Shown: positions 1 through 64,000 of the stretch, one piece after another | Layout: each line of letters starts with the position of its first letter | Position numbering within the stretch: position 1 is the first letter of the stretch | Assembly (NCBI GenBank): GCA_041491005.1 | Contig: JBGPUE010000005.1 | Location: forward strand, 1,165 to 65,164 | Source of the DNA: Candidatus Binataceae bacterium | Lineage (GTDB): Bacteria; Desulfobacterota; Binatia; Binatales; Binataceae | Length of the DNA stretch: 64,000 nt | Direction: 5' to 3' | The notes under the pieces: generated by a model | What the model was told of the DNA's origin: nothing | The model's input: only the letters and a program-made list of their open reading frames with translations | Databases searched by the model: none | Position numbers and translations under genes: made by a program

Positions 1-107
1 TAAAGCTAAATTAGATGGAAATCAACGACGATAGCTGATCTTTGCCATCGACGGTGACGCGCCCGGCGATGCGTTCGCGGCGGCGATCACGCGCGGCTGA
101 AAGTGAA

Positions 108-139
108 AGGGCCCCGGATGCATCGTGCATCCGGGGCCC
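108..139. terminator. Perfect 14-bp palindromic hairpin (GGGCCCCGGATGCA-tcg-TGCATCCGGGGCCC) with a T-rich flank; candidate intrinsic terminator just downstream of the minus-strand collagen-like gene
   Basis: Read directly: gggccccggatgcatcgtgcatccggggccc. On the minus strand it is followed by CCCTTTCACTTTCAG; on the plus strand by tgtgtttcgag. Confidence 0.4.
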
Positions 140-178
140 TGTGTTTCGAGTTGCCTCCCTCCTGCGGAGGCTAGTTGG

Positions 179-2295
179 TTACGGAGCTGACGGTGTGAAC
201 CTCAGCGACCAGCCCGCGACATGCGCGGTCCCGCCAGTATTCGCGGATTCCACCGACACCAAGTCGCCGTCGCTGAAAGTCAGCGAATCGATCGGGTCGG
301 TGCAGGTCGGGTCCGTCGTACCCGTTACAGTGCAGGTCAAGGTGCTGCTCGAACACGCGGTAGTCGCCGTGCCTTTGCAGACCGTGAACACGTACTGCTT
401 GGGGGCCGTTCCTGCAGTGCCGTTCATGAACACTCGGAAATGGTCTGCACTACCGGCGGGCATAGGGGCGCCCACTAATGCGGTTCCGGTCGTAACGGTT
501 GATTGATTCACGACTACACCGTTACCGGGGCCCATCCAGTCAATCTTTGTGCCCGCGCCGCTCGACAGCACCACGCCGTTCGAACCGCCGTGCAGGTACG
601 TCACACCCGCTCCCGCAGGACCCGTAGCGCCAGTGGCGCCCGTGGTGCCCGTCGTGCCGGGATTGCCTTGGAGACCCTGGATACCCTGCGCGCCCGCAGC
701 GCCCGTCGCGCCCGTCGTGCCAGTCGTACCGGTATCGCCCTTCAGACCCTGCGCTCCGGCGGCGCCCGTCGCGCCAGCGGCACCGACAGCACCGGTCGCA
801 CCCGTCGCGCCTGCGGCACCGACAGCACCGGTCGCACCGGCGTCGCCCTTGTCACCCTTCGCGCCTACCGCACCATCGGCGCCAGCAGGACCAGTCGCTC
901 CCGCCGCGCCCACGGCGCCAGTCGCGCCAGCATCACCCTTCGCACCGGCTGCTCCGGCAGGACCTTCAGCACCCGCCGCGCCTACTGCGCCAGTCGCGCC
1001 AGTATCACCCTTCGCACCGGCAGGACCTTCGGCACCCGCCGCGCCGGTATCGCCTTTAGCACCAGCTGCTCCGGCAGGACCTTCCGCACCGGCTGCGCCA
1101 GTGTCGCCCTTTGCACCGGCTGCTCCGGCAGGACCTTCCGCACCGGCTGCGCCAGTATCGCCCTTTGCACCGGCTGCTCCGGCAAGACCTTCCGCACCGG
1201 CTGCGCCAGTATCACCCTTCGCACCGGCGGGACCTTCGGCACCGGCCGCGCCAGTATCGCCTTTAGCACCAGCTGCTCCGGCAGGACCTTCGGCACCCGC
1301 CGCGCCAGTGTCGCCCTTTGCACCGGCTGCTCCGGCAGGACCTTCCGCACCGGCTGCGCCAGTATCACCTTTCGCACCGGCTGCTCCGGCAAGACCTTCC
1401 GCACCGGCTGCGCCAGTATCACCTTTCGCACCGGTTGCTCCGGCAGAACCTTCGGCTCCGGCAGGTCCGGCAGGGCCTTCAGCACCAGTCGCGCCTACAG
1501 CGCCACTCGCGCCGGTATCGCCTTTCGCACCGGTTGCTCCGGCAGGACCTTCGGTACCCGCCGCGCCACTATCGCCCTTCGCACCGGCTGCACCGGCAGG
1601 ACCTTCAGCTCCGGCAGGCCCGGCAGGGCCTTCGGCGCCAGTTGCGCCAGCCGCGCCGTTATCACCTTTCGAACCCGCAGGTCCGGCAGGACCCTCGGCT
1701 CCGGCGACTCCGGCAGGACCCGTCGCGCCAGCAGCGCCAGCTGCGCCGTTATCGCCCTTGGCACCGGCCGCGCCATCAGCGCCAGCAGGTCCGGCGGCAC
1801 CAGCCGGTCCAGTCAACCCAATCGGCCCGGTTGCGCCAGCGGATCCCTCAGGACCAGCGGCGCCCGTAGGCCCGGCAGATCCGGTGAGCCCGATTGGCCC
1901 TGTTGCACCGGCGGACCCAGTCGGCCCTGCGGTGCCCGCGTCACCCTTCGGTCCCGCAGTCCCGGCAGGTCCGGTAGATCCTGCTGGTCCCGTCGCGCCG
2001 GATGGCCCTTGGGCTCCCATCGGACCCGACGGTCCGCTCAGACCGAGCAGGCCCTGCAACCCTTGGGGTCCATTAGGCCCCATAGGTCCGCCAGGGCCCA
2101 TCGGACCCATGGGCCCGAGAATGTCCCAGCTCATCTTTGTTTCTGTGTTCTTACAGATCGTGGTCGCCGAAACGATGCGGTCGGCACCCGTCGTCTTGAC
2201 AACGCAAGCGTAGACGGTGTTCGAAGCAGCGGAAGCCGCCTTCGACGTTAACCCCATGCTTGCGGCGATCGCGAAGGCCAACAGCCATCGCATCG
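179..2295 (-). CDS. Secreted collagen-like triple-helix repeat protein: signal peptide, ~165 Gly-X-Y triplets, C-terminal ~200-aa non-collagenous globular domain
   Basis: The 179..2377 ORF translates to uninterrupted GxY repeats ([22 protein letters not shown]..., [19 protein letters not shown] units). An internal Met ([23 protein letters not shown]) gives a signal peptide, so the start is placed at 2295. The three long plus-strand ORFs over the same DNA are antisense artefacts of the GC-rich repeat. Confidence 0.75.
930..1490. repeat. Tandem ~54-nt (18-aa) repeat array inside the collagen-like gene
   Basis: About ten near-identical [18 protein letters not shown] units are visible at protein and nucleotide level (e.g. 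ggcaccggctgctccggcaggaccttccgcaccggctgcgccagt...). Confidence 0.6.
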
Positions 2296-2377
2296 AATTG
2301 CTCACAGTTGATCGCACTTTCGTATCCTCCCCGAGGCTCAAAGGCCCCAAATCTGTTCGCTGAGCGTGCTGTCTCAT

Positions 2378-2667
2378 AGCTAATCTAAGCTAAACTAAAT
2401 TAAGCTAGTATTCACAAGAGAAGGTTGAGTCAAGTTGATTAGAGATAGAAAAGAATAATAAAAGATGTCATTTCAAGATTACACCTGTTGAATCAGGTCG
2501 TAAGCTATCTCAACATCTAATGACACCAGTCAGGATGGATGAACGGTCGGTCTCTGCGGGATCCGCCGAAATGGTCGAAATAACTGAGGTTTTTCGCCTT
2601 ACGGCTGCGGCGGGCTTGAGGTGCGCAGCGCGATCTGATTCAAAGCAATCGCCTTCAGGGGCGGCGT
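2378..2667. promoter_or_regulatory. AT-rich divergent intergenic region between the collagen-like gene (-) and the MBOAT gene (+); it carries AGCTAA-type motifs also seen in the other AT-rich islands
   Basis: There is a sharp GC drop (tagctaatctaagctaaactaaattaagctagtattcac...aaagaataataaaag), and it sits upstream of both divergent genes. No specific promoter hexamers are confidently assigned. Confidence 0.3.
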
Positions 2668-4074
2668 TTGCTCTTCAACTCGTATCCCTTCGTCTTTGGC
2701 TTCCTGCCGATCCTGATAGCGGGTTACGCGATCCTCTCCGCGACCCGGATGCGCAAAGTGGTGCCGCTGTTGCTGGTCGCGGCATCGCTCGCCTTTTACG
2801 CGTGGTGGAACTGGCGCTATCTGTTGCTGTTCTTCTGCTCGATCGTCTTCAACTACGCATGGGGGTCGCTGATCCGCGGACCGTCACCGGAGCGCGACGA
2901 GCGGATGCAGCGGCGGATCGTCGGGATCGGCGTCGCCGTCAATCTCGCGATCCTGGGCTACTTCAAGTACCGCAACTTCTTCATCGAAGATGTCGGCGGC
3001 CTATTCGGGCTGGGTGTCACGATGGCGCCGCTGGTGCTGCCGCTGGCGATCTCGTTTTTCACCTTCGAGCAGATCACCTACCTGGTGGGCATCTATCGCG
3101 GCGAAGCGGGCGAGCGCGATTTTCTTACCTACGCGCTGTTCATCACGTTTTTCCCGCATCTGATCGCCGGTCCGATCGTGCGCTATCACGAGATCGCGCC
3201 GCAGCTTAACCGGCATAGCCGCTTTCAGCTTAATGCGGACAATCTGTCGCTGGGGCTGATGATCTTCGCCTTCGGGCTATTCAAGAAAGTGGTGCTGGCC
3301 GACACGGTGCGGTCGTGGGTAGGGCCGATCTACGACGGTAGCGGAGCAGTCTTGTTCGGCGACGCGTGGGGCGCGACGATCGCCTTCACGCTGCAGATCT
3401 ACTTCGATTTTTCCGGTTACTCGGACATGGCGATCGGGCTGGCGCGGATCTTCAACGTGCGCTTCCCGGAGAATTTCGACTCACCCTATCAGTCGGGCAG
3501 CATCATCGAGTTCTGGCGCCGCTGGCACATCACGCTCTCGTTCTTTCTGCGCGACTATCTCTACATCCCGCTGGGCGGCAACCGTCATGGCGAGCTGCGG
3601 CGCTATCTGAATATGTTCGCGACGATGTTGCTGGGAGGGCTGTGGCATGGCGCCAACTGGACGTTCGTGGTGTGGGGCGCTATCCACGGCGGATGTCTCG
3701 CGATCAACCATGTCTGGCGCCGGCTGAACATCCGCACGCCGGTACTCGCCGGCTGGCTGATAACCTTCATGACGGTCGTGATCGGATGGGTTTTCTTCCG
3801 GGCGCAAACCTTCCATCGCGCCGGCGAAATTCTCTCTGGGATGGCCGGCGTCAACGGCTTCTCGCCGATCAGCCCCACGCGGCTGTTCGGCGGATCGACG
3901 CGCGCGAAGCTGTTGATCGGGCTGGCGCTGGTGCTGATCTGCCCCAACCGGCAGACGATCCTGGCTTGGGAATGGAACAACGATTACATCTACGCGACGG
4001 TGTTCGCGATGCTGGCGGGCGTCAGCCTGCTGATGCTGGCCGATCCGCCGCCCTTCATCTACTTCCAGTTCTGA
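2668..4074 (+). CDS. MBOAT-family membrane-bound O-acyltransferase (AlgI/DltB/PatA-like)
   Basis: The N-terminus MLFNSYPFVFGFLPILIAGY is typical of AlgI/DltB. It is multi-TM and carries the conserved His motif region (RRWHITLSFFLRDYLYIPLGGNRHG). It has a TTG start. Confidence 0.85.
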   Translation: MLFNSYPFVFGFLPILIAGYAILSATRMRKVVPLLLVAASLAFYAWWNWRYLLLFFCSIVFNYAWGSLIRGPSPERDERMQRRIVGIGVAVNLAILGYFKYRNFFIEDVGGLFGLGVTMAPLVLPLAISFFTFEQITYLVGIYRGEAGERDFLTYALFITFFPHLIAGPIVRYHEIAPQLNRHSRFQLNADNLSLGLMIFAFGLFKKVVLADTVRSWVGPIYDGSGAVLFGDAWGATIAFTLQIYFDFSGYSDMAIGLARIFNVRFPENFDSPYQSGSIIEFWRRWHITLSFFLRDYLYIPLGGNRHGELRRYLNMFATMLLGGLWHGANWTFVVWGAIHGGCLAINHVWRRLNIRTPVLAGWLITFMTVVIGWVFFRAQTFHRAGEILSGMAGVNGFSPISPTRLFGGSTRAKLLIGLALVLICPNRQTILAWEWNNDYIYATVFAMLAGVSLLMLADPPPFIYFQF

Positions 4075-4087
4075 AGACTATTGTGCG

Positions 4088-5290
4088 ATGAGCCTGGCGC
4101 GCCGAGTCGCATTGATGTTCGCCGCCTTGCTGGCCTTCAACGCGATGGTCGCGAGCTTCAACTTCCTGGTGAATCCATACGGCGCATGGCGCGTGCGGCT
4201 GATCAGCGACCTCTACCGCAGCGTCCATCAGGAACGCGTCGAGACGCCGTACATGATCCGCATGGCAGCGCCCAGCACATTGCTGCTGGGCAGCTCGCGG
4301 ATGCTGGACGGGATACCGATCGAGCAGGGCTGCCGCGACGGGATCGAGAACGCGGGGCTGTCGGGAGCGACGCTGGAGGAAATCGGCAAGCTGGCGGCGA
4401 TCGGGCTTCGCAACCCGCGCTTGCGGCGAATCATCTGGAGCCTCGATTTCTACGCCTTCACGGAGGATTTCAGCCGCTGCGATCCGGCGACCTGCGCCCG
4501 CCTCGAAGGCGACTTCTGGGCGCTGGTATCCGACACGTTGCTTAGCGCGGAAACCTTCGATCGCAGTCGCCGGGAGCTGGGACGCGCGATCGCAGGACGG
4601 AGCCGGCTGCTGCCACAACAGATCGCTTCAGTGCCATGGCCGCCTGAAATGGTGAAACTTGGGTTCGAGAAGCGCGCGGAAAGAGGGCTGGCATCGGCAT
4701 CGTCCGCCGACGTCAAATACCAGCTCATGCATAACCTGCCGGACTACACGCGATTCCATTTGGACCACGGCCAGATGAAGCTCTTTCGCCACATCGTAGA
4801 CGACGTCCGGGCGCATGGCGTCGAACTCGTGATCTTCATCCCGCCGCTGAGCGAGTACGAACTCGAGCTGATCCGGCAGAGCGGAGGCTGGGCGGCTTTT
4901 CAGGATTGGAAGCGCGAGCTGGCATCGATCAGCCCGTACTGGGACTTCTCCGGCTACAATGAAGTGGCGCGCACGGACCGGATGTTCGAGCATCTGAAGC
5001 ACTTCAAGCCGGCAGTTGGATACACGATCCTGCGACGGCTGTCAGGTTTGGGCTGCGAGGGATGTGGTCCCGACGCGCGCGTCGTCGATGAGGCGGCGAT
5101 GCGTGTCGACGAATCGACCATCGAGGAGGCGTTGAAAGCGCAGCAGCAGATGATGGTCGCGGCTACGCGCGTGCCGTCGCGCTATTCCAGCCTGGTCGCC
5201 CAAGTGCTCGCGGAGCGTCGCGGCCCGGCAGGCCCGGCTTTGGCGCGCGATCAGCACCAAACGGTGAGGTTAACTACGAGCGGCCATTGA
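4088..5290 (+). CDS. Putative periplasmic partner of the MBOAT acyltransferase (DltD/AlgJ-like, N-terminal TM anchor)
   Basis: It lies immediately downstream of and co-oriented with the MBOAT gene. It has a single N-terminal hydrophobic segment (VALMFAALLAFNAMVASF) followed by a soluble domain. Family assignment is by gene context only. Confidence 0.4.
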   Translation: MSLARRVALMFAALLAFNAMVASFNFLVNPYGAWRVRLISDLYRSVHQERVETPYMIRMAAPSTLLLGSSRMLDGIPIEQGCRDGIENAGLSGATLEEIGKLAAIGLRNPRLRRIIWSLDFYAFTEDFSRCDPATCARLEGDFWALVSDTLLSAETFDRSRRELGRAIAGRSRLLPQQIASVPWPPEMVKLGFEKRAERGLASASSADVKYQLMHNLPDYTRFHLDHGQMKLFRHIVDDVRAHGVELVIFIPPLSEYELELIRQSGGWAAFQDWKRELASISPYWDFSGYNEVARTDRMFEHLKHFKPAVGYTILRRLSGLGCEGCGPDARVVDEAAMRVDESTIEEALKAQQQMMVAATRVPSRYSSLVAQVLAERRGPAGPALARDQHQTVRLTTSGH

Positions 5291-6460
5291 TGGATTGCGC
5301 GGCAGCAGAATTGCGGCGAACCCCGCGAGCCCTGCGCCCATCGAGAAGGCGACGACCGGCCCGGCATGCTGATAGACCACGCCGAAAATCACGCTCGCGG
5401 GCAAGGCGGCCATGCCGACAGCGGCATGGTATGCGCCCAATGCTCGTCCCCGCCATGATTCATCGACCAAGTCGACCACCAGCGCCGTCTCGGCGCCTTC
5501 AGTGAGCCCGAAGAATATTCCATAAGCGGCGAACAGCGCCCACATCTGCCACGGCGCGTTCGCCAGGGCAAAGCCCAGGTATGCGAGCGCGTAGATCGCC
5601 CATCCGGCGAGAATCGGCGCGCGCCGCCCCGCGCGATCGCTCAGCGCGCCACCCCACGTCGAGCTGGACGCCTTCACCACATGCAGGACGATCCAGAGCA
5701 ATGGCGCGTATACCGCCGCGATTCCGATCTCGTTCGCCCGCCACAGCAAAAACGTGTCCGAGGAGCATCCCAGCGTGAACACGAAGACCGAAAGCAGGTA
5801 GCGCCGGAAAATCGGGGACGGCGGTAGTCTGATCGACGGCGGGGGCCCGGCGTCGATCTTCACAGGCCCTGGCGCTCGCCGCACTGATACTGCGAGGATC
5901 AACACGGCGATCAATCCCGGCAGCGCCGTCCATGCGAACACCTCGCGCAGGCCGAGTCCGCCCGCGAGCATCAGATAGGCTGCCAACGGCCCCGCGATCG
6001 CGCCGGCATTGTCGAGTGCGCGATGAAAACCGTAAGCGCGGCCTCGAATTTCAGCTGGGGCCGACGCCGCCAGCAGCGCATCGCGGGGCGGGGTGCGCAA
6101 TCCCTTGCCGACTCGATCGATGAAACGGATCCCGAGCACTTGCGGCCACACACTCACCGCCGACAGCAGTGGCCGGATCAGGCTCGGAATCGCGTACCCG
6201 AACAGCGTCAACCCCTTGAGACGCCCGATCCGATCCGCCATATAGCCCGAGGCGAGCTGCGACAGGCTTGCAGTCGCATCCGCAACCCCCTCGATCGCGC
6301 CGAGCGCCTGCGGACCGCCGCCGAGCATCGCGACGAATCGCGGCAGCAGCGGAATCACCATGTCGCTGGAGGTGTCGTTGAAGAAGGAGACGATACCAAG
6401 CGCGACGACCGTCGCGGGAAGCTGCGGGCGTTTCGCCGCCGCCGCGGCGGATGACTTCAC
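5270..6460 (-). CDS. MFS transporter
   Basis: Hydropathy shows about 12 TM segments with the typical MFS loop motifs (GRLKGLTLFGYAIPSL, DRAGRRAPILAGWAIYAL). Confidence 0.6.
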   Translation of the reverse strand: MKSSAAAAAKRPQLPATVVALGIVSFFNDTSSDMVIPLLPRFVAMLGGGPQALGAIEGVADATASLSQLASGYMADRIGRLKGLTLFGYAIPSLIRPLLSAVSVWPQVLGIRFIDRVGKGLRTPPRDALLAASAPAEIRGRAYGFHRALDNAGAIAGPLAAYLMLAGGLGLREVFAWTALPGLIAVLILAVSVRRAPGPVKIDAGPPPSIRLPPSPIFRRYLLSVFVFTLGCSSDTFLLWRANEIGIAAVYAPLLWIVLHVVKASSSTWGGALSDRAGRRAPILAGWAIYALAYLGFALANAPWQMWALFAAYGIFFGLTEGAETALVVDLVDESWRGRALGAYHAAVGMAALPASVIFGVVYQHAGPVVAFSMGAGLAGFAAILLPRNPSMAARS

Positions 6461-6957
6461 TTGCCCAAGCGGCGTAATTGACGCGGCGTCAGCATCCAGC
6501 TCAGTGTCGCCCCGCCGCGCGGCGAGATCGACGAGAGCTCCAGCGCGATGCAGCCGCCCTTTTTAAGCGTGATGACGGGTGCGTCGGCCGAGCCCGTCAT
6601 CAGCAGCGCCGCTATGTGGCTCAGTCCGGGCTCGTGTCCCACGATCATTACCGAGGCATGGCGCGCATAGGGCGCCAGCGCAGCCACAGACTGGGCCGGC
6701 GAGACTCCGGTAGCGAGCGCCTCGAGCTCTTTCGGCTTTGGCCCGCCGGGAAAGGCCGCGGCGACGATCTCGGCCGTCTCGGCCGCCCGCACCAGCGGGC
6801 TGGTGAGCAGCGATTCGTACTCGACGCCGGCCGCACGTAGTCCGCGCGCAGCCTGGATCATCTTTTGCCGCCCCCCTTCGGTCAGCCGCCGCGCGCCGTC
6901 GTCGCCGTCAGATGCATCGTTCTCGGCCACCGCATGTCGGAGGATATAGAGGATCAT
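6457..6957 (-). CDS. sixA: Phosphohistidine phosphatase SixA-like (histidine phosphatase superfamily)
   Basis: The internal start MILYILRHAVAENDAS carries the RH(A/G) catalytic motif; SPLVRAAETAEIV and GHEPGLSHI match the SixA pattern. The 4-bp ATGA overlap with the upstream CHAD gene supports this start over the longer ORF. Confidence 0.7.
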   Translation of the reverse strand: MILYILRHAVAENDASDGDDGARRLTEGGRQKMIQAARGLRAAGVEYESLLTSPLVRAAETAEIVAAAFPGGPKPKELEALATGVSPAQSVAALAPYARHASVMIVGHEPGLSHIAALLMTGSADAPVITLKKGGCIALELSSISPRGGATLSWMLTPRQLRRLGK

Positions 6958-7928
6958 GAAGCGCTCGCCCTGATAAGCGTCAGCTTTCGCGCCGGCGCGC
7001 TTTGCCCGTGCCTGGTAATGTCGGCCAGCAGCTTGTGCTGAATCGATTTGCAGTCCAGAGCCTTCCACGCTGCTGGTAGGCGGCCGCGCATCTTGCGCAT
7101 CCGTTTTTCCAGGGAATGGATGAGCGCGCCTGCCGCGAGCAGGGTCGTAGCGGGTGTGTTCGAGGTCTCCGCAAAGGTGCGCAGCCACACCACGGTCATC
7201 ACCGCGTCCTGATGATTGCCGAGCACAAGCTGTAACTTGGTCAACCGGTCGAGCGCCCTGCCGACCGTCTTACCGCTGTAGCCCTGCAGGATTTCCAACG
7301 CATAGCGCAACCGTTTGGTGCGCACGCGCAATCTGTGGAGGGCCTGAGCCGGCGAGTCGCGATCGATTTTGCGGCCCGCCCGCAATACCGATCGGAGCAA
7401 CGGTGCGATCAGTTCGGGAGCGACCAGACCCAATGTGGACTCGCGCCCGGCGGCGCCGAAGGCGCCGTCCAACCGACTGACCAGCGCGCGCTGGCGGGGG
7501 GAGCCTGACAGCTCGGCAAGCGCCGCGAGCGCGGCGGCGCGCCGTTCACGAATCGCATGCTCGATCGGACGCAGCGCCGCCTTCATGTGCGGATCCAGCC
7601 GCGGCGCGCGATTGGCGATCACGCCCGCAATCACGTCGAGGTCGCGAACCGCGCCGATCGCCCGTCCCAGCCATGCGAGCTCATGGCGGAGGGCGTCATA
7701 AGCGGCCGGCGGCATCAGCGACGAGAACAGCCGCAGGGCGGCTCGCATCCGCCGCGTCGCCACGCGCATTTCGTGCAGCGGCTCGGTCTCGCCGCCAAAT
7801 GCGTTCTGCTGTTCGCGCCTCAAGGCCTGCAGATGAAAGCCAATCACGGCGCGGGCCGCTGCTGCGAGATTGTCGTTTGGCGGCAGCGCCAGCGTGCGAG
7901 GACGGACGACCCGAGCCAGCGCGCTCAC
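6954..7928 (-). CDS. CHAD-domain protein (polyphosphate-granule-associated conserved histidine alpha-helical domain)
   Basis: It carries the HEMRVATRRMRAALRLF signature and further helical repeats with HRLRVRTKRLRYALE, both typical of CHAD. It overlaps both neighbouring genes by 4 bp. Confidence 0.75.
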   Translation of the reverse strand: MSALARVVRPRTLALPPNDNLAAAARAVIGFHLQALRREQQNAFGGETEPLHEMRVATRRMRAALRLFSSLMPPAAYDALRHELAWLGRAIGAVRDLDVIAGVIANRAPRLDPHMKAALRPIEHAIRERRAAALAALAELSGSPRQRALVSRLDGAFGAAGRESTLGLVAPELIAPLLRSVLRAGRKIDRDSPAQALHRLRVRTKRLRYALEILQGYSGKTVGRALDRLTKLQLVLGNHQDAVMTVVWLRTFAETSNTPATTLLAAGALIHSLEKRMRKMRGRLPAAWKALDCKSIQHKLLADITRHGQSAPARKLTLIRASAS

Positions 7929-8692
7929 TGACTATCCTTGCGCTCGGCAGGCGGCGCTTGTTCGCCGGAATCGGCTCCGGACAGATGAGCGACGCCCCTG
8001 AGATACGACCTGATCCGGGAGCGCAGATCCTTCTGAATCCGCGCAATCGGGCGGCGCGCGTCGACGACGACGAAACCGAACTCGTCCGCCAGCTGGTCGT
8101 ACTGCTCGATTAGCCGATGTTGATAGTTGAGGAACGAATCGAAGATGTCGGTGCCGAGCGCCAGATGCATCCCTGATTCCCAGTAGTCCATGCCCTTGCC
8201 GCCCAGCACCAGCGGCAGGAGATGTTCGACGTCGGTTTGCAGGTACAGAACGAGATCGGGGATCAGCGCCATCCCGAACAGGTCGCGGCTCCATTGCGGA
8301 TCGGCGCCCGCCACGCGATTGCGCGCAAACGCCGTATACATGTAGCGGTCGGCGAGCACGATGAATCCCGCGCGCAGCGCCGGAATGATCTCGTGTTCGA
8401 GGCGATCGGCAAAGTCGGCGGCGTATAGCAGGCTGGAGGTAGTGACGGTCAGCTCGTGGCCGGACTTGGCTTCGCTGATCGTCTCGGACAGCAACGGTGA
8501 CCGCGTCCATCCGGTGCTCGTCACCGCATGTCCTTCGAGTTCAAGCCACGGGCGCAGCAGGTCGATCTGCGTCGAGCGGCCGACGCCGTCGGTACCCTCC
8601 AAGACTATCAGATGGCCGGGCAGCGGCTTGTGATTCTCGAGGTAGGGCAGGCCATGGCCGTACCAGCTCTTGCCGGGCTTATCGTTTGCCAT
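7925..8692 (-). CDS. Thymidylate-kinase-like P-loop nucleotide kinase, paralogue 1
   Basis: It has a Walker A LIVLEGTDGVGRSTQ, a DRY motif (LADRYMYTAFA) and a lid-like region, i.e. the Tmk fold. It also has a ~25-aa N-terminal extension (HKPLPGH) not typical of canonical Tmk. Confidence 0.6.
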   Translation of the reverse strand: MANDKPGKSWYGHGLPYLENHKPLPGHLIVLEGTDGVGRSTQIDLLRPWLELEGHAVTSTGWTRSPLLSETISEAKSGHELTVTTSSLLYAADFADRLEHEIIPALRAGFIVLADRYMYTAFARNRVAGADPQWSRDLFGMALIPDLVLYLQTDVEHLLPLVLGGKGMDYWESGMHLALGTDIFDSFLNYQHRLIEQYDQLADEFGFVVVDARRPIARIQKDLRSRIRSYLRGVAHLSGADSGEQAPPAERKDSQ

Positions 8693-9509
8693 TGAGGTTC
8701 AACCAGGGTCCCGTCCTTTCAGCATGTTCCAGCATTCCCAACGTCATGCTGCGTACGAGCTTCTGTTGGGAAGGAATCGAACCGGTCGCATCGACTACGC
8801 GCAGATCGAACTCCTTGGTGATTTCATCGTAGATTCGCAGCACCCGGCCCTGGAAGAGGCGGAAACTCTCCGCCGGATCTGCCGCCAGCCCGAGATCCAT
8901 CCCCGCTTCGTGATACTTGAGATCGGTGCGGCCTGCGAGCAGGCGCTCCAGAGAGACGTCAATCGGCACGCGGAAGTAAAGCGTCAGATCGGGCCGCGGC
9001 GCGAAGCTGTAGACCGCGCGCACCCAATCGGGATGAACTCCGCGGGCGACATCGCGGCCAAAGGCGGTGAACACATAGCGGTCGGCCAGCACGATCATCC
9101 CGCCCTTGAGCGGCGGCAGAATCTGATAGGCGAGCCGGTCGGCGAAATCGACTGCATGCAGCAGGCTGAAGGTGGTCGGCGTCAGCAGGTCCTTGCGCTT
9201 GCCGCGCTTCATCGAGCGGCGCACCAGCCGCGATGAATTCCACTCCGTGAGATGGACCGGATAGCCGCGCGAGCGCAGCCATCGCTCGAGCAGTAGCAGT
9301 TGCGTGGACTTTCCCGACCCGTCGATGCCCTCGACCGCGATCAGCCGGCCGGGATACGGATGCGGATGGGTCAGCTGGCTGCGGCGCGCCGCGGCCGATG
9401 GCTGGCGGCGCTCGCCTTCACCCGCCCCGCCGCTGTCACTGACGGGCGCAGGATGATCTTGCGATCCAGCAATCGTGACAGTAGATCCGTCCTTCGTTCC
9501 GCTGCCCAT
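8679..9509 (-). CDS. Thymidylate-kinase-like P-loop nucleotide kinase, paralogue 2 (start uncertain; the ORF overlaps the ppx 3' end)
   Basis: It has a Walker A LIAVEGIDGSGKSTQ and DRY (LADRYVFTAFG). Its N-terminal extension HPHPYPGR parallels paralogue 1. The true start is probably an internal alternative start near 9360-9400. Confidence 0.6.
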   Translation of the reverse strand: MGSGTKDGSTVTIAGSQDHPAPVSDSGGAGEGERRQPSAAARRSQLTHPHPYPGRLIAVEGIDGSGKSTQLLLLERWLRSRGYPVHLTEWNSSRLVRRSMKRGKRKDLLTPTTFSLLHAVDFADRLAYQILPPLKGGMIVLADRYVFTAFGRDVARGVHPDWVRAVYSFAPRPDLTLYFRVPIDVSLERLLAGRTDLKYHEAGMDLGLAADPAESFRLFQGRVLRIYDEITKEFDLRVVDATGSIPSQQKLVRSMTLGMLEHAERTGPWLNLNGKR

Positions 9510-10960
9510 AGCTCGAGGTCGGCGCTCTCTTCCCCGCTATCCGCTTCCAGGATGAGCCGGCCGGGTGCGTAGCTGACTCCGAAATCCTTAACCACACTGA
9601 AGTGGCTGCGGTCTACCGCGTCGGCCACGCGCAGGATCGCGGCCAGTCCGCGCACCTGGCGGCGGCGGGGCGGCGTCAGCGACTGCATCTCGGGCGAAGA
9701 CAGCTTGGGCGCCTGCTTGCGATGGCCGCGCGCGGCCTGCGCGATGATTTCGATCTCGGCCGGATCGAAGCCGAGCAATTCGGCATTTTGAATCAGGTAG
9801 TAGCTGTGGTGATTGTGGCGGTCGTGGTCGACCGCATGGCCGACATCATGCAGCAGCGCCGCGTACTCCAGCAGCTCGCGCGACCGGGCGGGCAGGCCGA
9901 GCGCGGGCGCGGTTACATCGAACAGCTTCAGGGCGAGACGCGCGACTTGGCGGCCATGCTCGTTGGTTTCGCTGAAGCGGGCCGCCAGTGCTTCTACTGA
10001 ACGCCGCCGGACCTCGGCGGTGGTCTCGGCGCGCTCGCCGCTGATCTCGGCAAGGTTGAGCAGGACGCCTTCGCGCAGCGCCCAGGTGCATGCGACCAGT
10101 TCGGGCGCGCCCGCGCGGCTCATGATGAAATCGACCAGCACCGCTGCCGCCGGCATCAGGTCGATCCGCTTCGCATCTATTCCGGGGATATCGGCGCGCC
10201 CCGCCGCGTCCTCCGACAATAGTCGCTTGCGCAACCGCGCGATCTCGCTGGCGCTGGCGCTGGCGCCATGCAGCCGGTTCAGCTCCAGGCCCTGCGCTGC
10301 GCGCGCCATCACGATCAGCGCGTTGGCCGTGCCCGAGGTCCCGATCGCGCGTACGACTCCACAATGGCGCACGCGGTCGAGCAGCTCGCCAAGCTCGCGC
10401 TCCAGATGGCGTTCGAGCGCCGCGATATGGCTTGGGCGCGGCGGGTCGGACCTGAGAAATCGCTCGGTCAGGCGCACGACTCCGAGCGGCGCGCTGCGCA
10501 GCAACATCGGATGGCCGTCCTGCACCAGCACCAGTTCGGCGCTGCCGCCGCCGACATCGACCAGCAAATGCGGACCGCCGTCGAGGCCCATCGCATGCCG
10601 CGCCGCGCGCAGAATCAGGCGCGCTTCCTCGGCGCCCGACACGACCTGGACGGCGAGGCCGGTCTCACGCCGCAGCCGCTTGATGAAGATGTCGCGATTG
10701 CGCGCCTCGCGCACCGCGCTGGTAGCGACCGCGCGCACGCGATCGACCTGCCGCACCCGAGCCAGACGCACGAAGTTCTTGAGCGCGCGGACCGCGAGGT
10801 CCATCGCCTCAGGAGTGAGCTTGCCAGTGGTGAATGACCGGCTACCGAGCCGGACCATTTCTTTGACGCGGTCGACGACTTCGAGATGGCCCTCAGGGCT
10901 GACGTCGGCGATCACCATGTGAACCGAGTTCGAGCCGACGTCTATTGCGGCAAGGCGCAC
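9371..10960 (-). CDS. ppx: Exopolyphosphatase / guanosine pentaphosphate phosphohydrolase (Ppx/GppA) with C-terminal HD domain
   Basis: The N-terminus MRLAAIDVGSNSVHMVIADV is the actin-like ATPase fold signature, with DVGGGSAELV. The C-terminal HD motif is LLHDVGHAVDHDRHNHHSYYLI. Confidence 0.85.
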   Translation of the reverse strand: MRLAAIDVGSNSVHMVIADVSPEGHLEVVDRVKEMVRLGSRSFTTGKLTPEAMDLAVRALKNFVRLARVRQVDRVRAVATSAVREARNRDIFIKRLRRETGLAVQVVSGAEEARLILRAARHAMGLDGGPHLLVDVGGGSAELVLVQDGHPMLLRSAPLGVVRLTERFLRSDPPRPSHIAALERHLERELGELLDRVRHCGVVRAIGTSGTANALIVMARAAQGLELNRLHGASASASEIARLRKRLLSEDAAGRADIPGIDAKRIDLMPAAAVLVDFIMSRAGAPELVACTWALREGVLLNLAEISGERAETTAEVRRRSVEALAARFSETNEHGRQVARLALKLFDVTAPALGLPARSRELLEYAALLHDVGHAVDHDRHNHHSYYLIQNAELLGFDPAEIEIIAQAARGHRKQAPKLSSPEMQSLTPPRRRQVRGLAAILRVADAVDRSHFSVVKDFGVSYAPGRLILEADSGEESADLELWAAERRTDLLSRLLDRKIILRPSVTAAGRVKASAASHRPRRAAAS

Positions 10961-11048
10961 CAGCTGATCTTACGCTCCGGCCAAAGGCAAGTCATGCTTT
11001 CGGCTTTTGTGATTGCGTCGAGCAACGCGGCCTTAACAGCGCTGTTTA

Positions 11049-11588
11049 CTAGTCAGTCATCGATTCGAGTGCGCGCTGGAATACTTCGAGCGCTGATTCA
11101 TCGAATAGTACGATCTCGACTCGTTTGATTGAGGTTGGGCCGCTCAAGTGCGCGCGGATCTCGCCAAGCATCAGCGCCGCACAGCGATCCATCGGGAAGC
11201 CCGCGATGCCGGTGCCGATCGCGGGAAACGCGATCGACTCAAGGCCGCGCTCGGCGGCGCGGCGCATCGAGTTGCGGCTCGAATCGCGGATGCTGGCTTC
11301 GGTGGCCGCCGCGCCCAGATGCATCCCGGCGGCATGGATTACGAAGCGCACTTTCAGATCGCCCCCGCCGGTGGTTGCGGCCTCGCCGAGCGGGATGGAT
11401 CCGATCGTGTCACATTCGCGCTGAATCGCAGGTCCGCCCTTGCGCCGAATCGCCCCGGCGACACCGCCGCCGAGCTGCAGTTCGGTATTGGCCGCATTGA
11501 CGATCGCGTCAGCGCTGGTTTCCGTCAGATCGCCGCGCCTCAGTACCAGCCGCTCCCGCCACGATTGCTTGATCGGGTCGTTGGTCAT
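11049..11588 (-). CDS. Macro-domain protein (ADP-ribose / O-acetyl-ADP-ribose processing, YmdB-like)
   Basis: It carries ADAIVNAANTELQLGGGVAGAI and FVIHAAGMHLG plus AFPAIGTGIAGFP, the canonical macro-domain motifs. Confidence 0.8.
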   Translation of the reverse strand: MTNDPIKQSWRERLVLRRGDLTETSADAIVNAANTELQLGGGVAGAIRRKGGPAIQRECDTIGSIPLGEAATTGGGDLKVRFVIHAAGMHLGAAATEASIRDSSRNSMRRAAERGLESIAFPAIGTGIAGFPMDRCAALMLGEIRAHLSGPTSIKRVEIVLFDESALEVFQRALESMTD

Positions 11589-11642
11589 TTTTCACTCCTG
11601 TGCAATATGCGCCGCGTTCATCTGCTAAAATCCCGCCGCGGT

Positions 11643-13256
11643 ATGAGCAGCGCGTCACGAGGCGGACGGAACCCGCCGCATGCCGTCGGATGGACACCGC
11701 GGCCGCGAATCATCGTCGCATCGCTGTGCTTCCTCGCTGTCGCTGCCGCGTGCACTCGCACGCCATCACTCGTCACGCCGCCGGGCTACCTGCGAGTGGA
11801 TATCGAGACCTCGCCGCTGTCATTTGATCCGCGTTTCGCCACCGATGCGATCTCCTCCCGTATCGATGAGCTCATCTTCGACTCGCTGGTCAAGTTGGAC
11901 GCCCGCGGCGCTTTCATCGGCGACCTCGCCGAGAGCATCGAGCGCCCCACGCCCACCCAACTGGTCTTCCATTTGCGGCGCGGCGCGCGCTTCAGCGATG
12001 GGCGCCAGCTGACGGCGCGCGACGTCAAGTATACCTACGACTCGGTGCTCGATGCGGTCACGATCTCGCCAAAGCGCGCGGGATTGGAGCCGCTGGCCGC
12101 GATCGATGCGCCCGACGACTATACCGTCCGCATGACAACGCGCGGGCCTTACGCGCCTGCGCTCGAGATGGCGATGCTCGGGATCGTGCCGGAGGGCACT
12201 CCGGCGCAAGCCGCGCCGAACAGCTACCCGGTCGGAACGGGATTCTTCCGGCTCGCGGGCTTTGTGCGCGATGAGGCGGCCGTCCTCGAGCGCAATCGTT
12301 TCAGGCCGGCGCCCGGCCCGGGCATCCCGGGAGTGATCTTCAGAATCGTGCCCGACCCGACGGTCCGCGCGCTCGAACTCGCCAAAGGAACCGCCGATTT
12401 CGCCGAGAACAACATCCAGCCGGATCTGCTCGGCTACCTGGGCCGCTGGCAGCATCTGCGCGTCGCACGAAACCCCGGCACCGCCTACCAATACCTCGCC
12501 TTCAATTTCAGAGATTCGCGCTTGCGCGATCGGCGCGTGCGCCAGGCAATCGCATTCGCAATCGACCGCGAGGCGATCGTAGCGGCGATGCTTCGCGGGA
12601 CGGCGCGAGTCGCAACCGGAATGCTGACGCCAGAGAACTGGGCATATGAGGGCGAGGTGCGCCGTTATCCCTACGATCCGGCGCAGGCGCGCCGGTTGCT
12701 GGAAGAGGCGGGCTTTGCCGATCCCGGCGGCGGCAAGCCGCGGATGGCGCTCACCTACAAGACCACGCCCGAGGGCCGCCGGCTGGGCGAGGTCTGCCAG
12801 GCGATGCTGGCGAAGGTCGGTATCAAGCTGGATGTTCGCAGCAATGAATGGGCGACTTTCTATGGCGATATCCAGCACGGCAACTTCGAGTTGACCTCGC
12901 TGGCGTGGGTCGGGATCAACGATCCCCATCACTACTATATGGTCTTCGATTCCACGATGACTCCGCCGCGCGGACTCAATCGCGGCGCATACTCGAACGC
13001 CGAGATGGATCGGCTGCTCGAAGCTGGCGAGGTTGCGCTTGAGAGCGGGCAGCGGCGGGCCATCTATGCTGCGGCGCAGAAACTCGCCGCCCAAGAGCTG
13101 CCGTACCTGTCGCTATGGTGGCAGGACAACGTCACGGTGATGAACCGCGACATCGCGGGCTTCGTCCCGTACCCCAACGGGAGTCTGCGCTCGTTGGCCA
13201 CGATCAGCTTCGATACGCGCGCGATCGCGGTCCGCCACCAACGTGTCCAACCCTGA
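11643..13256 (+). CDS. ABC transporter substrate-binding lipoprotein, family 5 (peptide/nickel, DppA/OppA-like)
   Basis: The internal start MSSASRGG... gives a signal peptide with lipobox LAVAAAC, and there is family-5 SBP-like sequence throughout. The upstream part of the long ORF overlaps the macro gene on the other strand and is rejected. Confidence 0.8.
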   Translation: MSSASRGGRNPPHAVGWTPRPRIIVASLCFLAVAAACTRTPSLVTPPGYLRVDIETSPLSFDPRFATDAISSRIDELIFDSLVKLDARGAFIGDLAESIERPTPTQLVFHLRRGARFSDGRQLTARDVKYTYDSVLDAVTISPKRAGLEPLAAIDAPDDYTVRMTTRGPYAPALEMAMLGIVPEGTPAQAAPNSYPVGTGFFRLAGFVRDEAAVLERNRFRPAPGPGIPGVIFRIVPDPTVRALELAKGTADFAENNIQPDLLGYLGRWQHLRVARNPGTAYQYLAFNFRDSRLRDRRVRQAIAFAIDREAIVAAMLRGTARVATGMLTPENWAYEGEVRRYPYDPAQARRLLEEAGFADPGGGKPRMALTYKTTPEGRRLGEVCQAMLAKVGIKLDVRSNEWATFYGDIQHGNFELTSLAWVGINDPHHYYMVFDSTMTPPRGLNRGAYSNAEMDRLLEAGEVALESGQRRAIYAAAQKLAAQELPYLSLWWQDNVTVMNRDIAGFVPYPNGSLRSLATISFDTRAIAVRHQRVQP

Positions 13257-13426
13257 TTGGGCCCGGCCCTAGAACGAGTCTCAGATCGGAGCACTGCGAG
13301 ACCACCGCGGCGCGGCCTGAACCACGTCCGCGGCAACAAGTAGAGCGCCGAGCGGGCGCAGCGGGCCGCGACGAACCGCGATCGTTAAGTCAGAGTCTGT
13401 CCCGCCGGGGCATCGGCTTCGCTCCG

Positions 13427-14066
13427 CTACGGCGCTCGCGCTGCCGTGACGACGGCACTCGCTCCTGCGCCCGCCCGTACCGCCGATCCCAGCGGCGTCA
13501 GCGCGCCGGAGGAAAAGTTGATCGCGAAAGCGGAGACGTCGCCGGAACTGGCATTCGCCACATAGACGAAGCGTCCAGCCGAATCGATCGCCACCGACAT
13601 CGGTTGCGATCCGGCGCGCATGCCCCGCGCCGATCTGCGTCAGCGCGCCGGTGGCGGAGTTGATCGCGAAGATACTCACGCTGTCGGCATTGAAGTTGGT
13701 CACATAGGCGAAGCGTCCCGAAGGCGCGACCCGCACCGAAAGCGGGCCATGGCCGTGGGTCGCGAACGGTGAGCCTGCCACCGGTGCGAGCGCGCCAGTA
13801 GCGCTATTGATCGCGAAGGCCGAGACATTGTTGGAGTCGAAGTTCGCTGTGTACGCGAACCTACCTGGCGGATCCACAACAATCGAGACCGGATTCGCGC
13901 CGGAATCAGCTGCGGCACCCGCTTGCATTTGCCCGCTGGTCGCATTAACCGGCGGCGCCAACGTGATCGTCGGTGTGGCGCGCGCTGCGGCTGCCGGGAC
14001 GATGAGCGACCCAAACAGAAGCAGCCGCAGCGTCGCGCGCCTGAAGCGCTCGGACACGGCCCGCAA
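13427..14066 (-). pseudogene. Secreted YVTN-family beta-propeller repeat protein (lactonase-like 7-bladed propeller), interrupted by a 1-bp frameshift near 13611-13618
   Basis: Repeats GRFAYTANFDSNNVSAFAINSATGAL / GRFAYVTNFNADSVSIFAINSATGAL continue in a +1 frame (ORF 13427..13621: SVAIDSAGRFVYVANASSGDVSAFAINFSSGAL). An extra C in the run ccggcgcg explains the shift. This could be a sequencing error or a genuine pseudogene. Confidence 0.5.
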
Positions 14067-14332
14067 TCCCCCCTTTTTGATACGGCACGACCCGGCGCGA
14101 ATCGCACCGGCCTCGGCTGTATCAAGCTCATTCGGGCGAGCCCGATCATGCTACTTCTGGGTGCGCTGTCAATACGTAAAGTAGCGTATTTTGTCATTTT
14201 GGCGGATCAGGTAAATGCCGGTGACCACGCATCCTCTAAGAGCGAGTTAGACGACATTTGCGCGCATTGGATTGAACGCTGTGCTGGTCTCGGAGTCGGC
14301 TTGGCCATGCTGGGCCGCCTTGTTACCCTCCA

Positions 14333-15346
14333 GTGCGGGTTGAATTCTTCGATGTCGGCAAAATCGGTGGTCTGCGCCGCAAGCCCGGCTTCGCAGCCGC
14401 GCCCTGTAGTCTCGGGTCGCCGGCCTTGATTGCCTACCTGACGCGTCGCGTATTCGCCCTGATCCCGGTCGCGCTCGCCGTCGCGACGCTGACCTTCGCG
14501 CTGATTCATCTGGTGCCCGGCGATCCGGTGGTGGCGATGCTGGGCGAGAGTGCCGCGCCTGCCGATGTCGAAGGGATGCGCCATCAGCTCGGACTGGATC
14601 GGCCGCTCGCCGCACAATATACCGGCTTCCTGATCGGCCTCGCACGCGGTGATTTCGGCGAATCGATCTCGTATCGCATCCCGGTCTCAAACCTGATCGT
14701 CGAGCGTTTCCCCGCCACGCTCGAGCTTGCGGCGGCCGGGATGCTGGTCGCGATCGCACTGGCGGTTCCGCTGGGAATGGTTGCGGGGACGCGTCCAGGC
14801 AGCGTGTACGACATCGGTGCGATGGGTTTCGCGGTCCTCGGCATCTCGGTCCCGCATCTCTATCTCGGCCCGCTGCTGATGATCGTCTTCGCGCTCGATC
14901 TCGGATGGCTGCCGCTGACCGGCCGGGGCGGCGTTGCGCATCTCGTCCTGCCGGCGATTACGCTGGGCACTGCGATGGCGGCGATTCTCGCCCGGATGCT
15001 GCGCCAGAGTCTGGTCGAGGTGCGCAATGCCGATTTCATGCGCACGGCGCGCGGCAAGGGACTGAGCGACGCGGCGGCGATGGCTCGGCATGGCCTGCGC
15101 AATGCGCTCACGCCGGTGGTCACGGTGCTCGGCCTTCAAGCGGGCGCACTGCTGACCGGCTCGATCATCACTGAAATGATCTTCTCGTGGCCGGGGATGG
15201 GCCGACTGATGATCGGAGCGATCAACGCGCGCGACTATCCACTGGTGCAGGGATGCGTGCTGGTGTTCGCGTTCAGCTACGTGCTGGTCAACATGCTGAC
15301 CGACATCGTCTACGGTTTCATCGATCCAAGGATCCGGCTGGCGTGA
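14333..15346 (+). CDS. ABC transporter permease (DppB/OppB-like)
   Basis: It has 6 TM and the EAA-like region AMARHGLRNALTPV. The N-terminus LIAYLTRRVFALIP is typical, so an alternative TTG start at 14426 is more likely than 14333. Confidence 0.8.
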   Translation: MRVEFFDVGKIGGLRRKPGFAAAPCSLGSPALIAYLTRRVFALIPVALAVATLTFALIHLVPGDPVVAMLGESAAPADVEGMRHQLGLDRPLAAQYTGFLIGLARGDFGESISYRIPVSNLIVERFPATLELAAAGMLVAIALAVPLGMVAGTRPGSVYDIGAMGFAVLGISVPHLYLGPLLMIVFALDLGWLPLTGRGGVAHLVLPAITLGTAMAAILARMLRQSLVEVRNADFMRTARGKGLSDAAAMARHGLRNALTPVVTVLGLQAGALLTGSIITEMIFSWPGMGRLMIGAINARDYPLVQGCVLVFAFSYVLVNMLTDIVYGFIDPRIRLA

Positions 15347-16170
15347 AGCACGTCGCGTCGTGGGGATCCGGCCGCAATCCCGCGTTGCTGGGCGGAGCCG
15401 CGATCGTCGTATCGATCGCTGGATTGGCGCTAGTCGCGCCGCTGTTCATCGCCGCCGACCCGTTCCAGATCGACTTGCGCCTGATCCTCGCCGGCCCCTC
15501 GGGTGGCCATCCGCTCGGATGCGACGCGCTGGGGCGCGACGTGCTGGCCCGGGTACTGTGGGGCGCGCGGCTCTCGCTCGGCGTATCGGCGGTCGTAATC
15601 GCCGTTTCACTGTCAGTCGGCAGCGTGATCGGTGGAGCCGCGGCGCTGGCCGGCGGTCGAATCGATCAGCTCCTGATGCGCGGTGTCGACGTGCTGCTTG
15701 CCTTTCCCGGAATCCTGCTGGCGATCGCGCTGGCCGCGATCCTCGGCCCCGGCATCATCGATCTCATAATCGCGCTGGCCGCGATCGGATGGACCGGCTA
15801 CGCGCGGCTGGTGCGGGGTGAAGTGCTATCGCTGCGCGAACGCGATTACGTCATCGCTGCGGGAGCGCTGGGCGCCTCGCCGTCACGCCTGCTTTTCCGC
15901 CACTTGCTGCCCGGATTGGCCGGACCGGTGGCGGTACAGGCGACCTTCGGAATCGGCGGGATCATCGTGGCCGAAGCGGCACTATCCTTTCTCGGGTTGG
16001 GCGCGCGACCGCCCGCGCCGACCTGGGGCAACATGCTCGATGAGGGCCGCGCGTTTCTGCTCGTCGCGCCGCATCTGACCACCGCGCCCGGCGTTGCGAT
16101 CGGCCTCGCGGTGCTCGGCTTCAACTTCCTCGGCGACGGCCTCGCACAATTCTTCGCGGGGCGTGATTGA
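15343..16170 (+). CDS. ABC transporter permease (DppC/OppC-like)
   Basis: A GTG start at 15343 overlaps the upstream stop (GTGA). It carries the DppC-like motifs VDVLLAFPGILLAIAL and GLGARPPAPTWG. Confidence 0.8.
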   Translation: MKHVASWGSGRNPALLGGAAIVVSIAGLALVAPLFIAADPFQIDLRLILAGPSGGHPLGCDALGRDVLARVLWGARLSLGVSAVVIAVSLSVGSVIGGAAALAGGRIDQLLMRGVDVLLAFPGILLAIALAAILGPGIIDLIIALAAIGWTGYARLVRGEVLSLRERDYVIAAGALGASPSRLLFRHLLPGLAGPVAVQATFGIGGIIVAEAALSFLGLGARPPAPTWGNMLDEGRAFLLVAPHLTTAPGVAIGLAVLGFNFLGDGLAQFFAGRD

Positions 16171-16259
16171 TAGAGGCAACGCCAACACCTGCGAGCATCG
16201 GCTGGCCGCTAGCAGTCATACGCAGAGATTTCCGGGATGGTGCCGCCGGAGCGACGGCG

Positions 16260-17288
16260 CTAGTTCTTCAGCGCGGCGAGGCTCCGATCGTAGGGCGGAT
16301 AGGCGATGCCGCGCTCGGTAACAATCGCCGTGACGAGCTCAGCGGGAGTCACGTCGAAGGCCGGATTGTAGATCGATACGCCGGCCGGCGTGATTTTACG
16401 TCCCGCGAATTCTGTCAACTCGCGGGCCGCGCGTTCCTCGATCGGAATCTCAGCGCCGCTGCGGCAGCACAGATCGACCGATGACAAGGGCGCCGCGACG
16501 TAGAAGGGTACCCCATGGCGGCGGGCCAGCACGGCGAGCGGATAAGTACCGATCTTGTTGGCGACGTCGCCATTGGCCGCGGTCCGATCGGTGCCGACGA
16601 TCACGCAGCTCACGCGGCCGCTCGCAAGCACCGAACCCGCCATGCTATCGGCGATCACGGTGACCGGGATGCCGTCCTTGTGCAGTTCCCACGCGGTCAG
16701 GCGCGCGCCCTGCAGGAACGGGCGAGTCTCGTCAGCGAATACGTCGACGCGCTTGCCCGCTTCGCGAGCCGCACGCACGATACCCAGCGCGGTGCCATAG
16801 CCGGCGGTGGCAAGCGCACCTGCGTTGCAATGCGTGAGTATCGTCGCTGGGTCGGCGATCAGCTCCGCGCCGACGCGTCCGAGCGCGCGATTGGATGCGA
16901 GGTCTTCCTCGTAGATCAGAACCGCCTCGTCGCGCATGCGGCGGAACAACCTGGGGGCGTCGAGATCGAGATTGTGTTCGAGCACCGCGGCCATCCGATC
17001 GAGCGCCCAGGTTAGATTGACGGCGGTCGGCCGGGTCGCCCTGAGCGCATCTGCCACCTGCTCGAAACGCTTGCGTGCGCGCTCACCGCTGTACCCGCGC
17101 ATCCCAAGCGCCGCACCCATCGCGGCTGCGACTCCGATCGCCGGCGCGCCGCGGATCACCATGGTGCGGATCGCTCCGGCGACACCCCGATAGTCGCGGT
17201 AGGTGCGGATCGCTTCGCGGCCGGGCAGCAGCCGCTGATCGATCATCCGCACGGTGTCGGCGCGCCACTGGATGGTCTTGATGCTCAC
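16260..17288 (-). CDS. mtnA: S-methyl-5-thioribose-1-phosphate isomerase (eIF-2B alpha/beta/delta family)
   Basis: The N-terminus MSIKTIQWRADTVRMIDQRLLPGRE, IRGAPAIGVAAAMG and VGTDRTAANGDVANKIGTY are hallmark MtnA segments. Confidence 0.85.
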   Translation of the reverse strand: MSIKTIQWRADTVRMIDQRLLPGREAIRTYRDYRGVAGAIRTMVIRGAPAIGVAAAMGAALGMRGYSGERARKRFEQVADALRATRPTAVNLTWALDRMAAVLEHNLDLDAPRLFRRMRDEAVLIYEEDLASNRALGRVGAELIADPATILTHCNAGALATAGYGTALGIVRAAREAGKRVDVFADETRPFLQGARLTAWELHKDGIPVTVIADSMAGSVLASGRVSCVIVGTDRTAANGDVANKIGTYPLAVLARRHGVPFYVAAPLSSVDLCCRSGAEIPIEERAARELTEFAGRKITPAGVSIYNPAFDVTPAELVTAIVTERGIAYPPYDRSLAALKN

Positions 17289-17404
17289 GTGCGAGATCTT
17301 CCATCCACAGTATTCGCTTCAGGGCGCGCGAGAATCAACGCGGCGCCAGGCGCGATCGCAAAGCGCGGTGTGGCAAACCGATGAAGCTATATTCGCGCGA
17401 GTCG

Positions 17405-17785
17405 CTAGGCGACGCGTTCGTACAGGCCGCGCGCTTTGCGCTTGACCGAGCCCGCGTCCATCCAGCGCGTGATCGCCGCAAAAATCTCAGATGGCCGCTT
17501 GCCGCGCAACCCGCGAACCTGGCGAATATGCGAGGCCTTGAACTGTTTGGGCAGTTGAGTGAGTACCGTGCGCCAGTTGATCCGTCCACCGCGTCTACGG
17601 CCGGCCGGCCGGCCGGCCGGAGCACCGACCCGCCCGGTCAGAACGCTGAGTTTCGACTCCTCGTCCTTCAACCGCTTGAGCTCGGCTTCCTTGGCGCGAA
17701 TCTCATTGCGAAGGTTGTTCACAATGGCGCGTGCTTGCTGCTGAACGTGTCGAAATGCCGTAGCTGCGTTCCTGCGTCGAGGCAT
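17405..17785 (-). CDS. Hypothetical basic coiled-coil protein (possible DNA-binding); contains a (GGCC)n tetranucleotide run
   Basis: It has a charged helical N-terminus, a Pro/Arg/Gly-rich spacer (GAPAGRPAGRRRGGR) encoded by ggccggccggccggccggccgg, and a basic C-terminal region. The antisense ORF 17381..17815 looks less protein-like. No family was recognised. Confidence 0.3.
   Translation of the reverse strand: MPRRRNAATAFRHVQQQARAIVNNLRNEIRAKEAELKRLKDEESKLSVLTGRVGAPAGRPAGRRRGGRINWRTVLTQLPKQFKASHIRQVRGLRGKRPSEIFAAITRWMDAGSVKRKARGLYERVA
17599..17620. repeat. (GGCC)5.5 tetranucleotide microsatellite inside the 17405..17785 ORF
   Basis: Read directly at 17599-17620: ggccggccggccggccggccgg. 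Confidence 0.7.
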
Positions 17786-17949
17786 GTAGTTATTTCTCCC
17801 TCTCCAGTGAGATAACGATGACGCCGCGTAAGTTACAAGCGATCAAGGAATTTCACAAGTGAAAGTGGCATCGTCTTTTGATTATCAAGTGCGATAACCT
17901 GTCGATAATTTGGACGCGGCCATCGACCAGCGTTCGGCGCCCGTGATGT

Positions 17950-18708
17950 CTACGGCACGACTACGGAGCCGCCGCTGATGCTGACGACCTCGCCGGTGAT
18001 GTACGAAGACATGTCGCTGGCCAGGAATAGCGCGAGGTTCGCGACATCCAGGGGCTCGCCGAGCCGGCCCATCGGATTGCGGCGCTTGGCCGCCTCGAAC
18101 ATCTGAGGCGGATAGATGCGCTCGAGGAACTCGTTGTAGATCACACTGGGCGCGATCGCGTTGACGCGGATGCCCTTGCCGGCGACTTCCGCAGCGGCCG
18201 CGCGCGTAAGTCCCATCACGCCCGCCTTGGCCGCGCTATACGGTGCTTCGCCATCCGATGCGGCGATCCATCCGGCCGCCGAGGCCATATTGACGATTGC
18301 GCCTTTGCCCTGACGAATCATGTGAGGCAGCACGGCGCGCATCGTCCAGAACGTTCCGCGCAAGCAGACGTTCATCACCAGATCCCAAGTTTCATCCTTG
18401 CACTCCCAGATCGGTTCCAGCTTGTTGATGCCGGCGTTGTTGAACAGGATATCGACCCGCCCGAACTTCGCTACCGCACGCGATACCGCGTCCTCGACCT
18501 GCGAGCGCTGCGTGACATCGACCGGAATGCCGAGTACTTCGCGGCCGAATCTCTTGCCCAGTTCGGCGGCCGTATCAAGCGTGCGGCGCGGATGAGCATC
18601 GGTCACGACGACTTGAGCGCCCTCTTCGAGAAAGCGCGTCGCGACCGCGCGTCCGATTCCAGCGCCCGCTCCAGCAGTGACGATCGCCACACGATCCTTC
18701 AGCAGCAT
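17950..18708 (-). CDS. SDR-family short-chain dehydrogenase/reductase
   Basis: It has the TGAGAGIG cofactor-binding motif, an NNAG motif and YSAAKAG catalytic Tyr/Lys. The start is placed at MLLKDRVAIVT. Confidence 0.85.
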   Translation of the reverse strand: MLLKDRVAIVTAGAGAGIGRAVATRFLEEGAQVVVTDAHPRRTLDTAAELGKRFGREVLGIPVDVTQRSQVEDAVSRAVAKFGRVDILFNNAGINKLEPIWECKDETWDLVMNVCLRGTFWTMRAVLPHMIRQGKGAIVNMASAAGWIAASDGEAPYSAAKAGVMGLTRAAAAEVAGKGIRVNAIAPSVIYNEFLERIYPPQMFEAAKRRNPMGRLGEPLDVANLALFLASDMSSYITGEVVSISGGSVVVP

Positions 18709-19185
18709 TGGGTCTGTCTCCTCGTTGCGCCGGTCGCCTTCGCGCCGCAACCGCCCTGACGCTGCAAGTTATCGATCGGATATGCGTTACGGATCAAGGG
18801 GCGTGAACTGAGAATGCCGGGCATGAACGGGAATATTCGCAAGCAAACGAGTCTTGAATGAAACCGGTCTCACGCCTTGCAGCGAGGCCTGCGGCTCATC
18901 GGAATTTTCGCAGCAGACAATGCGATGGCAGTCGGAACGCGGCTAGACGTGTCTATTCACGCAGGCGGCTCTCATAGATGCAGACCTGAGTCCGATCGGC
19001 CCCCAAAATGTCTATGCATCGAGCATAACTGGTGCTATATACGACATTAGCGCTGTGCCGCTTGCAACGTCGCCAGTCCCACCTTGCCGCCAGATTCTAC
19101 GCATCTGAGATCTGATTCGCTGCTTGGGGGAATGGTAAATTGCCGTGCGGCGATTTCCGTTTCGGGAGCGCAAGGAGAGAGTTGA

Positions 19186-19476
19186 ATGGCTCGCAGACTG
19201 TACGTTGGGAATCTGGCTTGGGGCGTAACCGATCAGGACTTGCGGGATCTGTTCGCTGAGGCCGGCAATGTCGAGAGCTGCCAGGTGATCATCGATCGCG
19301 AAACCAACCGCTCGCGCGGATTCGGTTTCGTCGAGATGGCATCGGATGATTCGGCCGATGCGGCGATCAAGAAGTTCAATGGCAGGGACGTGAAGGGACG
19401 CGCCATCCGCGTGAACGAGGCCCAAAGCCGCGGTGCCGGTGGCGGGCGCGACGCCGGTGGCGGGCGCGACCGCTAG
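19186..19476 (+). CDS. RRM-type RNA-binding protein (RNP-1/RNP-2; glycine-rich C-terminus)
   Basis: It carries RNP-2 LYVGNL, RNP-1 RGFGFVEM and a C-terminal GAGGGRDAGGGRDR. An RBS aaggagag lies 6 nt upstream of the ATG. Confidence 0.9.
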   Translation: MARRLYVGNLAWGVTDQDLRDLFAEAGNVESCQVIIDRETNRSRGFGFVEMASDDSADAAIKKFNGRDVKGRAIRVNEAQSRGAGGGRDAGGGRDR

Positions 19477-19632
19477 CCGATTCCCCCAAATCAACCAGGA
19501 TACGGGCAAGGGGATGAGCCCCTTGCCGGTGTCCTTGCCTGCGCGATGGCAACATCGCTTGCAGACTCCCGCGATCCGCCCGAGCAGCGGCTCCGCCCGC
19601 CCGCGGCGGCGTCGTCCTGACGGAGGCGGCGG

Positions 19633-20565
19633 ATGGAAGTAATCGCGCTTGCCGCGCAAGGCGAAGAAGCCTGCTTGGTCCCCGCGCTGGGATGCCAATG
19701 CCTTCAGTACCGCGTTGGCGCACTGGAAGTGCTTGCGGGTCCGGTGAGCCTCGATGCGCTGCGCGCCGATCCGTGGGCCTGCGGGATGCCGGTGCTCTAT
19801 CCATGGCCCGGGCGAATCGCCGGCGCGCGCTTCACATGGAGCGCGCGCGAGCACCAATTGCCGGTCAACGAACAGACGCGCGGTCATGCGCTGCACGGGC
19901 TCGTCTACGATCGGCCGTTCAACGTCCTCCGCCAGGGCCCGGATTACCTGCAATGCGAACTAAATTGGGGCGAAAGCGCTGCCGAACGAGTCGCATGGCC
20001 GTATCCGTCGCGGTTGCGGCTCGACTACGAAATCGGTAACGGGCTCAGGATACACGCGACGGTCACGAACACCGGCGATCGCACTATGCCGTTCGGGCTC
20101 GGGCTTCATCCATACTTTCGCGCGCCGCTGGGCGCCAACGGGACGCGTGCTGCAATGCGTTTGCGCTTGGACGCCGCCAATCGCTGGCCGCTCGATGAGC
20201 GGCTGGTTCCTGCCGGCCGGCCGGTGCCCGTCACCGGCAAGTACGATCTGCGTTCAGGCCGCGAGCTGGGCGAGGAGTCCTACGACGACGCCTTCACCGC
20301 TATCGCGCCTGACTCCGATGGCGCGATCCGCGCGCTGCTGATCGATCCCGCGCTCCGAGTTGCAGTCGAGGTCGTTTCGGATTCAGGCTTCGCACACTGG
20401 ATGATCTACGCGCCCGGCGATCGCGGCGTGGTCTCGATCGAGCCGTACACCTGCGCCCCTGACGCCTTCAATCTCGCGGCGCGCGGGATGCGATCGGGTC
20501 ATGGCGAACTTCAGCCGGGCCAATCGTGGCAAGGCCGCGTCGAGATTCGGATCGCGCCGGCCTGA
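19633..20565 (+). CDS. Aldose 1-epimerase family protein
   Basis: It carries YPWPGRI, GHALHGLVYDRPF, GLGLHPYFRAP and EPYTCAPDAF, motifs typical of the PF01263 mutarotase-like fold. Confidence 0.75.
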   Translation: MEVIALAAQGEEACLVPALGCQCLQYRVGALEVLAGPVSLDALRADPWACGMPVLYPWPGRIAGARFTWSAREHQLPVNEQTRGHALHGLVYDRPFNVLRQGPDYLQCELNWGESAAERVAWPYPSRLRLDYEIGNGLRIHATVTNTGDRTMPFGLGLHPYFRAPLGANGTRAAMRLRLDAANRWPLDERLVPAGRPVPVTGKYDLRSGRELGEESYDDAFTAIAPDSDGAIRALLIDPALRVAVEVVSDSGFAHWMIYAPGDRGVVSIEPYTCAPDAFNLAARGMRSGHGELQPGQSWQGRVEIRIAPA

Positions 20566-20572
20566 CGAATCA

Positions 20573-20702
20573 GCGGCCTTTGAACTTCGGATCGCGTCGC
20601 TGCGCCAGCGCGCGGACGCCCTCGATAAAGTCCTCGGTCCCGAGCAGCGAACTTTGGGCGAGCGCCTCGAGCTCCATGAAGGTCATTTTGTCCAGCCTGG
20701 AT
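20573..20702. repeat. Diverged (~90% identical) duplicate of the last ~43 codons of the enoyl-CoA hydratase gene (direct repeat partner of 22098..22228)
   Basis: I aligned 20573-20702 and 22098-22228 by eye; they differ only by scattered substitutions (e.g. stop TGA vs TAG). The translated copy is GLDKMTFMELEALAQSSLLGTEDFIEGVRALAQRRDPKFKGR. Confidence 0.8.
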
Positions 20703-20716
20703 CACGGCCTCCCGAA

Positions 20717-21469
20717 TTAGAAAACGTTTCGGACTGCCTTCCCAATGAACAATGGAAGGCCGGCTGGGACAAATTCACCGCCTGGCGCTGAGAATGGGCC
20801 GATGAGGTTGCCGATGGTGGGCTCCGGAGCGGTTGGCGAGAGTGCCTTGATGAACAACTCGAAGTCCCTACTGTTGCGCTCAAGGTTTTCCTTCGTACAG
20901 GACGGGCCGCAGAACTCCAAAACGACGAAGACTGCCGCAGCTGCTGCATGTTCTGCTGCAAAAATCAGGGACGCGGCTGTCCCGTGCAGCAACTGATAGC
21001 GCAGGTTGTTGATCCCCGGACCTGCATCGCCGAGCACGGCCTTGGCAAGAGTCGCGATTCTCTTCGGGACGTTCGACTTCGCAGAAGCCGCTGTCAGCGT
21101 CTCACCGATGGTGCCGCCGAACGATTCGTCTGCCTTGGCCTCAATCGTCACGGCGACCTTTCCGATGCTGCTCTCTCCGATAGCCGCCAAGTCCGCGTTT
21201 CTTGTCTCGCCTGGAAATCGGTCGAGGGCGATCTTGTGTTCAGGAAAGGCAGCCGTGAGGTCGACCGTCCCGAGTCCCCGATGCGATGAGAGGAGGGCGC
21301 GGAGCTCGGGCGGCACGGCGGGAACGCCACTCTCAAGAAAGATTTTTGCGAGCTCCTTGGCACTTCGACCGCCGACCCATTGGCGACGTCCCTCCTTCGG
21401 AGGAGCGAACTGAAACCATTCGTCGACGGTGGTTATCTCGTGGCCGTCTTTCTGAATCCGAAGATCCAT
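20717..21469 (-). CDS. Hypothetical protein, islet cargo; possible PD-(D/E)xK-type nuclease motif
   Basis: It is a 250-aa ORF in a lower-GC segment. It has a D...(V/I)EAK arrangement (ADLAAIGESSIGKVAVTIEAKADESFG) reminiscent of restriction-endonuclease-like folds. No family was recognised with certainty. Confidence 0.45.
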   Translation of the reverse strand: MDLRIQKDGHEITTVDEWFQFAPPKEGRRQWVGGRSAKELAKIFLESGVPAVPPELRALLSSHRGLGTVDLTAAFPEHKIALDRFPGETRNADLAAIGESSIGKVAVTIEAKADESFGGTIGETLTAASAKSNVPKRIATLAKAVLGDAGPGINNLRYQLLHGTAASLIFAAEHAAAAAVFVVLEFCGPSCTKENLERNSRDFELFIKALSPTAPEPTIGNLIGPFSAPGGEFVPAGLPLFIGKAVRNVF

Positions 21470-21772
21470 GCGCGCCTCATCATTTGTTCGGGATTCCTAC
21501 GCTTGGGGAACTTCCAGAGCTAGCCCTAGCTCCAAGATTTCGATGTTCCGGATCGATGCGGCGGCTTGTCCGCCCTTGGTCCAGTTCGCTTTAACTTCGA
21601 TTACTGGGATTCTGAGCTGGGCCGCCGCTTCTCGCGCCAAACGTGTCCCACTCCTCTCGCTCCGCCTTCACCCAAGGTTAGAGGAGCAAGGAACCCGCTC
21701 CAAGATTGCTATTGCCCGCTTGATGGGCTCCTTGTCTGACCAGTTCCGGTCCCCGGCAATCAGAAGCTTCAT
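21470..21772 (-). pseudogene. Frameshifted/truncated remnant of a DUF2493 / YpsA-like SLOG-domain gene
   Basis: On the minus strand MKLLIAGDRNWSDKEPIKRAIAILERV then hits a stop. A second frame continues AAAQLRIPVIEVKANWTKGGQAAASIRNIEIL, which matches the C-terminal ...W.k.G.aAg.iRN... pattern of DUF2493 proteins. This is from memory of the family consensus. Confidence 0.35.
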
Positions 21773-21785
21773 GGTTGATTCTGTA

Positions 21786-22019
21786 TCACCCGTATAGCCG
21801 TATCGCATTATCCCGGGTCCACATGTTCGACTCGCCGGCGATGTCGTACCCGCAGTTGCGGATCATTATGGGTATGAGTGCGCAGGATGACGCTTTTCCC
21901 GCGTCGCATTCGGTTTTGAACTTCGCTATGAGCTCAGTGGCCTGCCTCCCGCTCTCGCGTTGGGCTGCGGTTGCACAACCTGTGGTCAGGATCAGGAAGA
22001 CAAGGATTAGGCTTGTCAT
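21786..22019 (-). CDS. Small putative secreted/lipoprotein (77 aa, Cys-containing)
   Basis: An internal start gives MTSLILVFLILTTGCATAAQRE (signal peptide plus Cys). It lies in the low-GC islet, and its coding status is uncertain. Confidence 0.3.
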   Translation of the reverse strand: MTSLILVFLILTTGCATAAQRESGRQATELIAKFKTECDAGKASSCALIPIMIRNCGYDIAGESNMWTRDNAIRLYG

Positions 22020-22097
22020 TTGCTCGTCTCCTTCCGATTTTTCCCCCTTGCTCAGGATGACGGACATAGTTCCCGAAGTCATTTGCGAGGCACCACG

Positions 22098-22904
22098 CTA
22101 GCGGCCCTTGAACTTCGGATCGCGGCGCTGCGCAAGCGCGCGGGCGCCCTCGATGAAGTCCTCGGTTCCGAGCAATGAGCTCTGCGCGAGCGCCTCGAGC
22201 TCCATGAAGGTCATTTTGTCCAGCCCATAGCCGCGGTCGATGAGTTTTTTAGCGAGCCCGACGGCGAGCGGCGCATTGCGCGCCATCTCGCGCGCGAGTT
22301 CCTCGGCGGCCGCGATATGCTCACCAGCAGCGACCACGCGATTGACCAACCCGATGCGCGCAGCCTCGTCGGCGTCGATCAAGCGCGCCGTCATGATCAG
22401 CTCCTTGGCGCGCGCGTAGCCCACTGTTCGCGTCAGCCGCGTGCTGCCGCCGACATCGGGGACCAGACCGAGCCGCACCTCCGGCATCCCCAGCCGCGTG
22501 CCGGCGGCTGCGATGCGTGCATCACAAGCGAGCGCCAGCTCCAGCCCGAGCCCCCCGGCGTAGCCGTGAATCGCGCCGATCACCGGCTTTTCAAGCGCCT
22601 CGATGCGGTTGAGCACGGCCTGCGATGCGGCCACGGATTGGCGAAAGCGGGCGAGGTTTGGCCGCCCGCCACCTTCGGAGCCCCCGCCGTCAGAGGAGAT
22701 CGATGTAAAGTCGAGGCCCGCCGAAAAGACCGCGCCCTCGCCGAATACAATAATCGCGCGCACGTCGGGTTGGTCGGCCTTCGTAAGCGCCTCGTCCAGC
22801 GCCCGCATCACGGCAGCGCTGATCGCATTGCGCTTCTCGGGCCGATTGAGCGCCACGTATGCCAGTTCGCCTTCGATGCGGACCTTGACCATCTCTTCAG
22901 TCAT
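22098..22904 (-). CDS. Enoyl-CoA hydratase/isomerase (crotonase family)
   Basis: The start MTEEMVKVRIEGELAYVALNRPEKRNAIS, the oxyanion-hole region VFGEGAVFSAGLD and GAIHGYAGGLGLELALACD identify it. Its last ~130 bp are duplicated at 20573-20702. Confidence 0.85.
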   Translation of the reverse strand: MTEEMVKVRIEGELAYVALNRPEKRNAISAAVMRALDEALTKADQPDVRAIIVFGEGAVFSAGLDFTSISSDGGGSEGGGRPNLARFRQSVAASQAVLNRIEALEKPVIGAIHGYAGGLGLELALACDARIAAAGTRLGMPEVRLGLVPDVGGSTRLTRTVGYARAKELIMTARLIDADEAARIGLVNRVVAAGEHIAAAEELAREMARNAPLAVGLAKKLIDRGYGLDKMTFMELEALAQSSLLGTEDFIEGARALAQRRDPKFKGR

Positions 22905-23053
22905 CGCGGGAACCTCTCTGGATGAATTGAGGACGAACCGATTGCTGCCGGCCAAGTCTAGCCGACTGCGACGCGATTGCCACCCGCCGACGGGAGATTT
23001 GCGATACGCGCGAGCCGCGTGTTATGCAGGAAAACCTCCGGGAGGACGTGCGA

Positions 23054-23518
23054 ATGATTCAGAACCTGAAGAAAATTCTCGCCCCGATCGATTTCTCCGA
23101 GTATTCATTCGAGGCGATGCGCGGAGCATGGGAGCTGGCGCGCGACGTTGGCGCGGAGTTGCATCTGCTGCATGTGGTCGTGCCGCATCACAGCTACATC
23201 CCCATGTTCGGCGCGGAGCAGCCTGCCGAAGCCGCGCGCGAGACCGCGATGGCCGAGCAGGCGGAAGAAGAAATGACGCGGATCAAGAAAGATCAGATGG
23301 GTAACTCGGGCAAGGTGATCATCCTCGCCTTGGTCGGAAATCCGATTGCCAAGGTCGCCGAATATGCCGCGCAAAACGACATCGATTTGATCCTGCTGGC
23401 CACCCATGGGCGGTCCGGCCTCGAGCATATTTTGATCGGCAGCGTGGCGGAGAAGCTCGCACGCGTCGCGCCGTGCTCCGTGATGATCATGCGGCGCAAG
23501 GGCGCCGCTGCATCCTGA
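23054..23518 (+). CDS. Universal stress protein (UspA family)
   Basis: It has the N-terminus MIQNLKKILAPIDFSEYS and the ATP-binding-like C-terminus LILLATHGRSGLEHILIGSVAEKLARVAPCSVMIM. Confidence 0.8.
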   Translation: MIQNLKKILAPIDFSEYSFEAMRGAWELARDVGAELHLLHVVVPHHSYIPMFGAEQPAEAARETAMAEQAEEEMTRIKKDQMGNSGKVIILALVGNPIAKVAEYAAQNDIDLILLATHGRSGLEHILIGSVAEKLARVAPCSVMIMRRKGAAAS

Positions 23519-23548
23519 AATTCATCGAATTGGCCGGGAGGATTCGTC

Positions 23549-23947
23549 ATGACAACCGCTGAGCAGAAAGAACGCGCGCTGGGTTTCCTGCGCGCCCTGG
23601 AGAAGGCTGACTCGAAGGCGATGGGCGAAGTCCTCGCCGATGACTTCGAATTCGAGATGATGGGAAAGTTACCCGGCATCTCACCGGTGCGCGGCAAGCA
23701 GGCCTTTGTCGAAAACATCGGCAAGACCATTCGGGGGATGTTCCCTAACGGACTGAACATGACGTTCTCGACCGTCATCGCCGACGGCCCGCATGTCGCG
23801 ATTCAGGCCGCGTCAGACACGGTCGCCGGCAACGGCAAGAAGTACGCGAATCGCTATCACTTCTATTTCCTGTTCAAGGGCGACAAGATCGCACAGGTGC
23901 GCGAGTACAACGACGTCAACCACGTCCGCGAAGTCTTCATGAGCTAG
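23549..23947 (+). CDS. SnoaL-like / NTF2-fold protein
   Basis: It is 132 aa with an NTF2-like pattern (LRALEKADSKAMGEVLADDFEFEM ... YHFYFLFKGDKIAQVREY). Confidence 0.65.
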   Translation: MTTAEQKERALGFLRALEKADSKAMGEVLADDFEFEMMGKLPGISPVRGKQAFVENIGKTIRGMFPNGLNMTFSTVIADGPHVAIQAASDTVAGNGKKYANRYHFYFLFKGDKIAQVREYNDVNHVREVFMS

Positions 23948-24002
23948 CGATGCGGGCATCGCGCAGACATTCGAGCTGACCCGGGGTTGCTTCGGAGACG
24001 GC

Positions 24003-24060
24003 ACCCTCACCCTGACCCTCGCCCGCTCTTTTGCGGGAGAGGGACAGGGTGAGGGTTCTG
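24003..24060. repeat. REP-like palindromic element (ACCCTCACCCTGACCCTCGCCCGC-tcttttg-CGGGAGAGGGACAGGGTGAGGGT)
   Basis: The hairpin was read directly. It shares the GGGAGAGGG..GGGTGAGGG module with the repeats at 29409-29452 and 29689-29735. Confidence 0.55.
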
Positions 24061-24371
24061 GCGGCTAGGCGGACACGATGAAGCGCCCGCCAGCGCGCTT
24101 GCGCGCGGGCCAGCGGATGTGCGTTTGACACTCCATCAAACGAGCAAAGGGCCGAAAGGATTGCTCCATTCGACCCCCTGGCCAGCCGGAAAAAGGGGGG
24201 CAAATCCCGGCCAGCATCTACAATTGTGCTCGCGCGGCGCGGCCACCGCAATCTTTGCGATGACGCCGACGAACACTTTGATACCTCATCGCTGCCAAAT
24301 TCTACCGACGCTGGGCGGCTCTCCACACCCTCTGAAACGGTCGTTGCATCAAGTATTGCAGCCAACGCGAG

Positions 24372-24641
24372 TCAGGGCGCGCCACCGCTTAACGCGGGCA
24401 CGAAATGAACCTCACTGTCGTCACGGACGCGTTCGCGCACTCCGTTGGTGCCGAATTCCCCGTCGATCGATACGGCGATCGATGCCTTCAGGTCGCCATC
24501 CTCGATCAGATGATTGCGCAGGCCGGGGAACCGGTGTTCGAGATCTTCGATCAGCTGGCCGACGGTGCTCCCCGCGGCAGTAGTGCGATCGACGCCGCCA
24601 GTCAGCTTGCGCATCGAGGCTGGAATGATGACGGTGGCCAT
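24372..24641 (-). CDS. MoaD/ThiS-family ubiquitin-like sulfur-carrier protein (ends ...SGGAP, not the canonical terminal GG)
   Basis: It is ~90 aa, starts at MATVIIPASMRKLTGG, and has a beta-grasp-like pattern with ...HFVPALSGG near the C-terminus. It lies adjacent to the molybdoenzyme operon. Confidence 0.5.
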   Translation of the reverse strand: MATVIIPASMRKLTGGVDRTTAAGSTVGQLIEDLEHRFPGLRNHLIEDGDLKASIAVSIDGEFGTNGVRERVRDDSEVHFVPALSGGAP

Positions 24642-24699
24642 AAACTCACGAGGCGGGCCTTCAAGCCCGCCTCGTCTCAATCGAACTTGAGCTGCCTCG

Positions 24700-26961
24700 C
24701 TACTTCTTGTTGTGGATCGCCTTCAGCAAGCGCGGCGGCGACATCGGCGTTTGCGTCATCCGCACTCCCACCGCGCGATAGATCGCGTTGGCCACCGCTG
24801 CCACTGGCGGAACGATCGACACTTCGCCGACGCCGCGGATGCCCAGCGGATGGCCCGGGTTGGCTACCTCGACGATCACGGTTTCGATCGGCGGCAGGTC
24901 CAGGCAGGTCGGCATCCGATAATCGAGGAAGCCGGCATTACGGAGCTGTCCCTTGGCGTCGTAGAAATATTCCTCGTTGAGCGCCCAGCCGATTCCCTGC
25001 ACCGTTCCGCCCTGCATCTGACCCTCGACGTACGACGGATGAACCGCTTTGCCGGCGTCCTGTGCGCACGTCACGCGCAGGATCTGCACCTTGCCGGTCT
25101 CCGGATCCACTTCGACATCGACGCAGGTGGTGGCGAAGGCCGGCCCGACGCCGCGCGCATTGACATTGGCGCGGCCGGTGATCGGGCCGCCAGTGCGGCC
25201 GAGCTTGCCCGCGATCTCCTTGAGGCTCAGCGGCGGGACGCCGTTGTTCTTCGAGCTCACCTTGCCGTCGTGGAACTCGATTTCGTCGAACTTGCGCTCC
25301 CACAGCCGCGCCGCGCGCTCCTTGAGCTGGCGCACGACGTCATTGGCGGCTTCGTAGACGGCAAGTCCGGTGGCGAAAGTAACGCGGCTGCCGCCCGTGA
25401 CGTCGGTATGGCCGATCGAATCGGTGTCGGCCACCAGCGGGCGCACGTCATTGAAATCCAGCCCCAGCACTTCGGCCGCGATCATCGCCATCGAGGCGCG
25501 TGAACCGCCGATGTCGGGTGAGCCAGTGACGACGCTGGCGGTGCCGTCCGCGTGAAGATGGACATCGGCTGACGATTGGAACCCGACGTTGAACCAGAAT
25601 CCGGTCGCGACGCCGCGCCCCCGATTGGGTCCGGTCAGCTTCGATTTGTAATGCGGGCTGTTCTTGATCGCCTCGCAGGTCTCGATCATGCCGATGCGCT
25701 TGTAGGGGCCCATCGGACCGGGCACGCCTTCGCGAGCGCCATTGCGGATACGGAAATCGAGCGGATCGATTCCGCATTTCTCAGCCAGCTCATCGATCAC
25801 GGTTTCGGCTGCGAACGCGGCATTGGTGGCGCCCGGCGCGCGATAAGCGGCGGTCTTCGGCCGGTTGACGACCACGTCGAACGCATCGATTTGCGCGTGC
25901 TCGATATTGTACGGCGCGAGGATCGTCAACATGCCAGCGCCGACCGGCGAACCCGGAAACGCGCCTGCCTCGTATGCCATCCAGACTTTGGCGCCCGTGA
26001 TGGTGCCGTCCTTGGTGCAACCCATCTTCACACGAATCGTCGAGCCCGAAGTCGGGCCGGTGGCGCGCAGGACCTCGCCGCGCGTCATCACCATCTTCAC
26101 CGGATGACCGGTCTCCTTGGCCAGCATCACGGCCACCGGTTCGAGGTAGATCGTGGTCTTGCCGCCGAAGCCGCCGCCGATCTCGGCCGGCACGACGCGG
26201 ATCTTGCCGGCTTCCATGCCCAGCACCTGCGCGCTCAGCGCGCGAACTTCGAATGGTCCCTGCGTCGAGCAATAGATGGTCGCGTGGCCATCGGCGGTGT
26301 AAGTCGCGACCGCGTTGTGCGGCTCGATGTATCCCTGATGGACCATCGCGGTGCGGAATTCGCGCTCGACCACGAAGTCGGCGGACTTGAAGGCGGCTTC
26401 AACGTCGCCGCGCTTAATCGGGATATGGCTGGCTATGTTGGTCGGCTTGTCGGGCGCATCCTTGCTGCGCAGCTCGGGCAGCAGGATCGGAGCATTGGGC
26501 GCCATCGCGTCCTCGACCGTCATCGCAGGCGGCAGCACTTCGTATTCAACCTCGATCAGCCCAAGGGCCTCCTCGGCGATATGCGGGTTGGTCGCGGCGA
26601 CGGCGGCGATCGCATGTCCGTCGTACAGCACTTTGCCCCGCGCCAGGATGTTGAGCGACAGGTAATGCGGGTTCATCGGTTGCTCGCCCATCGCGATAGT
26701 CTCGTTCTTCAGGTTGGGCAGATGCTCGCCGGTGACGACCGCCTTGACGCCCGGCAGCTTGCGCGCTTTCTCGATGTTGATCGATTTGATCCGCGCATGC
26801 GCATGCGGGCTGCGCAGCACCTTGCCGAAGAGCATCCCGGGGAACGAATAGTCGGCGCCGTAGCGGGCGCGCCCGATTACTTTGTCGATCCCGTCAGGCC
26901 GGATCGGCCGCGTGCCAATGACCCTAAACTGCTTAGCGCCTTCTTTGGGTGAAGCTGCCAT
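24700..26961 (-). CDS. Xanthine dehydrogenase-family molybdopterin-binding large subunit (CoxL-like)
   Basis: It is 753 aa. The N-terminus FRVIGTRPIRPDGIDKVIGRARYGADY, the AAYRAPGATN region and overall length fit the aldehyde oxidase/XDH large subunit. Confidence 0.85.
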   Translation of the reverse strand: MAASPKEGAKQFRVIGTRPIRPDGIDKVIGRARYGADYSFPGMLFGKVLRSPHAHARIKSINIEKARKLPGVKAVVTGEHLPNLKNETIAMGEQPMNPHYLSLNILARGKVLYDGHAIAAVAATNPHIAEEALGLIEVEYEVLPPAMTVEDAMAPNAPILLPELRSKDAPDKPTNIASHIPIKRGDVEAAFKSADFVVEREFRTAMVHQGYIEPHNAVATYTADGHATIYCSTQGPFEVRALSAQVLGMEAGKIRVVPAEIGGGFGGKTTIYLEPVAVMLAKETGHPVKMVMTRGEVLRATGPTSGSTIRVKMGCTKDGTITGAKVWMAYEAGAFPGSPVGAGMLTILAPYNIEHAQIDAFDVVVNRPKTAAYRAPGATNAAFAAETVIDELAEKCGIDPLDFRIRNGAREGVPGPMGPYKRIGMIETCEAIKNSPHYKSKLTGPNRGRGVATGFWFNVGFQSSADVHLHADGTASVVTGSPDIGGSRASMAMIAAEVLGLDFNDVRPLVADTDSIGHTDVTGGSRVTFATGLAVYEAANDVVRQLKERAARLWERKFDEIEFHDGKVSSKNNGVPPLSLKEIAGKLGRTGGPITGRANVNARGVGPAFATTCVDVEVDPETGKVQILRVTCAQDAGKAVHPSYVEGQMQGGTVQGIGWALNEEYFYDAKGQLRNAGFLDYRMPTCLDLPPIETVIVEVANPGHPLGIRGVGEVSIVPPVAAVANAIYRAVGVRMTQTPMSPPRLLKAIHNKK

Positions 26962-27025
26962 TGAGATGACCTCTCTTGATGCCGGTCCGGTATTGCTGAA
27001 GCTTGTTCCGGGTTGAAGGCGCGGC

Positions 27026-27499
27026 CTAGCGCATCTCTTTGGCCGCGTCCATCACCGCCCGCACTATCTTATCGTATCCGGTGCATCGGCACAGGTTGCC
27101 AGCCAGGGCGTAACGCACATCGGCCTCGCTGGGGTTGCGATTGCGATCGAGCAGCGCCTTGGCGGCGATCAGGAATCCCGGCGTGCAGATTCCGCATTGC
27201 AGGCTCGCATGCTCGAGGAACTTCTGCTGCAGCGGATGCAGCGTCGTACCCGTGGCGAGGCCCTCGACGGTCGTGATCTGCTTGCCCTGCGCCTCGGGAC
27301 CGAGCATCAAGCACGAGCAGGCTACGCGTCCGTCGACGATCACGCTGCATGCGCCGCAGTCGCCGGTAAGGCAGCCCTCTTTGCTGCCGGTCAGCCCGAG
27401 CACGTCGCGCAGCACTTCGAGCAGGCTCTGGCGCGGTTCGCAGATGAACTCGGTCGGTTCGCCATTGATGGTGGTTTCTACGATTTTGCGTGTCGACAT
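27026..27499 (-). CDS. (2Fe-2S)-binding small subunit (CoxS-like)
   Basis: Two Cys clusters are present: GCLTGDCGACSV and CGICTPGFL...CRCTGY. Confidence 0.85.
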   Translation of the reverse strand: MSTRKIVETTINGEPTEFICEPRQSLLEVLRDVLGLTGSKEGCLTGDCGACSVIVDGRVACSCLMLGPEAQGKQITTVEGLATGTTLHPLQQKFLEHASLQCGICTPGFLIAAKALLDRNRNPSEADVRYALAGNLCRCTGYDKIVRAVMDAAKEMR

Positions 27500-27524
27500 T
27501 ATCTGGTGTTTCCCGTTGTGCGGT

Positions 27525-28409
27525 TCAGGCCTTGCGCGCGCGCTCGGCCGCGATCTTGAGCGTGCGGCGCGTCAGCACCGCGGTGATCTCGCTGCGATAC
27601 TCGGCAGTCCCGCGCATGTCGTCGATCGGCGAGGCAGCAGCGGCTGCGAGCTTGCCCGCGGCTTCGATCGCGGCGTCGTCGAGCTTCTTTCCCACCAGCG
27701 ACTGAGCCGCCTTGGTGGCGACAATCGGTGTCGGACCGACCGCGCCCAGCGCGATGCGAGCTGCCGTGCATTTGTCCCCGTCTAGCGTGATTGCCGCGCC
27801 GACGCCGACCACCGCTATATCCATCTCGTTGCGCGGGATGAATCGGAGATAGGCGTCGCTCGAATGCGCTGGCGGAGCGGGAATGCGCAACTCGACCAGC
27901 AATTCGCCCGGCTCCAGTACCGTGCGGCCCGGCGAGAGCACGAACTTCTCGACCGGCACGTCGCGTTCGCCCTTGGCGCCAACGATGTGCGCGACGGCGC
28001 CGAGCGCAATCAGCGCAGGCGTGGTATCGGCAGCGGGCGAGCCATTGCACAAATTCCCGCCGACCGACGCGCGGCTCTGGATCTGGACCGATCCGATCAG
28101 ATGAGCCGCCTCAGCCAATCCCGGATAGTGCTGATGCACCGCCTGGTTCTCGTAGATCTCGATGCAGGGGACGGCTGCGCCGAGCTTGAGCCCGCTCTTG
28201 GCATCGAAGCTGATTCGCCGCAGTTCCGCGATCGCCTTGACGTCAACCAGCTGCTCGGGTTTGCGGACTCCCGCCCGCATCTGGATCAGGATGTCGGTGC
28301 CGCCGCATAACACGCGGGCCTTGTCGCCCTTGGCCGCGAGCAGCTTGACCGCCTGATCAACCGTACTTGGAGCTTCATAAGTAATCGCGTGCAATGGAAC
28401 ACCCTCCAC
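27525..28409 (-). CDS. FAD-binding medium subunit (CoxM-like, molybdopterin dehydrogenase FAD-binding)
   Basis: It carries LCGGTDILIQMRAG and VGGNLCNGSPAAD, which are characteristic. The gene order M-S-L matches CO-dehydrogenase-type operons. Confidence 0.8.
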   Translation of the reverse strand: MEGVPLHAITYEAPSTVDQAVKLLAAKGDKARVLCGGTDILIQMRAGVRKPEQLVDVKAIAELRRISFDAKSGLKLGAAVPCIEIYENQAVHQHYPGLAEAAHLIGSVQIQSRASVGGNLCNGSPAADTTPALIALGAVAHIVGAKGERDVPVEKFVLSPGRTVLEPGELLVELRIPAPPAHSSDAYLRFIPRNEMDIAVVGVGAAITLDGDKCTAARIALGAVGPTPIVATKAAQSLVGKKLDDAAIEAAGKLAAAAASPIDDMRGTAEYRSEITAVLTRRTLKIAAERARKA

Positions 28410-28546
28410 GCTGAGACCGCGCCAGAGTTAGATAGCGCAAGTACCGGCCTCGCGGAAAGCCCACGCCGGGACCGATGGACGCGCAACCCCCTCGAAGCGG
28501 GCTCTGCTATAGTCGCGCCGGCTATCGTTATCGGAGGTGCCAAGCC

Positions 28547-29368
28547 ATGACGGATTACAGCAGCTACGAATGCATCAGGATCGAAAAGTCCAACAAGCTC
28601 GCGACCGTGACGCTCAATCGCCCCGACTCGCTCAACGCGGTCAACGGCCAGCTCCATCACGAGCTCGAGCACATCTGGTTGGACCTCGCCGACGATCGCG
28701 AGGTCAACGCGATCCTGCTGACGGGCGCGGGCAAGGCATTTTGCGCAGGCGGCGACGTCAAGGGGATGGCATCGCGCTCGGGCGGGGGCTCCAGCGGCGG
28801 CGGAGACGGGCGTTTGGGCACGCTTGCGACCCCGGCGGCGGGACGGCGCATGATACAAAACATGCTCGAAGTCGAGCAGCCGATCATCGGCGCGATCAAT
28901 GGCGACGCGGTCGGACTGGGCGCGACGATCGCGCTGCTGTGCGATGTGATCGTCGCATCGGAGACCGCGCGCTTCGGCGACACTCACGTCAAGGTGGGAA
29001 TCGTGGCGGGCGACGGTGGCGCGGTGATCTGGCCGCTGCTGATCGGGCCGGCGCGGGCCAAGGAATTCCTGATGCGCGGGAATCTTATCAATGGCGCGGA
29101 GGGCGCAAAGATCGGCCTCGTGAACTACGCGGTGCCGCGCGAGCAGGTGATGGCGAAGGCGACCGAGATCGCGCGCGAGCTGGCCGACGGTGCGACCTGG
29201 GCGATCCGATGGACCAAGCTATCGGTCAACAAGTGGCTCAAGCAGCAGGTCAACCTGATCCTCGATGCGTCGCTCGGCTATGAGATGGTGACGTTCAACA
29301 CCGAGGACCATCGCGAGGCCGCGCGAGCATTCGTGGAGAAGCGCAAGCCCAACTTCCAGGGCCGCTAG
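28547..29368 (+). CDS. Enoyl-CoA hydratase/isomerase family protein
   Basis: The start MTDYSSYECIRIEKSNKLATVTLNRPDSLNAVNG is preceded by RBS ggaggtg. It also has AFCAGGDVKGM and GAINGDAVGLGATIALLCD. Confidence 0.8.
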   Translation: MTDYSSYECIRIEKSNKLATVTLNRPDSLNAVNGQLHHELEHIWLDLADDREVNAILLTGAGKAFCAGGDVKGMASRSGGGSSGGGDGRLGTLATPAAGRRMIQNMLEVEQPIIGAINGDAVGLGATIALLCDVIVASETARFGDTHVKVGIVAGDGGAVIWPLLIGPARAKEFLMRGNLINGAEGAKIGLVNYAVPREQVMAKATEIARELADGATWAIRWTKLSVNKWLKQQVNLILDASLGYEMVTFNTEDHREAARAFVEKRKPNFQGR

Positions 29369-29404
29369 CCAGAGTTTCCCCGGCACTGCGCTTTCAGGGG
29401 AGGC

Positions 29405-29735
29405 TGTTCTTACCCCCTCTCCCTGATCAGGGAGAGGATTGGAGTGAGGATGAGACGACTCAGGTCGCCGGGATTCCTCGCTGCGCCGACTCCGCTCGGA
29501 ATGACAGCAATGCTGGATGGGCCGCCCGTGTCATTGCGCGCGGCTCAGCTCGGCATCACAGCAGTACTGGACCACTCAGCGATGTCATTCCGAGCGGAGT
29601 CGGCGCAGCGAGGAATCCCGGTCTGAATTCACCTACTCAGCGAGCAATCCCCGATCAGTGCTGAGCGACCGCGGGCCTCTCCTACCCCTCTCCCTGACCG
29701 GGGAGAGGGTTGGGGTGAGGGTTCCTAGTCCCGAA
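29405..29735. repeat. Composite repeat: two direct copies of the REP-like module (29409-29452, 29689-29735) flanking a foldback element with perfect 36-40 bp inverted repeats (arms 29467-29506 and 29583-29622, 76-bp spacer); MITE-like
   Basis: IR-L ggattcctcgctgcgccgactccgctcggaatgaca and IR-R tgtcattccgagcggagtcggcgcagcgaggaatcc are exact reverse complements. The flanking direct repeats are ccctctccctgatcagggagaggattggagtgagga and ccctctccctgaccggggagagggttggggtgagggt. Confidence 0.55.
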
Positions 29736-30825
29736 ATCCGAGCGGGGTGGCGGAGCGTGCGGCCGCGGATGCCAGCGCCGGCGCCTGATCACCCATCGTC
29801 GCGAAGCGTGGATCGTTGGTCTGTCCACGCACGTACCGCACGTAGATCTGCTCGACCACGGTGGCGTTCTTCCAATGCGCCCATGCGCGATAGAACGCGA
29901 TCGCGCTGATGTCGCGGCCGGTGCGCTTCGCGTAACGCTGGGCGAGTTCGTCGCGCGTCAGGAATCCCGGCCGCAGCGTGTGCGCCTCGCCCTGGCTCAA
30001 TGCGAGCAGCTCGGGCGGATCGGTGCGATCACGCCAGTAGCCGAGCGACGTGCCGAGATCGATCATCGGATCGCCGACCGTGGACATCTCCCAATCGAAG
30101 ACGCCAACCACATTACCCGGGTCATCCTCGCCGAGCATGATGTTGTGCAGGTAGAAGTCGTTGTGAAGCAGCGTGGGCGCCTGCGGCTTTGGCATGTTGG
30201 CCAAAAACCATGCGCCGAGCTTGTTCATCAGCGGTACTTCGCGCGTCTTGGCCCGCTCCCATCGCCCCATCCATCCCGTGATCTGGCGCTCGACGAAGCC
30301 CACCGGCTTGCCGAGGCCGCCCAGCCCGACGTTTTCGTAATCGACCGAATGGAGGTCGGCGAGCGTATCGATGAAGCCCTCCGACACGCTCCTGAACGTC
30401 TCGGGCTCGATTCCGAGCTCGGGCGGTAGCGGCTGGCGCATCTTGATCAGGATTCCCTTGCGGCGCTCCATGACGAAGAACTTCGCACCGATGATCGAGG
30501 GGTCTTCGCATAGCAGTATCGAGCGCGGCGCGGGCTTGAAGGCCCGCCACAATCGCGACAGAACGCGATGCTCGCGGCTCATGTCATGGGCCGACGGTGC
30601 GACCGGCCCGAACGGCGGCCGGCGCATCACCCATTCCTGCTCACCGAAGCGCAGCAGGTATGTGAGATTGGAATGGCCGCCGCGGAACTGCAGCACCTCC
30701 ATCGGGCGATCAGCGCCGGGCAACTTGTCGAGCAGGTAAGCCTGAAGCTTGGCCCGGTCGAATTCTTCCTCGGGCCGGACCTCGCTGTATTCGGGAACCA
30801 GTTCGGGTTCTTCAGCCATCGTCAA
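29725..30825 (-). CDS. Phosphotransferase-family protein (APH/choline-kinase-like; ACAD10/11-type kinase partner)
   Basis: It has the Brenner motif LHNDFYLHNIML and VFDWEMSTVGDPMIDLG. It lies adjacent to and co-oriented with an acyl-CoA dehydrogenase gene. Confidence 0.75.
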   Translation of the reverse strand: MTMAEEPELVPEYSEVRPEEEFDRAKLQAYLLDKLPGADRPMEVLQFRGGHSNLTYLLRFGEQEWVMRRPPFGPVAPSAHDMSREHRVLSRLWRAFKPAPRSILLCEDPSIIGAKFFVMERRKGILIKMRQPLPPELGIEPETFRSVSEGFIDTLADLHSVDYENVGLGGLGKPVGFVERQITGWMGRWERAKTREVPLMNKLGAWFLANMPKPQAPTLLHNDFYLHNIMLGEDDPGNVVGVFDWEMSTVGDPMIDLGTSLGYWRDRTDPPELLALSQGEAHTLRPGFLTRDELAQRYAKRTGRDISAIAFYRAWAHWKNATVVEQIYVRYVRGQTNDPRFATMGDQAPALASAAARSATPLGFRD

Positions 30826-30894
30826 CGATAAAACAGGGCGGGCATTCGCGCCCGCCCCGGCTGGATCATGACAGCGCAGCCGCGATGACGGCCG

Positions 30895-32094
<1,200 letters not shown>

Positions 32095-32323
32095 CCTGTA
32101 TCCTCGCTTGGATTGAAGTAACTCGCTTCTCTTAACTCACATCAGGGCCGAAAGAGAAGCCCGCGCAACCGCTTCACGCATCGCGATCAAACCAGCGCAT
32201 TCGGTTTGGCGCAACATGCCCGTTTCGGCTTCGCGGGATGCTCGACGGAGCCCGGCCCGCACTGGTTGCACTCGCCCCGGTAGCGATCGGATGCGCGACC
32301 GGCCCTCAGCATCCCACTATTTC

Positions 32324-33061
32324 ATGCTAACCTCGGCTGTGATGGACCTCGCCAAGCCCTGCATCGACGTCGGGCTCTTCACCAATCGGCTCGATGAAAT
32401 GCGCACCTTCTACGCCGAGCGGATCGGACTGCCGTTCGAGGAGATGCTGCCGGTGGGCGGCGGCGTGCGACAGTATCGCTTCGGACTGCGCGGCTCGGTG
32501 CTGAAGATCAACCATGCGCGCGACCCGCTCCCAGAGCGGCAGCCGGGCGGATACGCTCGGCTGATCATCGCGGATCGGCGGCTGCCGATGCGGATGGGGA
32601 TGCGCGATCCGGACGGCAACGAGCTCGAACTGCTGCCGCCCGGCCATTTCGACATTCAGCAGATCGAAGTCCATCTCCGCGTCCGCGACGAGGCCGCCTT
32701 CGATCATTTCTACGGCCAGGCGCTTGGATGCGAGCGTATAGGGCCGCATCGCTTCCGGCTCGGCGAGACTATCGTGAGCTTCGAGGGCGATGCTGCGCTG
32801 CCGCGCGCCGAGGCGCGGGCTGCGGTCGGGGCGGCCGAGGCGATCGCCTCGATGCGCGCGGTCGGATTTCGCTACATCACGATCCAGGTCCGCGATTGTG
32901 ATGCAGAGCATCGCCGCCTGCTTGCGATGGGCGTGAGCGAGGGGTCGCCGCCGGTCACGCTAGGCGCGGTCGCGCGCATCTCGTTCGTGCGCGATCCAGA
33001 CGGTAACTGGATCGAGATTTCCCAGCGCGCATCGCTGACCGGTTCGAGCGCACCAGACTAG
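32324..33061 (+). CDS. VOC-family (glyoxalase/bleomycin-resistance/dioxygenase-like) two-module protein
   Basis: Two beta-alpha-beta-beta-beta-like modules are visible (IDVGLFTNRLDEMRTFYAERIGL... and QQIEVHLRVRDEAAFDHFYGQALG...). The start is placed at an internal Met (MLTSAVMDLAK). Confidence 0.6.
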   Translation: MLTSAVMDLAKPCIDVGLFTNRLDEMRTFYAERIGLPFEEMLPVGGGVRQYRFGLRGSVLKINHARDPLPERQPGGYARLIIADRRLPMRMGMRDPDGNELELLPPGHFDIQQIEVHLRVRDEAAFDHFYGQALGCERIGPHRFRLGETIVSFEGDAALPRAEARAAVGAAEAIASMRAVGFRYITIQVRDCDAEHRRLLAMGVSEGSPPVTLGAVARISFVRDPDGNWIEISQRASLTGSSAPD

Positions 33062-33129
33062 GGCCGTCGCCAACCTCTCCCGCCCGACGACATACTGGGC
33101 AAATCCCGATCGGGCGTTCTTCTCCCACG

Positions 33130-33611
33130 GGGCCTTCAACCGCGATGATTCTAGCGCGCTTGAACGTGGCTTCATTTGTCGGCGCTTCCTAAAAGCGGCA
33201 GCGGCCATCTTAGCTTAGACACGTTCTTTCAACTTTTCGTATTTAAACTGTGATTTACTTGACTTGTTGTACGATTGTTTACTATTACTTATGCGGTCTT
33301 TAGAGAACTTGGCCTAAATCGGAGCTAATCGATGGCGCATCAAGTCTTCATGCCTCTGTACCTCCTTACGCTAACTGCATTTTGCTGCTGGCTGATCGCA
33401 GCTGCGGCACAAGCCGGAAGCCGATTGGCGGCCTTGGCATGGGGTCGGCGGTTGGCAGCGGTCAAAGGTGACAAGGCTCTACGTCGCTCTGTTTCGAGCG
33501 GTTTAACTGGTGAGGGATAAGGGCAAATCGCCAGGTTTTGCTTGACATTAACTAGCATTACTTATTATTGCCTACAGTGTTTTTACAAGTCTTGCGTTTA
33601 CTGGAGATCTG
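33130..33611. promoter_or_regulatory. AT-rich upstream region of the exopolysaccharide locus with candidate sigma70-like promoter elements
   Basis: There is a strong GC drop. It contains ttgacttgttgtacgattgtttactattactta and, nearer the Wza start, gcttgacattaactagcattacttattattg. The hexamer assignments are tentative. Confidence 0.3.
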
Positions 33612-34373
33612 ATGCCCTTCACTGCCAGATATGGGGCCGCCAAAGCCCTGTTGTGCGCCATCGGTCTGCTCGCATTTGCGGGCTGCTCGAACAGCGCGAA
33701 CAGCAGTGACGACGTGGCGCGTGCGAGCGTCAGCGGTGGGGGAGTCGAGCAATGCGCGGGCATGATGTCGGCCGCAATGACGGTCGAAGAGGATGAATCG
33801 AATTATCGGATCAAACCCGGCGACGACTTGGCGGTCAATTTTTATCTGAACACCGAGTTCAACGATGAGGTGACGGTGCGTCCGGACGGCAAGATCAGCT
33901 TGCGCCTGGTTGGCGAGATCAACGCCCGCGATTTGACGCCGGCGCAGCTCGCGGCAAACATCGACAAGGCCTACGCCGACGAACTTCGCGATCCTGGCGC
34001 GACCGTTCACGTCAAGGGCAGCCCGAGCCGGCGGATCTATGTGCACGGCGAAGTGGTAAAGCCGGGCGCTCTTCCGCTTCAACCCCGGATGACCGCCGTG
34101 CAGGCAGTGGCGGAGTCGGGCGGATTGACGCCTGATGCCGGCGCCGATCGCGCCATCCTGATGCGCCGTGACGCCTGTGGCCAGCCTTACGGGATCCCGT
34201 TCAATCTCGACCACGCCGCACACGAGGGCAGTTCCCACGATGACTTGGTGCTGCTGCCCGGTGACGTGATCGTGGTGCCGCGTTCGAAGGTCGCCGACAT
34301 CGGGTTATTCGTGAAGCACTACTTCAAGGACCTGCTCCCGGTTAACCCCTACATACCGCTGGTGCCTTTCTAG
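33612..34373 (+). CDS. Outer-membrane polysaccharide export lipoprotein (Wza/GumB/EpsE-like; PES domain plus SLBB)
   Basis: It has the lipobox LAFAGC and the YRIKPGDDLAVNFYLNTEFNDEVTVRPDGKISLRLVGEINARDLTPAQL signature of the Poly_export domain. Confidence 0.8.
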   Translation: MPFTARYGAAKALLCAIGLLAFAGCSNSANSSDDVARASVSGGGVEQCAGMMSAAMTVEEDESNYRIKPGDDLAVNFYLNTEFNDEVTVRPDGKISLRLVGEINARDLTPAQLAANIDKAYADELRDPGATVHVKGSPSRRIYVHGEVVKPGALPLQPRMTAVQAVAESGGLTPDAGADRAILMRRDACGQPYGIPFNLDHAAHEGSSHDDLVLLPGDVIVVPRSKVADIGLFVKHYFKDLLPVNPYIPLVPF

Positions 34374-34393
34374 GGCGAGGAAGGGAGCAGCAG

Positions 34394-35908
34394 ATGACGG
34401 TCCAGCAAATATTCGAATCCTGGCTTGAACTGGCCTTCAGGCGGCGCACCACTGTTTCGCGCGTCGCGGTGGCGGTGTTCGGCACGGTGTTCGTGCTGAC
34501 GATGCTGTGGCCGCCGCTGTACCAGTCCAGCAGCAAAATCATGATCCAGATCAATCGCGCCAACCTGTTGGTTTCACCCGGACTGGAGACCGGTGCGGCC
34601 AATCCAGCCAACGTGATTGCCGCTCCGGTCGACGAGCAGGACTTGAACTCCGAAATCGAACTGCTCACCAGCCGTCAGCTCGTCGAGCACGCCCTGGAGG
34701 GCCTGACCGACAGCAAACATCAGAGCTTCATGGGCCGCATGGTTTCGATGATCAAGAGCGTGATCGACCTGCCGGGATCGGTGTACGGCGTGCTGCACAG
34801 CTCGCCGGAGATGACGCCGCGCCAGCAATGGGCCAGCGAGCTGGCTGCACGGTTATCGTCCTCGGTGATCAAGCGTTCGAATGTCATCGAAGTGGACTTC
34901 CGCGCGCACGATCCGCAGTGGGCCGAAACCTTCCTGCGGCGGCTGCTCGATCAGTACATGGAGTTCCACGCGCGGATCTCGCAAGACCCGCAGACCGAGA
35001 GGTTCTTCCAGCAACAGTCAGAGATTTTGCAGGAAAGGCTGCGCCGCTCCGAAGAGAAGCTCAAAGCACTCGAGCTGCAGACCGGCATCACTTCGCTGGC
35101 CGAGCAGAAGCAGGCGCTGGTCACGCAGCTGTCTTCCTTCGAAGCCGAATACCGCAGGAACAAGGCGCTGCTGGCGGCCACCCAGCAGCAGGTTGTCTCG
35201 CTGGGTGTCGAACTGGGCAAGAGCCCTGAGAAGAGCACGCGCGAGTCCAAGGTCGTCCAGAACAACGCTCTGCAACAGCTCAAGCCCCAAGTGATGGCGA
35301 TGGAGGCGGAGCGCGCCGAGCTGCTCAGCCGCTACACGCCGACCAGCGCGCGCATTCGTGAAATCGACGCCAAGCTGGACGCCGCCCGCAAGATCCTCCA
35401 CCGCGAGAATCAGAGCGAGGTTCAAGAGACCAACATCGGCGTCAACCCGATATGGGAACAACTCAGCGGCAAGCTTGCAGAGGCGCGCGTCGCGGTCGCC
35501 TCGATCGGTTCCAACCAGGAAGCGCTTCAACAGCAGATTGAGGAGTATCGCGAACAGCTCAAGGCGCTCGCCACCGATGGCATCGAAGTCGAGCGGCTGC
35601 AGCGCCAGGTCGAAACCGACAAGGAAGCCTACCTGTCATACACCCGCAAGGGCGAAGAAGCGCGCGCGGCCCAGGCCCTGAACCAAAGCAAGATTCTTAA
35701 CGTCACCATCGTCGAAGCGCCGACCCAGCCGTTGCATCCGGTTTCGCCGCGTCTGGAAGTCAACCTTGCGGCGGGGCTCGTATTCGCGATCGCACTGGCG
35801 CTCGGCATCGCATGGTGGGAAGAACGCCGCGACCCGCGCATTTACTCGGAGGCCACCATCGCGGAAGTAACCGGGCTCAAAACCATCGCCGCTCTGCCGC
35901 AATCCTGA
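34394..35908 (+). CDS. Polysaccharide chain-length determinant protein (PCP-2/GumC/ExoP N-terminal type, no kinase domain)
   Basis: It has an N-terminal TM, a long periplasmic coiled-coil region and a C-terminal TM (LAAGLVFAIALALGIAWW), the typical Wzz/Wzc N-domain layout. Confidence 0.75.
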   Translation: MTVQQIFESWLELAFRRRTTVSRVAVAVFGTVFVLTMLWPPLYQSSSKIMIQINRANLLVSPGLETGAANPANVIAAPVDEQDLNSEIELLTSRQLVEHALEGLTDSKHQSFMGRMVSMIKSVIDLPGSVYGVLHSSPEMTPRQQWASELAARLSSSVIKRSNVIEVDFRAHDPQWAETFLRRLLDQYMEFHARISQDPQTERFFQQQSEILQERLRRSEEKLKALELQTGITSLAEQKQALVTQLSSFEAEYRRNKALLAATQQQVVSLGVELGKSPEKSTRESKVVQNNALQQLKPQVMAMEAERAELLSRYTPTSARIREIDAKLDAARKILHRENQSEVQETNIGVNPIWEQLSGKLAEARVAVASIGSNQEALQQQIEEYREQLKALATDGIEVERLQRQVETDKEAYLSYTRKGEEARAAQALNQSKILNVTIVEAPTQPLHPVSPRLEVNLAAGLVFAIALALGIAWWEERRDPRIYSEATIAEVTGLKTIAALPQS

Positions 35909-35923
35909 TGGTGCTGAAAAAAG

Positions 35924-37393
35924 ATGTACTACCAGCACTTCGGACTTAGCGGCCATCCCTTCCTGCTGACGCCTGACCCTGCGCTGCTCTACATGAGCTC
36001 GGCGCATCGTGAGGCGCTGGCGGCGCTGGAATGGGGACTCAGCGAGCCCAGCGGCCTGACGCTGATGGTGGGCGAGGTGGGCACGGGCAAGACCACGCTC
36101 ATCCACTCACTGTTGCTGCGCCATCATGAGGGCGTCCGGCCGGTCGTCATCAGCCAGCCGACGCTCGCCTTCGAGGAGATGCTACGCCTGATTCTCGCCC
36201 AACTGGGCATCAAGCCGGCGGCGGCAGCGACCCGCTTCGAGATGATCCAGGCGCTGAGCAATTCGCTGGCTGCACTGAAATCCAGCGAACGGATCGCATT
36301 GATCATCGATGAATCGCAGGCGCTCAGCGATGCGACGCTGGAGGAGTTGCGCCTGCTCTCCAATCTTTCGATCGGCGACCACGCACCACTTCAGATCGTA
36401 CTGGTCGGCCAGATCGACCTGCTGCGGCGGCTCAATACGCCGACGCTGCGCCAGCTCAACCAGCGCATCGGCGCCCGCGCGCTGCTGCTGTCGCTGAACT
36501 ACTCGGAGGCGTATGGCTATGTCGAGCACCGCCTCCAGCTCAAGGGACGCAGTTCGGACGAAGTGTTTACCCGCGGCGCCTTGCGCCGCATCGTGTACCA
36601 CGGCCGCGGCATTCCGCGGCGCATCAACGTACTCGGCCACAATTCGATGACGCTGGCGTACGCGGCGGGCGCCAGCCGCGTCAGCGCCGCGATGGCGCAG
36701 GCGGCCGCCGCGGAGTACGACGACCTGCTCAAAGCGAACCGGCCGAGCCTGGCCTTGGTCTGGCAGTCGCTGGCGCGCTTCATCCTGCGGCCTGCCGCGT
36801 CCGGCCGCCGCGGCCCCAGGCCGCTTCAGGTCGTGCTTGCGCTGCTGGCGATCGGGGCAATTCTCAGCCCGGTGGTGAGCCGCTGGAACCGAATCGACGC
36901 CACGCTTGCCCATCTGAAGTCTCGCGCCGAGCACGAGCTCGGCTCTTCGATGAACGATACGCGACGCGCGGCGGCGGTCGCTGAGGAGCAGTTGCGCACT
37001 GCAAGCACGAGCCTGGTCTCGGGCGGCGGCGACGAACCGCAACTCACAGCCAATCCGGCCCCGGTTCGCGCTCCAGTTAGCGCGCCGCAGAGCGACCAGC
37101 ACGCCGCGGGCACGGCAGAGCTGTTTGCCCACGTGGCCCAAACGGCCTCGGCTCCCGGCGCTAGCACGGCGCAGCCGGCCGCCGAAGACGGCCAGAGTGC
37201 CGATGAACTAAATGTCGTGGTCCGGCCGGGCGACACCCTGAGCGGCATCGCGCTGACGCATCTTGGGTCAAACCGGACTTCGCTGGTTGCCAAACTCCTT
37301 GAAGCCAACCCGCAGATCAGCAACGCGGACGTGATCCATCCCGGCCAGCGCCTCAATCTGCCGTCCGTCAACCAGCCGTCGGTACGGGAGTAG
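35924..37393 (+). CDS. ExeA/GspA-like AAA ATPase with C-terminal LysM domain (resembles the PEP-CTERM-locus secretion ATPase)
   Basis: It has Walker A GEVGTGKTT in the N-terminal ATPase module (MYYQHFGLSGHPF...) and a C-terminal LysM (VVRPGDTLSGIALTHLGSNRTSLVAKLLEANPQISNADVIHPGQRLNLP). Confidence 0.75.
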   Translation: MYYQHFGLSGHPFLLTPDPALLYMSSAHREALAALEWGLSEPSGLTLMVGEVGTGKTTLIHSLLLRHHEGVRPVVISQPTLAFEEMLRLILAQLGIKPAAAATRFEMIQALSNSLAALKSSERIALIIDESQALSDATLEELRLLSNLSIGDHAPLQIVLVGQIDLLRRLNTPTLRQLNQRIGARALLLSLNYSEAYGYVEHRLQLKGRSSDEVFTRGALRRIVYHGRGIPRRINVLGHNSMTLAYAAGASRVSAAMAQAAAAEYDDLLKANRPSLALVWQSLARFILRPAASGRRGPRPLQVVLALLAIGAILSPVVSRWNRIDATLAHLKSRAEHELGSSMNDTRRAAAVAEEQLRTASTSLVSGGGDEPQLTANPAPVRAPVSAPQSDQHAAGTAELFAHVAQTASAPGASTAQPAAEDGQSADELNVVVRPGDTLSGIALTHLGSNRTSLVAKLLEANPQISNADVIHPGQRLNLPSVNQPSVRE

Positions 37394-37398
37394 AAGCA

Positions 37399-38169
37399 TT
37401 GGCCAAATTTTTCGAAGCGCTGAAACGTTACGAAGCCGAGCAGGCGCTCGAGCACACCCCGGTGCCCGAGACCCGGCCGGTCCGCAATCTAAGCGCCGTC
37501 GAGATGCCGGCGTTGCTGACCCCGGTGCCGGTTGGACCCGCCGTGCCGGGGCATCTCGCGCGTGCCGACGGGATACGCCATCTGACCGAAAAAATAGCGC
37601 CGCTGGCGTGCCTCAACAGCGCCATCCGGCTGGGCATCAGCGGCTGCCGTCCCGGCGACGGGGCGTCGAGCGTCGCCGCAAGTATCGCGATCGATTTGAG
37701 CCAGCGTCTGGCGCTGAGAATCCTGCTGCTCGACGCGCATCTGCGCCACCCGAGCCTGTTCCGGATGTTCTCGATCAGCGACCCGATGATCGCGGAGGCG
37801 ACGCCGAGCACGCGAGTGCTGATTCGACCCACGCGCTGGCCGCGGCTGGATGTGGCGAGCTGTATGCCGCCGGCCGAGCGCGAGCATCAGCAACGGTTTT
37901 TCGAGGATACCGAGCAGCTTATCAACCGCTATCCGATCGTCGTCATCGATCTCGGCGTGCTGCGGCTTGACGCGCGCATGCTGCCGCTGGCGCGCGCCAC
38001 CGATCCGATCCTGCTGATCGTGCGCTACGGCTACACCGAGCGGCGCGAGCTGGCCACCACCGCGACCGCGCTGGCGGCCGCCAATCGACAAATCGGCGGC
38101 GTGGTACTCAACGCCCGGCGCAGACCGGCCCCGGCTTTCGTTGATCGCATTTTCGGCACAGGAGCCTGA
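37399..38169 (+). CDS. BY-kinase/MinD-like P-loop protein with degenerate Walker A (Lys replaced by Ala); putative pseudo-kinase
   Basis: The region GISGCRPGDGASSVAASIAIDL aligns to the BY-kinase Walker A xxSxxPGEGKSTxxxNLA but has GAS in place of GKS. The Walker A'-like VVIDLG and the B-like DPILLIVRYGYT are retained. It has a TTG start and lies immediately after the ATPase gene. Confidence 0.55.
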   Translation: MAKFFEALKRYEAEQALEHTPVPETRPVRNLSAVEMPALLTPVPVGPAVPGHLARADGIRHLTEKIAPLACLNSAIRLGISGCRPGDGASSVAASIAIDLSQRLALRILLLDAHLRHPSLFRMFSISDPMIAEATPSTRVLIRPTRWPRLDVASCMPPAEREHQQRFFEDTEQLINRYPIVVIDLGVLRLDARMLPLARATDPILLIVRYGYTERRELATTATALAAANRQIGGVVLNARRRPAPAFVDRIFGTGA

Positions 38170-38171
38170 TA

Positions 38172-39272
38172 ATGAGTTTACAATCCACTCTTCCCGCCGC
38201 CCGCCCCGCCGCCGGCGACAAGCGCCCGGCAGCCGAACCGCGCCTGCGCGGTATGGCGGTCGTCGGCCTGGGTTATTGGGGACCCAACTGGGTGCGCAAT
38301 CTGTCGCAGACGCGCAGTGCCCGGCGCCTGATCGCTTGCGATCTCTCCGAGGAGCGCCGCGAGCATATCAGCCGGCTTTACCCCAGCGTCGAAGTGACCT
38401 CGAGCTTCGACGACGTCTTGGAGGACTCCGACATCGAGGGCGTCATCGTCGCCACTCCGGTCAAGACGCACTACGAGATGGCGCGCAAATGCCTGCTGGC
38501 TGACAAGTCGGTGCTGGTCGAGAAGCCGCTGGCGACCTCGAGCGCCGAAGCCGCCGCGCTGGTGCACATCGCACGCGAGCGTGGCCGCGCACTGATGGTC
38601 GGACACACCTTCGAGTACAGCGCGCCGGTACTCAAGACTCGCGAGATCATCAATTCGGGCGAGCTTGGCGATGTCTTCTACATCAGTTCGATTCGCGCCA
38701 ACCTCGGCCTGTTCCAGCGCGACATCAACGTGGCGTGGGATCTCGCCACCCATGACATCTCGATCATCCTGATGCTGCTGGGGCGGCTGCCGGAAGCGGT
38801 TAGCTGCCAGGGCCAGAGCCATTACAATCCGGCGGTTGAAGACGTCGCGCTGCTGACCCTGCATTTCTCCCGCAACGTGATGGCCTTCATCCACGTCAGC
38901 TGGCTGGATCCCAACAAGATCCGGCGCACCACCATCGTGGGGTCCAAGAAGATGCTGGTGTACGACGATACCGCTCCGCAGGAAAAGATCCGCGTCTACG
39001 ACAAGGGCGTGGCGGTCAGCCGCTACTACGACACCTTCGGCGACTTTCAGTTCTCCTATCGCTACGGCGACATTTACATTCCCCGCATCGAGGAGTCTGA
39101 GCCGCTTAAGTTGGAGTGCGAACACTTCGTCGATTGCATCAAGACCGGGGCCACGCCGAACACCGACGGGCTCAATGGCCTGCGCGTGGTGAGCGTGCTC
39201 GAAGCGGCCGGCGCCTCGCTGCGCAACGGCGGCGGGCCGGTGCCGATCAACAGCATGGCGAGGATGGACTGA
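38172..39272 (+). CDS. Gfo/Idh/MocA-family NAD-dependent sugar oxidoreductase (WbpB/WlbA-like UDP-sugar 3-dehydrogenase)
   Basis: It has a Rossmann N-terminus GMAVVGLGYWGPNWVRN and an EKP motif (LVEKPLA), consistent with the GFO_IDH_MocA family. Confidence 0.8.
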   Translation: MSLQSTLPAARPAAGDKRPAAEPRLRGMAVVGLGYWGPNWVRNLSQTRSARRLIACDLSEERREHISRLYPSVEVTSSFDDVLEDSDIEGVIVATPVKTHYEMARKCLLADKSVLVEKPLATSSAEAAALVHIARERGRALMVGHTFEYSAPVLKTREIINSGELGDVFYISSIRANLGLFQRDINVAWDLATHDISIILMLLGRLPEAVSCQGQSHYNPAVEDVALLTLHFSRNVMAFIHVSWLDPNKIRRTTIVGSKKMLVYDDTAPQEKIRVYDKGVAVSRYYDTFGDFQFSYRYGDIYIPRIEESEPLKLECEHFVDCIKTGATPNTDGLNGLRVVSVLEAAGASLRNGGGPVPINSMARMD

Positions 39273-39273
39273 G

Positions 39274-39789
39274 ATGGCCAAGCGCGAGCTTCCGCCCAAC
39301 GTCTGCGTCGCCGACGACGTCCGGCTCGGCGAGCGAGTCCGGCTGGCCGCGTTCGTAAATCTATACGGATGCGAAATCGGCGACGATTCGCGCGTCGGCG
39401 CATTCGTCGAGGTACAGCGCGGCGCGCGCATTGGCAGCCGCTGCAAGATTTCGAGCCATACCTTCATCTGCTCGGGCGTCGAAATCGAGGACGAAGTTTT
39501 CATTGGTCACGGCGTGGTCTTCATTAACGATCGCCGCCCGCGCGCTACCCGTCCCGACGGTGCGGCGCAGACCGAGAGCGATTGGGCGATGGAGCGCACC
39601 ATGGTGCGCCGGCGCGCGTCGATCGGCTCGGGCGCGATCGTCATGTGCGGCGTTGAAATCGGTGAAGGAGCGCTCGTCGGCGCGGGTGCGCTCGTCACGC
39701 GCGACGTGCCGCCCTACAGCGTGGTGGTCGGCTCGCCGGCCCGCGTCCGCGAACGACTCAAACTAACCACTAGTCAGGAGCTTCAATGA
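39274..39789 (+). CDS. Hexapeptide-repeat (left-handed beta-helix) N-acetyltransferase (WbpD/WlbB-like)
   Basis: Tandem [LIV]-G-x-x-x-x hexapeptides are present throughout (IGDDSRVGAFVEVQRGARIGSRCKISSHTFI...). Its size of 171 aa fits. Confidence 0.8.
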   Translation: MAKRELPPNVCVADDVRLGERVRLAAFVNLYGCEIGDDSRVGAFVEVQRGARIGSRCKISSHTFICSGVEIEDEVFIGHGVVFINDRRPRATRPDGAAQTESDWAMERTMVRRRASIGSGAIVMCGVEIGEGALVGAGALVTRDVPPYSVVVGSPARVRERLKLTTSQELQ

Positions 39790-40934
39790 TCAAGTTCGTA
39801 GATCTGGCGGCCCAAAACCTGGAAATCCGTGAGCGCGTCGAACGCGAGTTCGCCGCGATCCACGAAAAGACCGCCTATATTGGCGGACCTCAGGTCGCCT
39901 CCTTCGAGCACGAGTTCGCCGACTTTCTCGGCGCGCGCCGGGTGGTGGGCGTGGGTAGCGGCACCGACGCGCTCAGGCTGGTGTTGCTCGCGATGGGCGT
40001 CGGCCCGGGCGATGAAGTGATCACGACGCCGATGACCTTTATCGCGACTGCGGAGGCGATCGTGCAGGTCGGCGCGCTTCCGGTCTTCGCCGACATCGAT
40101 CCGGTGAGCTACAACCTGAGCCCGGCCGCGGTGCAGAAGTATTTGAAGGCGCGCCGCTGGTCCGCCAAAAACGGCCCGCGCGTCCTGATGCCGGTGCATC
40201 TGTACGGCCTGCCCGCGGCGATGGACGCGATGCGCGAGATCGCCGCGGCGCATCATCTACGAATCGTCGAGGATGCATGCCAGGCGCACGGCGCGCGCCT
40301 GCGCACCGCGCAAGGCTGGGTCAAAGCTGGCACCGTCAGTGAGGCCGGATGCTTCAGCTTCTATCCGGGCAAGAACCTGGGCGCCTGGGGCGAAGCCGGC
40401 GCGGTCGCGACCAACGATGAAGACCTCGCCAATCGCGTCGCCGTGCTGCGCGACCACGGTCGCATGTCGCATTACGGGCACCGCGACTATGGCTACAACG
40501 CGCGTCTGGACGCCGTGCAGGCGGCGGTACTGCGCGCCAAGCTCGAACGCTTGGCGGACTGGAACGCGCGCCGGCGCACGATTGCGTCGATGTACCGCGA
40601 GCTGCTCGCGGACAGCGGCGTCGATGTCCCGATCGAGCCTGAGGGCTACGAGTCCTGCTACCACCTGTTCGTGATCCGCACACCCGGGCGCGACGTGATT
40701 CGCGAAGCGCTGACTAGGGCGGGCATCGAAAGCGGAGTGCATTACCCAGTGCCGCTTCATATGCAGCCAGCATGCGCCCAGCTTGGCTATCGGCCGGGCG
40801 ATTTCCCCAACGCTGAACGGCTGGCCGCGACCGCGCTTTCGCTCCCGATGCATCCGCATCTGAGCGATGAGCAGGTCGTCCAAATTGCCGCAGTCGTCCG
40901 CGAGGCCGCCAAAGAGGCGCGCGCCGCGGCTTGA
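39786..40934 (+). CDS. DegT/DnrJ/EryC1/StrS-family PLP-dependent sugar aminotransferase (WbpE/WlbC-like)
   Basis: It has GSGTDALRLVL, an FYPGKNLGAWGEAGAV region with the PLP lysine, and HYPVPLHMQPA. There is a 4-bp overlap with the upstream gene. Confidence 0.85.
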   Translation: MIKFVDLAAQNLEIRERVEREFAAIHEKTAYIGGPQVASFEHEFADFLGARRVVGVGSGTDALRLVLLAMGVGPGDEVITTPMTFIATAEAIVQVGALPVFADIDPVSYNLSPAAVQKYLKARRWSAKNGPRVLMPVHLYGLPAAMDAMREIAAAHHLRIVEDACQAHGARLRTAQGWVKAGTVSEAGCFSFYPGKNLGAWGEAGAVATNDEDLANRVAVLRDHGRMSHYGHRDYGYNARLDAVQAAVLRAKLERLADWNARRRTIASMYRELLADSGVDVPIEPEGYESCYHLFVIRTPGRDVIREALTRAGIESGVHYPVPLHMQPACAQLGYRPGDFPNAERLAATALSLPMHPHLSDEQVVQIAAVVREAAKEARAAA

Positions 40935-40947
40935 GCGGCGCCGAACG

Positions 40948-42384
40948 ATGTTTGCCGGAGAAATAAGAAAGCGCAAGGCGCTGTATGCCGTGGTGGACGC
41001 GCTCGCCCTGATGGTCGCGTTCGCGGGTGCGCTGGCGCTCCACGATCCCGAGGGCGCGCTGGTCAACCGGATGGCAGCCGCGAGTCCGCTATTGCTGCTG
41101 GTTGGCGCGATGGCGCTGGCATTTGCGTGGGTGCTGGTTTTTCACGCCTTCGATCTCTACCGCTTCCGCAACGGCGGTCTGGACGAGAACATCGCGGTGG
41201 CCAAGGCCTGCACCGTCGCCTTCGCGCTGTCGCTGGGATTGGAGTTCTTCGCCCATCTGGATCTATCGCGGCTGAGCCTTCTGAGCGGCTACCTGATGAG
41301 CGTGCCGTTCGTAATGATCGGACGGGCAGCGCTTCGCCGCGCAATCCGGCGCCTGTACGCGGATCCCAAGATCACCATCCCGCTGGTGATCGTCGGCTTC
41401 AATCCGATCGGGCAGTACTTGTGCGATCAGATTCTGGACGATCTCAACCAGTACGAGTTCCTGGGCTTTGTCGATGACGGTGAGCTCGATCGCGCCTACC
41501 GCGGTTATGGCGTGCTGGGCACAATTGATCAGCTGGGCGGCATCGCCGCAGAGCAACCGTCGGTTGAGGCAGCTATCGCGCTGCCCGACGCCCCCCTCGA
41601 ACGCCATCAGCAGGTGATCGCGCTGTGCGAGCAGCATCGCATCCAGTGGCGCCTGGTACCGTGGCTGTTCCGTTCGCTGTCAGCCGGCTTCAAGGTCGAC
41701 ATGGCGGGCATCATCCCCTTGATCGGGCCGCGCAGCTGCAACATCGAGGGACTCAACTACGTCATCAAACGCGGCTTCGATATCACGATCGCGTCGATGG
41801 TGCTGATCCTGGCGGCGCCCCTGATGCTGCTGGCAGCGTTGCTGATCTGGATCACGGATGGACGGCCGATCCTGTTCCGCCAGAAGCGGGTGGGGCTGCA
41901 TGGCCGCTCCTTCGAATTCCTGAAGTTTCGCACGATGCACAACGACGCCGGTGACCAGGTGCATCGCGAGTACGTCAAGGACTGGATCCAGAAGAACGGT
42001 TCATCCGCGCAAACTAACGGCAACGGCGAGAAGGTCTTCAAGCTCACTTGCGATCCGCGCATCACGCCGCTGGGCCGCTGGCTGCGCCGCTTCAGCATCG
42101 ACGAGCTGCCGCAGATCATCAACGTGCTGCGCGGCGAGATGAGCCTGATCGGTCCGCGCCCGGCGCTGCCCTACGAGCTGGAGCTCTATCGGGATTGGCA
42201 CCGGCGCCGGCTTGACGCCCCGCCGGGTATCACGGGCCTGTGGCAGGTCGGGGGCCGCAATCAGCTCGGCTTCGACGATATGGTCCGGCTCGATATCGAA
42301 TACCTCGAAGGATGGACGCTGGCAGGCGACCTGCGCATCCTCGCGCGGACTCTGCCCGCGCTCTTCCATGGAAGAGGCTATTGA
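40948..42384 (+). CDS. Undecaprenyl-phosphate sugar-1-phosphate transferase (WbaP/EpsB-like priming glycosyltransferase)
   Basis: It has N-terminal TMs, a central CoA-binding-like region and the C-terminal bacterial sugar transferase domain (KRGFDITIASMVLILAAPLMLLAALLIWITDGRPILFRQKRVGLHGRSFEFLKFRTM ... LIGPRPALPYE). Confidence 0.85.
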   Translation: MFAGEIRKRKALYAVVDALALMVAFAGALALHDPEGALVNRMAAASPLLLLVGAMALAFAWVLVFHAFDLYRFRNGGLDENIAVAKACTVAFALSLGLEFFAHLDLSRLSLLSGYLMSVPFVMIGRAALRRAIRRLYADPKITIPLVIVGFNPIGQYLCDQILDDLNQYEFLGFVDDGELDRAYRGYGVLGTIDQLGGIAAEQPSVEAAIALPDAPLERHQQVIALCEQHRIQWRLVPWLFRSLSAGFKVDMAGIIPLIGPRSCNIEGLNYVIKRGFDITIASMVLILAAPLMLLAALLIWITDGRPILFRQKRVGLHGRSFEFLKFRTMHNDAGDQVHREYVKDWIQKNGSSAQTNGNGEKVFKLTCDPRITPLGRWLRRFSIDELPQIINVLRGEMSLIGPRPALPYELELYRDWHRRRLDAPPGITGLWQVGGRNQLGFDDMVRLDIEYLEGWTLAGDLRILARTLPALFHGRGY

Positions 42385-42413
42385 ACACCGCGTCGAACAA
42401 TTCCACGCCCGGC

Positions 42414-43895
42414 ATGAAGGGCGAGCGTTCGCTGTGGTCGAGTTTCGCGCGCGGCGTACGCGACAACCTGCTGGCGGAATTCGGCGTCCAGGCCATCCGG
42501 CTGGGCGGATTCGTGCTGCTCGCGCGCGCGCTGGACCCGTCTGACTTCGGATTGTTCCGCGCGCTGCTCGCGGTCACTGCGATTTGGGCCTTGGCCAGCG
42601 AAGCAGGCATCCCCGATGCGCTCATCCAGCGCGAGGATCTGACTGAGCGCCACGAATCGACCGCCTGGTGGATGAGCATCGGCTTGGCCCTGTTTTCCGC
42701 GTCTACGCTCTACGCCTGCGCGCCGCTTGTCGCGCGGCTGATGCAGATGCCGTCGCTGACCTGGTCGCTGCGCCTGCTGAGTATCCCGCTCTTCATGGAA
42801 GGTACATCCGCCGTCGCCAATGGCCTGCTGAGGCGGCGGCTGGAGTTCGGCGCACTGGCGAAGGCGGATGTATTCGCCGAGATCGGATTCCTGGCTTGCG
42901 CGATGGCGCTGCTCGAATTCGGTATGCCGCGATGGGCGCTGCCGGCCGCACTGGCCTTACGCTTCACAATCCATGCGCTGGCTGTCTGGATCGCGGCGCG
43001 CTACGTGCCGCGCTCGGCGCCGCAACTGGCCGCGGCGCGCGATCTCGGCAACTTCTCGATGCGCGTGTTGGGCGGGCGCATCCTCGCCACCGCATCCGCC
43101 AACGCCGACTATCTAATGGTCGGGCGGCTGCTCGGCAGCCAGGCGCTGGGCTTTTACGGGATGGCCTGGGACCTGCTGCGCTTCATCCCGGATCGACTGC
43201 ACAAGGTCGCTGGCCGCGTGGCGCTGCCGGCCTTCTGCCGCATCGCGGATCGCAACGAAGAGCTGGCGCAGGCGTTTCGTGATTTCATCTCGTACATCAG
43301 CCGTATCGTGCTTCCAATCGTCGTATGCGCGGCGGTCGCGGCACCCGAAATTATCGGCGGGATCTACGGCCAGAAGTGGGTTGGCGCGGCGATGCCGCTG
43401 CGGCTGCTCTCAATCGGGCTCGCGCTAGGCGGACTTCGCTTCCCGATCGGCGCCATCTTCTATGCGAAGAACCGTCCGGAATTCGATATCTATCTGCACA
43501 GCATGCGGCTGGCCCTGATCGTTACGACGATCAGTCTGGTCGCGGGCGCCGGACTGTATGGCGTCAGCGCGGGCATGAGCGCGGTCGAGACGGTGGTCAG
43601 CTTCGGCGGATTCTGGCTGGCATGCGCCCCAATCGGGCTCGGCCTCCTGAGCCTCGCGGCCGCATGCATGCCGGGCCTCAACGTCGCGCTGTGGTGCGGG
43701 CTGGCGACTGCCATTGGACGCGCGATCGTGATGGCGGCGGGAATTAGCGGTGCGGCCGCACTGCCGGTGATCATAGCCCCACCCGCGCTGGTCTTCTGCT
43801 GGCTCCAGCTAGGCACCGCACGGCAACTGGCCACGATGGCCTTCAGGCCCAAGAGCATCGATCTGACCGCCAACGTGGCGGGAGGGCAGGCATAA
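42414..43895 (+). CDS. Wzx-like polysaccharide flippase (MOP superfamily)
   Basis: It has about 12-14 TM helices and a polysaccharide-biosynthesis-protein-like N-terminus (GVRDNLLAEFGVQAIRLGGFVLLARAL). The start is chosen at the first ATG after the upstream stop. Confidence 0.7.
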   Translation: MKGERSLWSSFARGVRDNLLAEFGVQAIRLGGFVLLARALDPSDFGLFRALLAVTAIWALASEAGIPDALIQREDLTERHESTAWWMSIGLALFSASTLYACAPLVARLMQMPSLTWSLRLLSIPLFMEGTSAVANGLLRRRLEFGALAKADVFAEIGFLACAMALLEFGMPRWALPAALALRFTIHALAVWIAARYVPRSAPQLAAARDLGNFSMRVLGGRILATASANADYLMVGRLLGSQALGFYGMAWDLLRFIPDRLHKVAGRVALPAFCRIADRNEELAQAFRDFISYISRIVLPIVVCAAVAAPEIIGGIYGQKWVGAAMPLRLLSIGLALGGLRFPIGAIFYAKNRPEFDIYLHSMRLALIVTTISLVAGAGLYGVSAGMSAVETVVSFGGFWLACAPIGLGLLSLAAACMPGLNVALWCGLATAIGRAIVMAAGISGAAALPVIIAPPALVFCWLQLGTARQLATMAFRPKSIDLTANVAGGQA

Positions 43896-43897
43896 TT

Positions 43898-44962
43898 ATG
43901 GGCGCCCCCGCGCATAACATCGCCCACGTGGACGCAGCTGAGATGGAGCTTCAGTTCCGGCCCTATAGCGAAGCGCGCGAGTCATGGCGGGAACTGGCCG
44001 CGAGTACGCGCGGCGCGACGCTGTTCCATCGCGAACCCTGGCTTGAACTGCTGAGCGAGACTCAGGGCGTAAAGCTGTTCGTCGCCTCCGTAGGTCAGGG
44101 CGATCATCAAGCCGCGTGTCTGTTCGGCCGCTCTCATTCGCGCTTCTCGCGCCGGTTGGTGGCTTTACCATCGTCGGATTCATGCGAGCCGCTGGCGACC
44201 GATGCCGAGGCCGCGGCGGCGCTGCTCGACGCGCTGGTGCGAAGCGAATACGCCCGCGACGGGCTGGAGATCCGCGGCGTGGCGGCGCCGGCGCCATGGC
44301 GGCTGGTGGAATGCTTTGCGGACTGGTCAATCGACTTCACGCGCCCATACTCGATGATCGAGCGCGATACCGCAGAGAACTACCGTCGCCAGCTCAAGCG
44401 GGCGCGGCGAGCGGGCTTCAGCATCGATTGCGGTCGCAGCATCGACTACCTCGAGCGGTTCTATTCACTGCAGCTGCAAACGCGCCGCCGGCTGGGTGTA
44501 CCGCCGCAGCCGCTGGAGTTCTACCGGCAGGTTCACCGGGTGTTCCGGGCCCATGGTGCGATCGAGATTTGGATCGCGTCGCAGGGCGGCCGCGATGAGG
44601 CGGCGCTGGTACTGCTGCGCGACGGCTACGAGCTGCATTACAAATGGGGCGCGCGCCGCGATGACATGAGTCAGGGCGCCAACCACGTTCTCTTCGCCAG
44701 CGTCTTCGAGCATTACGCGGGCAAAATCTGCCGGCTCAACCTTGGCCGTGCCGACACGCGCAACCAGGGCCTGAGCCGCTTTAAGCGCGAACTGGGCGGC
44801 CGCTCGCGCTCGATCCCTTACGCCTTCTATCCCAAGGCACCGGCCAACATTAGCGCCGAAGTGCTCAGCGGCCCGCGCAAGATGGTCTCGCAGCTATGGT
44901 GTCATTTGCCGCTGGGCGCCACGCGCGTGCTCGGCGCGATCGCATACCGGTTGCTGGCATGA
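43898..44962 (+). CDS. FemAB-like / BioF2-like acyltransferase (resembles the PEP-CTERM-system-associated FemAB family)
   Basis: It is 354 aa with the layout FHREPWLELL...LFVASVGQGDHQAACLFGRSH ... LHYKWGARRDDMSQGANHVLFASVFEHYAGKICRLNLG, consistent with the GNAT-like Acetyltransf_6 fold of FemAB relatives. Confidence 0.55.
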   Translation: MGAPAHNIAHVDAAEMELQFRPYSEARESWRELAASTRGATLFHREPWLELLSETQGVKLFVASVGQGDHQAACLFGRSHSRFSRRLVALPSSDSCEPLATDAEAAAALLDALVRSEYARDGLEIRGVAAPAPWRLVECFADWSIDFTRPYSMIERDTAENYRRQLKRARRAGFSIDCGRSIDYLERFYSLQLQTRRRLGVPPQPLEFYRQVHRVFRAHGAIEIWIASQGGRDEAALVLLRDGYELHYKWGARRDDMSQGANHVLFASVFEHYAGKICRLNLGRADTRNQGLSRFKRELGGRSRSIPYAFYPKAPANISAEVLSGPRKMVSQLWCHLPLGATRVLGAIAYRLLA

Positions 44963-45816
44963 GGAAGTATCTCGCCATCACACCGGCCCGCGATGAGCAG
45001 GCGCTGCTGCCCAACCTGATCGCCTGCATGGTGAGTCAGACGGTGCGGCCCGAGCGCTGGATTGTCATCGACGATGGGTCGGGCGACGCCACCGGCGAGA
45101 TCATCGATCAGGCCGCCGCCCAGCATCCCTGGATCGAGGCGCATCACGTTCCACGCGGCAAGCCGCGCGCCCCAGGCGGCGAGTCGGTTTTGATGAACTA
45201 TCTGCCCGCCGAGCTGTGGGGACGGTTCGACTTCATCCTGCGGCTCGACGCGGACCTCACCTTTGGCCCCGAGTATGTCGATCATCTGATGCGGGAGTTC
45301 GCGCGCGATCCCAAACTCGGTATCACGGGCGGAACGCTCTTCGAGCCGGCCGGCAATCATTGGCGCGAGGTGCGCCAGCCGGCTTTTCACGTACGCGGCG
45401 CGACCAAGATGTACTCGCGTGCCTGTTTCGGCGCGATCGGAGGACTGGAAGCGGCGCTGGGCTGGGACACTATCGATGAAGCTCGCGCGATGATGCTCGG
45501 CTTTCGCAGCCGCAGCTTCCGGCATATTCGCGCTTTTCATCACCGGCCTGCGGGCAGCGCGGCCGGCCGATGGCGCGGTCATCTGGCGGCCGGCCGGGCC
45601 GCATTTTACGCTGGCTACTCGCCGGTCTACATGATGGCGCGTGCACTCAAGCGAGCGACGGAGCCGCCGTGGGTAACTAGCGGTGTGTTGCTGCTGGTGG
45701 GGTACTTCGAAGGATATTTGCGCCGGCGGCAGATGGTGGACGACCCGAAGTTGGTGAAATTCGTGCGGCGGCAGCAACTGCGCCGGCTGGCCAAGATGGA
45801 CTCGGTATGGCGCTAG
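44959..45816 (+). CDS. Family 2 glycosyltransferase
   Basis: It has the N-terminus LAITPARDEQALLPNLIACMVSQTVRPERWIVIDDGSGDATGEII (GT-A fold with DxD-like DDGS) and a 4-bp ATGA overlap with the upstream gene. Confidence 0.75.
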   Translation: MRKYLAITPARDEQALLPNLIACMVSQTVRPERWIVIDDGSGDATGEIIDQAAAQHPWIEAHHVPRGKPRAPGGESVLMNYLPAELWGRFDFILRLDADLTFGPEYVDHLMREFARDPKLGITGGTLFEPAGNHWREVRQPAFHVRGATKMYSRACFGAIGGLEAALGWDTIDEARAMMLGFRSRSFRHIRAFHHRPAGSAAGRWRGHLAAGRAAFYAGYSPVYMMARALKRATEPPWVTSGVLLLVGYFEGYLRRRQMVDDPKLVKFVRRQQLRRLAKMDSVWR

Positions 45817-47027
45817 CCGCAACCAACTCCATGGCAAGCAGGCCGCAGCCTGCAGGCTCCAATCCGGACTGGAGCAACGACGCATTTACGTTCTGGAAGT
45901 TGCCCACCCACTCCCGGGAGGCGCTCGAGCCATCGATCGTGGCCTCGGTGGCGATCGCTGAATGGCACATGTTCGAACGCTATCTGCCCGAGCGCGATCG
46001 CCATCAGCACTCGGTGCTGCGCGCCTACTACCTGCTCAAACGCTTCGTGCCGCTATGGCTGCGGCATGCGGGCAACTCTCTGATGGCTCGTTCGCGCCGC
46101 GTCGATTTTCCGGCTTGGCCACGGGAAACCTCGCTGATGGATTTCTGGACCGAATGGTTGGAGCAGAGCCTGATCGCGATGAAAGTCACCGAAGGCTGGC
46201 ACATCGGGTTCTGGCCCGAGGGCCGCGACTGCTGTATCGCGCTCACCCACGACGTCGAGAGTCCGTCCGGATTCGCCCGCATGGAGCGGATGGCCGAGAT
46301 GGAAGCGCATTACGGTTTCCGTTCGGCTTGGAACCTGCCGCTGGATCAGTACCCGATCGACTGGAAGATCGTCGAGCGTCTGCGTGCGCGTGGGTTCGAA
46401 TTCGGCGCGCATGGGCTCAACCACGACGGGCGCCTGTTCCGCTCGCGCGAGGACTTCCAGGAGCTGGCGCCGCGCGTGGAGCGGCTTGCGCGCGAGCACG
46501 GGTTGCGCGGCTTCCGCTCGCCCTCGACGCTGCGCAACGTCGAGTGGATACCGACGATGGATTTCGACTACGACGGCAGCTTTTCGGACACCGATCCGTA
46601 CGAGCCTCAGCCGGGCGGCACCTGCAGCATCTTCCCGTTCTTCCTGGGCGCGATGGTCGAGCTGCCCTACACGCTGGCGCAGGATCATACCCTGACGACC
46701 CTGCTCCATCGCTGCGCGATCGACGTGTGGCGCGCAAAGGCCGACTGGATCGCTTCGCTGGGCGGGATGATCCTGACGCTGGTGCATCCCGACTACTCAG
46801 GCGCGGGCGCCGGCCTGCGCGAATACGAGGACCTACTCAAGCATCTGAGCCGCATCCGCTCGGCGTGGCGCGCCTTGCCAGGCGAAGTCGCGGCATGGTG
46901 GCGGCGGCGGGCGCTGATGGAACTCAGCATCGAGGCCGGGCGTCCGGTGATAACAGGCCCCGATATCGCCGGAGGTGTCGCCCGGCGATTGGCGAGCGAA
47001 CCGCTGGCTCATCGCAGGTCGACGTAG
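45807..47027 (+). CDS. Polysaccharide deacetylase-like protein (CE4-related, D-V-E variant motif)
   Basis: The segment CIALTHDVESPSGF is followed by GFEFGAHGLNHD, consistent with NodB-homology motifs where DVE replaces DD. The assignment is from motif recall, so moderate. Confidence 0.5.
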   Translation: MALAATNSMASRPQPAGSNPDWSNDAFTFWKLPTHSREALEPSIVASVAIAEWHMFERYLPERDRHQHSVLRAYYLLKRFVPLWLRHAGNSLMARSRRVDFPAWPRETSLMDFWTEWLEQSLIAMKVTEGWHIGFWPEGRDCCIALTHDVESPSGFARMERMAEMEAHYGFRSAWNLPLDQYPIDWKIVERLRARGFEFGAHGLNHDGRLFRSREDFQELAPRVERLAREHGLRGFRSPSTLRNVEWIPTMDFDYDGSFSDTDPYEPQPGGTCSIFPFFLGAMVELPYTLAQDHTLTTLLHRCAIDVWRAKADWIASLGGMILTLVHPDYSGAGAGLREYEDLLKHLSRIRSAWRALPGEVAAWWRRRALMELSIEAGRPVITGPDIAGGVARRLASEPLAHRRST

Positions 47028-47029
47028 CT

Positions 47030-48199
47030 ATGGCGCGCTTCCTGATTGTCGCCTACACGCACTTCTACCGTGACGGGCGCGTCAAGCGTCACGCCGAAGC
47101 GCTCGCGCGCCGCGGCGACTCGGTCGACGTCATTTGCCTGGCGAGCGAGCTGCGTGGCGAGACGCTTCCAGGCGTCAATGTAATCGGGCTCGGCATCAAG
47201 CGTTACCGTGGCGGCAGCCGCCGCGCCTACATGAGCAGCTACGTGGGATTCTTCGCGAGCGCCGCAGCTCGCGCGACCCTCCTCTCGCTCAAGCATCGCT
47301 ACGATGTCGTGATCGTCTGCACGATGCCCGATGCCGCAGTGATCACCTCGATTGTGCCGCGTCTGATGGGCAGCAAGGTCGTGCTCGACGTGCATGACAC
47401 CATGCCTGAATTGTACCAGGACAAGTTCGGGGGAACGCGTGGCGCCGTCGGTGCGCGGCTGCTGATGTGGGAAGAGCGCGCTAGCGCCCTGCTGGCTCAT
47501 CGCGTGGTGGCAGTTCACGATCTGCACAAGCAGCGCCTCATCGAGGCTGGTATTCCAGCGGACAAGATCCGGGTCGTGATGAACCTGCCCGACGCGCGCA
47601 TCTTCAAACCATCATGCAATGGCGGGCCGCCGATCGAGGGGCCCTTCCAGCTGGTGTGCCACGGCACCATCGCCTACCGATTGGGGATCGATGTCGCGAT
47701 CCAGGCGATGGACCTGCTGCGTGAGCGGATTCCAAACGCCTGTCTCAAGATCATCGGCGATGGTGACTATCTGCCGCAGGCGAAAGAACTGGCGAATCGG
47801 CTGAAGCTGGGTTCGCGCGTTGAGTTCCAGCGTCCGGTGCCGGTGGAGGAGTTGCCCGCGATTCTTAAGGAGGCCTCGCTCGGCTTGGCGCCGAATCGGG
47901 CCAGCAGCGCGACGCATCTGATGTTGCCAGTCAAGGCAATGGAGTACGCCGTACTGGGAATTCCGGTCGTTGCCTCGCGGCTGCGAACGATAGAACATTA
48001 TTTCGGTAGTGCGGTCCGATACTTCACGCCGGGTGATGCGCGTGAACTCGCCGACGCGATCGAGGATCTGTATCGGCATCCCGAGGAACGTTCGCTGCTG
48101 GCTCGCCGCGCGAGCCTGATCGTGAGGGATTACGACTCGCAGGCGCGGCGCGAAGAGCATCTGAAGGCGATCGACCCTTTGATGAACGAGGAGGCATGA
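47030..48199 (+). CDS. Family 4 (GT-B, group 1) glycosyltransferase
   Basis: The N-terminal domain is MARFLIVAYTHFYRDGRVKRHAEALARRGDSVDVI. The C-terminal EX7E-type region is VVASRLRTIEHYFGSAVRYFTPGDARELADAIEDL. Confidence 0.8.
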   Translation: MARFLIVAYTHFYRDGRVKRHAEALARRGDSVDVICLASELRGETLPGVNVIGLGIKRYRGGSRRAYMSSYVGFFASAAARATLLSLKHRYDVVIVCTMPDAAVITSIVPRLMGSKVVLDVHDTMPELYQDKFGGTRGAVGARLLMWEERASALLAHRVVAVHDLHKQRLIEAGIPADKIRVVMNLPDARIFKPSCNGGPPIEGPFQLVCHGTIAYRLGIDVAIQAMDLLRERIPNACLKIIGDGDYLPQAKELANRLKLGSRVEFQRPVPVEELPAILKEASLGLAPNRASSATHLMLPVKAMEYAVLGIPVVASRLRTIEHYFGSAVRYFTPGDARELADAIEDLYRHPEERSLLARRASLIVRDYDSQARREEHLKAIDPLMNEEA

Positions 48200-48963
48200 C
48201 AGTGGAAGAGGGCGTGACTCTGGTGGTCGGATTAGGGGAAGTCGGTGGTGCGCTGGCTGAAATCCTGGAGCGCAAGGGACCAGTCGCACGCCACGATATC
48301 CAGCCGGTCCAGATTCCAGGGCCGATCAACGTGATGCACATCTGCTTCCCATTTAAGGATGTACGCCAATTCGAGAGTCTGTCGCTCTCCTACATCCGCC
48401 GTTTCAATCCCTCGCTGGTGATCATCAACAGCACAGTGACGCCGGGCACGACGCGCGCGATCGCGCGATCCAGCGGCGCCGCGGTCGCGTACTCGCCGGT
48501 ACGCGGCAAGCACGTCAAGATGGTCGAAGATCTTTTGCATTACGATAAATTCGTCGCGGCGCCTGACGCCGAGACGGCGCGGCGCGCTGAAGAGCATCTC
48601 CGGGCGCATGGGCTCAAGACCCGCCACGTCGCGAAGCCCGAGACGCTGGAACTGGCCAAGCTCGCCGAGACTACCTATTTCGGCGTGCTGATCGCCTATG
48701 CGCAGGAGCTCAACCGGTATTGCGAGCAGGTTGGCGCTGACTATTCCGAAGCGATCAAGTTCTTCGAAGAGGTGCAATTCTTCCCGCGCTCGGAGTACTT
48801 TCCGGGCTTCATCGGCGGGCATTGCGTGATGCCCAACATCGAGATCCTGCTCAAGATCCTGCCGGCGCCGTTGCTCAATGCCGTGGTCGATTCCAACCAA
48901 CGGCGTAGCGCGGAGCTCGAGGCCCAGTCACCGCCCAGGAAGGTTTCCAACGCCAAGCCGTGA
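48196..48963 (+). CDS. Short UDP-glucose/GDP-mannose dehydrogenase-family protein (NAD-binding plus central domain only; no C-terminal UDP-binding domain)
   Basis: It has a Rossmann N-terminus LVVGLGEVGGALAEIL, a central-domain helix ETLELAKLAETTYFGVLIAYAQELNRYCEQVGADYSEAIKFFEE and FIGGHCVMPNIEIL (cf. the GGSC catalytic-Cys motif). It ends at 255 aa. Confidence 0.4.
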   Translation: MTVEEGVTLVVGLGEVGGALAEILERKGPVARHDIQPVQIPGPINVMHICFPFKDVRQFESLSLSYIRRFNPSLVIINSTVTPGTTRAIARSSGAAVAYSPVRGKHVKMVEDLLHYDKFVAAPDAETARRAEEHLRAHGLKTRHVAKPETLELAKLAETTYFGVLIAYAQELNRYCEQVGADYSEAIKFFEEVQFFPRSEYFPGFIGGHCVMPNIEILLKILPAPLLNAVVDSNQRRSAELEAQSPPRKVSNAKP

Positions 48964-50360
48964 CCTACCTAACCAAGGGTGACGCCTGGCTGCTGAGCGA
49001 TCGGCGGCAGGGGAGTTCGTCATCCGCCGCATACCAATTCGCCCGGCTACGTGGGCTGGCCACGCATGAAGTCGATCTTGCGGCAGGCGGGGTTCCCTGT
49101 CTTCAAGGGGGACGGCGAACGCTCGTCGCGCTGGGCCTGGAATTGCTGTCGCATCTTCCACCCGCCCATCTGCAGATTCTAAACAGCGCAGTCCGCGACG
49201 GCGCCACGCTTTACCTCCGTGGAGGGCAGCCCGGCCATCGCGTGTCGCTCGAGCCGTTTTGCAAAACGAATCTGGAGCTCGTCGATGGCCGTGGCACACG
49301 GGATTTTCGCCTCGCCGCGCATCGGCTGGTGCCAAGGGCGCTAGCCGAGGAACGCTTCACCGGCGTGGTCGGCCTGATCAGCGCCGCGGCGTCCCCACCG
49401 GAGCTCGAGCCGCTCGCCTTCGTGATCGATCCGGACGGACGCGAGCGCCCGTTCCTGTTCGCCCTCGAGCTGGGCAGCGGCGCCGTGATCGTTGATTTGA
49501 TGCCGAATCGCGCGGCGGGCGATCCCCGGATGCCAATTGAGTGGCGGATGGCCGACTCAGCCTTGCTCGCATACGACCTTGGCGCGCTAATCGCCGTTGA
49601 TCGCGCCGCCGGCCGCGACCAGGCGCATTTGCCACCGATGAATGTGGTTATCGATGATCGCCCGATCAGTTACGACTACGGTAACGCTGGCCGGCTCCGC
49701 CGATGGCTGGAGCACATGAAGCGGATTTGTCCGGCGGTGCATGTCGACTTCGCGTGGATCCCGGATCAACTCCATCCCAGCCGCAGCTATGTCCAAACGC
49801 TGAAAGATTTCGACGCAGGCTTCATCTGGCACGGACTGCGCCGCCATGTGGACCATCGCACGCTCACCGAATTCGATCGCGAGCTCGCGCAAGGCGAAAC
49901 GATGGTGCGCCGGATCAGCAAAAGCTTCGGCGTGAAAATTCAGCGCGTGATGGTGTTCCCGTTCGAGCGGGCCAACTATCGCGCGCTCAAGGCGCTCAAG
50001 GACGGCAGCTTCAAGACATGCCTGGAGAGTTCCGATCCTTGTCCGCGGCTTGAGGGCTGCGCGATGCTGGGTTTCATGCGCGATTCTACGGCGCTCCACG
50101 ATTCATACGCCGGGGTCTTTCCGATGCTGCGACGCTATTCGGGAAAATCGCTGACCCGTCGGTGGATGCTGGCGAAGACGGCGCTGGGCCTGCCGCTAAT
50201 CGTCGCCGGCCATCCGCATGATATCGGTCTGCGCCGGTTGTCGGCGCTGCGCAATGGCGGATCGCCGGGCTACTTCGATTCGACGCTGCAATTCGCGGCG
50301 GAGAAGGGGATGCAGGGGCGGCCGCTCGAGGCTATTGCCGACGAGTACATAAGAGAATGA
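48960..50360 (+). CDS. Hypothetical protein of the EPS locus (466 aa, no signal peptide recognised)
   Basis: The ORF is long and clean, with a 4-bp overlap with the upstream gene. No family was recognised; it may be a deacetylase-like fold (PMNVVIDDRPISYDYGN ... VDFAWIPDQ). This is speculative. Confidence 0.4.
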   Translation: MTYLTKGDAWLLSDRRQGSSSSAAYQFARLRGLATHEVDLAAGGVPCLQGGRRTLVALGLELLSHLPPAHLQILNSAVRDGATLYLRGGQPGHRVSLEPFCKTNLELVDGRGTRDFRLAAHRLVPRALAEERFTGVVGLISAAASPPELEPLAFVIDPDGRERPFLFALELGSGAVIVDLMPNRAAGDPRMPIEWRMADSALLAYDLGALIAVDRAAGRDQAHLPPMNVVIDDRPISYDYGNAGRLRRWLEHMKRICPAVHVDFAWIPDQLHPSRSYVQTLKDFDAGFIWHGLRRHVDHRTLTEFDRELAQGETMVRRISKSFGVKIQRVMVFPFERANYRALKALKDGSFKTCLESSDPCPRLEGCAMLGFMRDSTALHDSYAGVFPMLRRYSGKSLTRRWMLAKTALGLPLIVAGHPHDIGLRRLSALRNGGSPGYFDSTLQFAAEKGMQGRPLEAIADEYIRE

Positions 50361-50408
50361 ACCCGCGCCTCGACTTGGATTCAAGCGCAAAGCGAATGGA
50401 GATCTCCG

Positions 50409-51866
50409 GTGTTCGCTGCTGAAGAGCGCCTCAACCAGCGCAGCCCCACGATGGGCATCATGCCGATCGTGGGGATCGCGGTGGTCATGTTCGCGATGCT
50501 CGTCGCGAGCACCTCGCCGCGTTCGGCGCTGATCATTGTCGTCCCCGTGGGCGCGGCCACGCTCCTGTGGCTGGTACGCTACACGGCCCTTAATCGGCAA
50601 TGGCTGATCACGGCGTTGCTGCTTAACGAAATGCTGTTGTCCAGTGGCCTGCTGCCGATCGCTGAGGATCAGCGCCCGATGCTGCGCTATCCGCTGACTT
50701 TCATGTTCTGCCTGCCCATTCTCATCCCGGTATTGCGATCCGGCGTCCTCCTCAAGGGTGGGTTCAAGTACTATGCGCTTTATCTCGCGTGGTGTTTCGT
50801 GAGCGTCGGCTATTCGCTCCTGCCGGTCTATTCCGCCGGCCGCGCTATCGGATCGACGCTCCTGTTTATGGCATGCGCATCGATGGTCGTGGAGGTTGAG
50901 GATCGCGATAGCGGGCAGCGGCTGATCCGGAACTATTTCATCGGCGGCGCCATCGTGATGGCGCTCACCGCGGCTGTTTTCGTCTGGCTGCCACGCACCA
51001 TGACCTGGTCGCAGCCTCAGCTGTGGGACGATACGCGCTCCTTCCTGTCGCGTTTCCAGGGAATCTTCGGCACCCCCAATCAGATGGGTGAGGCGATGCT
51101 GGCCACGGTTGGCGCTGGATTGGCTTTCTGGCCTTCGGCCAATCGCAACTGGCGCCGCGTAATCGGCGTTACGGTTGCAGCAGCATTCGTCTTCGAAGGA
51201 TTGGCCGACTCACGCTCCTCGTTCCTCGCGATCATGATGGGCATCGTGACCTACCTGGTATGGCGCTACCGGGCGCGCGGCCTGCTTATCTGCATGGGAC
51301 TGGGTGCGATGCTCGCGCTGGCCGCCACCATGATCGATCCGGACTACATCACACGCGGCGACATCGGCACGCTTACCGGCCGCTCGGAGGTCTGGGACTT
51401 TTCCATCCGCAGCATCAAGGATCACCCTATACTCGGCTTCGGCTACGAGGTCGAAGGTCAAATCCTGAAGAGCAAGTACTTCTCCTCTTGGGCGTTGCTG
51501 TGGGACGAGGGACCGCGCTCCTCACTACACAACGGCTATATCGCGCGTATGGTCGGTGTCGGGGTGCCAGCCTTCCTGTTCTGGTGCTGGCTGTTCTTTC
51601 GCTCATGGATCTGGCTATTCAGGCAGCAGGAAGATCCTTGGAACCTCAAGCCGATTGCTTTGCTGATTATGATCCCGCTGGTGATCCTCAACATGAGCGA
51701 GAGCACAGCGATGGATGGGCGCGCCTCGGTCGGCCTGTTGGGCCTGCTGATCTGGTGCCTGATCGAGAAATATCGTGTTGCCGCCACTGAGGCGGAGGCG
51801 ATTCGCCGGATCGCTGAACCGGCCTACAGACCGCCAGTGATCGCGGCGCTTCGCGGCGCTTCCTGA
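50409..51866 (+). CDS. O-antigen ligase/polymerase-family membrane protein (Wzy-like)
   Basis: It has about 10-12 TM helices, a large loop with LADSRSSFLAIMMGI, and a downstream HNGYIARMVGVG, the conserved Arg and His-Asn motifs of the Wzy_C domain. Confidence 0.65.
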   Translation: MFAAEERLNQRSPTMGIMPIVGIAVVMFAMLVASTSPRSALIIVVPVGAATLLWLVRYTALNRQWLITALLLNEMLLSSGLLPIAEDQRPMLRYPLTFMFCLPILIPVLRSGVLLKGGFKYYALYLAWCFVSVGYSLLPVYSAGRAIGSTLLFMACASMVVEVEDRDSGQRLIRNYFIGGAIVMALTAAVFVWLPRTMTWSQPQLWDDTRSFLSRFQGIFGTPNQMGEAMLATVGAGLAFWPSANRNWRRVIGVTVAAAFVFEGLADSRSSFLAIMMGIVTYLVWRYRARGLLICMGLGAMLALAATMIDPDYITRGDIGTLTGRSEVWDFSIRSIKDHPILGFGYEVEGQILKSKYFSSWALLWDEGPRSSLHNGYIARMVGVGVPAFLFWCWLFFRSWIWLFRQQEDPWNLKPIALLIMIPLVILNMSESTAMDGRASVGLLGLLIWCLIEKYRVAATEAEAIRRIAEPAYRPPVIAALRGAS

Positions 51867-51877
51867 CACGACGGACA

Positions 51878-53371
51878 ATGCCGGCCCTCTTTCGTATCGT
51901 TGCCTTCGCATCGCTGGCCGAGCTTGCCGCAGTGGTTATCGCAGGGCGCGGCATCGGAGCGGGAGGGTTCGTCTCAGTCGCTTCCAGAGCCAGCGCCGCG
52001 CAAATTGACGGGCGCAGCATCTTCGTCGATCCGGCCGGAGACGATTCCAACGACGGCGCCAGCCCCGCCCATCCGTGGCGAACGATCGCGAAGGTCAACG
52101 CCGCTGCATTGGGCGCCGGTGACACGATCCGGTTCAAGCGCGGCGGACTGTGGCGCGAGACCCTGGAGCCGCATGGCAGCGGCGCGCCCGGCCGTCCGAT
52201 AACCTTCACCGTCTATGGCAGCGGACGGGCACCAATCATCTCGGGCGCTGACGCGGTCACCGGATGGACCGCATTCAGAGACGGCGCCCGGTTTTCGGCT
52301 GCGCTGGCCAAGCAGCCCAACAACGTCTACCTCGATGATTTGCTCGATTGGGGGCTCGGCCCAGCCGCTTCGCCGGACGCGATGCAACCCGGAAGCTGGT
52401 GCTGGCAGGCGGGCACTCTTTATGCGCGGCTCGCCGACGGGTCCAATCCCGCAGCGCATTTGATCGAAGCCGCCGTGCGCCCGTACGGCACACATACGGT
52501 CGACAAGAGCTACATCGTATTCGATGGGCTGTGGGTGCGGCGTACCGCCGGATGGGGAGTCTTCTTCTATTCGGACACCTCGCCCGAACAGAGCACCGAC
52601 ATCGTGATTCGCAATTGCATCGTCACCCAGACCGGTACCGGGACGCTCGATGACGGGCGCTACTACAACGCGATTCACGTTTCGCGCGCCGCGGCGCCCC
52701 GCTACGAGAACAACACGATCTCGTACTCGGGCGGGCATGGCAACGCGATCAATTCGCAACTCGCTGACGGCGCGGTGATCGCCGGCAATCGCGCCGACCA
52801 CTTCAACCATCACGGCTTCGATGTCAAGAATTCGCAGTCGGTGCTGGTGCGCGGCAACATCGCGCACGATTCGAATGAGGCCAACGGCATCTACTGCGAA
52901 CACACGCGCGCGATGCGGGTCGAAAACAACATCGTCTACAACCTCACCGCGTCGGCCAGCGGCCGCGGCTCGGGCGTGCAGATAGATGACGGCTCCTCTG
53001 ATGCGCGCATCTTCAACAACTCCGTTTTCAACGTATTGACCGGGATCTACCTGACCGTGGCCGGCACGGTGGCGATGAACAACGCGATCAGCCAGGCCCG
53101 CTACGCGCTCAGAACCAGCGCAGGCGGCATCTTCGACTACAACGATTGGGGCGCGGGAGCGCGCATCTACTTCAACGGCACTGAATACAATCTCGGCCAG
53201 TGGCGCGCCCTCGCCGGTCACGATCACGACATCGGAGCCGATCCGATGTGGGCCGGGCCACAAACCGGCGATTTCCGGCTGCTGCCGGGCTCCCCCTGTA
53301 TCGGAGCAGCTACCAACACCGGCACCCCGTTCAAGAGCGGTTCGCATGATCTGGGCGCGAAATCGCCCTAG
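51878..53371 (+). CDS. Secreted right-handed parallel beta-helix repeat protein (pectin-lyase fold; possible polysaccharide lyase/hydrolase)
   Basis: It has an N-terminal hydrophobic segment and repeated NxxIxxN / HGxxxNS-type coils (IRNCIVTQTG, NNTISYSGGHGNAINS, GNIAHDSNEANGIYCE, NNIVYNL, NNSVFNV). Confidence 0.7.
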   Translation: MPALFRIVAFASLAELAAVVIAGRGIGAGGFVSVASRASAAQIDGRSIFVDPAGDDSNDGASPAHPWRTIAKVNAAALGAGDTIRFKRGGLWRETLEPHGSGAPGRPITFTVYGSGRAPIISGADAVTGWTAFRDGARFSAALAKQPNNVYLDDLLDWGLGPAASPDAMQPGSWCWQAGTLYARLADGSNPAAHLIEAAVRPYGTHTVDKSYIVFDGLWVRRTAGWGVFFYSDTSPEQSTDIVIRNCIVTQTGTGTLDDGRYYNAIHVSRAAAPRYENNTISYSGGHGNAINSQLADGAVIAGNRADHFNHHGFDVKNSQSVLVRGNIAHDSNEANGIYCEHTRAMRVENNIVYNLTASASGRGSGVQIDDGSSDARIFNNSVFNVLTGIYLTVAGTVAMNNAISQARYALRTSAGGIFDYNDWGAGARIYFNGTEYNLGQWRALAGHDHDIGADPMWAGPQTGDFRLLPGSPCIGAATNTGTPFKSGSHDLGAKSP

Positions 53372-53379
53372 CATTCCCC

Positions 53380-53567
53380 TGATTCGCGAAGCTGTCGACT
53401 TTGATACGTTTTTCCGTTGTAAGGCGGGCAGTTCTACGCTAAGCTCTACAAGACTTAGCTAAAATCAACTAAACAGAGACGAAATGACCACAATTGAGAC
53501 GAGACCTCCGACAGTAGTTGCTGTCTAGCCTGCAATAAGAAAGACCTCCAGGGAGTTTTAAAGCACT
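53380..53567. promoter_or_regulatory. AT-rich upstream island of the large secreted-protein gene carrying AGCTAA-type motifs
   Basis: It reads ttgatacgtttttccgttgtaagg ... ctacgctaagctctacaagacttagctaaaatcaactaaacagagacgaaatgacc. There is a GC drop relative to the flanks. Confidence 0.3.
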
Positions 53568-56500
53568 GTGACGGCGAGCCGAATCGGAACCACGCGAACA
53601 GTCGGAGCATTGCTGTTTACATTTCTGCTCGCTATGGCCTTCGTCGCGGGCGAAGCGCTGCGCGCAGTCTCAGCGCAGAACCCCACCCAGATTGAGAATG
53701 CGCGCCCCGGGACGACGGACTGGGATCTTGGCAATGCCGCCACCAATAAGGAGATTTCAGGCTACGCGTCGCTGGCCAGCGTCAATCGCGGCGGGCAGAT
53801 CAAGCTCTACGTCCGCACGACCGCTCCCAGCTACACGATCGATATCTTTCGCGCCGGTTGGTATGCGGGTCTTGGCGGCCGTCATGTCTTCGGTCCCATC
53901 GCAAAGACCAGCGTAACCCAGATCATCCCGACTCCGGATCCGACCACCGGATACCTCGAATGCAATTGGTCCGATCCGTACGTCTTGACCACCACCAATC
54001 CGAGCGATTCGACTGACTGGCCCAGCGGAATCTATCTGGCCAAGCTCACCGCCTCGACCGGGAAGCAGAGCTACATCGTGTTCGTCGTGCGCGACGACTC
54101 GCGCACTTCCGACGTCCTGTTTCAGTCGAGCGTCAGCACATACCAAGCATACAACGCGTGGGGCGGAAAGTCGCTCTACGATTACAACAGCAACGGCGGC
54201 GTCCCGGCGATCAAAGTCTCCTACAATCGTCCCTACGACGACGGCAATGGCTCTGGCCAGTTCCTGAGCTACGAGTTCAATACTCTCGGCTTTCTCGAGC
54301 AGCAGGGTTACGACGTCAGCTACACGACCAACATCGAGACCCACAACAACGTGCTGTCTCTGTTCGGCCACAAGGCGTTCCTATCCACCGGGCACGATGA
54401 GTACTACTCCTACGAGATGCGCACGAATGTCACGTTCGCGCGTGACTCCGGAATCCCCATCGCGTTCCTCGGCGCAAATGTCTGCTACTGGCAAATTCGG
54501 CTCGAGGCGAGCCCGCTAACCGGCGACCTCTACCGTACCGAGGTCTGCTACAAGGACCTGTGGCCGCAGGACCCGATGGCGGCCAATCCGTCGACCTACT
54601 ACCTGATCACGGGGCGCTGGCGCGACACTCATCTCACCCGAGCTGGTCAGCCCGAAGACGCGCTGGTCGGCGTGATGTACAACGAGTTTCAGCCGGTCGA
54701 CGCCGACCTCGTGATCGCAAACGCTTCGCATTGGCTCTTCAACGGCACCGGACTTACCAACGGCTCGCACCTGACCAAACTACTCGGCTACGAGGCGGAC
54801 CGGATCTACGGCAACGCGCCGTCCAATATCGTCGACCTTGCGCATTCCACCTATCAGCTCAGCGGAACTCAGGTCTCCGACATGACCATCTACACCGCGC
54901 CCAGCGGTGCATTGGTGTTCGCGACCGGATCGCATGAATGGGCCGACGGGCTCAGCAACGTCAGTCCATGGAGCGCGAGTCCATCGCGTGTGAACGCGGC
55001 GGCTCAGCAGGTCACGCGCAATCTGCTGAACCAGTTCCTGAGCACGTCGGCGACACCGACAGCTTCGGCGAGCACCACGGCTACGCCGAGCGCGACGGCG
55101 ACCGCAACCGCTACATCCACCGCTACCGCAAGCGTTACTGCGACAGCGACCGCTACGCCCACCGCAACATCGACGGCTACAGCGACAGCCACCGCCACCG
55201 GCTCGGCGGTTGCGACGCCGACACCTACCGCGACGCTTACGGCGACTGCGACCGCAACAGCCACCGCGACCGCTACGCCTACTTCGACGCCTGGGCCGCC
55301 CGGCGTTATCGCGCTGCGCGGCATAGGCACCGGTAGCACTTCAACTGGCAGTGACCACGTGACGATTACGGTGCCAACCGGAGTGCAGGCAGGTGACGTC
55401 ATGATCGCCCAAGTCGCGGTGCGCGGCGGGACCAGCACCACGATCACGCTCCCTGCAGGATGGGCTCTGGTACGGCGCGACAACTCCGCGGGTACGATCG
55501 CACAGGGCGTCTACCAGCATCTGGTGCCGGCGTCTCCAGCCGAGCCCGCTTCGTACACGTTCAACTTCACCTCGGGCAATGACGCCGCCGGTGGTATCGC
55601 GGCCTACAGCGGCGTCGATACGGTGGTGATCGTCGATGCCAGTGGCGGACAAGGCAACGCCAGCTCGACGGCGGTCACCGCGCCTTCGATCACTGTGCCG
55701 GCCGGACACAACGCTGACCGGGTGCTCGGGTTGTTCACGGTGCCCAACGGCAACACGATCACTGTCCCTGCGGGGACCACGCAGCGCTGGAGTTTCCGCG
55801 CGATCGGGTTCGGGATCGGAATCGCGATGTCGGATGTTGCGCTGAGTAGCAGCGGTCCGACCGGCAATCTGGTTGCGACGGCGGCCACTGCAGGAGCGAA
55901 TATCGGCCAACAGGTTGCGTTGGTGCCGGCGGCGGCCGCGAGTACGTCTACCCCAACGTCGACCTCGACGCCTACGGCGACTCCGACCAATACGCCGACT
56001 GCCACGGCTACCGCGACAGCGACGCCGACGGCTACCGCGACGGCGACTCCGACCAGTACGCCGACTGCCACGGCTACCGCTACCGCCACAGCGACGCCGA
56101 CGGCAACATCAACGGCGACGGCAACGGCCTCCCCGACGGCGACATCGACCGTCACGCCGACGGCGACACCGACCGTCACGCCGACTGCGACGGCCACCGC
56201 CACTGTGACGCCAACCGCTACCGCGACGGCGACACCCACCGCGACGGCAACTGCAACCGCTACCGCGACGGCGACACCCACCGCGACGGCAACTGCAACG
56301 CTTACCGCAACTGCTACCGCGACGCCGACGGTAGTGCCAACTCCGACCGCGACGCCAACGGCGACCCTAACCGTGACGCCGACTGCTACAACCACGCCGA
56401 CACCGTCAGCGACTCCGACCGCTGGCGCCATCACATTGCGCAACGTAGGCACGGGCAGCACGTCCGCGGTGAGTGATCACGTGACCGTCAACGTGCCAGC

Positions 56501-57056
56501 CGGCGTGCAGCCCGGCGACGCAATGATTGCGCAGATCGCCGTGCGCGGTGGAACCGGCACGACCATCACGACGCCGGCGGGATGGACCCTTGTGCTTCGA
56601 ACAGACAGAGCGGGCAACATCGGGCAGGCTGTCTACCGGCGCATAGTGCCGGCGTCACCAGCCGAGCCTGCGACCTATACATGGAACTTTACCGCGGGTA
56701 ACGATGCCGCGGGTGGTATCGCAGCCTACAGCGGCGTCAGCCAAGTCACGCCTGTCGACGCCAGCGGCGGCCAGGGGAACGCGAGCTCAACCAGCATCAC
56801 GTCGCCGTCCATCACGGTCCCGGCGGGCCATACGGCCGATAAGCTGCTGGGATTGTTCACCGTGACGACCAACGCCATCACCGTTCCGGCGGGCACGACG
56901 CAGCGATGGAGTTTCCATGCGGTCGGCTTCGGAATTACGGTCGCGATGTCTGACAAGCCGCTGACTGTGGCTGGCGCGACGGGGACACTGGTCGCGGTCG
57001 CGGGAACAACTGGCGCGAACGTCGGTCAGCAAGTCGCGCTAACCCCGGGTCCATAG
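53568..57056 (+). CDS. Large secreted protein (1162 aa): N-terminal ~470-aa globular domain (possibly DmfA2-like), then two tandem copies of a ~215-aa domain each preceded by a Thr/Ala/Pro-rich linker
   Basis: It has a GTG start with a signal peptide ([26 protein letters not shown]). The N-domain has [16 protein letters not shown] and [13 protein letters not shown]. Copy 1 ([43 protein letters not shown]...) and copy 2 ([43 protein letters not shown]...) are ~75% identical. Confidence 0.7.
55055..55305. repeat. Low-complexity (ACN GCN)-type tandem repeats encoding Thr/Ala/Pro linker 1
   Basis: It encodes [52 protein letters not shown]... The nucleotide-level periodicity is visible (acggcgaccgcaaccgctaca...). 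Confidence 0.6.
55925..56430. repeat. Low-complexity tandem repeats encoding Thr/Ala/Pro linker 2 (~170 aa)
   Basis: It encodes [93 protein letters not shown]... There are many near-identical 6-18 nt units. Confidence 0.6.
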
Positions 57057-57075
57057 CGCGGCGAAGATTCGATCA

Positions 57076-57115
57076 ACGCTGAAGCGGCGCGCTGGAGCAT
57101 CCGGCGCGCCGCTTT
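57076..57115 (+). terminator. Intrinsic terminator candidate after the large secreted-protein gene
   Basis: It is a GC stem of 9-10 bp with a loop, followed by tttcgtgttc (aagcggcgcgctggagcatccggcgcgccgctttcgtgttc). Confidence 0.5.
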
Positions 57116-57149
57116 CGTGTTCTCCGAGACCGTCGATTCCGATCGCTTG

Positions 57150-57210
57150 AAAAAACAACAGCCCGGCCGCGAGAGCATCGCGTGCCGGGCTGCGTCGGGA
57201 AATGTTTGGG
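57150..57210 (-). terminator. Intrinsic terminator candidate for the minus-strand HTH gene
   Basis: On the minus strand: cagcccggcacgcgatgctctcgcggccgggctg followed by TTGTTTTTTCA. Confidence 0.5.
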
Positions 57211-57217
57211 CTAGTTC

Positions 57218-57454
57218 CTAGTTGCCCTGTTCGGCTGGCTCGCTGCTGCCGTTAACCCGGCAGCGCTCCAAGAAGCCCTCGATATCGTTGCGCCGAAAGC
57301 GCATCGCCCGCCCAATGGAATGGCACGTGAGTTCGCCCCTGCGCACCATCCGATAGACGGTCATTTGAGTGATCTGGAGCAGACTGGCGAGTTGCTTGAC
57401 GGTATAAAACTCATGCCCACCCATCCCACTCACATCTTCAGAAATGCTTCCCAT
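57218..57454 (-). CDS. Small helix-turn-helix DNA-binding protein (excisionase/MerR-like HTH family)
   Basis: It carries YTVKQLASLLQITQMTVYRMVRRGELTCHSIGRAMRFRRNDIEGFL, which matches the excisionase-family HTH pattern. A strong RBS GAGGAGG lies 5 nt upstream of the ATG chosen (MGSISED...). Confidence 0.55.
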   Translation of the reverse strand: MGSISEDVSGMGGHEFYTVKQLASLLQITQMTVYRMVRRGELTCHSIGRAMRFRRNDIEGFLERCRVNGSSEPAEQGN

Positions 57455-57982
57455 CTGACCTCCTCCTCTCAGCATGGAGTTACCTATCAACAAGAACAAA
57501 GCGCCGCAGGTGTGGAAAAGTCAATGGCAGTGTCAACCGCGCGGGAGCTGTTCTGCACAGGAACGATCACGATGCAATAGCGTCGCCGGCGATTGGTCCA
57601 TCGACACGAAGCGCTACTGATGGCGGCTTCTGCGGTTGAGTCAACCGCAATACGCGTCGGTCATAAGCGATTGCTTGCGGTCCGGTGCGCCTATGCGGGA
57701 TGCGGGAAATCGACTCGAAGATTCCTTAGCGCACACGTAACATCCAATACGATCAGGAGGATCAGGTCGTGACTTACGCCCGCTCTGCGGCGCGAACGAC
57801 TTCAGTGCGCGGTGCGCCGTTCGGCGATATCAGCGATCAGTTCGCACCACTGTCGCCCCGCCTTTGGGTATCGCCGGAGTCCGTCACGGCTTGTGGATAA
57901 ATGATCACGCATGTCGATACGGTGGGCGGCTCGTCGCACGCATCGTTCTTGGCGGAGTCGATCGGACCGCGCCAAGGAGGAG

Positions 57983-59128
57983 TCACGCGCGGGTTTCCGG
58001 CTCCGCGAGTTGCGTCCGCATCTGCACCAGGCGCGCGATACCCGAGCGTGTGATGAGTCCGACCAGCCGGTCCTGCTCGATCACGAGCAGGCGCCCGGCA
58101 TCGGCGTCGGCCATCTGGCGCAGCGCGTCGGCGATGGTTGCTTCCGGCGTGATTTCGACCGCGCGATCCAGTGGATGCATCACCTCGCGCACGCGCCGTT
58201 GCAGCCGCTCGCTGGCGGTGCAATGGCGAACCTCGGCTAGCGAGAGAACGCCCTTTGCGCGGCCGTCGCTGATCACCGGGAAGCCGCCGAAGCCGAGCTT
58301 GAGAAAATAATTCTCGACCGCCTCGGCGACCGATAGTTCGGCCTCGATTGTGACCGGTTCGCGCACCATGATATCGCGCACCCGCGCATGGCTCAGCATG
58401 TCGTCGACCAGCATCGTCTGGTAGCTTCCGGTCGCGGCGTTGCGCACGAACAGCCCGATGAAGATCAGCCACATCCCGCCGACCAGCGAACCCGCAAAAA
58501 CCTGTAGCGCGCCAAGACCCATCAGCCCGTAGCCGAGGCCGCGGCCCCAGTCGGCCGCACGCGCGGTGGCTTTGCGCAGATCGCCCGAGCGCCACCACAG
58601 GATCGCGCGGAACAGCCGGCCGCCATCGAGGGGAAATCCCGGCAGCAGATTGAACAGCGCCAGCGCGACGTTGATGAACGCCAGGTAGCTGACTACCGCA
58701 TCCCAAAGCACCCAGGATTGCGGCAACGCGATGTGTACGAGCCAGAATGCGGCCGCGAGCATCAGGCTCATCAGCGGCCCGGCGAGCGCTATCTTGAACT
58801 CGTCGCCGGCGCTGCGTGGCTCGTGCGACAGATGCGCCATGCCGCCGAAGATGAAGAGCGTGATGCGCCTGACGTCCTCGCCCAAGCGGTTGCCGACGGT
58901 GGCATGCGACAGTTCATGCGTCAGGACGGAGGCGAAGAACAGCAATGTCGCGGCGAGCCCGACGATCCAGTAGGCGGCCCAGCCGTAGCCGGGATACCGA
59001 TGGGGGAAGTAACCGGCCGAAAGACTCCAGAGCACCAGCCCGAAAACGATCAGCCAGGAGTAATCGAGTGCGATCTCGATTCCCGCGATCTTGCCCAGCT
59101 CGATCGAGCCTCGGCGTTCAGACGGCAT
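57983..59128 (-). CDS. Site-2 protease-family (M50) zinc metalloprotease with tandem CBS domains
   Basis: It has HExxH in a TM helix (LTHELSHATVGNR), multiple TM segments, and a C-terminal CBS pair (VRDIMVREPVTIEAELSVAEAVENYF ... VREVMHPLDRAVEITPEATIADALRQMADADAGRLLVIE). Confidence 0.8.
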   Translation of the reverse strand: MPSERRGSIELGKIAGIEIALDYSWLIVFGLVLWSLSAGYFPHRYPGYGWAAYWIVGLAATLLFFASVLTHELSHATVGNRLGEDVRRITLFIFGGMAHLSHEPRSAGDEFKIALAGPLMSLMLAAAFWLVHIALPQSWVLWDAVVSYLAFINVALALFNLLPGFPLDGGRLFRAILWWRSGDLRKATARAADWGRGLGYGLMGLGALQVFAGSLVGGMWLIFIGLFVRNAATGSYQTMLVDDMLSHARVRDIMVREPVTIEAELSVAEAVENYFLKLGFGGFPVISDGRAKGVLSLAEVRHCTASERLQRRVREVMHPLDRAVEITPEATIADALRQMADADAGRLLVIEQDRLVGLITRSGIARLVQMRTQLAEPETRA

Positions 59129-59164
59129 GAGGATGCCTTCGAGCTACGCGCGCGGCGTGCGAAA

Positions 59165-59851
59165 TCAGCGCTTGACGGTGACGGGCGGGGTGGTCTCGCT
59201 CATCGTGGTCCAGACTTCATCGTCCGTCATCTCATATGCGCTCTTGCGGCCCGGCGGATATTGCATCAGTGGCTTGCTCGGATCGGGCTTGGGTTGCGCG
59301 ACGCGCCCGGCCTGCGACTGGAACTCCGGCGGATTCTTGTAGCGATCGAGATCTTGCGGACCGATGCCACATCGGCGGACCACTTCCGGATCGATCCAGG
59401 CCTCGGCGTCGATCGGTTTGCCCTCCGATGTCGAGAACTCGAGCATGATGCCTTCGGGCGCGGCGAGGTAGATCGATTTGCAGAAGCCATGATCGATCGG
59501 CCCCATGATCCAATGCCCATGTGCGCGCACGCGATCGCGAATCGCGAGCAGGTCATCGAAGGTGTCCACGTTGAGCGCCAGATGCTGCATCACGCCCGCG
59601 GCGACCGGGGCCGCCGTCCAGGGCGCATGCGACACGCCGGGCATGGGCTGGATCTCGCCAACTTCCGGTCCCTCGACGAACGCGATCGATCCGCCACCCA
59701 TCTTGAGGAAGCCGTGATAGGTGTTCTTCACCCCATGCATCCAGTAGAGCGCGACCAGTTGCATCCCGACGACCTGCGAGAAGAACTCGACCTGCGCCTT
59801 CATATCCTTGGTGCAGATGGCGATGTGATGGACCCCGTTTGGCAGACCCAT
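59165..59851 (-). CDS. VOC-family (glyoxalase/extradiol dioxygenase-like) protein
   Basis: It has MGLPNGVHHIAICTKDMKAQVEFFSQVVGMQLV and a second module with HLALNVDTFDDLLAIRDRVRAHG. Confidence 0.7.
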   Translation of the reverse strand: MGLPNGVHHIAICTKDMKAQVEFFSQVVGMQLVALYWMHGVKNTYHGFLKMGGGSIAFVEGPEVGEIQPMPGVSHAPWTAAPVAAGVMQHLALNVDTFDDLLAIRDRVRAHGHWIMGPIDHGFCKSIYLAAPEGIMLEFSTSEGKPIDAEAWIDPEVVRRCGIGPQDLDRYKNPPEFQSQAGRVAQPKPDPSKPLMQYPPGRKSAYEMTDDEVWTTMSETTPPVTVKR

Positions 59852-60007
59852 GGGAGACCTCCTTGGCCGGCGCCCCGACCGCGTATGCGATCAGTGCCAC
59901 GATCGCACCCTATTCATCAAGAGATCGAAGCCGCGCAGGACGCAAAACCGTGGGCGCTTATGCGGCGAGTTTGGCTGTGCTAGAAGCGGTTTTCGAGGGA
60001 GCTCGAA

Positions 60008-60940
60008 ATGCGCAGGATTCTGAGGATTGCGGTCAGGATACTTGCGGTTCTTGCCATCGTGGTCGTCGTTGCCGCGGTCTTCCTGTTGGGCTCGCCGGGC
60101 ATCCCCGATCATTCCGACTACCAGCTCGACATCAGCAAGCTTCGCCGACTGGCTGGTGAGCCGCAGGGGCCGCGCCCGCTTCGGCTCAATGCGGCGGTCG
60201 TGGCGGAAGCGATGGTCCCGGCGGCGATCTTTCTCGGCGGACTCCGCCTCGATCGCCATCATGCCGCCTTCCCCGCCTACCAGGTGCTCTATCCCGTTGG
60301 GATGGTGATCATCGACGCGCCGCCCGGCCGCGGGTATTTTGCGAATTCGTTTCCGGGCAAATTCAACGATGATCAGTTCGCGGCGGTGCAGCGGGCGCTC
60401 AGCCAAGCGCGCGCGATCGTGATCACGCATGAGCACGCCGACCATCTCGGCGGCATCGCCCAATCAAGCGAGCTGCCGAACTTCGCAGCGCATCTGATGC
60501 TCACTCGCGAGCAGCGCGACGATCGCCGCTGGCTCAGCGATGCCAAATTTCCCGAGAACGTGCGGACGGCGCTGCATCCGGTCGAATACGATCATTACTA
60601 TGCGCTGGCTCCGGGCGTTGTACTCATCAAGGCGCCCGGCCATACGCCCGGCAGTCAGATGGTCTACGTGCGGCTCGCCGACAATTCCGAATACCTGCTG
60701 CTCGGAGACGTGGCATGGGCGATGGAGCAGGTGAGTATTCCGAAATGCCGTCCGCGGCTGCCCGAACTGATGATGGGTGAGAACAGCGCGCAGGTGACTT
60801 CCGAGCTGCGTGCGCTGCATGACTTCGCAGCCGCCAACCCGGCCGTGCATCTGGTGGTATCGCACGACGCGCAGCAGCTATCGGACTATGAGGATGCAGG
60901 CCTGATCGGAAAGAGCTTCGCCGCGCCGTCAGGCTCGTAA
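60008..60940 (+). CDS. MBL-fold metallo-hydrolase with N-terminal membrane anchor
   Basis: The N-terminal TM is ILAVLAIVVVVAAVFLL. It has the His motif VITHEHADHLGG and a downstream HTPGS. Confidence 0.75.
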   Translation: MRRILRIAVRILAVLAIVVVVAAVFLLGSPGIPDHSDYQLDISKLRRLAGEPQGPRPLRLNAAVVAEAMVPAAIFLGGLRLDRHHAAFPAYQVLYPVGMVIIDAPPGRGYFANSFPGKFNDDQFAAVQRALSQARAIVITHEHADHLGGIAQSSELPNFAAHLMLTREQRDDRRWLSDAKFPENVRTALHPVEYDHYYALAPGVVLIKAPGHTPGSQMVYVRLADNSEYLLLGDVAWAMEQVSIPKCRPRLPELMMGENSAQVTSELRALHDFAAANPAVHLVVSHDAQQLSDYEDAGLIGKSFAAPSGS

Positions 60941-61192
60941 AGATCGCACCACGAGCAGGTACCGAAAGAGTTTCTAGCCTTCGTCGACGTGCTCGGCTGG
61001 CCGCCTGAAGCATCGCGCATTTACGGTGAGATAAGAGCCCGACTCGAGGCGAGAGGGCGTCCAATCGGCGCGATGGATCTGCTCATTGCAGCTCATGCGC
61101 TCCATGAGCGCGCCACGCTGGTGACCCGCAACCGCCGCGAGTTCGCGAGGATTGAGGGGCTTAGAGTCGAAAGCTGGGAGTCCGCTTCTTAG
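60941..61192 (+). pseudogene. Truncated VapC-like PIN-domain toxin (C-terminal half only)
   Basis: The in-frame translation from just after the upstream stop gives ...IYGEIRARLEARGRPIGAMDLLIAAHALHERATLVTRNRREFARIEGLRVESW, the C-terminal VapC pattern. The N-terminal catalytic half is absent and no antitoxin ORF is adjacent. Confidence 0.5.
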
Positions 61193-61253
61193 TCGGCTAC
61201 TCCCCCGCGTAACTCAGTCGATCACGGGAGCGCCCTTTGGCCCCACAACGATT

Positions 61254-61276
61254 CTGGTGGAGGCGGGGGGAATTGA
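61254..61276. repeat. 23-bp direct repeat copy A (tggtggaggcggggggaattgac), candidate att-like site
   Basis: It is an exact match of 22-23 nt to 62127-62149, read directly. Confidence 0.6.
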
Positions 61277-61392
61277 CCTATCGAGAGCTACGCGATCCTT
61301 TAAGTATTTGGATTTTCGAACCTCTCAAATCGCTCAAAACTGCGGAAACGCGGCCATTTAGCACAAAACCGACACACGGGTCTCGAGTCCTA

Positions 61393-61821
61393 CTACTTGT
61401 TTAGATCAAGATACTTTGTGAACTTATCCGCGGCCACTCTGTACTGCGCAAGAAACCATCCTATTTCCATCTCGTGAGCTTCCACGATCTTCGGCCTTTC
61501 ATCCGCTGGCGGCATTTCCCTCAATTGTTCCCTTGTAAGCCAGAGTTTTCGCCCGTGGTCAAAGACTTCACCCGCATACGCCGGGATTTCAGGACCGAAT
61601 AACCAACGCGCCTCATGGGTGGCGCCTTTGAATCGAAGAAGGTCTCCTTGGTCAACCTTGCCGTCAAACTGCACGCGGTCAAAGAGCCGTGTAAACTCGT
61701 GGTATTTGCTCAAATACCGGTCATGATTTTCAACGCGCAGCATACGACTCTTCGCGCGCCTACCAGCAAGCCACCCAGCAAGAAACGAGACCAACCATTC
61801 TCCGAACTGAATCACCACCAT
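61393..61821 (-). CDS. Hypothetical protein (low-GC islet cargo)
   Basis: The ORF sits in a ~50% GC segment. It has an N-terminal hydrophobic stretch WLVSFLAGWLAG. No family was recognised, and the start is placed at MVVIQFGEW. Confidence 0.3.
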   Translation of the reverse strand: MVVIQFGEWLVSFLAGWLAGRRAKSRMLRVENHDRYLSKYHEFTRLFDRVQFDGKVDQGDLLRFKGATHEARWLFGPEIPAYAGEVFDHGRKLWLTREQLREMPPADERPKIVEAHEMEIGWFLAQYRVAADKFTKYLDLNK

Positions 61822-61879
61822 GACTTCACCTCCACATAAACGGAGCAGGTACGTAGCTGGCAAACGGGGTTCCCACGGT

Positions 61880-62071
61880 TCACGATGAAACCTCACCGCT
61901 ACATTTCGGACACGTATAGTGCGACGGAGGATTGCGCCTCGTCTCCCCGATAAACTTCTCAGGCACATTGACCTCACCCGAGCCGTCACACATGTCGCAC
62001 TTCAGTTCCAATTTGTAGACGGCGTCCTGAGCCGCATCCACGACTAACGTCTCTTTCAAAATTCGGCTCAT
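61880..62071 (-). CDS. Small zinc-ribbon-like protein (two CxxC pairs)
   Basis: It is 63 aa with CDMC...CPKC. It lies in the low-GC islet, and its coding status is uncertain. Confidence 0.3.
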   Translation of the reverse strand: MSRILKETLVVDAAQDAVYKLELKCDMCDGSGEVNVPEKFIGETRRNPPSHYTCPKCSGEVSS

Positions 62072-62126
62072 TTCCCAGTCTCCGCTTATCTCAATCCCAC
62101 GCCTTCAATAGGCTAGTCCCGAAAAG

Positions 62127-62149
62127 TGGTGGAGGCGGGGGGAATTGAA
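62127..62149. repeat. 23-bp direct repeat copy B, embedded in a tRNA/tmRNA-like 3'-end signature on the minus strand
   Basis: The minus-strand reading of 62127-62160 is AGCAAGCGGGAUUCAAUUCCCCCCGCCUCCACCA, a T-loop-like UUCAAUU followed by an acceptor-like stem and CCA. Confidence 0.5.
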
Positions 62150-62662
62150 TCCCGCTTGCTCGGAGGTCCGAGGAGGAAAAGGTAATGTCCTCGGGCTCTT
62201 TTCGAATACTCACTTACCGCGATCTACCGATTTCTACCGCCTACTGTCCCCGTGGGGACGCTTCCAAAAGGAAAGCCCCGCTCAAAGAAGCAGGGCTCAC
62301 TAATCCGACTTTTTTCGGGGGCACCGGGAAGGGTGCTGACCGGCCGAAAGGCCGGGGGGAGCTGGCAGAGCAGCGGCCGCCGGCGGAACTTACGGGACGT
62401 CCCGGAGGGACCCCGGCCGCAGGCGCTTATCAGGATCCGCCAGCTCCCGCACTTCCCGTACGCCCGCCGTCTCAGGAGTCGTCAACCTGAGGATGGCCGG
62501 TGTGAAGCGTGGACAGCGTATGGACCGTGCAGACCTACGGTCTTTAGGAGGTGTCGAATGGTCACCCGCCGTGCTTGTACGCGTGTGGAGGCGGCATCGC
62601 GAAGAGTTTCCGCCTGGTCCAAGAGTGCTGCCTTCAGTGTAGGTAAACCCTACAGAGTGTCA

Positions 62663-63982
62663 ATGCTTGGCGCCGCTAGCGCGATTCTCCTCCTGGTGCT
62701 GATGGCGACCGTGCTCGCGCGACCGGCTCATGCGGCGGATGAGACATATCTTTCGGCCGAGGCGCTCTCGGTGGATATCTCGGGGCGTGAGACGTTCAGC
62801 ACCGTGGCGCTCGATCCCGACTACTATTACCACGCGATCGTTACAGGCGTGGTGCACATTGTTGAGCACTCGTTGTTTGCGTCTGACCAACTGACGTCGG
62901 GTGACCCTCTGTACCTGACCGATGCCGTCGGCAATTTCACGCGGCGTGAAGAGGATAGAGTCAGGTTCAGTGCGCGTTCCAGGTTGATCACCGAGGACCG
63001 TGTGAAACACCGGTACGTATTCCGCCTCACCGGTAACGGCGAACGGTTGTCAATCAGTTTCCCGTTGGCGTGGGCCCCTCCCGACGTTGACCGGGAGAGG
63101 TTGGACGCGTTGCACGTTGTGCTTATGCGTTCCGGTCGGCTGACGTTTTGGGAGCGGTTTTCGGGCGAAGAGGTAGGGACTTCGCTGAAGTCTGCGCTCG
63201 GCTGGGTTCTGCTCGCGCTCGTGATCGTGACCCCGGTCATCCTGCTGATACTGCACGAAATTAGGTCCGCTAGGCGGCGAAGCGTGGATGGCGAAGCGCG
63301 GGAGAAGGCGCATAGGCAGGGTCAAAGAATCGGACGAATAAGAGAGGCGCGGAAGGCCCGCGAGCTGGCGGATGAAAAAGGGCGGAAGGTCCAGGCCGCG
63401 CGCGCAGAGGAGGAGCGGCGGATGCGGGAGCGCCTCGCTCAGCAAGAGAAGGAAATTCGCGAACGCTTCACGAGGCTCTGCCACAAATACGAAAAGCTGG
63501 AGCACTACGGGGATCCCAAGTTTCTCGAGGATCACGCCCGCAAGTACCGCCAGAAGCTGATCGCTGACCGGGATCAAATAATCAAAGAGTACCTGGAGTT
63601 GAAAGCTGATGAACCAATGATTGCCATGCTCGAGAAGGAAGCGCCGCACATCTTCGGGCGTGCGATCTGGCGGATCGAAGCGCTCGCTTGGGCGGAAAAG
63701 CTGGATGTCTCAGAACCACCGGCGCGCAAGAAGAAGAGCCCGGAAGAGTTTCGCGCGATCAAGACGACATTCGAGCTTCACAGGGCGCGCGACAAGATCG
63801 AGAGCGCGAAGACCAAACTCGAGAGCCTGCGCGATATGAAGGAAATGCTCGACCAGTTCGAGCCCATGGATCCCGAAGATCGCGAGCGATTGGAGCGGGA
63901 GTTGAAGGAGCAGATCTTGAGCGAGAGAGAAGAACAAAACGAGAATCAGGGCAAGATTCTCGGTTCACCGAACGGCCGCTAG
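62663..63982 (+). CDS. Single-pass membrane protein: signal peptide, ~190-aa extracytoplasmic domain, TM helix, long Lys/Glu/Arg-rich coiled-coil cytoplasmic tail
   Basis: It has the signal peptide MLGAASAILLLVLMATVLARPAHA, the TM LGWVLLALVIVTPVILLILHEI, then a highly charged helical tail (REKAHRQGQRIGRIREARKARELADEKGRKVQAARAEEERRMRERLAQQEKEIRER...). An alternative upstream ATG at 62558 has a strong RBS (aggagg). Confidence 0.5.
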   Translation: MLGAASAILLLVLMATVLARPAHAADETYLSAEALSVDISGRETFSTVALDPDYYYHAIVTGVVHIVEHSLFASDQLTSGDPLYLTDAVGNFTRREEDRVRFSARSRLITEDRVKHRYVFRLTGNGERLSISFPLAWAPPDVDRERLDALHVVLMRSGRLTFWERFSGEEVGTSLKSALGWVLLALVIVTPVILLILHEIRSARRRSVDGEAREKAHRQGQRIGRIREARKARELADEKGRKVQAARAEEERRMRERLAQQEKEIRERFTRLCHKYEKLEHYGDPKFLEDHARKYRQKLIADRDQIIKEYLELKADEPMIAMLEKEAPHIFGRAIWRIEALAWAEKLDVSEPPARKKKSPEEFRAIKTTFELHRARDKIESAKTKLESLRDMKEMLDQFEPMDPEDRERLERELKEQILSEREEQNENQGKILGSPNGR

Positions 63983-64000
63983 GCGGGAGGGAAGGGCACA

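Follow-up and report, generated by a model that had tools for sequence, protein, structure and literature searches.

A probable PPK3-type polyphosphate operon in a Binatia bacterium

Introduction

Polyphosphate (polyP) kinases govern how cells store phosphate, survive stress and buffer energy, and to our knowledge the PPK3 type has been characterised in one archaeon only. In a 64,000-nucleotide stretch of DNA from a Candidatus Binataceae bacterium (hereafter the window), two tandem genes for thymidylate-kinase-like proteins, TmkA and TmkB, lie between a ppx gene and a gene for a CHAD protein, which raises the question of what two such kinases are doing in a polyP setting. The first-pass annotation of this DNA suggested that they might draw on or feed polyP-derived phosphate, and knew of no described pairing of CHAD with two Tmk-fold kinases. 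The pairing is in fact on record: an operon of the form sixA-ppx-dTMPK-dTMPK-CHAD, with the order sixA-ppx-cPPK3-rPPK3-CHAD (saci_2017-2021), has been characterised biochemically in Sulfolobus acidocaldarius (PMC12995831). It encodes PPK3, a two-subunit polyP kinase reported in a 2024 preprint and a 2026 paper, in which Saci_2019 is catalytic and Saci_2020 regulatory and neither has dTMPK activity; bacterial operons with PPX, SixA and CHAD had already been predicted in that work (PMC12995831).

We find that the locus in the window is a clear new example of this recently described system and no new kind of pathway. Given the homology and orthology of its genes, their motif patterns and the conservation of gene order established here, it is very probably a bacterial, Binatia-type PPK3 polyphosphate operon. 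The suggestion of polyP-linked kinases is thereby borne out, as PPK3 exchanges phosphate between polyP and adenine nucleotides.

Results

Organization of the locus

The conserved core consists of five minus-strand genes, ppx, TmkA (cPPK3, or c), TmkB (rPPK3, or r), CHAD and sixA (Table 1). Direct reading of the open reading frames and their junctions confirmed the six frames and the overlaps given in the first-pass annotation, which had read them as a six-gene operon; of this operon the five-gene core stands, the macro-domain gene falls outside it, and an overlapping gene for an MFS transporter had been missed. TmkB and CHAD share a GTGA (7925-7928) and CHAD and sixA an ATGA (6954-6957), TmkA and TmkB overlap by 14 nt (8679-8692) and ppx and TmkA by 139 nt (9371-9509), and the sixA stop is overlapped by the MFS start (GTGA). 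The longest open reading frame over sixA reaches position 7188 and was not taken as the gene. The macro and ppx genes do not overlap, and a search of the 88-bp gap between them for promoter and terminator consensus sequences found none.

Table 1 Genes of the PPK3 locus and its immediate neighbours, in window coordinates
Gene	Positions	Strand	Start codon	Profile matches (bits)
macro-domain gene	11049-11588	-		PF01661 121
ppx (Ppx/GppA + HD)	9371-10960	-	GTG	PF02541 207.8; PF21447 108; HD 40.7
TmkA (cPPK3)	8679-9509	-		Thymidylate_kin 71
TmkB (rPPK3)	7925-8692	-		Thymidylate_kin 60
CHAD (stand-alone)	6954-7928	-	GTG	PF05235 168.6
sixA	6457-6957	-	ATG	TIGR00249 86.6
MFS transporter gene	5270-6460	-		PF07690 115.5

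The 14-nt c/r and 4-nt CHAD/sixA overlaps are also found in related Binatia loci (L084-L087), and because they recur there they are not the product of chance. The long ppx/TmkA overlap likewise appears to be real, since no ATG, GTG or TTG occurs from the upstream ATG to the P-loop of c in the window or in loci L001 and L002. The window reads CTGA at the site where relatives carry an ATGA stop/start overlap between ppx and c.

The genes on either side of the core are lineage-specific neighbours. The MFS gene is probably co-transcribed here and lies outside the conserved system; no MFS homologue was found in any of 80 related loci, iterated HMM searches included, and no MFS gene follows sixA in L085 or L087. 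The near-identical contig L084 stops 20 bp past sixA and is uninformative on this gene. The macro protein is of the ADP-ribose binding or O-acetyl-ADP-ribose deacetylase type and scores under every NCBIfam equivalog cutoff. Only 2 of the 80 loci have a macro gene close to the c-r pair, so that its inclusion in the system is not supported, and it adjoins ppx, as in the window, only in L084. An opposite-strand open reading frame separates macro from ppx in L001, and in L046 the macro gene is 6.6 kb off on the other strand.

The two kinases are not canonical dTMP kinases and do not match PPK2

Both proteins exceed the gathering score of the Pfam Thymidylate_kin family, and their homologues are publicly annotated as "dTMP kinase", so that the pair could be read as a housekeeping tmk and a duplicate of it, both encoding ordinary dTMP kinases, that came to lie between ppx and CHAD by chance. 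They do share their fold, P-loop, DRY motif and lid architecture with canonical dTMP kinases (TIGR00041/PF02223), but this reading is very improbable in light of the sequences themselves. TmkA and TmkB score 70.9 and 76.1 bits with TIGR00041, both under its cutoff of 83.25. When aligned by HMMER with the TMKs of A. aeolicus and T. thermophilus, c has LLH..F and r has LLY..F where the canonical enzymes have LLF..R, and neither protein shows their AYQG motif. In c we take the thymine-stacking Phe and base-binding Arg of TMKs to correspond to His118 and Phe122, and in r to Tyr90 and Phe94; the dTMP base-binding residues are in that case replaced. S. tokodaii ST1543 (2plr/5h70), a cPPK3 homologue of solved structure, matches TmkA with 199 bits (48% identity) and TmkB with 138 bits; canonical dTMPKs reach at most 56 bits, and the ST1543/PPK3 match stands 80-140 bits above any canonical TMK. 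The polyP context of the pair, kept across phyla, and the lack of dTMPK activity in Saci_2019 and Saci_2020 (PMC12995831) also argue against dTMP kinases.

Neither protein matched a PPK2 profile in Pfam or NCBIfam at E ≤ 0.01, and no tmk, PPK1 or PPK2 gene was found among the Pfam-scanned open reading frames of the 64-kb window. The profile searches place both proteins in the PPK3 family.

TmkA corresponds to the catalytic subunit

To separate the two subunits we used HMMs for c and r that were built without window sequences and without Sulfolobales. These models place the Sulfolobales subunits correctly (266-270 versus 206-214 bits for c, 150-160 versus 100-107 bits for r), and fragments of canonical TMKs reach just 57-70 bits with them. 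TmkA scores 380 bits with the c model versus 235 bits with the r model. A neighbour-joining tree rooted with two TMK fragments recovers the c sequences as a monophyletic clade (84/84) with TmkA inside it, and c and r together exclude the outgroup; the r sequences are non-monophyletic, with the c clade nested among them.

TmkA carries a Walker A motif of GSGKST with K67, the DRY motif D143-R144-Y145, a basic cluster comprising R97, K101, R102, K104, R105 and K106, and the lid residues R194 and K198, and these features are conserved throughout a set of 84 c sequences. The Walker A Lys is present in all 84, and a basic residue occupies positions 97, 101, 105, 194 and 198 in at least 85% of them and in less than 25% of 83 r sequences. 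The N-terminal extension of TmkA, 46 residues long, is the part encoded over ppx. By sequence, TmkA is orthologous to the catalytic subunit of PPK3, with the catalytic and basic residues of its Sulfolobus counterpart all kept.

TmkB corresponds to the regulatory subunit

TmkB, which is 44% identical to TmkA, scores 369 bits with the r model versus 243 bits with the c model, and by these subunit-specific scores it is an orthologue of rPPK3. Its Walker A motif reads GVGRST, with Arg in place of Lys and the glycine-rich loop kept, and this Arg is found in 82 of the 83 r sequences and in 119 of 119 close relatives. TmkB lacks the basic residues that c has in its lid and cleft. The first-pass annotation had both paralogues keeping the P-loop and DRY motif; this holds for TmkA, and for the DRY motif in both, but the Walker A substitution and the missing basic residues of TmkB do not fit an intact kinase. 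Because of these same two losses, rPPK3 would be crippled for phosphoryl transfer, and TmkB is probably a non-catalytic, regulatory paralogue.

An AlphaFold2 model of rPPK3 (pLDDT 80) has the dTMPK fold, with a lid region of low confidence, and ST1543 is its closest match in the PDB (TM 0.90, versus 0.74-0.87 for canonical dTMP kinases, all normalised to the target). Natural fusion proteins (P0002, P0003, P0004 and P0175) join c and r in the same subunit order, and such single chains lend indirect support to a physical interaction of the two subunits.

The published explanation for the inactivity of rPPK3 is the loss of the DRX arginine (PMC12995831). In TmkB this arginine is retained, in the sequence LADRYMYT, and DRY is present in 79 of the 83 r sequences, with DGY found only in three Sulfolobales r sequences. 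As orthology to rPPK3 nonetheless holds, the DRX-loss criterion seems to be specific to Sulfolobales, in which r combines DGY with a Walker A Arg or Lys, whereas TmkB combines DRY with Arg.

Since TmkB keeps DRY, some catalytic or nucleotide-dependent function could remain, and this opens the alternative that bacterial PPK3, unlike the catalytic and inert pair of Sulfolobus, consists of two active kinases with differing substrates or roles. Here c would act on polyP and ADP, and r would be a second nucleotide or polyP-end kinase, or else a nucleotide-sensing allosteric subunit. Retention of Asp-Arg-Tyr by bacterial and Nitrososphaerales r sequences is in keeping with this, as is their conservation, which is about that of c (mean column identity 71%; invariant residues include R39, R64, K76, R97, R116 and R124). 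The Walker A Arg is essentially invariant, with no drift, which suggests selection for function, and c and r are closer to one another here than the 22-38% identity reported for archaeal pairs. However, Lys-to-Arg changes in the Walker A motif of P-loop NTPases usually preserve nucleotide binding and severely reduce phosphoryl transfer. Two features invariant in c, the Arg/Lys of the lid and the basic KxGKKK cluster, are also lacking from the r proteins, the lid of the r model is predicted at low confidence, and Saci_2020 alone is inactive (PMC12995831). On balance we regard two active kinases as unlikely.

Partner genes

Ppx is of the long form, with a C-terminal domain III/HD and a Ppx-GppA match of 208 bits. 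Ppx/GppA proteins can act on pppGpp too, and the family is bifunctional in some bacteria. This property, together with a match of 191 bits to the GppA model NF008260 and the adjoining macro and SixA genes in the window, could suggest a stringent-response or nucleotide-signalling module, in which a GppA acts on pppGpp, the kinases act on guanine or other nucleotides, and macro and SixA provide links to ADP-ribose and phosphohistidine signalling. The GppA score, however, is far below the cutoff of 624, and the best NCBIfam match is the exopolyphosphatase model TIGR03706 (280.9 bits, itself below its cutoff of 307). CHAD proteins are a polyP-binding, granule-associated family, and the stand-alone CHAD protein here exceeds the gathering cutoff of 25.6 bits and covers 227 of 228 profile positions. 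The rarity of macro genes beside the pair and the pst genes that adjoin the operon in Binatia relatives (see below) also weigh against signalling, as does the preference of the Sulfolobus enzyme (SaPPK3), which uses ATP and ADP, does not take GTP as phosphoryl donor and has reduced activity with GDP (PMC12995831). We therefore hold a signalling module to be extremely improbable. SixA scores above its TIGR00249 cutoff of 74.5 bits and has an LRHA at its N-terminus, containing the RH catalytic motif, with a GHEP later in the sequence.

Synteny and distribution

Gene order was compared in the 80 best-matching species-level genomes, which cover at least 10 bacterial phyla and Nitrososphaerales; the genome representatives do not include the source species, and the best match among them is 74% identical. 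The c and r genes are adjacent in 79 of 80 loci, with ppx within 10 kb of the pair in 59, sixA nearby in 40 and CHAD in 28-38. Of the 47 loci with full flanks, 38 have ppx within 5 kb of c, 28 have sixA and 23 have CHAD. Synteny is strongly conserved, in the form of an adjacent pair with ppx, sixA and CHAD as frequent neighbours. The pair occurs in Binatia, Acidobacteriota, Nitrospirota, Planctomycetota, Chloroflexota, Bacteroidota, Verrucomicrobiota and Armatimonadota, among others. In the Binatia loci L084-L087 the order ppx-c-r-CHAD-sixA and the overlaps are as in the window, and in L085 and L086 the operon is divergent to pstSCAB, with phoU beyond in L085.

Discussion

Activity, stoichiometry and reaction direction at this locus are inferred from the Sulfolobus enzyme. 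By analogy with its alpha2beta2 assembly, TmkA and TmkB most likely form a hetero-oligomer, predicted to catalyse the reversible reaction ATP + polyP(n) <-> ADP + polyP(n+1), with regeneration of ATP from polyP presumably favoured at low energy charge. The chemistry would be carried out by cPPK3 through Lys67, Asp143-Arg144, the lid residues Arg194 and Lys198 and a basic polyP cleft, and rPPK3 would serve as an activating or oligomerising partner in which nucleotide binding may persist. Ppx would cut polyP down to Pi, CHAD would bind the polymer or granule, and SixA would act as a co-regulated histidine phosphatase. Stop/start overlaps probably couple the five genes, plus the MFS gene in the present lineage, as one translational unit.

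The operon shares five gene families with that of SaPPK3, and the ppx, c, r order is the same; sixA is the 3'-terminal gene here and the 5'-terminal gene there. The c and r frames overlap in Sulfolobales too, by 26 nt in L081-L083 versus 14 nt here. The N-terminal motifs PHPYPG in c and LPY...LPG in r have no counterpart in the archaeal proteins, and the c extension over ppx and the MFS and macro neighbours are further additions in the window. The hosts differ as well, with a mesophilic bacterium of soil type here and a thermoacidophilic archaeon there.

Other polyP systems offer partial parallels. The two-domain class II PPK2 of P. aeruginosa (PA3455) likewise pairs an inactive with an active P-loop module, an analogy drawn in PMC12995831, and is, like PPK3, a polyP-dependent nucleotide kinase; it belongs to another P-loop family, however, its modules are fused, and it phosphorylates AMP rather than ADP. 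In proteobacterial ppk1-ppx operons the polyP kinase gene is likewise coupled to ppx, and these operons resemble L085 and L086 with their adjoining pst genes. PPK1 itself is unrelated to PPK3, with a phospholipase-D-like fold and a phospho-His intermediate. In-situ replacement of PPK1 and PPK3 by one another, in either direction, has been proposed (PMC12995831).

Two points look to go beyond the published account (PMC12995831), namely that bacterial r keeps DRY and carries the Walker A Lys-to-Arg change, and that among bacteria the PPK3 family appears much more widespread than "a few" would suggest. The Walker A residue, Lys or Arg, provides a simple and testable marker of catalytic versus regulatory subunits, better than the DRX criterion. 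Many uncultured bacteria, Binatia and the nitrite-oxidising Nitrospira among them, encode PPK3 and its partner genes, with the kinases still annotated as "dTMP kinase", and genome surveys of polyP capacity that score only PPK1 and PPK2 will miss such organisms. More tentatively, and to our minds doubtfully, bacterial PPK3 may be a variant in which r is nucleotide-sensing or partly active and sets the ATP/ADP switch point, and which serves as the main polyP kinase of several abundant phyla. The soil and freshwater phyla named for this last role are Binatia, Acidobacteriota, Nitrospirota, Planctomycetota and Chloroflexota.

Orthology of the tandem kinases to PPK3 subunits

The window locus is, as predicted from its proteins and gene content, a further bacterial instance of the known PPK3 system, a two-subunit polyphosphate (polyP) kinase. 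The Sulfolobus acidocaldarius enzyme, SaPPK3, was described by Hofmann et al. as a heteromeric polyphosphate kinase (bioRxiv 2024; J Biol Chem 2026, PMC12995831), and saci_2017-2021, which encode sixA, ppx, two "dTMPK" genes and CHAD, form a single operon (PMC12995831). The catalytic subunit Saci_2019 (cPPK3, or c) makes polyP from ATP, with ATP formation from ADP and polyP strongly preferred, while the regulatory Saci_2020 (rPPK3, or r) is inactive alone and activates cPPK3 in an alpha2beta2 complex; dTMP kinase activity is absent from both (PMC12995831). As the Sulfolobus operon comprises sixA, ppx, c, r and CHAD, the window holds the same five-gene set, and it is this set that the two operons have in common. 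PPK3 operons that include PPX, SixA and CHAD had already been predicted by genome-neighbourhood analysis for Nitrososphaeraceae, Sulfolobaceae and "a few" bacteria (PMC12995831), so the novelty that the first-pass annotation saw in this gene combination falls away. Its core proposal, that the two Tmk-fold kinases work on polyP, appears to be right, with PPK3 orthology indicated by PDB and HMM scores. What the locus adds to PMC12995831 is of modest value, namely a signature for the r subunit and a wider spread of the family among bacteria.

Both window kinases, TmkA and TmkB, fall below the cutoff of the NCBIfam dTMP kinase equivalog (70.9 and 76.1 bits, respectively, against 83.25). In a search of all PDB sequences, TmkA matches the S. 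tokodaii protein ST1543 (2plr/5h70) with 199 bits and 48% identity and the best canonical dTMP kinase with only 56 bits, and TmkB matches ST1543 with 138 bits; ST1543 is a homologue of Saci_2019 (PMC12995831). ORFs were called in 80 loci of species-level genomes and in three metagenomic loci of Sulfolobales type, and were assigned by phmmer. HMMs for c and r, built without window or Sulfolobales sequences, place TmkA with c and TmkB with r.

Scores of the subunit-specific HMMs (bits)
Sequence	c-HMM	r-HMM
TmkA	380	235
TmkB	243	369
Sulfolobales c	266-270	206-214
Sulfolobales r	100-107	150-160
Two canonical TMK fragments	57-70	60-68

A neighbour-joining tree with two partial canonical TMKs as outgroup places all 84 c sequences, TmkA and Sulfolobales c among them, in one monophyletic group; the r sequences form no clade in it, and the r assignment therefore relies on the HMM scores of the subunits. 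TmkB as modelled by AlphaFold2 (pLDDT 80, with a low-confidence lid) most resembles ST1543 (target-normalised TM 0.90, RMSD 2.1 Å), with canonical TMKs next. In canonical TMKs a Phe stacks on the thymine and an Arg binds the base; HMMER alignments set these positions against His/Phe in c and Tyr/Phe in r, in line with the published loss of dTMP-binding residues in PPK3 (PMC12995831). Additionally, single-chain c-r fusions occur naturally in the same order (proteins P0002, P0003, P0004 and P0175), which supports the view that c and r would form a physical complex.

Organization of the operon

ORF calling and direct sequence reading give seven minus-strand ORFs in 5270-11588. The six genes and the stop/start overlaps of the first-pass annotation are borne out by ORF reading, Pfam and NCBIfam, and an MFS transporter gene that it had missed follows sixA.

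Features of the window
Feature	Position	Strand	Content or evidence
Putative collagen-like repeat array	600-1870	-	54-nt (18-codon) tandem repeats
ORF	1318-1869	+	No Pfam match
MFS transporter	5270-6460	-	Pfam/NCBIfam
SixA	6457-6957	-	Pfam/NCBIfam
CHAD	6954-7928	-	Pfam/NCBIfam
TmkB	7925-8692	-	Thymidylate_kin match (Pfam/NCBIfam)
TmkA	8679-9509	-	Thymidylate_kin match (Pfam/NCBIfam)
Ppx/GppA with domain III/HD	9371-10960	-	Domain confirmed (Pfam/NCBIfam)
Palindrome	~11034-11045		Perfect, 12 bp
Macro	11049-11588	-	Domain confirmed (Pfam/NCBIfam)
Molybdenum hydroxylase	24700-28409	-	Three subunits, CO-dehydrogenase/xanthine-dehydrogenase type
Exopolysaccharide biosynthesis and export cluster	33612-53371	+	Poly_export/SLBB, GNVR chain-length protein, AAA_22+LysM protein, GFO/IDH/MocA oxidoreductase, hexapeptide acetyltransferase, DegT aminotransferase, Bac_transf, Polysacc_synt_3 flippase, GT2, Wzy_C, beta-helix protein

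Consecutive genes from ppx onward overlap, by 139 nt at ppx/TmkA (9371-9509), by 14 nt at TmkA/TmkB (8679-8692), by GTGA at TmkB/CHAD (7925-7928), by ATGA at CHAD/sixA (6954-6957) and by GTGA at sixA/MFS (6457-6460). Since the 14-nt c/r and 4-nt CHAD/sixA overlaps recur in four related Binatia contigs (L084-L087), the coupling is conserved and not accidental. Macro and ppx are separated by 88 bp without overlap, and the palindrome AACAGCGCTGTT, directly after the macro stop, lies in this gap and may act as an operator or form a small hairpin. A consensus scan of 5000-12000 returned no promoter-like sites, and terminator-like sites in that interval show no excess over shuffled sequence, with none in the macro-ppx gap.

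The start of cPPK3 probably lies within ppx or at its end. A short form beginning at the ppx stop finds no ATG, GTG or TTG there, the only candidate being a CTG that forms CTGA. It is possible that the window uses this CTG, as the CTGA sits where other Binatia have an ATGA overlap at the ppx stop. In the window and in loci L001 and L002, no ATG, GTG or TTG occurs between the upstream ATG, which has the consensus M-x-x-R/T-E/K-K-D/N-G, and the P-loop, and the ppx stop falls inside the extension. Annotated starts of close homologues divide roughly evenly between 46-65 and ~16-18 residues ahead of the conserved Gly; in the near-identical contig L084 the gene call uses an internal start codon and yields 177 aa. 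The putative 276-aa form starting 139 nt inside ppx seems to be the cPPK3 of the window.

Subunit signatures

All 84 c sequences carry Walker A GxGK[ST], TEWNSS, His118, DRY, a basic cluster and the lid residues R194/K198, and TmkA has every one of these, its basic cluster consisting of R97, K101, R102, K104, R105 and K106. In r, Arg replaces the Walker A Lys in 82 of 83 sequences (GVGRST in TmkB); TGW[TR]RS and Tyr90 are present, and the basic cluster and lid Arg/Lys are absent. The published account puts r inactivity down to a lost DRX arginine (PMC12995831). This holds for Sulfolobales r, where DGY stands in all three sequences (two carrying GSGR and one GSGK), but not for TmkB (LADRYMYT) or r in the other 79 loci. 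Outside Sulfolobales, the hallmark of rPPK3 is the Walker A Lys-to-Arg change with DRY kept, rather than a lost DRX Arg. The retained DRY, which the published explanation does not fit, could point to a nucleotide-dependent role for TmkB; we regard this as unlikely given the near-universal Walker A change and the missing basic cluster and lid Arg/Lys, and TmkB is probably non-catalytic.

Synteny and distribution

The neighbourhood is conserved, as the first-pass annotation proposed to check: c and r are adjacent in 79 of 80 loci, the exception being a contig end, and within 10 kb of the pair lie ppx (59/80), sixA (40-41/80) and CHAD (28-38/80). Where both flanks reach at least 5 kb (47 loci), ppx is found within 5 kb of c in 38 loci, sixA in 28 and CHAD in 23; 18 loci have all three. 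The 80 loci belong to Binatia, Acidobacteriota, Nitrospirota, Planctomycetota, Chloroflexota, Bacteroidota, Ignavibacteriota, Verrucomicrobiota, Armatimonadota and Dormibacterota and, in a few cases, to Nitrososphaerales, and the c-r pairs verified in 79 of the 80 species-level genomes span at least 10 bacterial phyla. The 561 genome matches are not a PPK3 count, as canonical TMKs share the motif EGIDGSGK; those verified as PPK3 are the 80 loci. Protein databases hold at least 8000 candidates (90%-identity clusters) at E <= 1e-10, the nearest named matches among those listed being Candidatus Binataceae/Binatia, and the 50%-identity library holds 310 clusters at E <= 1e-30. The published wording is "a few taxonomically scattered bacteria" (bioRxiv 2024; PMC12995831), and the sole bacterial phylum named in the main texts is Acidobacteriota, in the preprint only. 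In this non-exhaustive sample of verified loci, PPK3 is considerably broader in bacteria than that wording.

The Binatia relatives L084-L087 have the identical order ppx-c-r-CHAD-sixA. In Candidatus Binatia GCA_035650655.1 (L085/L086) the operon is divergent to pstSCAB, and the longer locus, L085 (1-12241), has phoU beyond pstB, a PhoR/PhoB-like two-component pair nearby and a Porin_5 gene after the operon. This context fits phosphate regulation and suggests that the L085/L086 operon is a Pho regulon member. No pst genes lie next to the window operon, and the Pfam-scanned ORFs of the 64-kb window include no match to PPK1, PPK2 or a third Tmk.

Macro and MFS are lineage-specific neighbours. The first-pass annotation had counted macro as a component of the system, a role we reject, as it lies near the c-r pair in only two of 80 loci, L001 (with an opposite-strand ORF between macro and ppx) and L046 (where it is distant), and adjoins ppx nowhere but in L084, a near-identical metagenome contig. 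The window MFS gene is probably co-translated, given its GTGA overlap with sixA. As a conserved partner it is rejected, with a homologue in none of the 80 loci even by iterated HMM searches; no MFS gene follows sixA in L085 or L087, and L084 ends 20 bp past sixA, so that any MFS gene would lie beyond the contig end.

Fusion proteins and other window features

PPK3-like kinase domains also occur in large fusions in the 50%-identity library (P0285, P0297, P0311, P0302, P0343, P0314 and P0253). The architectures are MFS_1 + Tmk-like + DUF2252/APH (1030-1237 aa), SPX + Tmk-like + DUF2252, inorganic pyrophosphatase (InPase) + Tmk-like, ART-PolyVal + InPase + Tmk-like (2575 aa) and c-r + Ppx domain III/HD. 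Through such fusions the kinase is tied, in other organisms, to phosphate sensing and transport. The MFS of the window is not specifically related to the MFS domain of the MFS-PPK3-like-DUF2252 fusions (BLASTP E 0.23 and 1.8).

Elsewhere in the window, the reverse complement of the 54-nt repeat unit reads as Gly-X-Y triplets, pointing to a bacterial collagen-like repeat protein; the plus-strand ORF within the array is probably not the real frame. Pfam matches in the molybdenum hydroxylase genes cover the Mo-binding large and FAD subunits, with a 157-aa ORF between them.

Follow-up and report, generated by a model that had tools for sequence, protein, structure and literature searches.

A CIME-like islet without an integrase of its own at the 3' end of a crotonase gene in a Binataceae bacterium

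The closest described counterpart of the locus presented here is found at icd, where icd and icdC flank the integrase-bearing prophage e14 (PMC13626634). The icd/icdC repeat of MG1655 was measured for comparison in this work and extends over 166 nt with 92.8% identity, the differences consisting of nine synonymous and two conservative D-to-E changes. At the opposite end of a gene, the SXT/R391 ICEs sit at the 5' end of prfC, and SXT, with a size of about 100 kb, brings its own integrase. The term CIME is used for elements in which attL and attR are kept while the genes for integration and transfer are missing (PMC5704250). This paper describes a small islet at the 3' end of a crotonase gene in a Binataceae bacterium, and compares it to these systems.

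The window, which is the whole stretch of 64,000 nucleotides that was analysed, contains a repeat of 126 nt, identified by a repeat search and by MAFFT alignment, in which positions 20572-20697 correspond to 22100-22225 with 91.3% identity, without gaps and at a spacing of 1528 nt. The copy at 22100-22225 forms the 3'-terminal 126 nt of the crotonase gene, which is located on the minus strand. An earlier note on this DNA had described a duplicate of the gene end, with about 90% identity, at both borders of an islet, and the layout was confirmed while the coordinates had to be shifted by about 1-3 nt (Table 1). Also in agreement with this note, the left copy retains 42 codons (LDKMTFMELEALAQSSLLGTEDFIEGVRALAQRRDPKFKGR) and a stop, which is TGA in the relic (20570-20572) as compared to TAG in the functional gene (22098-22100). 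At the gene-proximal end of both repeat copies a perfect block of 40 nt is located, GGCTGGACAAAATGACCTTCATGGAGCTCGAGGCGCTCGC, which occurs in two exact copies in the window, both on the minus strand, while none is expected from shuffled sequences. All 11 mismatches between the repeat copies are distal to this block and none is inside it (P = 0.013). The crotonase gene, for which the ATG at 22904 is likely the true start of a protein of 268 aa, is intact.

Table 1. Features of the islet and its borders, with positions in the window.
Feature	Position	Strand	Remarks
Functional chimeric enoyl-CoA hydratase (crotonase) gene	22098-22955	-	Pfam ECH_1, E 1.6e-51; orthologues with 74-80% identity, named Binataceae enoyl-CoA hydratase
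Host body of the crotonase gene	22226-22955	-	Followed by the core and then by the tail supplied by the element
Right perfect 40-nt core, attL-equivalent side; inferred crossover region	22186-22225	-	Identical to 20658-20697
Replacement 3' tail, 29 codons and TAG, supplied by the insert	22098-22185	-	Differs from the relic; cargo follows directly
Putative lipoprotein of 77 aa (cargo)	21786-22019	-	Lipobox LTTGC; ribosome-binding site GGAAGGAG upstream; GC3 0.69
SLOG (YAcAr/DUF2493-type) pseudogene (cargo)	21497-21772	-	In-frame TGA at 21668-21670; HGGxxGAD-type motif degraded; C-terminus truncated
DUF6946 gene, intact, 250 aa, predicted PD-(D/E)xK nuclease (cargo)	20717-21469	-	Pfam DUF6946, E 5.5e-34
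Spacer of about 19 nt from the DUF6946 stop to the relic copy; inner end of the insert	20698-20716	-	Alignment
Left perfect 40-nt core, attR-equivalent side	20658-20697	-	Identical to the right core
Displaced original crotonase 3' tail (relic), 29 codons and TGA, one A-to-V change	20570-20657	-	Called as a 38-aa ORF by gene callers
Host aldose-1-epimerase gene, far side of the target site	19633-20565	+	Pfam Aldose_epim, E 3.2e-37; synteny in L011-L020; ancestral convergent neighbour of the crotonase gene

Beyond the core, 11 sense codons among the 29 of the tail differ between the two copies. Ten of these 11 differences are synonymous, and only one, an A-to-V change in the relic, is non-synonymous; the probability of at least ten synonymous differences under neutrality is about 1e-5 to 2e-4. 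Of the variable sites, the relatives share roughly half with each of the tail copies, and the TGA stop is present in all relatives and in the relic, with TAG being found only in the replacement tail. Because the differences are nearly all synonymous, both stops are kept, and the relatives resemble both copies to a similar extent, the two tails are two functional alleles. Their divergence is older than the insertion and is not a sign of decay, and the relic has acquired at most one change after the insertion, namely A to V. The view that the diverged repeats mark an old, decayed insertion, as put forward in the earlier note, is contradicted by these synonymous differences and by the preserved stops. 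Divergence that is confined to synonymous sites offers a simple test to separate an imported tail from an old decayed duplicate. The 40-nt core also belongs to a part of the gene that is conserved by nature, with 2 differences among 40 positions in the relative L011, so that its perfect identity argues less strongly for a defined att core than at first sight.

The empty site was identified in three related Binataceae lineages (L011-L020), in which the crotonase gene is directly convergent on the Aldose_epim gene with the same synteny. The comparison with relatives, which had been proposed as a check, shows that the crotonase gene has received an insert in its 3' end. In the window, 4 nt separate the stop of the relic tail from that of the convergent epimerase gene, an order that corresponds to the empty site in the relatives. 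The replacement of the tail is supported by the relic, which is still followed by the native downstream sequence and ends in the TGA of the relatives: the insert carried the foreign tail in which the gene now ends, and the original tail was left beside the aldose-epimerase gene, in line with the earlier note. The same structure was found at 99.2-100% identity in independent assemblies, comprising a 98.7 kb contig from a JGI metagenome (3300053057), two MAGs from NCBI (GCA_041497715.1 and GCA_041483395.1) and several runs in Logan (among them SRR29604911, SRR35969133, SRR35962390 and SRR29604879), with three contigs (L001, L008 and L009) crossing both junctions. The short-read contigs L004-L006 and L010 end inside the 40-nt core, since the core is a repeat for the assembly. 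Searches with the exact DUF6946 protein (six places) and the exact epimerase protein (four places) returned in all cases the islet or a part of it and no empty site, and these searches revealed neither a donor allele nor an excised circle nor an unoccupied site from the same population.

The islet does not encode a tyrosine or serine recombinase. None was identified among its ORFs, in the JGI annotation of the window from 10.7 to 31.5 kb, or by Pfam in 30 further ORFs of the window; within this range, the statement that no integrase remains holds. The core pattern of the crotonase gene was absent from IMG/VR. DUF6946 was absent from 50,697 phage records, gave weak matches in five plasmids and was present in five IMG/VR contigs.

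With respect to base composition, the cargo is foreign. The GC content of 20699-22097 is 0.58, as compared to a median of 0.64 for the window, which places it at the 3.4th percentile of 1.4-kb windows, and the GC3 of the cargo genes is 0.66-0.69 versus 0.75-0.82 in the neighbouring genes. The visibly lower GC that had been described is real, but the dip is modest, and in the composition scan four other stretches of the window are equally low.

The 250-aa ORF, for which a PD-(D/E)xK-like motif had been noticed, was identified as a member of DUF6946 with its catalytic residues intact. DUF6946 is a family of unknown function that has been assigned to the PD-(D/E)xK clan CL0236, with no reported nuclease activity or target (PMC10584680). 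The presence of a SLOG/DUF2493 remnant was substantiated when the pseudogene was read through its stop, giving a match to PF10686 (YAcAr) at positions 1-65/66 with E 1.4e-5 and 25.3 bits, which is below the gathering score of 28.2, while the separate pieces gave weak matches. However, the gene is not frameshifted, as had been assumed, but is disrupted by an in-frame TGA and by truncation of the C-terminus. SLOG genes are associated with mobile elements, and the pseudogene hints at a descent from a larger mobile element. The small Cys-containing lipoprotein of the earlier note is a putative one, with a lipobox, and is an orphan, without a Pfam match and with no homologue except itself among 5.8 billion proteins. 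PADLOC and PHROGs gave no match for DUF6946 or for the lipoprotein, and a scan of the islet for promoters and terminators revealed nothing above chance. Since the cargo is located downstream of the crotonase gene on the same strand, it could be cotranscribed with it, as judged from the gene order.

DUF6946 genes in a similar setting have also been identified at other loci. In 6 of 84 non-redundant loci (807 kb), DUF6946 lies between direct repeats with a length of 60 nt or more, in addition to one tandem duplication, where about 0.4 bracketing pairs are expected from the background rate by our own rough estimate; one inverted repeat pair was present in the same survey. Further bracketed cases were obtained from a metagenome scan, and about 90% of the DUF6946 loci are without a flanking repeat. 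Duplicated around DUF6946 are the tail of a URO-D gene in L021, L116 and L120 (the relic in L116 retaining only the core), the tail of a HIT gene in L128, which also contains HNH and DUF5655 genes, the head of a PQQ-like gene in L065/L109, and the head of a TPR gene in L075. Cassettes with DUF6946 as the only gene have 826 nt between the repeats in L021 and about 965 nt in L065. The downstream repeat copy begins 1-41 nt past the DUF6946 stop in all clear cases, and the spacer of 16-18 nt in the three URO-D loci is comparable to the one of the islet. Close homologues of DUF6946, with 68-80% identity, have a GC content of 0.53-0.63 in hosts with a flank GC of 0.50-0.69. In L097 and L162, DUF6946 is an integron cassette with attC. 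Similar gene-end duplications were found around other cargo nearby in L086 and L029. No repeat of the tRNA end was found in L060, in which a DUF6946 pseudogene is adjacent to tRNA-Asn. Mini-insertions without an integrase, bracketed by duplicated host gene ends, repeatedly carry DUF6946 as their only or principal cargo, and the gene is also found as an integron cassette.

For the origin of the islet, we give slightly better than even chances to the integration of a small cassette, by one crossover of a circle that carried a foreign crotonase tail together with the cargo. We infer such a circular intermediate, the position of the crossover and the involvement of a site-specific integrase from the arrangement of the two borders. 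In this mechanism, a single conservative crossover of the Campbell type would have taken place between the chromosome and a circle containing the core, the foreign tail and the cargo, with the crotonase 3' end of the circle probably derived from another lineage of moderate relatedness. The exchange would fall inside the 40-nt block, in which both sequences are identical, and the insert would add 1528 bp, made up of about 1.4 kb of cargo and an 88-nt replacement gene end. As the outcome, the crotonase gene would stay intact and end in the incoming tail, the host's own tail would be stranded as a pseudogene beyond the cargo, and the two copies of core and tail would be the equivalents of attL and attR. 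Since the cassette encodes no recombinase, either an integrase from another locus may act on it in trans, or it may be a stripped, CIME-like remnant of a larger element. The related URO-D cassette of 826 nt is essentially DUF6946 alone, a size for which the chance decay of large elements is hard to invoke and which speaks against this mechanism as a whole, as does the fact that a RecA-type recombination on 40 nt of identity gives the same product.

General homologous recombination without a dedicated integrase is regarded as possible, at about one half of the weight of integration by a dedicated system. In one version, a circle would have arisen by aberrant excision or loop-out in a related donor, together with the crotonase tail of this donor, and RecA would have inserted it through a single crossover in the identical 40-nt block; in another version, a double crossover would have transferred a donor locus that was already duplicated, and the exchange on the right-hand side would have fallen within the core of the relic. 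No recombinase gene was found nearby, the exchange lies in the only long perfectly identical stretch while the mismatch-rich tail was not used, and identity of the core across lineages is expected for a conserved gene segment. Also the fact that other DUF6946 cassettes target unrelated genes fits captured host homology rather than the specificity of one integrase. However, this explanation leaves the first joining of the cargo to a donor crotonase tail unexplained, gene ends are classic targets of integrases, and the e14 benchmark fits quantitatively. Moreover, 40 nt is close to the minimum for an efficient exchange by RecA. An assembly artefact, in the form of a chimeric contig joined at the repeated 40-mer, is barely conceivable: it could be suspected from the short-read contigs ending within the core, but the structure recurs in independent assemblies, three contigs cover both junctions, and the differing tails indicate that the copies are not collapsed duplicates. 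Scarcely more credible is a tandem duplication of the gene end in situ with a later capture of unrelated DNA between the copies, which the earlier note had offered as an alternative and which the synonymous/non-synonymous test rejects. The direct repeats of host sequence that flank the cargo would fit such a history, but such copies would be identical at first and the untranslated one would then drift neutrally, so that for about 10 synonymous differences about 16 non-synonymous changes would be expected in the relic by our estimate, where a single one is seen, both stops are kept, and the cargo is compositionally foreign.

A further explanation is that the DUF6946 nuclease itself is the mobility protein of a minimal single-gene element that carries or creates the duplicate gene end. 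The excess of bracketing direct repeats over background with one inverted pair, the smallest cassettes holding DUF6946 alone, the tight boundary on the 3' side, the GC content of the homologues across diverse hosts and the intact catalytic residues are in agreement with this explanation. On the other hand, all subsequences of the reconstructed empty allele persist in the filled allele, with the junction of body and core in one copy and those of core and tail and of tail and downstream sequence in the other, so that a homing endonuclease cutting the empty site would also cut its own host. PD-(D/E)xK hydrolases are not known for conservative integration, DUF6946 is a passenger in the integron cassettes of L097 and L162, the great majority of its loci are without a flanking repeat, the duplications in L086 and L029 bracket other cargo, and L128 carries extra genes. 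Mobility by the nuclease is therefore judged improbable for the islet, and a driving role for it is possible but weakly supported. The wider proposal is also unlikely, if slightly less so: that minimal cassettes of 0.8 to 1.5 kb, many of them with a single gene, are marked by DUF6946 and represent a class not described before, which would occur in several phyla at the 3' or 5' ends of unrelated genes, bring a diverged replacement end and have no recombinase of their own, with the nuclease aiding integration or maintenance or a trans-acting system moving them. Should the gene-end cassettes represent a mobile unit, they would rank with the smallest known integrative units that carry a gene, and it would have to be asked how they are moved. 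Should they represent remnants, the nuclease would be kept by selection while the rest of the element is lost, suggesting a role in defence or addiction.

Among the known systems, integron cassettes share with the islet a single promoterless ORF that is closely followed by a recombination site, and bracketing by similar repeats. In L097 and L162 the repeats start with CCTAAC and have a GTTAG(G) core near the other end. Integron attC was rejected for the islet: its repeats and those of L021 gave a hairpin z of about 0, no better than shuffled sequences, as compared to z = -5.5 for the L162 repeat as a control, the R''/R' core sites are absent, and the repeats of the islet are host coding sequence, unlike attC. 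Free-standing homing endonuclease genes are similar in that a small foreign gene with a nuclease fold is placed tightly between or within host genes of distant hosts, and I-Ssp6803I is an example of a homing endonuclease of the PD-(D/E)xK type. However, homing leaves no duplicated target, while the islet has one, and simple homing was rejected on logic, since the filled allele keeps the sequence of the empty site and is not immune. Two further candidates were rejected. A diversity-generating retroelement does not apply, with no RT domain present and with mismatches of mixed type that sit in third codon positions and are not confined to template adenines. For the target-site duplication of a transposon, the copies differ at 11 mostly synonymous sites, and neither a transposase nor terminal inverted repeats were found. 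The counterpart of SXT is represented by the head-type DUF6946 cassettes (L065/L109 and L075), with insertion at the 5' end and a new 5' end supplied by the element, whereas the islet is located at a 3' end.

Of the features of a tail-replacing element, the empty site, the gene-end repeats at both borders with an intact gene and the divergence of two alleles were all found, while an integrase of its own was not. As for e14 and phage 21 at icd, insertion occurred in the 3' end of a metabolic gene, the tail of the element keeps the gene functional, and the displaced original tail is kept as a pseudogene at the other border. In both cases the tails differ mostly at synonymous sites, with nine synonymous and two other changes in 166 nt for e14 and ten and one in 126 nt for the islet. 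In contrast, e14 has a size of 15.2 kb with intE and xisE, while the islet adds 1.5 kb without a recombinase; the excision of e14 is documented; and the target gene and the phylum of the host are different. By keeping its border repeats and having no genes for integration or transfer, the islet agrees with the definition of a CIME, but it differs from the CIMEs of the streptococcal ICE/IME families by repeats of far greater length (126 nt) with a heterologous tail portion. No ICE or IME that is related to the islet and uses this target is known, so that an origin by decay of such an element and a mobilisation in cis by an incoming one are hypothetical. A CIME-like cassette without an integrase is the most suitable label for the islet. 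By itself, it illustrates clearly, for an uncultivated phylum (Binataceae), how an incoming element enters the end of a gene and restores this gene by the copy that it carries, a trick that is already known.

The 3' end of the enoyl-CoA hydratase (crotonase) gene is present twice in the window, as a direct repeat of 126 nt with 91.3% identity and no gaps, spaced by 1528 nt, which bears out the duplicate of about 130 bp and about 90% identity described in the earlier note. It is the only long direct repeat in this region. Between the copies, the GC content is 0.58 versus a window median of 0.64 (3.4th percentile among 1.4-kb windows), and GC3 is 0.66-0.69 versus 0.75-0.82 in the neighbours; the low-GC islet is real, yet other dips like it exist in the window. 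The whole structure was recovered, identical or 99% identical, in one 98.7-kb JGI contig, two NCBI MAGs and several short-read assemblies, and by this recurrence an assembly artefact was ruled out. Judging by the names under which the crotonase homologues are listed, the organism belongs to Candidatus Binataceae. In three more distant lineages, with crotonases 77-80% identical, synteny is conserved in the order xanthine-dehydrogenase-like gene, ThiS, SnoaL, (Usp), crotonase, convergent aldose epimerase, RRM and further genes, and the crotonase and epimerase genes overlap by 14 nt or lie 20 nt apart. This empty-site comparison shows that the 1.5 kb of the window is lineage-specific added DNA, and it upholds the proposed insertion in the 3' end of the gene. 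A second difference at the locus is an alcohol dehydrogenase gene, present upstream of crotonase in three relatives and missing from the window.

The 40 nt at the gene-proximal end of the repeat (the core) are identical between the copies and have no further occurrence in the window, and all 11 mismatches lie in the stop-side 86 nt (P = 0.013). In the reading frame of crotonase, 42 codons and a stop are preserved in the left copy, as had been claimed. This copy adjoins the native downstream context, and its TGA is the stop used by all relatives; the right copy, which ends the functional gene with a TAG, is followed by the cargo, in agreement with the replacement 3' end that had been suspected. 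Eleven sense codons differ, ten of them synonymously; the remaining change gives the left copy a Val in place of Ala. Relatives side with each copy at about half of the 11 variable sites, and therefore neither copy is simply a decayed form of the other. A local duplication followed by capture, the alternative of the earlier note, was rejected: with the left copy drifting as a pseudogene, about 16 non-synonymous changes would be expected per 10 synonymous ones (our estimate) versus the one seen, and with a chance of 0.24-0.32 that a random substitution in the codons of the repeat is synonymous, at least 10 of 11 synonymous differences have a P of about 1e-5 to 2e-4. The tails are thus two functional alleles which diverged in separate lineages; the insertion imported one of them, and the stranded copy has remained nearly unchanged since. 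The earlier note read the architecture correctly, as tail replacement by an integration that lacks an integrase, but its description of the insertion as old and decayed was wrong. Along the locus, body, core, foreign tail, cargo, core and native tail follow one another, as would result from a single crossover between circle and chromosome: a circle carrying core, foreign tail and cargo would recombine with a chromosome carrying body, core and native tail by one reciprocal crossover inside the core. The main rival is a recombinase-independent route to the same product, either a crossover by RecA within the 40 identical nt or a double-crossover import of an already duplicated locus; in its favour, the core is a naturally conserved gene stretch, in which 2 of 40 nt differ even in an 80% identical orthologue. 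No recombinase was found in the islet, in the JGI Pfam annotation of the window at 10.7-31.5 kb, or in 30 further window ORFs scanned, mostly from the exopolysaccharide cluster and housekeeping genes.

The three cargo genes share the strand of crotonase, and a scan of the islet showed no conspicuous promoter or terminator. The nuclease-type ORF, the SLOG remnant and the lipoprotein named previously were all recovered. The first belongs to DUF6946, a family of predicted PD-(D/E)xK nucleases; the family-conserved D83, D93, E110 and K112 are all there, and its AlphaFold2 model has a pLDDT of 95.5. The SLOG gene is a pseudogene without its C-terminus, interrupted by an in-frame TGA instead of the frameshift stated before; translated through this stop, it matches YAcAr across the entire profile (E 1.4e-5). 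The 77-aa lipoprotein carries a lipobox, its ribosome-binding site is good, and the homologue search identified no relative of it anywhere.

DUF6946 was surveyed in 84 non-redundant loci of many phyla, together 807 kb, using direct pairs of at least 60 nt, at least 80% identity and a spacing of 0.3-3 kb. Such pairs bracket DUF6946 in six of the 84 loci, plus one tandem duplication, versus about 0.4 that the background rate of this DNA would give (our rough estimate); one inverted pair was identified. In L021, from another organism, a 74% identical homologue follows a URO-D-family gene unrelated to crotonase. The last 70 nt of this gene, stop included, recur 17 nt past the DUF6946 stop with 94% identity, and DUF6946 is alone in the 826 nt between the copies. 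The same element is present in L116 and L120; the relic in L116 retains a 35-41-nt core only and then diverges, the upstream tail travelling with the element. Further bracketed cases were obtained from a metagenome scan. Other bracketed loci include L128, where the second HIT tail copy is degenerate (79% identical) and an integrase is absent from the islet, and two Vicinamibacterales genomes (L065 and L109) with a gene-head duplicate of 150-175 nt and 87-88% identity. In L097 and L162, DUF6946 is an integron-type cassette and the repeats are true attC sites of about 120-200 nt, with CCTAAC at the start and a GTTAG(G) core close to the opposite end; in L097 they form an array, roughly one per 1 kb, and the L162 repeat has a strong long hairpin (z = -5.5). 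The GC content of close DUF6946 homologues stays at 0.53-0.63 while the host flanks span 0.50-0.69, and DUF6946 was nearly absent from the phage and plasmid collections searched.

The recurrence of DUF6946 in gene-end-duplicating inserts and the minimal insert size would speak for a nuclease that moves itself. This is unlikely. Every subsequence of the empty allele persists in the filled allele, so that the host genome would itself be a target for any homing enzyme able to cut the empty site. Also against it, DUF6946 is plainly a passenger in integrons, about 90% of its loci are without a repeat, and comparable gene-end duplications surround other cargo near some DUF6946 loci (L086 and L029). 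Gene-end cassettes of the latter kind and those with DUF6946 may cluster together.

Features of the window and of compared loci (L numbers) from other genomes or assemblies
Sequence	Position (strand)	Feature	Detail
Window	20572-20697	Left repeat copy	Just past stop of convergent aldose-1-epimerase gene; TGA at 20570-20572
Window	22100-22225 (-)	Right repeat copy, 3' end of enoyl-CoA hydratase gene	Pfam ECH_1, E 1.6e-51; TAG at 22098-22100
Window	20717-21469	DUF6946 ORF, intact	Pfam E 5.5e-34
Window	22956-23023	Upstream side of crotonase	No alcohol dehydrogenase gene
L011, L014, L017	4903-5958, 4897-5952, 4871-5926	Zinc-type alcohol dehydrogenase gene	Directly upstream of crotonase
Window	179-2389 (-)	736-aa ORF, collagen triple-helix repeats	Pfam Collagen, E 5.7e-74; GC3 low at 0.57; 9/27-nt periodic repeats at about 600-1600
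Window	24003-24056	24-nt inverted repeat, near-perfect, 6-nt loop	ACCCTCACCCTGACCCTCGCCCGC / GCGGGAGAGGGACAGGGTGAGGGT; between SnoaL-like and ThiS-like genes
Window	33500-53400	Exopolysaccharide cluster	Poly_export, GNVR, AAA_22/LysM protein, DegT aminotransferase, Bac_transf, flippase, glycosyltransferases, Wzy_C, beta-helix protein
Window	53562-57056 (+)	1164-aa ORF	Second highly repetitive coding region at 55048-56690: 12/18-nt periodicity; 300-nt repeat pair, 68% identity
Window	60400-61700, 33000-33300, 53000-53500	GC 0.55-0.58	As low as islet
L021	7552-8517	DUF6946 after URO-D-family gene	
L116, L120	2353-3290, about 700-790	Same URO-D element	
L128	1184-5151	3.6-kb islet: HNH endonuclease, DUF6946, DUF5655 protein	HIT gene 3' tail duplicated
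L065	4838-5953	DUF6946 inside 5' end of PQQ/BamB-like gene	Gene-head duplicate
L109	3788-5922	Same PQQ/BamB-like gene head	1080-nt tandem duplication giving two DUF6946 copies
L075		DUF6946 bracketed	Head of TPR gene duplicated
L084, L155/L156		DUF6946 bracketed	Duplicates matched to no gene
L097, L162	2600-9300, 3833-4818	Integron-type cassette	
L086, L029	6684-9228, 6198-7114	Direct-repeat pairs enclosing other cargo; distance to DUF6946 a few hundred bases to about 1 kb	One pair 136 nt, by eye like OST-HTH-type coding sequence; the other 60 nt, around NUDIX gene
L060 (Candidatus Binatia MAG)	4842-5450	DUF6946 pseudogene, truncated (74% identity)	84 nt downstream of tRNA-Asn; duplicate of tRNA-Asn end sought, none found
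L025/L113	about 600-9800	DUF6946 homologue, 79% identity, the closest of those with context; adjoins DUF6998 gene	Prophage-like block: LexA-like repressor, DUF3799, AAA_24, DUF669

In the three other low-GC regions of the window, the ORFs tested gave either no Pfam match or ordinary families, and no recombinases.

Cis-mobilizable elements (CIMEs) are defined by having kept attL and attR with the integration and transfer genes gone (PMC5704250). With equivalents of attL and attR and no integration or transfer genes, the islet would by definition fit this class, either as a decayed remnant or as a cassette moved in trans. It represents a small integrase-less form of a known integration type, at a new target and in an uncultivated lineage; a notable side result is that DUF6946 is repeatedly the cargo of gene-end-duplicating mini-cassettes. 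The cryptic prophage e14 of E. coli K-12 served as the benchmark. On its two sides lie icd and the pseudogene icdC, whose ends were measured to align over 166 nt with 92.8% identity, 11 codons being different, nine synonymously and two by Asp to Glu changes (see also PMC13626634). While e14 carries intE and xisE and the islet is without a recombinase gene, the repeat figures of the islet are almost equal to those of e14.

Follow-up and report, generated by a model that had tools for sequence, protein, structure and literature searches.

What is a long, perfect foldback doing between two convergent bacterial genes? The question is raised by a locus of a Candidatus Binataceae bacterium at which two exactly complementary arms lie in the gap between a crotonase gene and an APH-family kinase gene and which the original prediction interpreted as a MITE-like, mobile foldback element. 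Having analysed the window, that is, the entire 64-kb stretch of DNA that contains this locus, along with orthologous loci and related repeats from other genomes, we consider a different explanation to be probable, namely, that the foldback is a head-to-head homodimer of a hairpin similar to the SRM/NTS repeats and to the 'CGTC-tagged REPs', located at a site that, in sister strains, harbors an ssn-like gene cassette.

Two published lines of work form the background to this explanation. The CGTC-tagged REPs were defined by Di Nocera, De Gregorio and Rocco (2013, BMC Genomics, PMC3733652) and include dRS3 of Neisseria and RPE-4/6 of Rickettsia. These repeats possess a CGTC or TGTC tag, 8-9-bp perfect stems that begin with AT, 4-5-nt loops (Table 1 of PMC3733652) and a 3-nt tail, mainly form head-to-head dimers, the spacers of which measure 20-100 bp, are located between genes that are convergent or unidirectional, and were described without association with a transposase or any other enzyme. 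The pairing of Ssn with SRM was first described in 2025 (Chenal et al. 2025, Nat Commun, PMC11893778). The NTS (CGTCATTCCCGCGMAVGCGGGAATCYRG), which is the Neisseria form of the repeat, and its divergent relatives, the SRM, flank genes for SsnA, a 94-aa single-domain GIY-YIG protein (CDD cd10448) that binds the hairpin solely as single-stranded DNA and cuts a few nucleotides away on its 5' side (PMC11893778). Cutting is governed by the three bases that precede the palindrome, and binding by the C immediately behind it, the base on which binding by SsnA depends most; binding and cleavage of hairpins in single-stranded DNA were reported for the Neisseria and Wolbachia enzymes, and the Ssn system modulates natural transformation (PMC11893778).

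The foldback and its surroundings

The arms of the foldback are complementary at 39 of 39 positions and are 76 nt apart (repeat search of the window; Table 1), in agreement with the perfect inverted repeats of 36-40 bp and the 76-bp spacer that had been predicted; the 36-nt arms given originally were lengthened by 1 and 3 nt, to 39 nt. The search for further copies of the arm that had been suggested together with the MITE interpretation returned, within the 64-kb window and with up to 3 mismatches allowed, these two places only (matches in 0 of 100 shuffles). The covariance model R1, when run on the window, also scored only the two arms, with one match at 29468-29507 on the minus strand (49.4 bits, E ~1e-9) and another at 29582-29621 on the plus strand (49.3 bits, E ~1e-9), the next match having E = 0.57. 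Beyond the window, an exact 35-mer of the arm had 0 matches in a metagenome collection that lacks even the source contig, a full-text literature search with the exact arm sequences returned nothing relevant, and the whole 154-nt foldback is not dispersed, the other head-to-head dimers having unrelated spacers. On its own, the spacer shows an unremarkable fold (z ~0). It holds degenerate remnants of the tag plus head, namely, GTCATTGCGCG at 29530-29540 on the plus strand and CTCGGCATCAC at 29549-29559, which reads GTGATGCCGAG on the minus strand, and a 2-mismatch match lies inside it at 29529-29542; in the relative denoted L219, this spacer is kept, in both orientations.

Table 1. Features of the locus in coordinates of the window
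Feature	Position	Strand	Basis
Enoyl-CoA hydratase (crotonase) gene	28547-29368	+	gene call and Pfam ECH_1 on identical contig L120; ORF list
Separate hairpin family, copy 1, by the crotonase stop: CCCCTCTCCC-TGATCA-GGGAGAGG+ATTGGAGTGAGG	29414-29449	+	
Left arm, SRM-type hairpin unit	29468-29506	-	perfect inverted repeat; covariance model R1
Spacer of the head-to-head dimer, 76 nt	29507-29582	.	sequence
Right arm, identical SRM-type hairpin unit	29583-29621	+	perfect inverted repeat; covariance model R1
Alignment junction of the 489-bp absence	29596-29597	.	pairwise alignment; true breakpoint ambiguous within direct repeat
Degenerate third unit adjoining the right arm, GTCTGAATTCACCTACTCAGCGAGCAATCC	29621-29652	+	read by eye
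Separate hairpin family, copy 2, 4 nt from the kinase stop codon	29685-29720	+	
APH-family kinase gene, 364 aa	29725-30819	-	gene call, ORF list; used to find orthologous loci

The crotonase and kinase genes are convergent, and the gap between them, in which the foldback was correctly placed by the original prediction, measures 356 bp (360 bp in that prediction), from the crotonase stop at 29368 to the kinase stop codon at 29725-29727. Homologs of the kinase, the closest named of which are from Candidatus Binataceae, place the source in this group and not, as a Bradyrhizobium-like origin would imply, among the Alphaproteobacteria, and an acyl-CoA dehydrogenase encoded elsewhere in the window has an exact match on one JGI metagenome contig (sample 3300053057). 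The gap also contains two 36-nt direct repeats, 89% identical to each other, that had been noticed as REP-like sequences flanking the element. These repeats are real but are not parts of the element: they are a separate conserved hairpin family, outside the foldback, and in the relatives they occupy the same positions, by the stop codon of each gene, whether the cassette is present or absent. Given that their positions are the same in both alleles, the flanking hairpins are not target-site duplications of the foldback. The right-hand copy, which had been thought to overlap the kinase stop codon, ends at 29720, 4 nt short of it, and thus only abuts it.

When folded as RNA, the 171-nt unit reaches -122 kcal/mol (z = -12.9), in line with the large RNA hairpin that had been predicted. 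This very stable fold and the position between convergent ORFs, along with the argument that many REPs are transcribed (PMC3733652), are compatible with an RNA element: convergent read-through would yield a 39-bp perfect dsRNA stem that could serve as a bidirectional barrier at the 3'-ends or as an RNase III site. However, neither the window nor any of 18 related loci has a match to Rfam at the gathering score, and an E-value scan of the locus against Rfam produced only spurious long-hairpin matches to plant miRNA models, far below gathering scores. The foldback is not accompanied by a U-tract, and the promoter/terminator scan found no promoter-like site and a sole terminator-like match, at 29390-29404, upstream of the foldback. 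Furthermore, Nm SsnA does not bind RNA (PMC11893778), and what is conserved is an oriented tag plus hairpin that is linked to the gene of a DNA nuclease. An RNA element is, in our assessment, an improbable explanation for this locus; an RNA side effect on the convergent transcripts is possible.

An oriented hairpin repeat of many phyla

Each arm of the foldback represents a single copy of a hairpin repeat that is oriented and common to many phyla. The consensus of this repeat, (T/C)GTC-AT-YSY-GA-GC...GC-GA-RSR-AT-C, begins with an unpaired (T/C)GTC tag, which is followed by a stem that starts with AT and includes three covarying pairs, a tandem G.A/A.G and two G-C pairs, by a variable top of 3-17 nt, by the returning strand and, finally, by a C. 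The left arm, when read on the minus strand, is parsed into the TGTC tag, ATTCC, GA, GCG, an 11-nt top, GCG, AG, GGAAT and CCCGG. The element in the window is a head-to-head homodimer of this repeat, with the tags facing inward.

A scan of species-representative genomes with the pattern GTCATTCCGAGCG-N6-14-GCGAGGAATCC detected at least 119 loci. Among the matches listed, Acidobacteriota, Chloroflexota, Thermoanaerobaculia, Binatia, Patescibacteria, Nitrospinota, Verrucomicrobia and Bacteroidota are represented, and in other phyla, there are many repeat loci per genome among these matches. The units are mostly single; dimers are found in both orientations, tail-to-tail ones having ORF-less spacers of 20-34 nt and being abundant in Chloroflexota, and head-to-head ones having spacers of 60-90 nt. 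In addition, a repeat of ~300 bp bounded by TIRs carries the dimer at many different loci. Among the relatives, R1 gave several SRM-like matches in neighbouring intergenic regions of L227 and L228 (21 kb) and no matches in L223 and L226. One of the R1-positive Binataceae contigs is 75%-related.

The structure of the repeat is seen in the covariation of its lower stem. Among the instances that depart from the consensus at the three variable stem positions, and for the selection of which pairing was not required, 28 of the 41 non-consensus triplets pair fully, compared to ~5% expected by chance. Because the alignment A2 was filtered for pairing, its pair counts, which are circular for columns 8-10/32-34 and so do not constitute evidence, were left unused. 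The positions G3, T4, C5, A6 and T7 show no variation among 48 family members that were themselves selected with the GTCAT pattern, and the C directly after the palindrome accounts for at least 90% of the respective column of A2, both arms of the foldback reading ...GGAAT-C. With standard DNA parameters, the hairpin of a single arm has an energy of -4.8 kcal/mol (z = +1.5), compared to -8.9 kcal/mol (z = -4.6) for the canonical NTS under the same parameters. Standard energy models underestimate the stability of tandem sheared G.A pairs. Because the DNA fold of the single arm is weak, the case for its small hairpin is built on the covariation and on the stability of the G.A pairs rather than on energy.

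These features of the repeat bear directly on the classical MITE, that is, a deletion derivative of an IS with a DDE transposase that would have been inserted between the two genes, the arms being its 39-bp terminal inverted repeats. The perfection of the inverted repeats, the small size of the element and its intergenic location are all what one would expect of a MITE. However, no target-site duplication, which had been suggested as a check, abuts the arms, and the arms belong to the oriented hairpin family with its mostly single units and its two dimer orientations. Moreover, no transposase recurs among the ORFs of at least 110 aa in the 119 matches listed, the partner gene at the orthologous site encodes a 98-aa GIY-YIG protein, the exact arm is missing from the metagenome collection and the whole unit was found at the window locus only. 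Taken together, these observations render a classical MITE very improbable.

A REPIN mobilised by a RAYT, the HUH Y1 transposase, as is the case for GTAG-tagged REPs, appears highly improbable as well, even though the locus is an inverted doublet of REP-like hairpins, with a spacer within the 20-100-bp range of REP dimers, at a site between convergent genes. The REPIN-RAYT systems (Bertels and Rainey 2011; Nunvar 2010; Ton-Hoang 2012) similarly consist of small intergenic hairpins, often in inverted doublets, and of a nuclease gene with copies of the repeat on its own flanks, the product of which recognises the repeat as single-stranded DNA; they differ in the GTAG tag and in the HUH Y1 transposase fold, as opposed to GIY-YIG, and no RAYT was seen here. 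The tag of the present repeat is TGTC, the gene that recurs between the hairpins is a GIY-YIG gene, and the CGTC-tagged REPs were reported without any association with a transposase (PMC3733652). Finally, neither Y1 nor any other transposase family recurs among the ORFs of at least 110 aa from the 119 matches listed, a weak test in which the cut-off used for ORF clustering hid the GIY-YIG genes. The clusters obtained from these matches were housekeeping families and a PDDEXK_5 ORF in four syntenic acidobacterial loci.

The GIY-YIG gene in sister strains and elsewhere

The link between the foldback and a nuclease gene comes from the orthologous locus. Four assemblies (L219-L222, including GCA_041497715.1 and GCA_041498995.1) encode a kinase that is 97% identical to that in the window. 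In L219-L221, the same gap between the kinase and hydratase genes contains a 98-aa GIY-YIG gene (at 1516-1812 in L219), with Pfam PF01541 as the only domain; the contig of L222 ends inside the GIY-YIG ORF, and the gene was counted in 3 of the 4 assemblies. The order in the relatives is foldback copy 1, the GIY-YIG gene, a duplicated junction ('gtaggtgaattcagac') and foldback copy 2, the spacer of copy 1 being the reverse complement of the spacer of copy 2, and the gene is bracketed by a plus-strand unit 7 nt before the ATG and a minus-strand unit 32 nt after the stop. In the pairwise alignment of the window with L219, the flanks are 95.7-97.8% identical, and the sole large difference consists of 489 bp (L219 1380-1868) that are missing from the window and that comprise the rest of foldback copy 1, the 98-aa ssn-like GIY-YIG gene and the duplicated junction. 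This segment is bounded by direct repeats of ~54 nt, each consisting of the duplicated junction plus an arm; in particular, the stretch at 29621-29652, together with the adjacent arm, is present in the relatives in two copies as a direct repeat (comparison by eye). A jackhmmer search detected no ssn gene in the 64-kb window. Collapse of the assembly at the repeats, in which case the short allele would be an artifact, is unlikely.

The perfect identity of the arms was originally taken to imply a recent origin of the element. In L219, each arm pair differs at 3 positions (by eye), and perfect arms are found in the window only. Because the foldback is orthologous in the relatives, with these 3-position differences between the arms, the perfection of the arms is not a sign of recent insertion and more likely reflects homogenisation or the deletion event. 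Furthermore, because close relatives keep the nuclease gene at the exact spot, we view the foldback as a divergent member of a known system and not as a new kind of element.

The association of the repeat with GIY-YIG genes extends beyond this locus. With the L219 protein as the jackhmmer query, the complete set of ORFs from the fetched loci proved to contain 16 distinct GIY-YIG ORFs that adjoin the repeat; 15 of the 16 come from loci that had been fetched via the motif, L219 being the exception, and two pairs, L122/L198 and L156/L217, each look like one locus in different samples. These ORFs come from Binataceae, Doudnabacteria, Paludibacteraceae and unassigned metagenome contigs. The recurrent genes, found in several phyla between two tail-to-tail units, encode single-domain GIY-YIG proteins of ~95-110 aa (UPF0213/Slx1-like). 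For most of them, a plus-strand unit is located 7-150 nt upstream of the start, and a minus-strand unit lies at the stop or no more than 50 nt after it, the stop often being the TGA within GAATGAC. Identity to the L219 protein is 38-58%, and the GIY-YIG residues are invariant; the GIY-YIG domain is the only Pfam match of these proteins, and their relatives in the PDB, 1ZG2 and 1YWL, are both UPF0213 proteins.

A second sample was chosen by protein rather than by motif and consisted of GIY homologs in viral contigs. In this sample, GTCA-tagged hairpins were found within 300 nt of 22 of the 24 close homologs, compared to 3 of the 22 distant, phage-type ones. A strict scan of these viral-contig GIY loci for the G.A motif gave no matches, and the flanks show canonical CGTC/NTS hairpins. 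In particular, L242 and L243, whose proteins share 47-48% identity with that of Binataceae, have on their flanks CGTCATTCCCGCGAAGGCGGGAATCCAG and its inverted partner, which match the NTS consensus of Neisseria exactly. In a rough NJ tree, the proteins with canonical hairpins were nested among those with G.A hairpins, and the hairpin-less phage-type proteins were outside; we read this tree as indicating no more than that these proteins belong to the same family.

The architecture of these loci brings up the possibility of an active IS-like transposon. Under this scenario, the entire hairpin-ssn-hairpin cassette would be mobile, with the GIY-YIG single-stranded DNA nuclease acting as a transposase or a homing enzyme, and the window would represent either an empty or excised site or a mobilisable, non-autonomous derivative. 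Several observations are compatible with such mobility: the cassette is present or absent in strains whose flanks are 96-98% identical; the hairpins that surround the ORF tail to tail place the predicted cuts at both outer boundaries; ORF-less tail-to-tail doublets with their 20-34-nt spacers abound in Chloroflexota; the TIR-bounded repeat of ~300 bp is found, together with the dimer that it carries, at many different loci; and the NTS-ssnA-NTS layout has been likened to an insertion sequence (PMC11893778). However, the indel is bounded by the direct repeats of ~54 nt, and because such long direct repeats at the ends of the indel allow ordinary recombination or slippage, IS-like activity is not required. 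Neither was a target-site duplication detected, and the exact element was found at no second locus in the metagenome collection; the 64 kb contain no further cassette or arm; and no Ssn is known to possess transposition activity, the published role being restriction of transforming single-stranded DNA (PMC11893778). We therefore regard an active IS-like transposon as unlikely. Similarly doubtful is the most far-reaching version of this idea, whereby the cassette would be a mobile element of a new mechanistic class, with the 98-aa GIY-YIG nuclease as its sole enzyme and the ORF-less doublets as its non-autonomous forms, the 489-bp polymorphism would be a snapshot of gain or excision, and the G.A hairpin would define a separate specificity class across Acidobacteriota, Chloroflexota, Binatia, CPR and Bacteroidota.

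A probable divergent relative of the Ssn/SRM system

Of the explanations considered here, the head-to-head homodimer of an SRM/NTS-like hairpin is the one we favor, and the repeat shares several features with the Ssn/SRM system. The palindrome is preceded by the GTC tag and directly followed by a C, both arms reading TGTC-ATTCC on the sense strand. A single-domain GIY-YIG gene of ~94-100 aa is flanked by the repeats, not in the window itself but at the ortholog in L219-L221, as is also the case for most of the 15 other loci with the G.A hairpin variant. Copies of the repeat are dispersed and clustered in intergenic DNA, several of them lying in L227 and L228 and many per genome in other phyla, and the 64-kb window holds this locus only; the protein shows the identity noted above to homologs with exact NTS consensus flanks. 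There are also differences. The arm fails the published SRM search pattern, HGTCWYN(0-2)YYVSBRHN(0-5)WNVSBRGN(0-2)RNCYNB, as do all checked copies of the G.A variant, and because of this failure, we classify the arm as a divergent variant; the regular expression made from this pattern matches the flanks of L242, L243, L235 and L247. The conserved tandem G.A breaks up the stem, which carries a longer top of variable length (3-17 nt). The G.A variant was detected mainly in Acidobacteriota, Chloroflexota, Binatia, Patescibacteria and Bacteroidota, the host in the present case being a member of Binataceae. Finally, the window allele is without an ssn gene, either lost or lacking.

The similarity to the CGTC-tagged REPs consists in the unpaired TGTC tag, the stem that starts with A-T and T-A, the short C-rich tail and the arrangement as a head-to-head dimer between convergent ORFs, with the 76-nt spacer falling within the 20-100-bp range. 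In contrast to the perfect stems of those repeats, the stem here consists of 5 bp, the G.A/A.G and 2 bp, the 13-nt top is unpaired or irregular, and the tail is CCC as opposed to CCA. Another difference is the GIY-YIG partner gene, which is found here and in Chenal et al. (2025) and is not part of the description in PMC3733652.

By analogy with the Neisseria enzyme, a possible mode of action of the homodimer can be outlined. When the DNA becomes single-stranded, during replication, transformation or conjugation, the tag-bearing strand of each arm would fold into a small hairpin. Recognition of this hairpin by a cognate Ssn would involve the palindrome and the next C, and the cut would be made a few nucleotides upstream of the GTC tag. 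With the two units head to head, the predicted cuts on either strand would fall inside the 76-nt spacer. Conceivably, owing to their perfect complementarity over 39 bp, the arms could also pair with each other and, as a side effect, hide the individual hairpins. The window allele most likely originated by recombination or slippage between the ~54-nt direct repeats that would have removed the gene along with one copy of the foldback, and the perfect complementarity over 39 nt could stem from this deletion event or from conversion within the foldback. For this foldback, both cleavage by Ssn and mobility are inferred. The MITE interpretation is retained in part: the repeat family is dispersed and is associated with a selfish-looking gene cassette that displays presence/absence polymorphism between near-identical strains. 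The MITE-like mechanism and boundaries proposed originally were wrong; there is no target-site duplication, and the whole 154-nt foldback is not dispersed.

The element described here is a divergent variant of an already described system. The class of hairpins to which it belongs, with the tandem G.A and the long top, escapes the published pattern and yet is tied to the same small GIY-YIG genes, so surveys based on that pattern may undercount the system; this class is spread in phyla that are dominated by uncultured soil and sediment bacteria. For genome annotation, it is relevant that the repeats generate spurious short ORFs, with peptide signatures such as IPRFARND and VIPSEARN. The nucleases associated with the G.A hairpins might, by analogy with those already characterized, provide a candidate new specificity of single-stranded DNA cleavage for the toolbox proposed by Chenal et al. 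Finally, two natural alleles of the locus, one that includes the nuclease gene and one that does not, lie in flanks that are 96-98% identical, and with such a pair in near-identical surroundings, whether this cassette is domesticated or still mobile becomes a question that can be tested at the population level.

Hairpin units in arrays and within a larger repeat

Units of the foldback's hairpin, the tagged repeat of the Ssn/SRM class whose partner gene encodes a small GIY-YIG nuclease, occur whole or in part as tandem arrays at several loci (Table). In one of these (L151), a unit encoding PVIPSAARNLPLQDK is repeated approximately eight times just downstream of a GIY-YIG gene. Such arrays suggest repeated local duplication at the tag.

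In low-GC metagenome contigs (among L123-L218), a head-to-head dimer of the same unit lies within a repeat of about 300 bp that also contains a central long perfect hairpin and ends in terminal inverted repeats of about 25 bp (ATGAGTATCGGTTATCAATAATAAT...). Because the outer flanks differ among 30 copies, this repeat has the appearance of a genuine MITE-like element that is present in many copies and carries SRM units. In the window itself, the covariance model of the hairpin unit yielded a weak match on the minus strand; this may represent either a decayed SRM-like unit or a chance similarity.

Table. Coordinates of repeats and open reading frames (window positions unless a contig is named)
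Feature	Position	Strand	Remarks
Tandem hairpin-unit arrays	L151 ~1000-1447; L143 1857-1948; L205; L154/L175
Dimer within ~300-bp repeat, examples	L132 3344-3454; L176 7584-7695
Weak hairpin-model match	23733-23765	-	ACGTCATGTT-N13-AACATCCCCC; 12.5 bits, E = 0.57
Second-family hairpin, two direct copies	29414-29449; 29685-29720		beside stop codons of convergent genes
Second-family relative, palindromic, longer	24003-24056		downstream of another gene
Collagen-like Gly-X-Y protein, 732 aa	179-2377	-	long repeat; signal-like N-terminus
1162-aa ORF	53568-57056	+	two long Pro/Thr/Ala linker tracts; domain duplicated internally

Other repeats in the window

A second hairpin family, in which CCCTCTCCC-loop-GGGAGAGGG is followed by TTGGGGTGAGGG, is represented at three places in the window. 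The position of the two direct copies is kept in the 97%-related strains, and no T-tract comes after them; they resemble hairpins that mark gene ends, or a further family of REP-like repeats.

Further DNA repeats lie within open reading frames: the 9-nt periodicity at 600-1750 originates from the collagen-like ORF, and the 1162-aa ORF contains repeats at 55048-55293 and 55909-56430 as well as a 300-nt duplication (55269 / 56391). The only database contig with the exact acyl-CoA dehydrogenase (L120) ends near window position 40738, and the window continues to 64000, so the assembly behind the window is longer than this JGI contig.

Genes adjoining the hairpin or the kinase at other loci

In four related loci of Acidobacteriaceae (L010, L014, L070 and L084), a small ORF for a PD-(D/E)XK endonuclease (Pfam PDDEXK_5) adjoins the hairpin; this association is probably due to synteny, and the endonuclease is probably not another partner enzyme. 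In further Binataceae with a kinase 74-77% identical to that of the window (L223-L228), the hydratase gene downstream of the kinase is replaced by varied content, namely, toxin-antitoxin modules (PemK/RHH, BrnT/BrnA), DUF29, or DUF433/DUF4926. This stretch is a variable hotspot.
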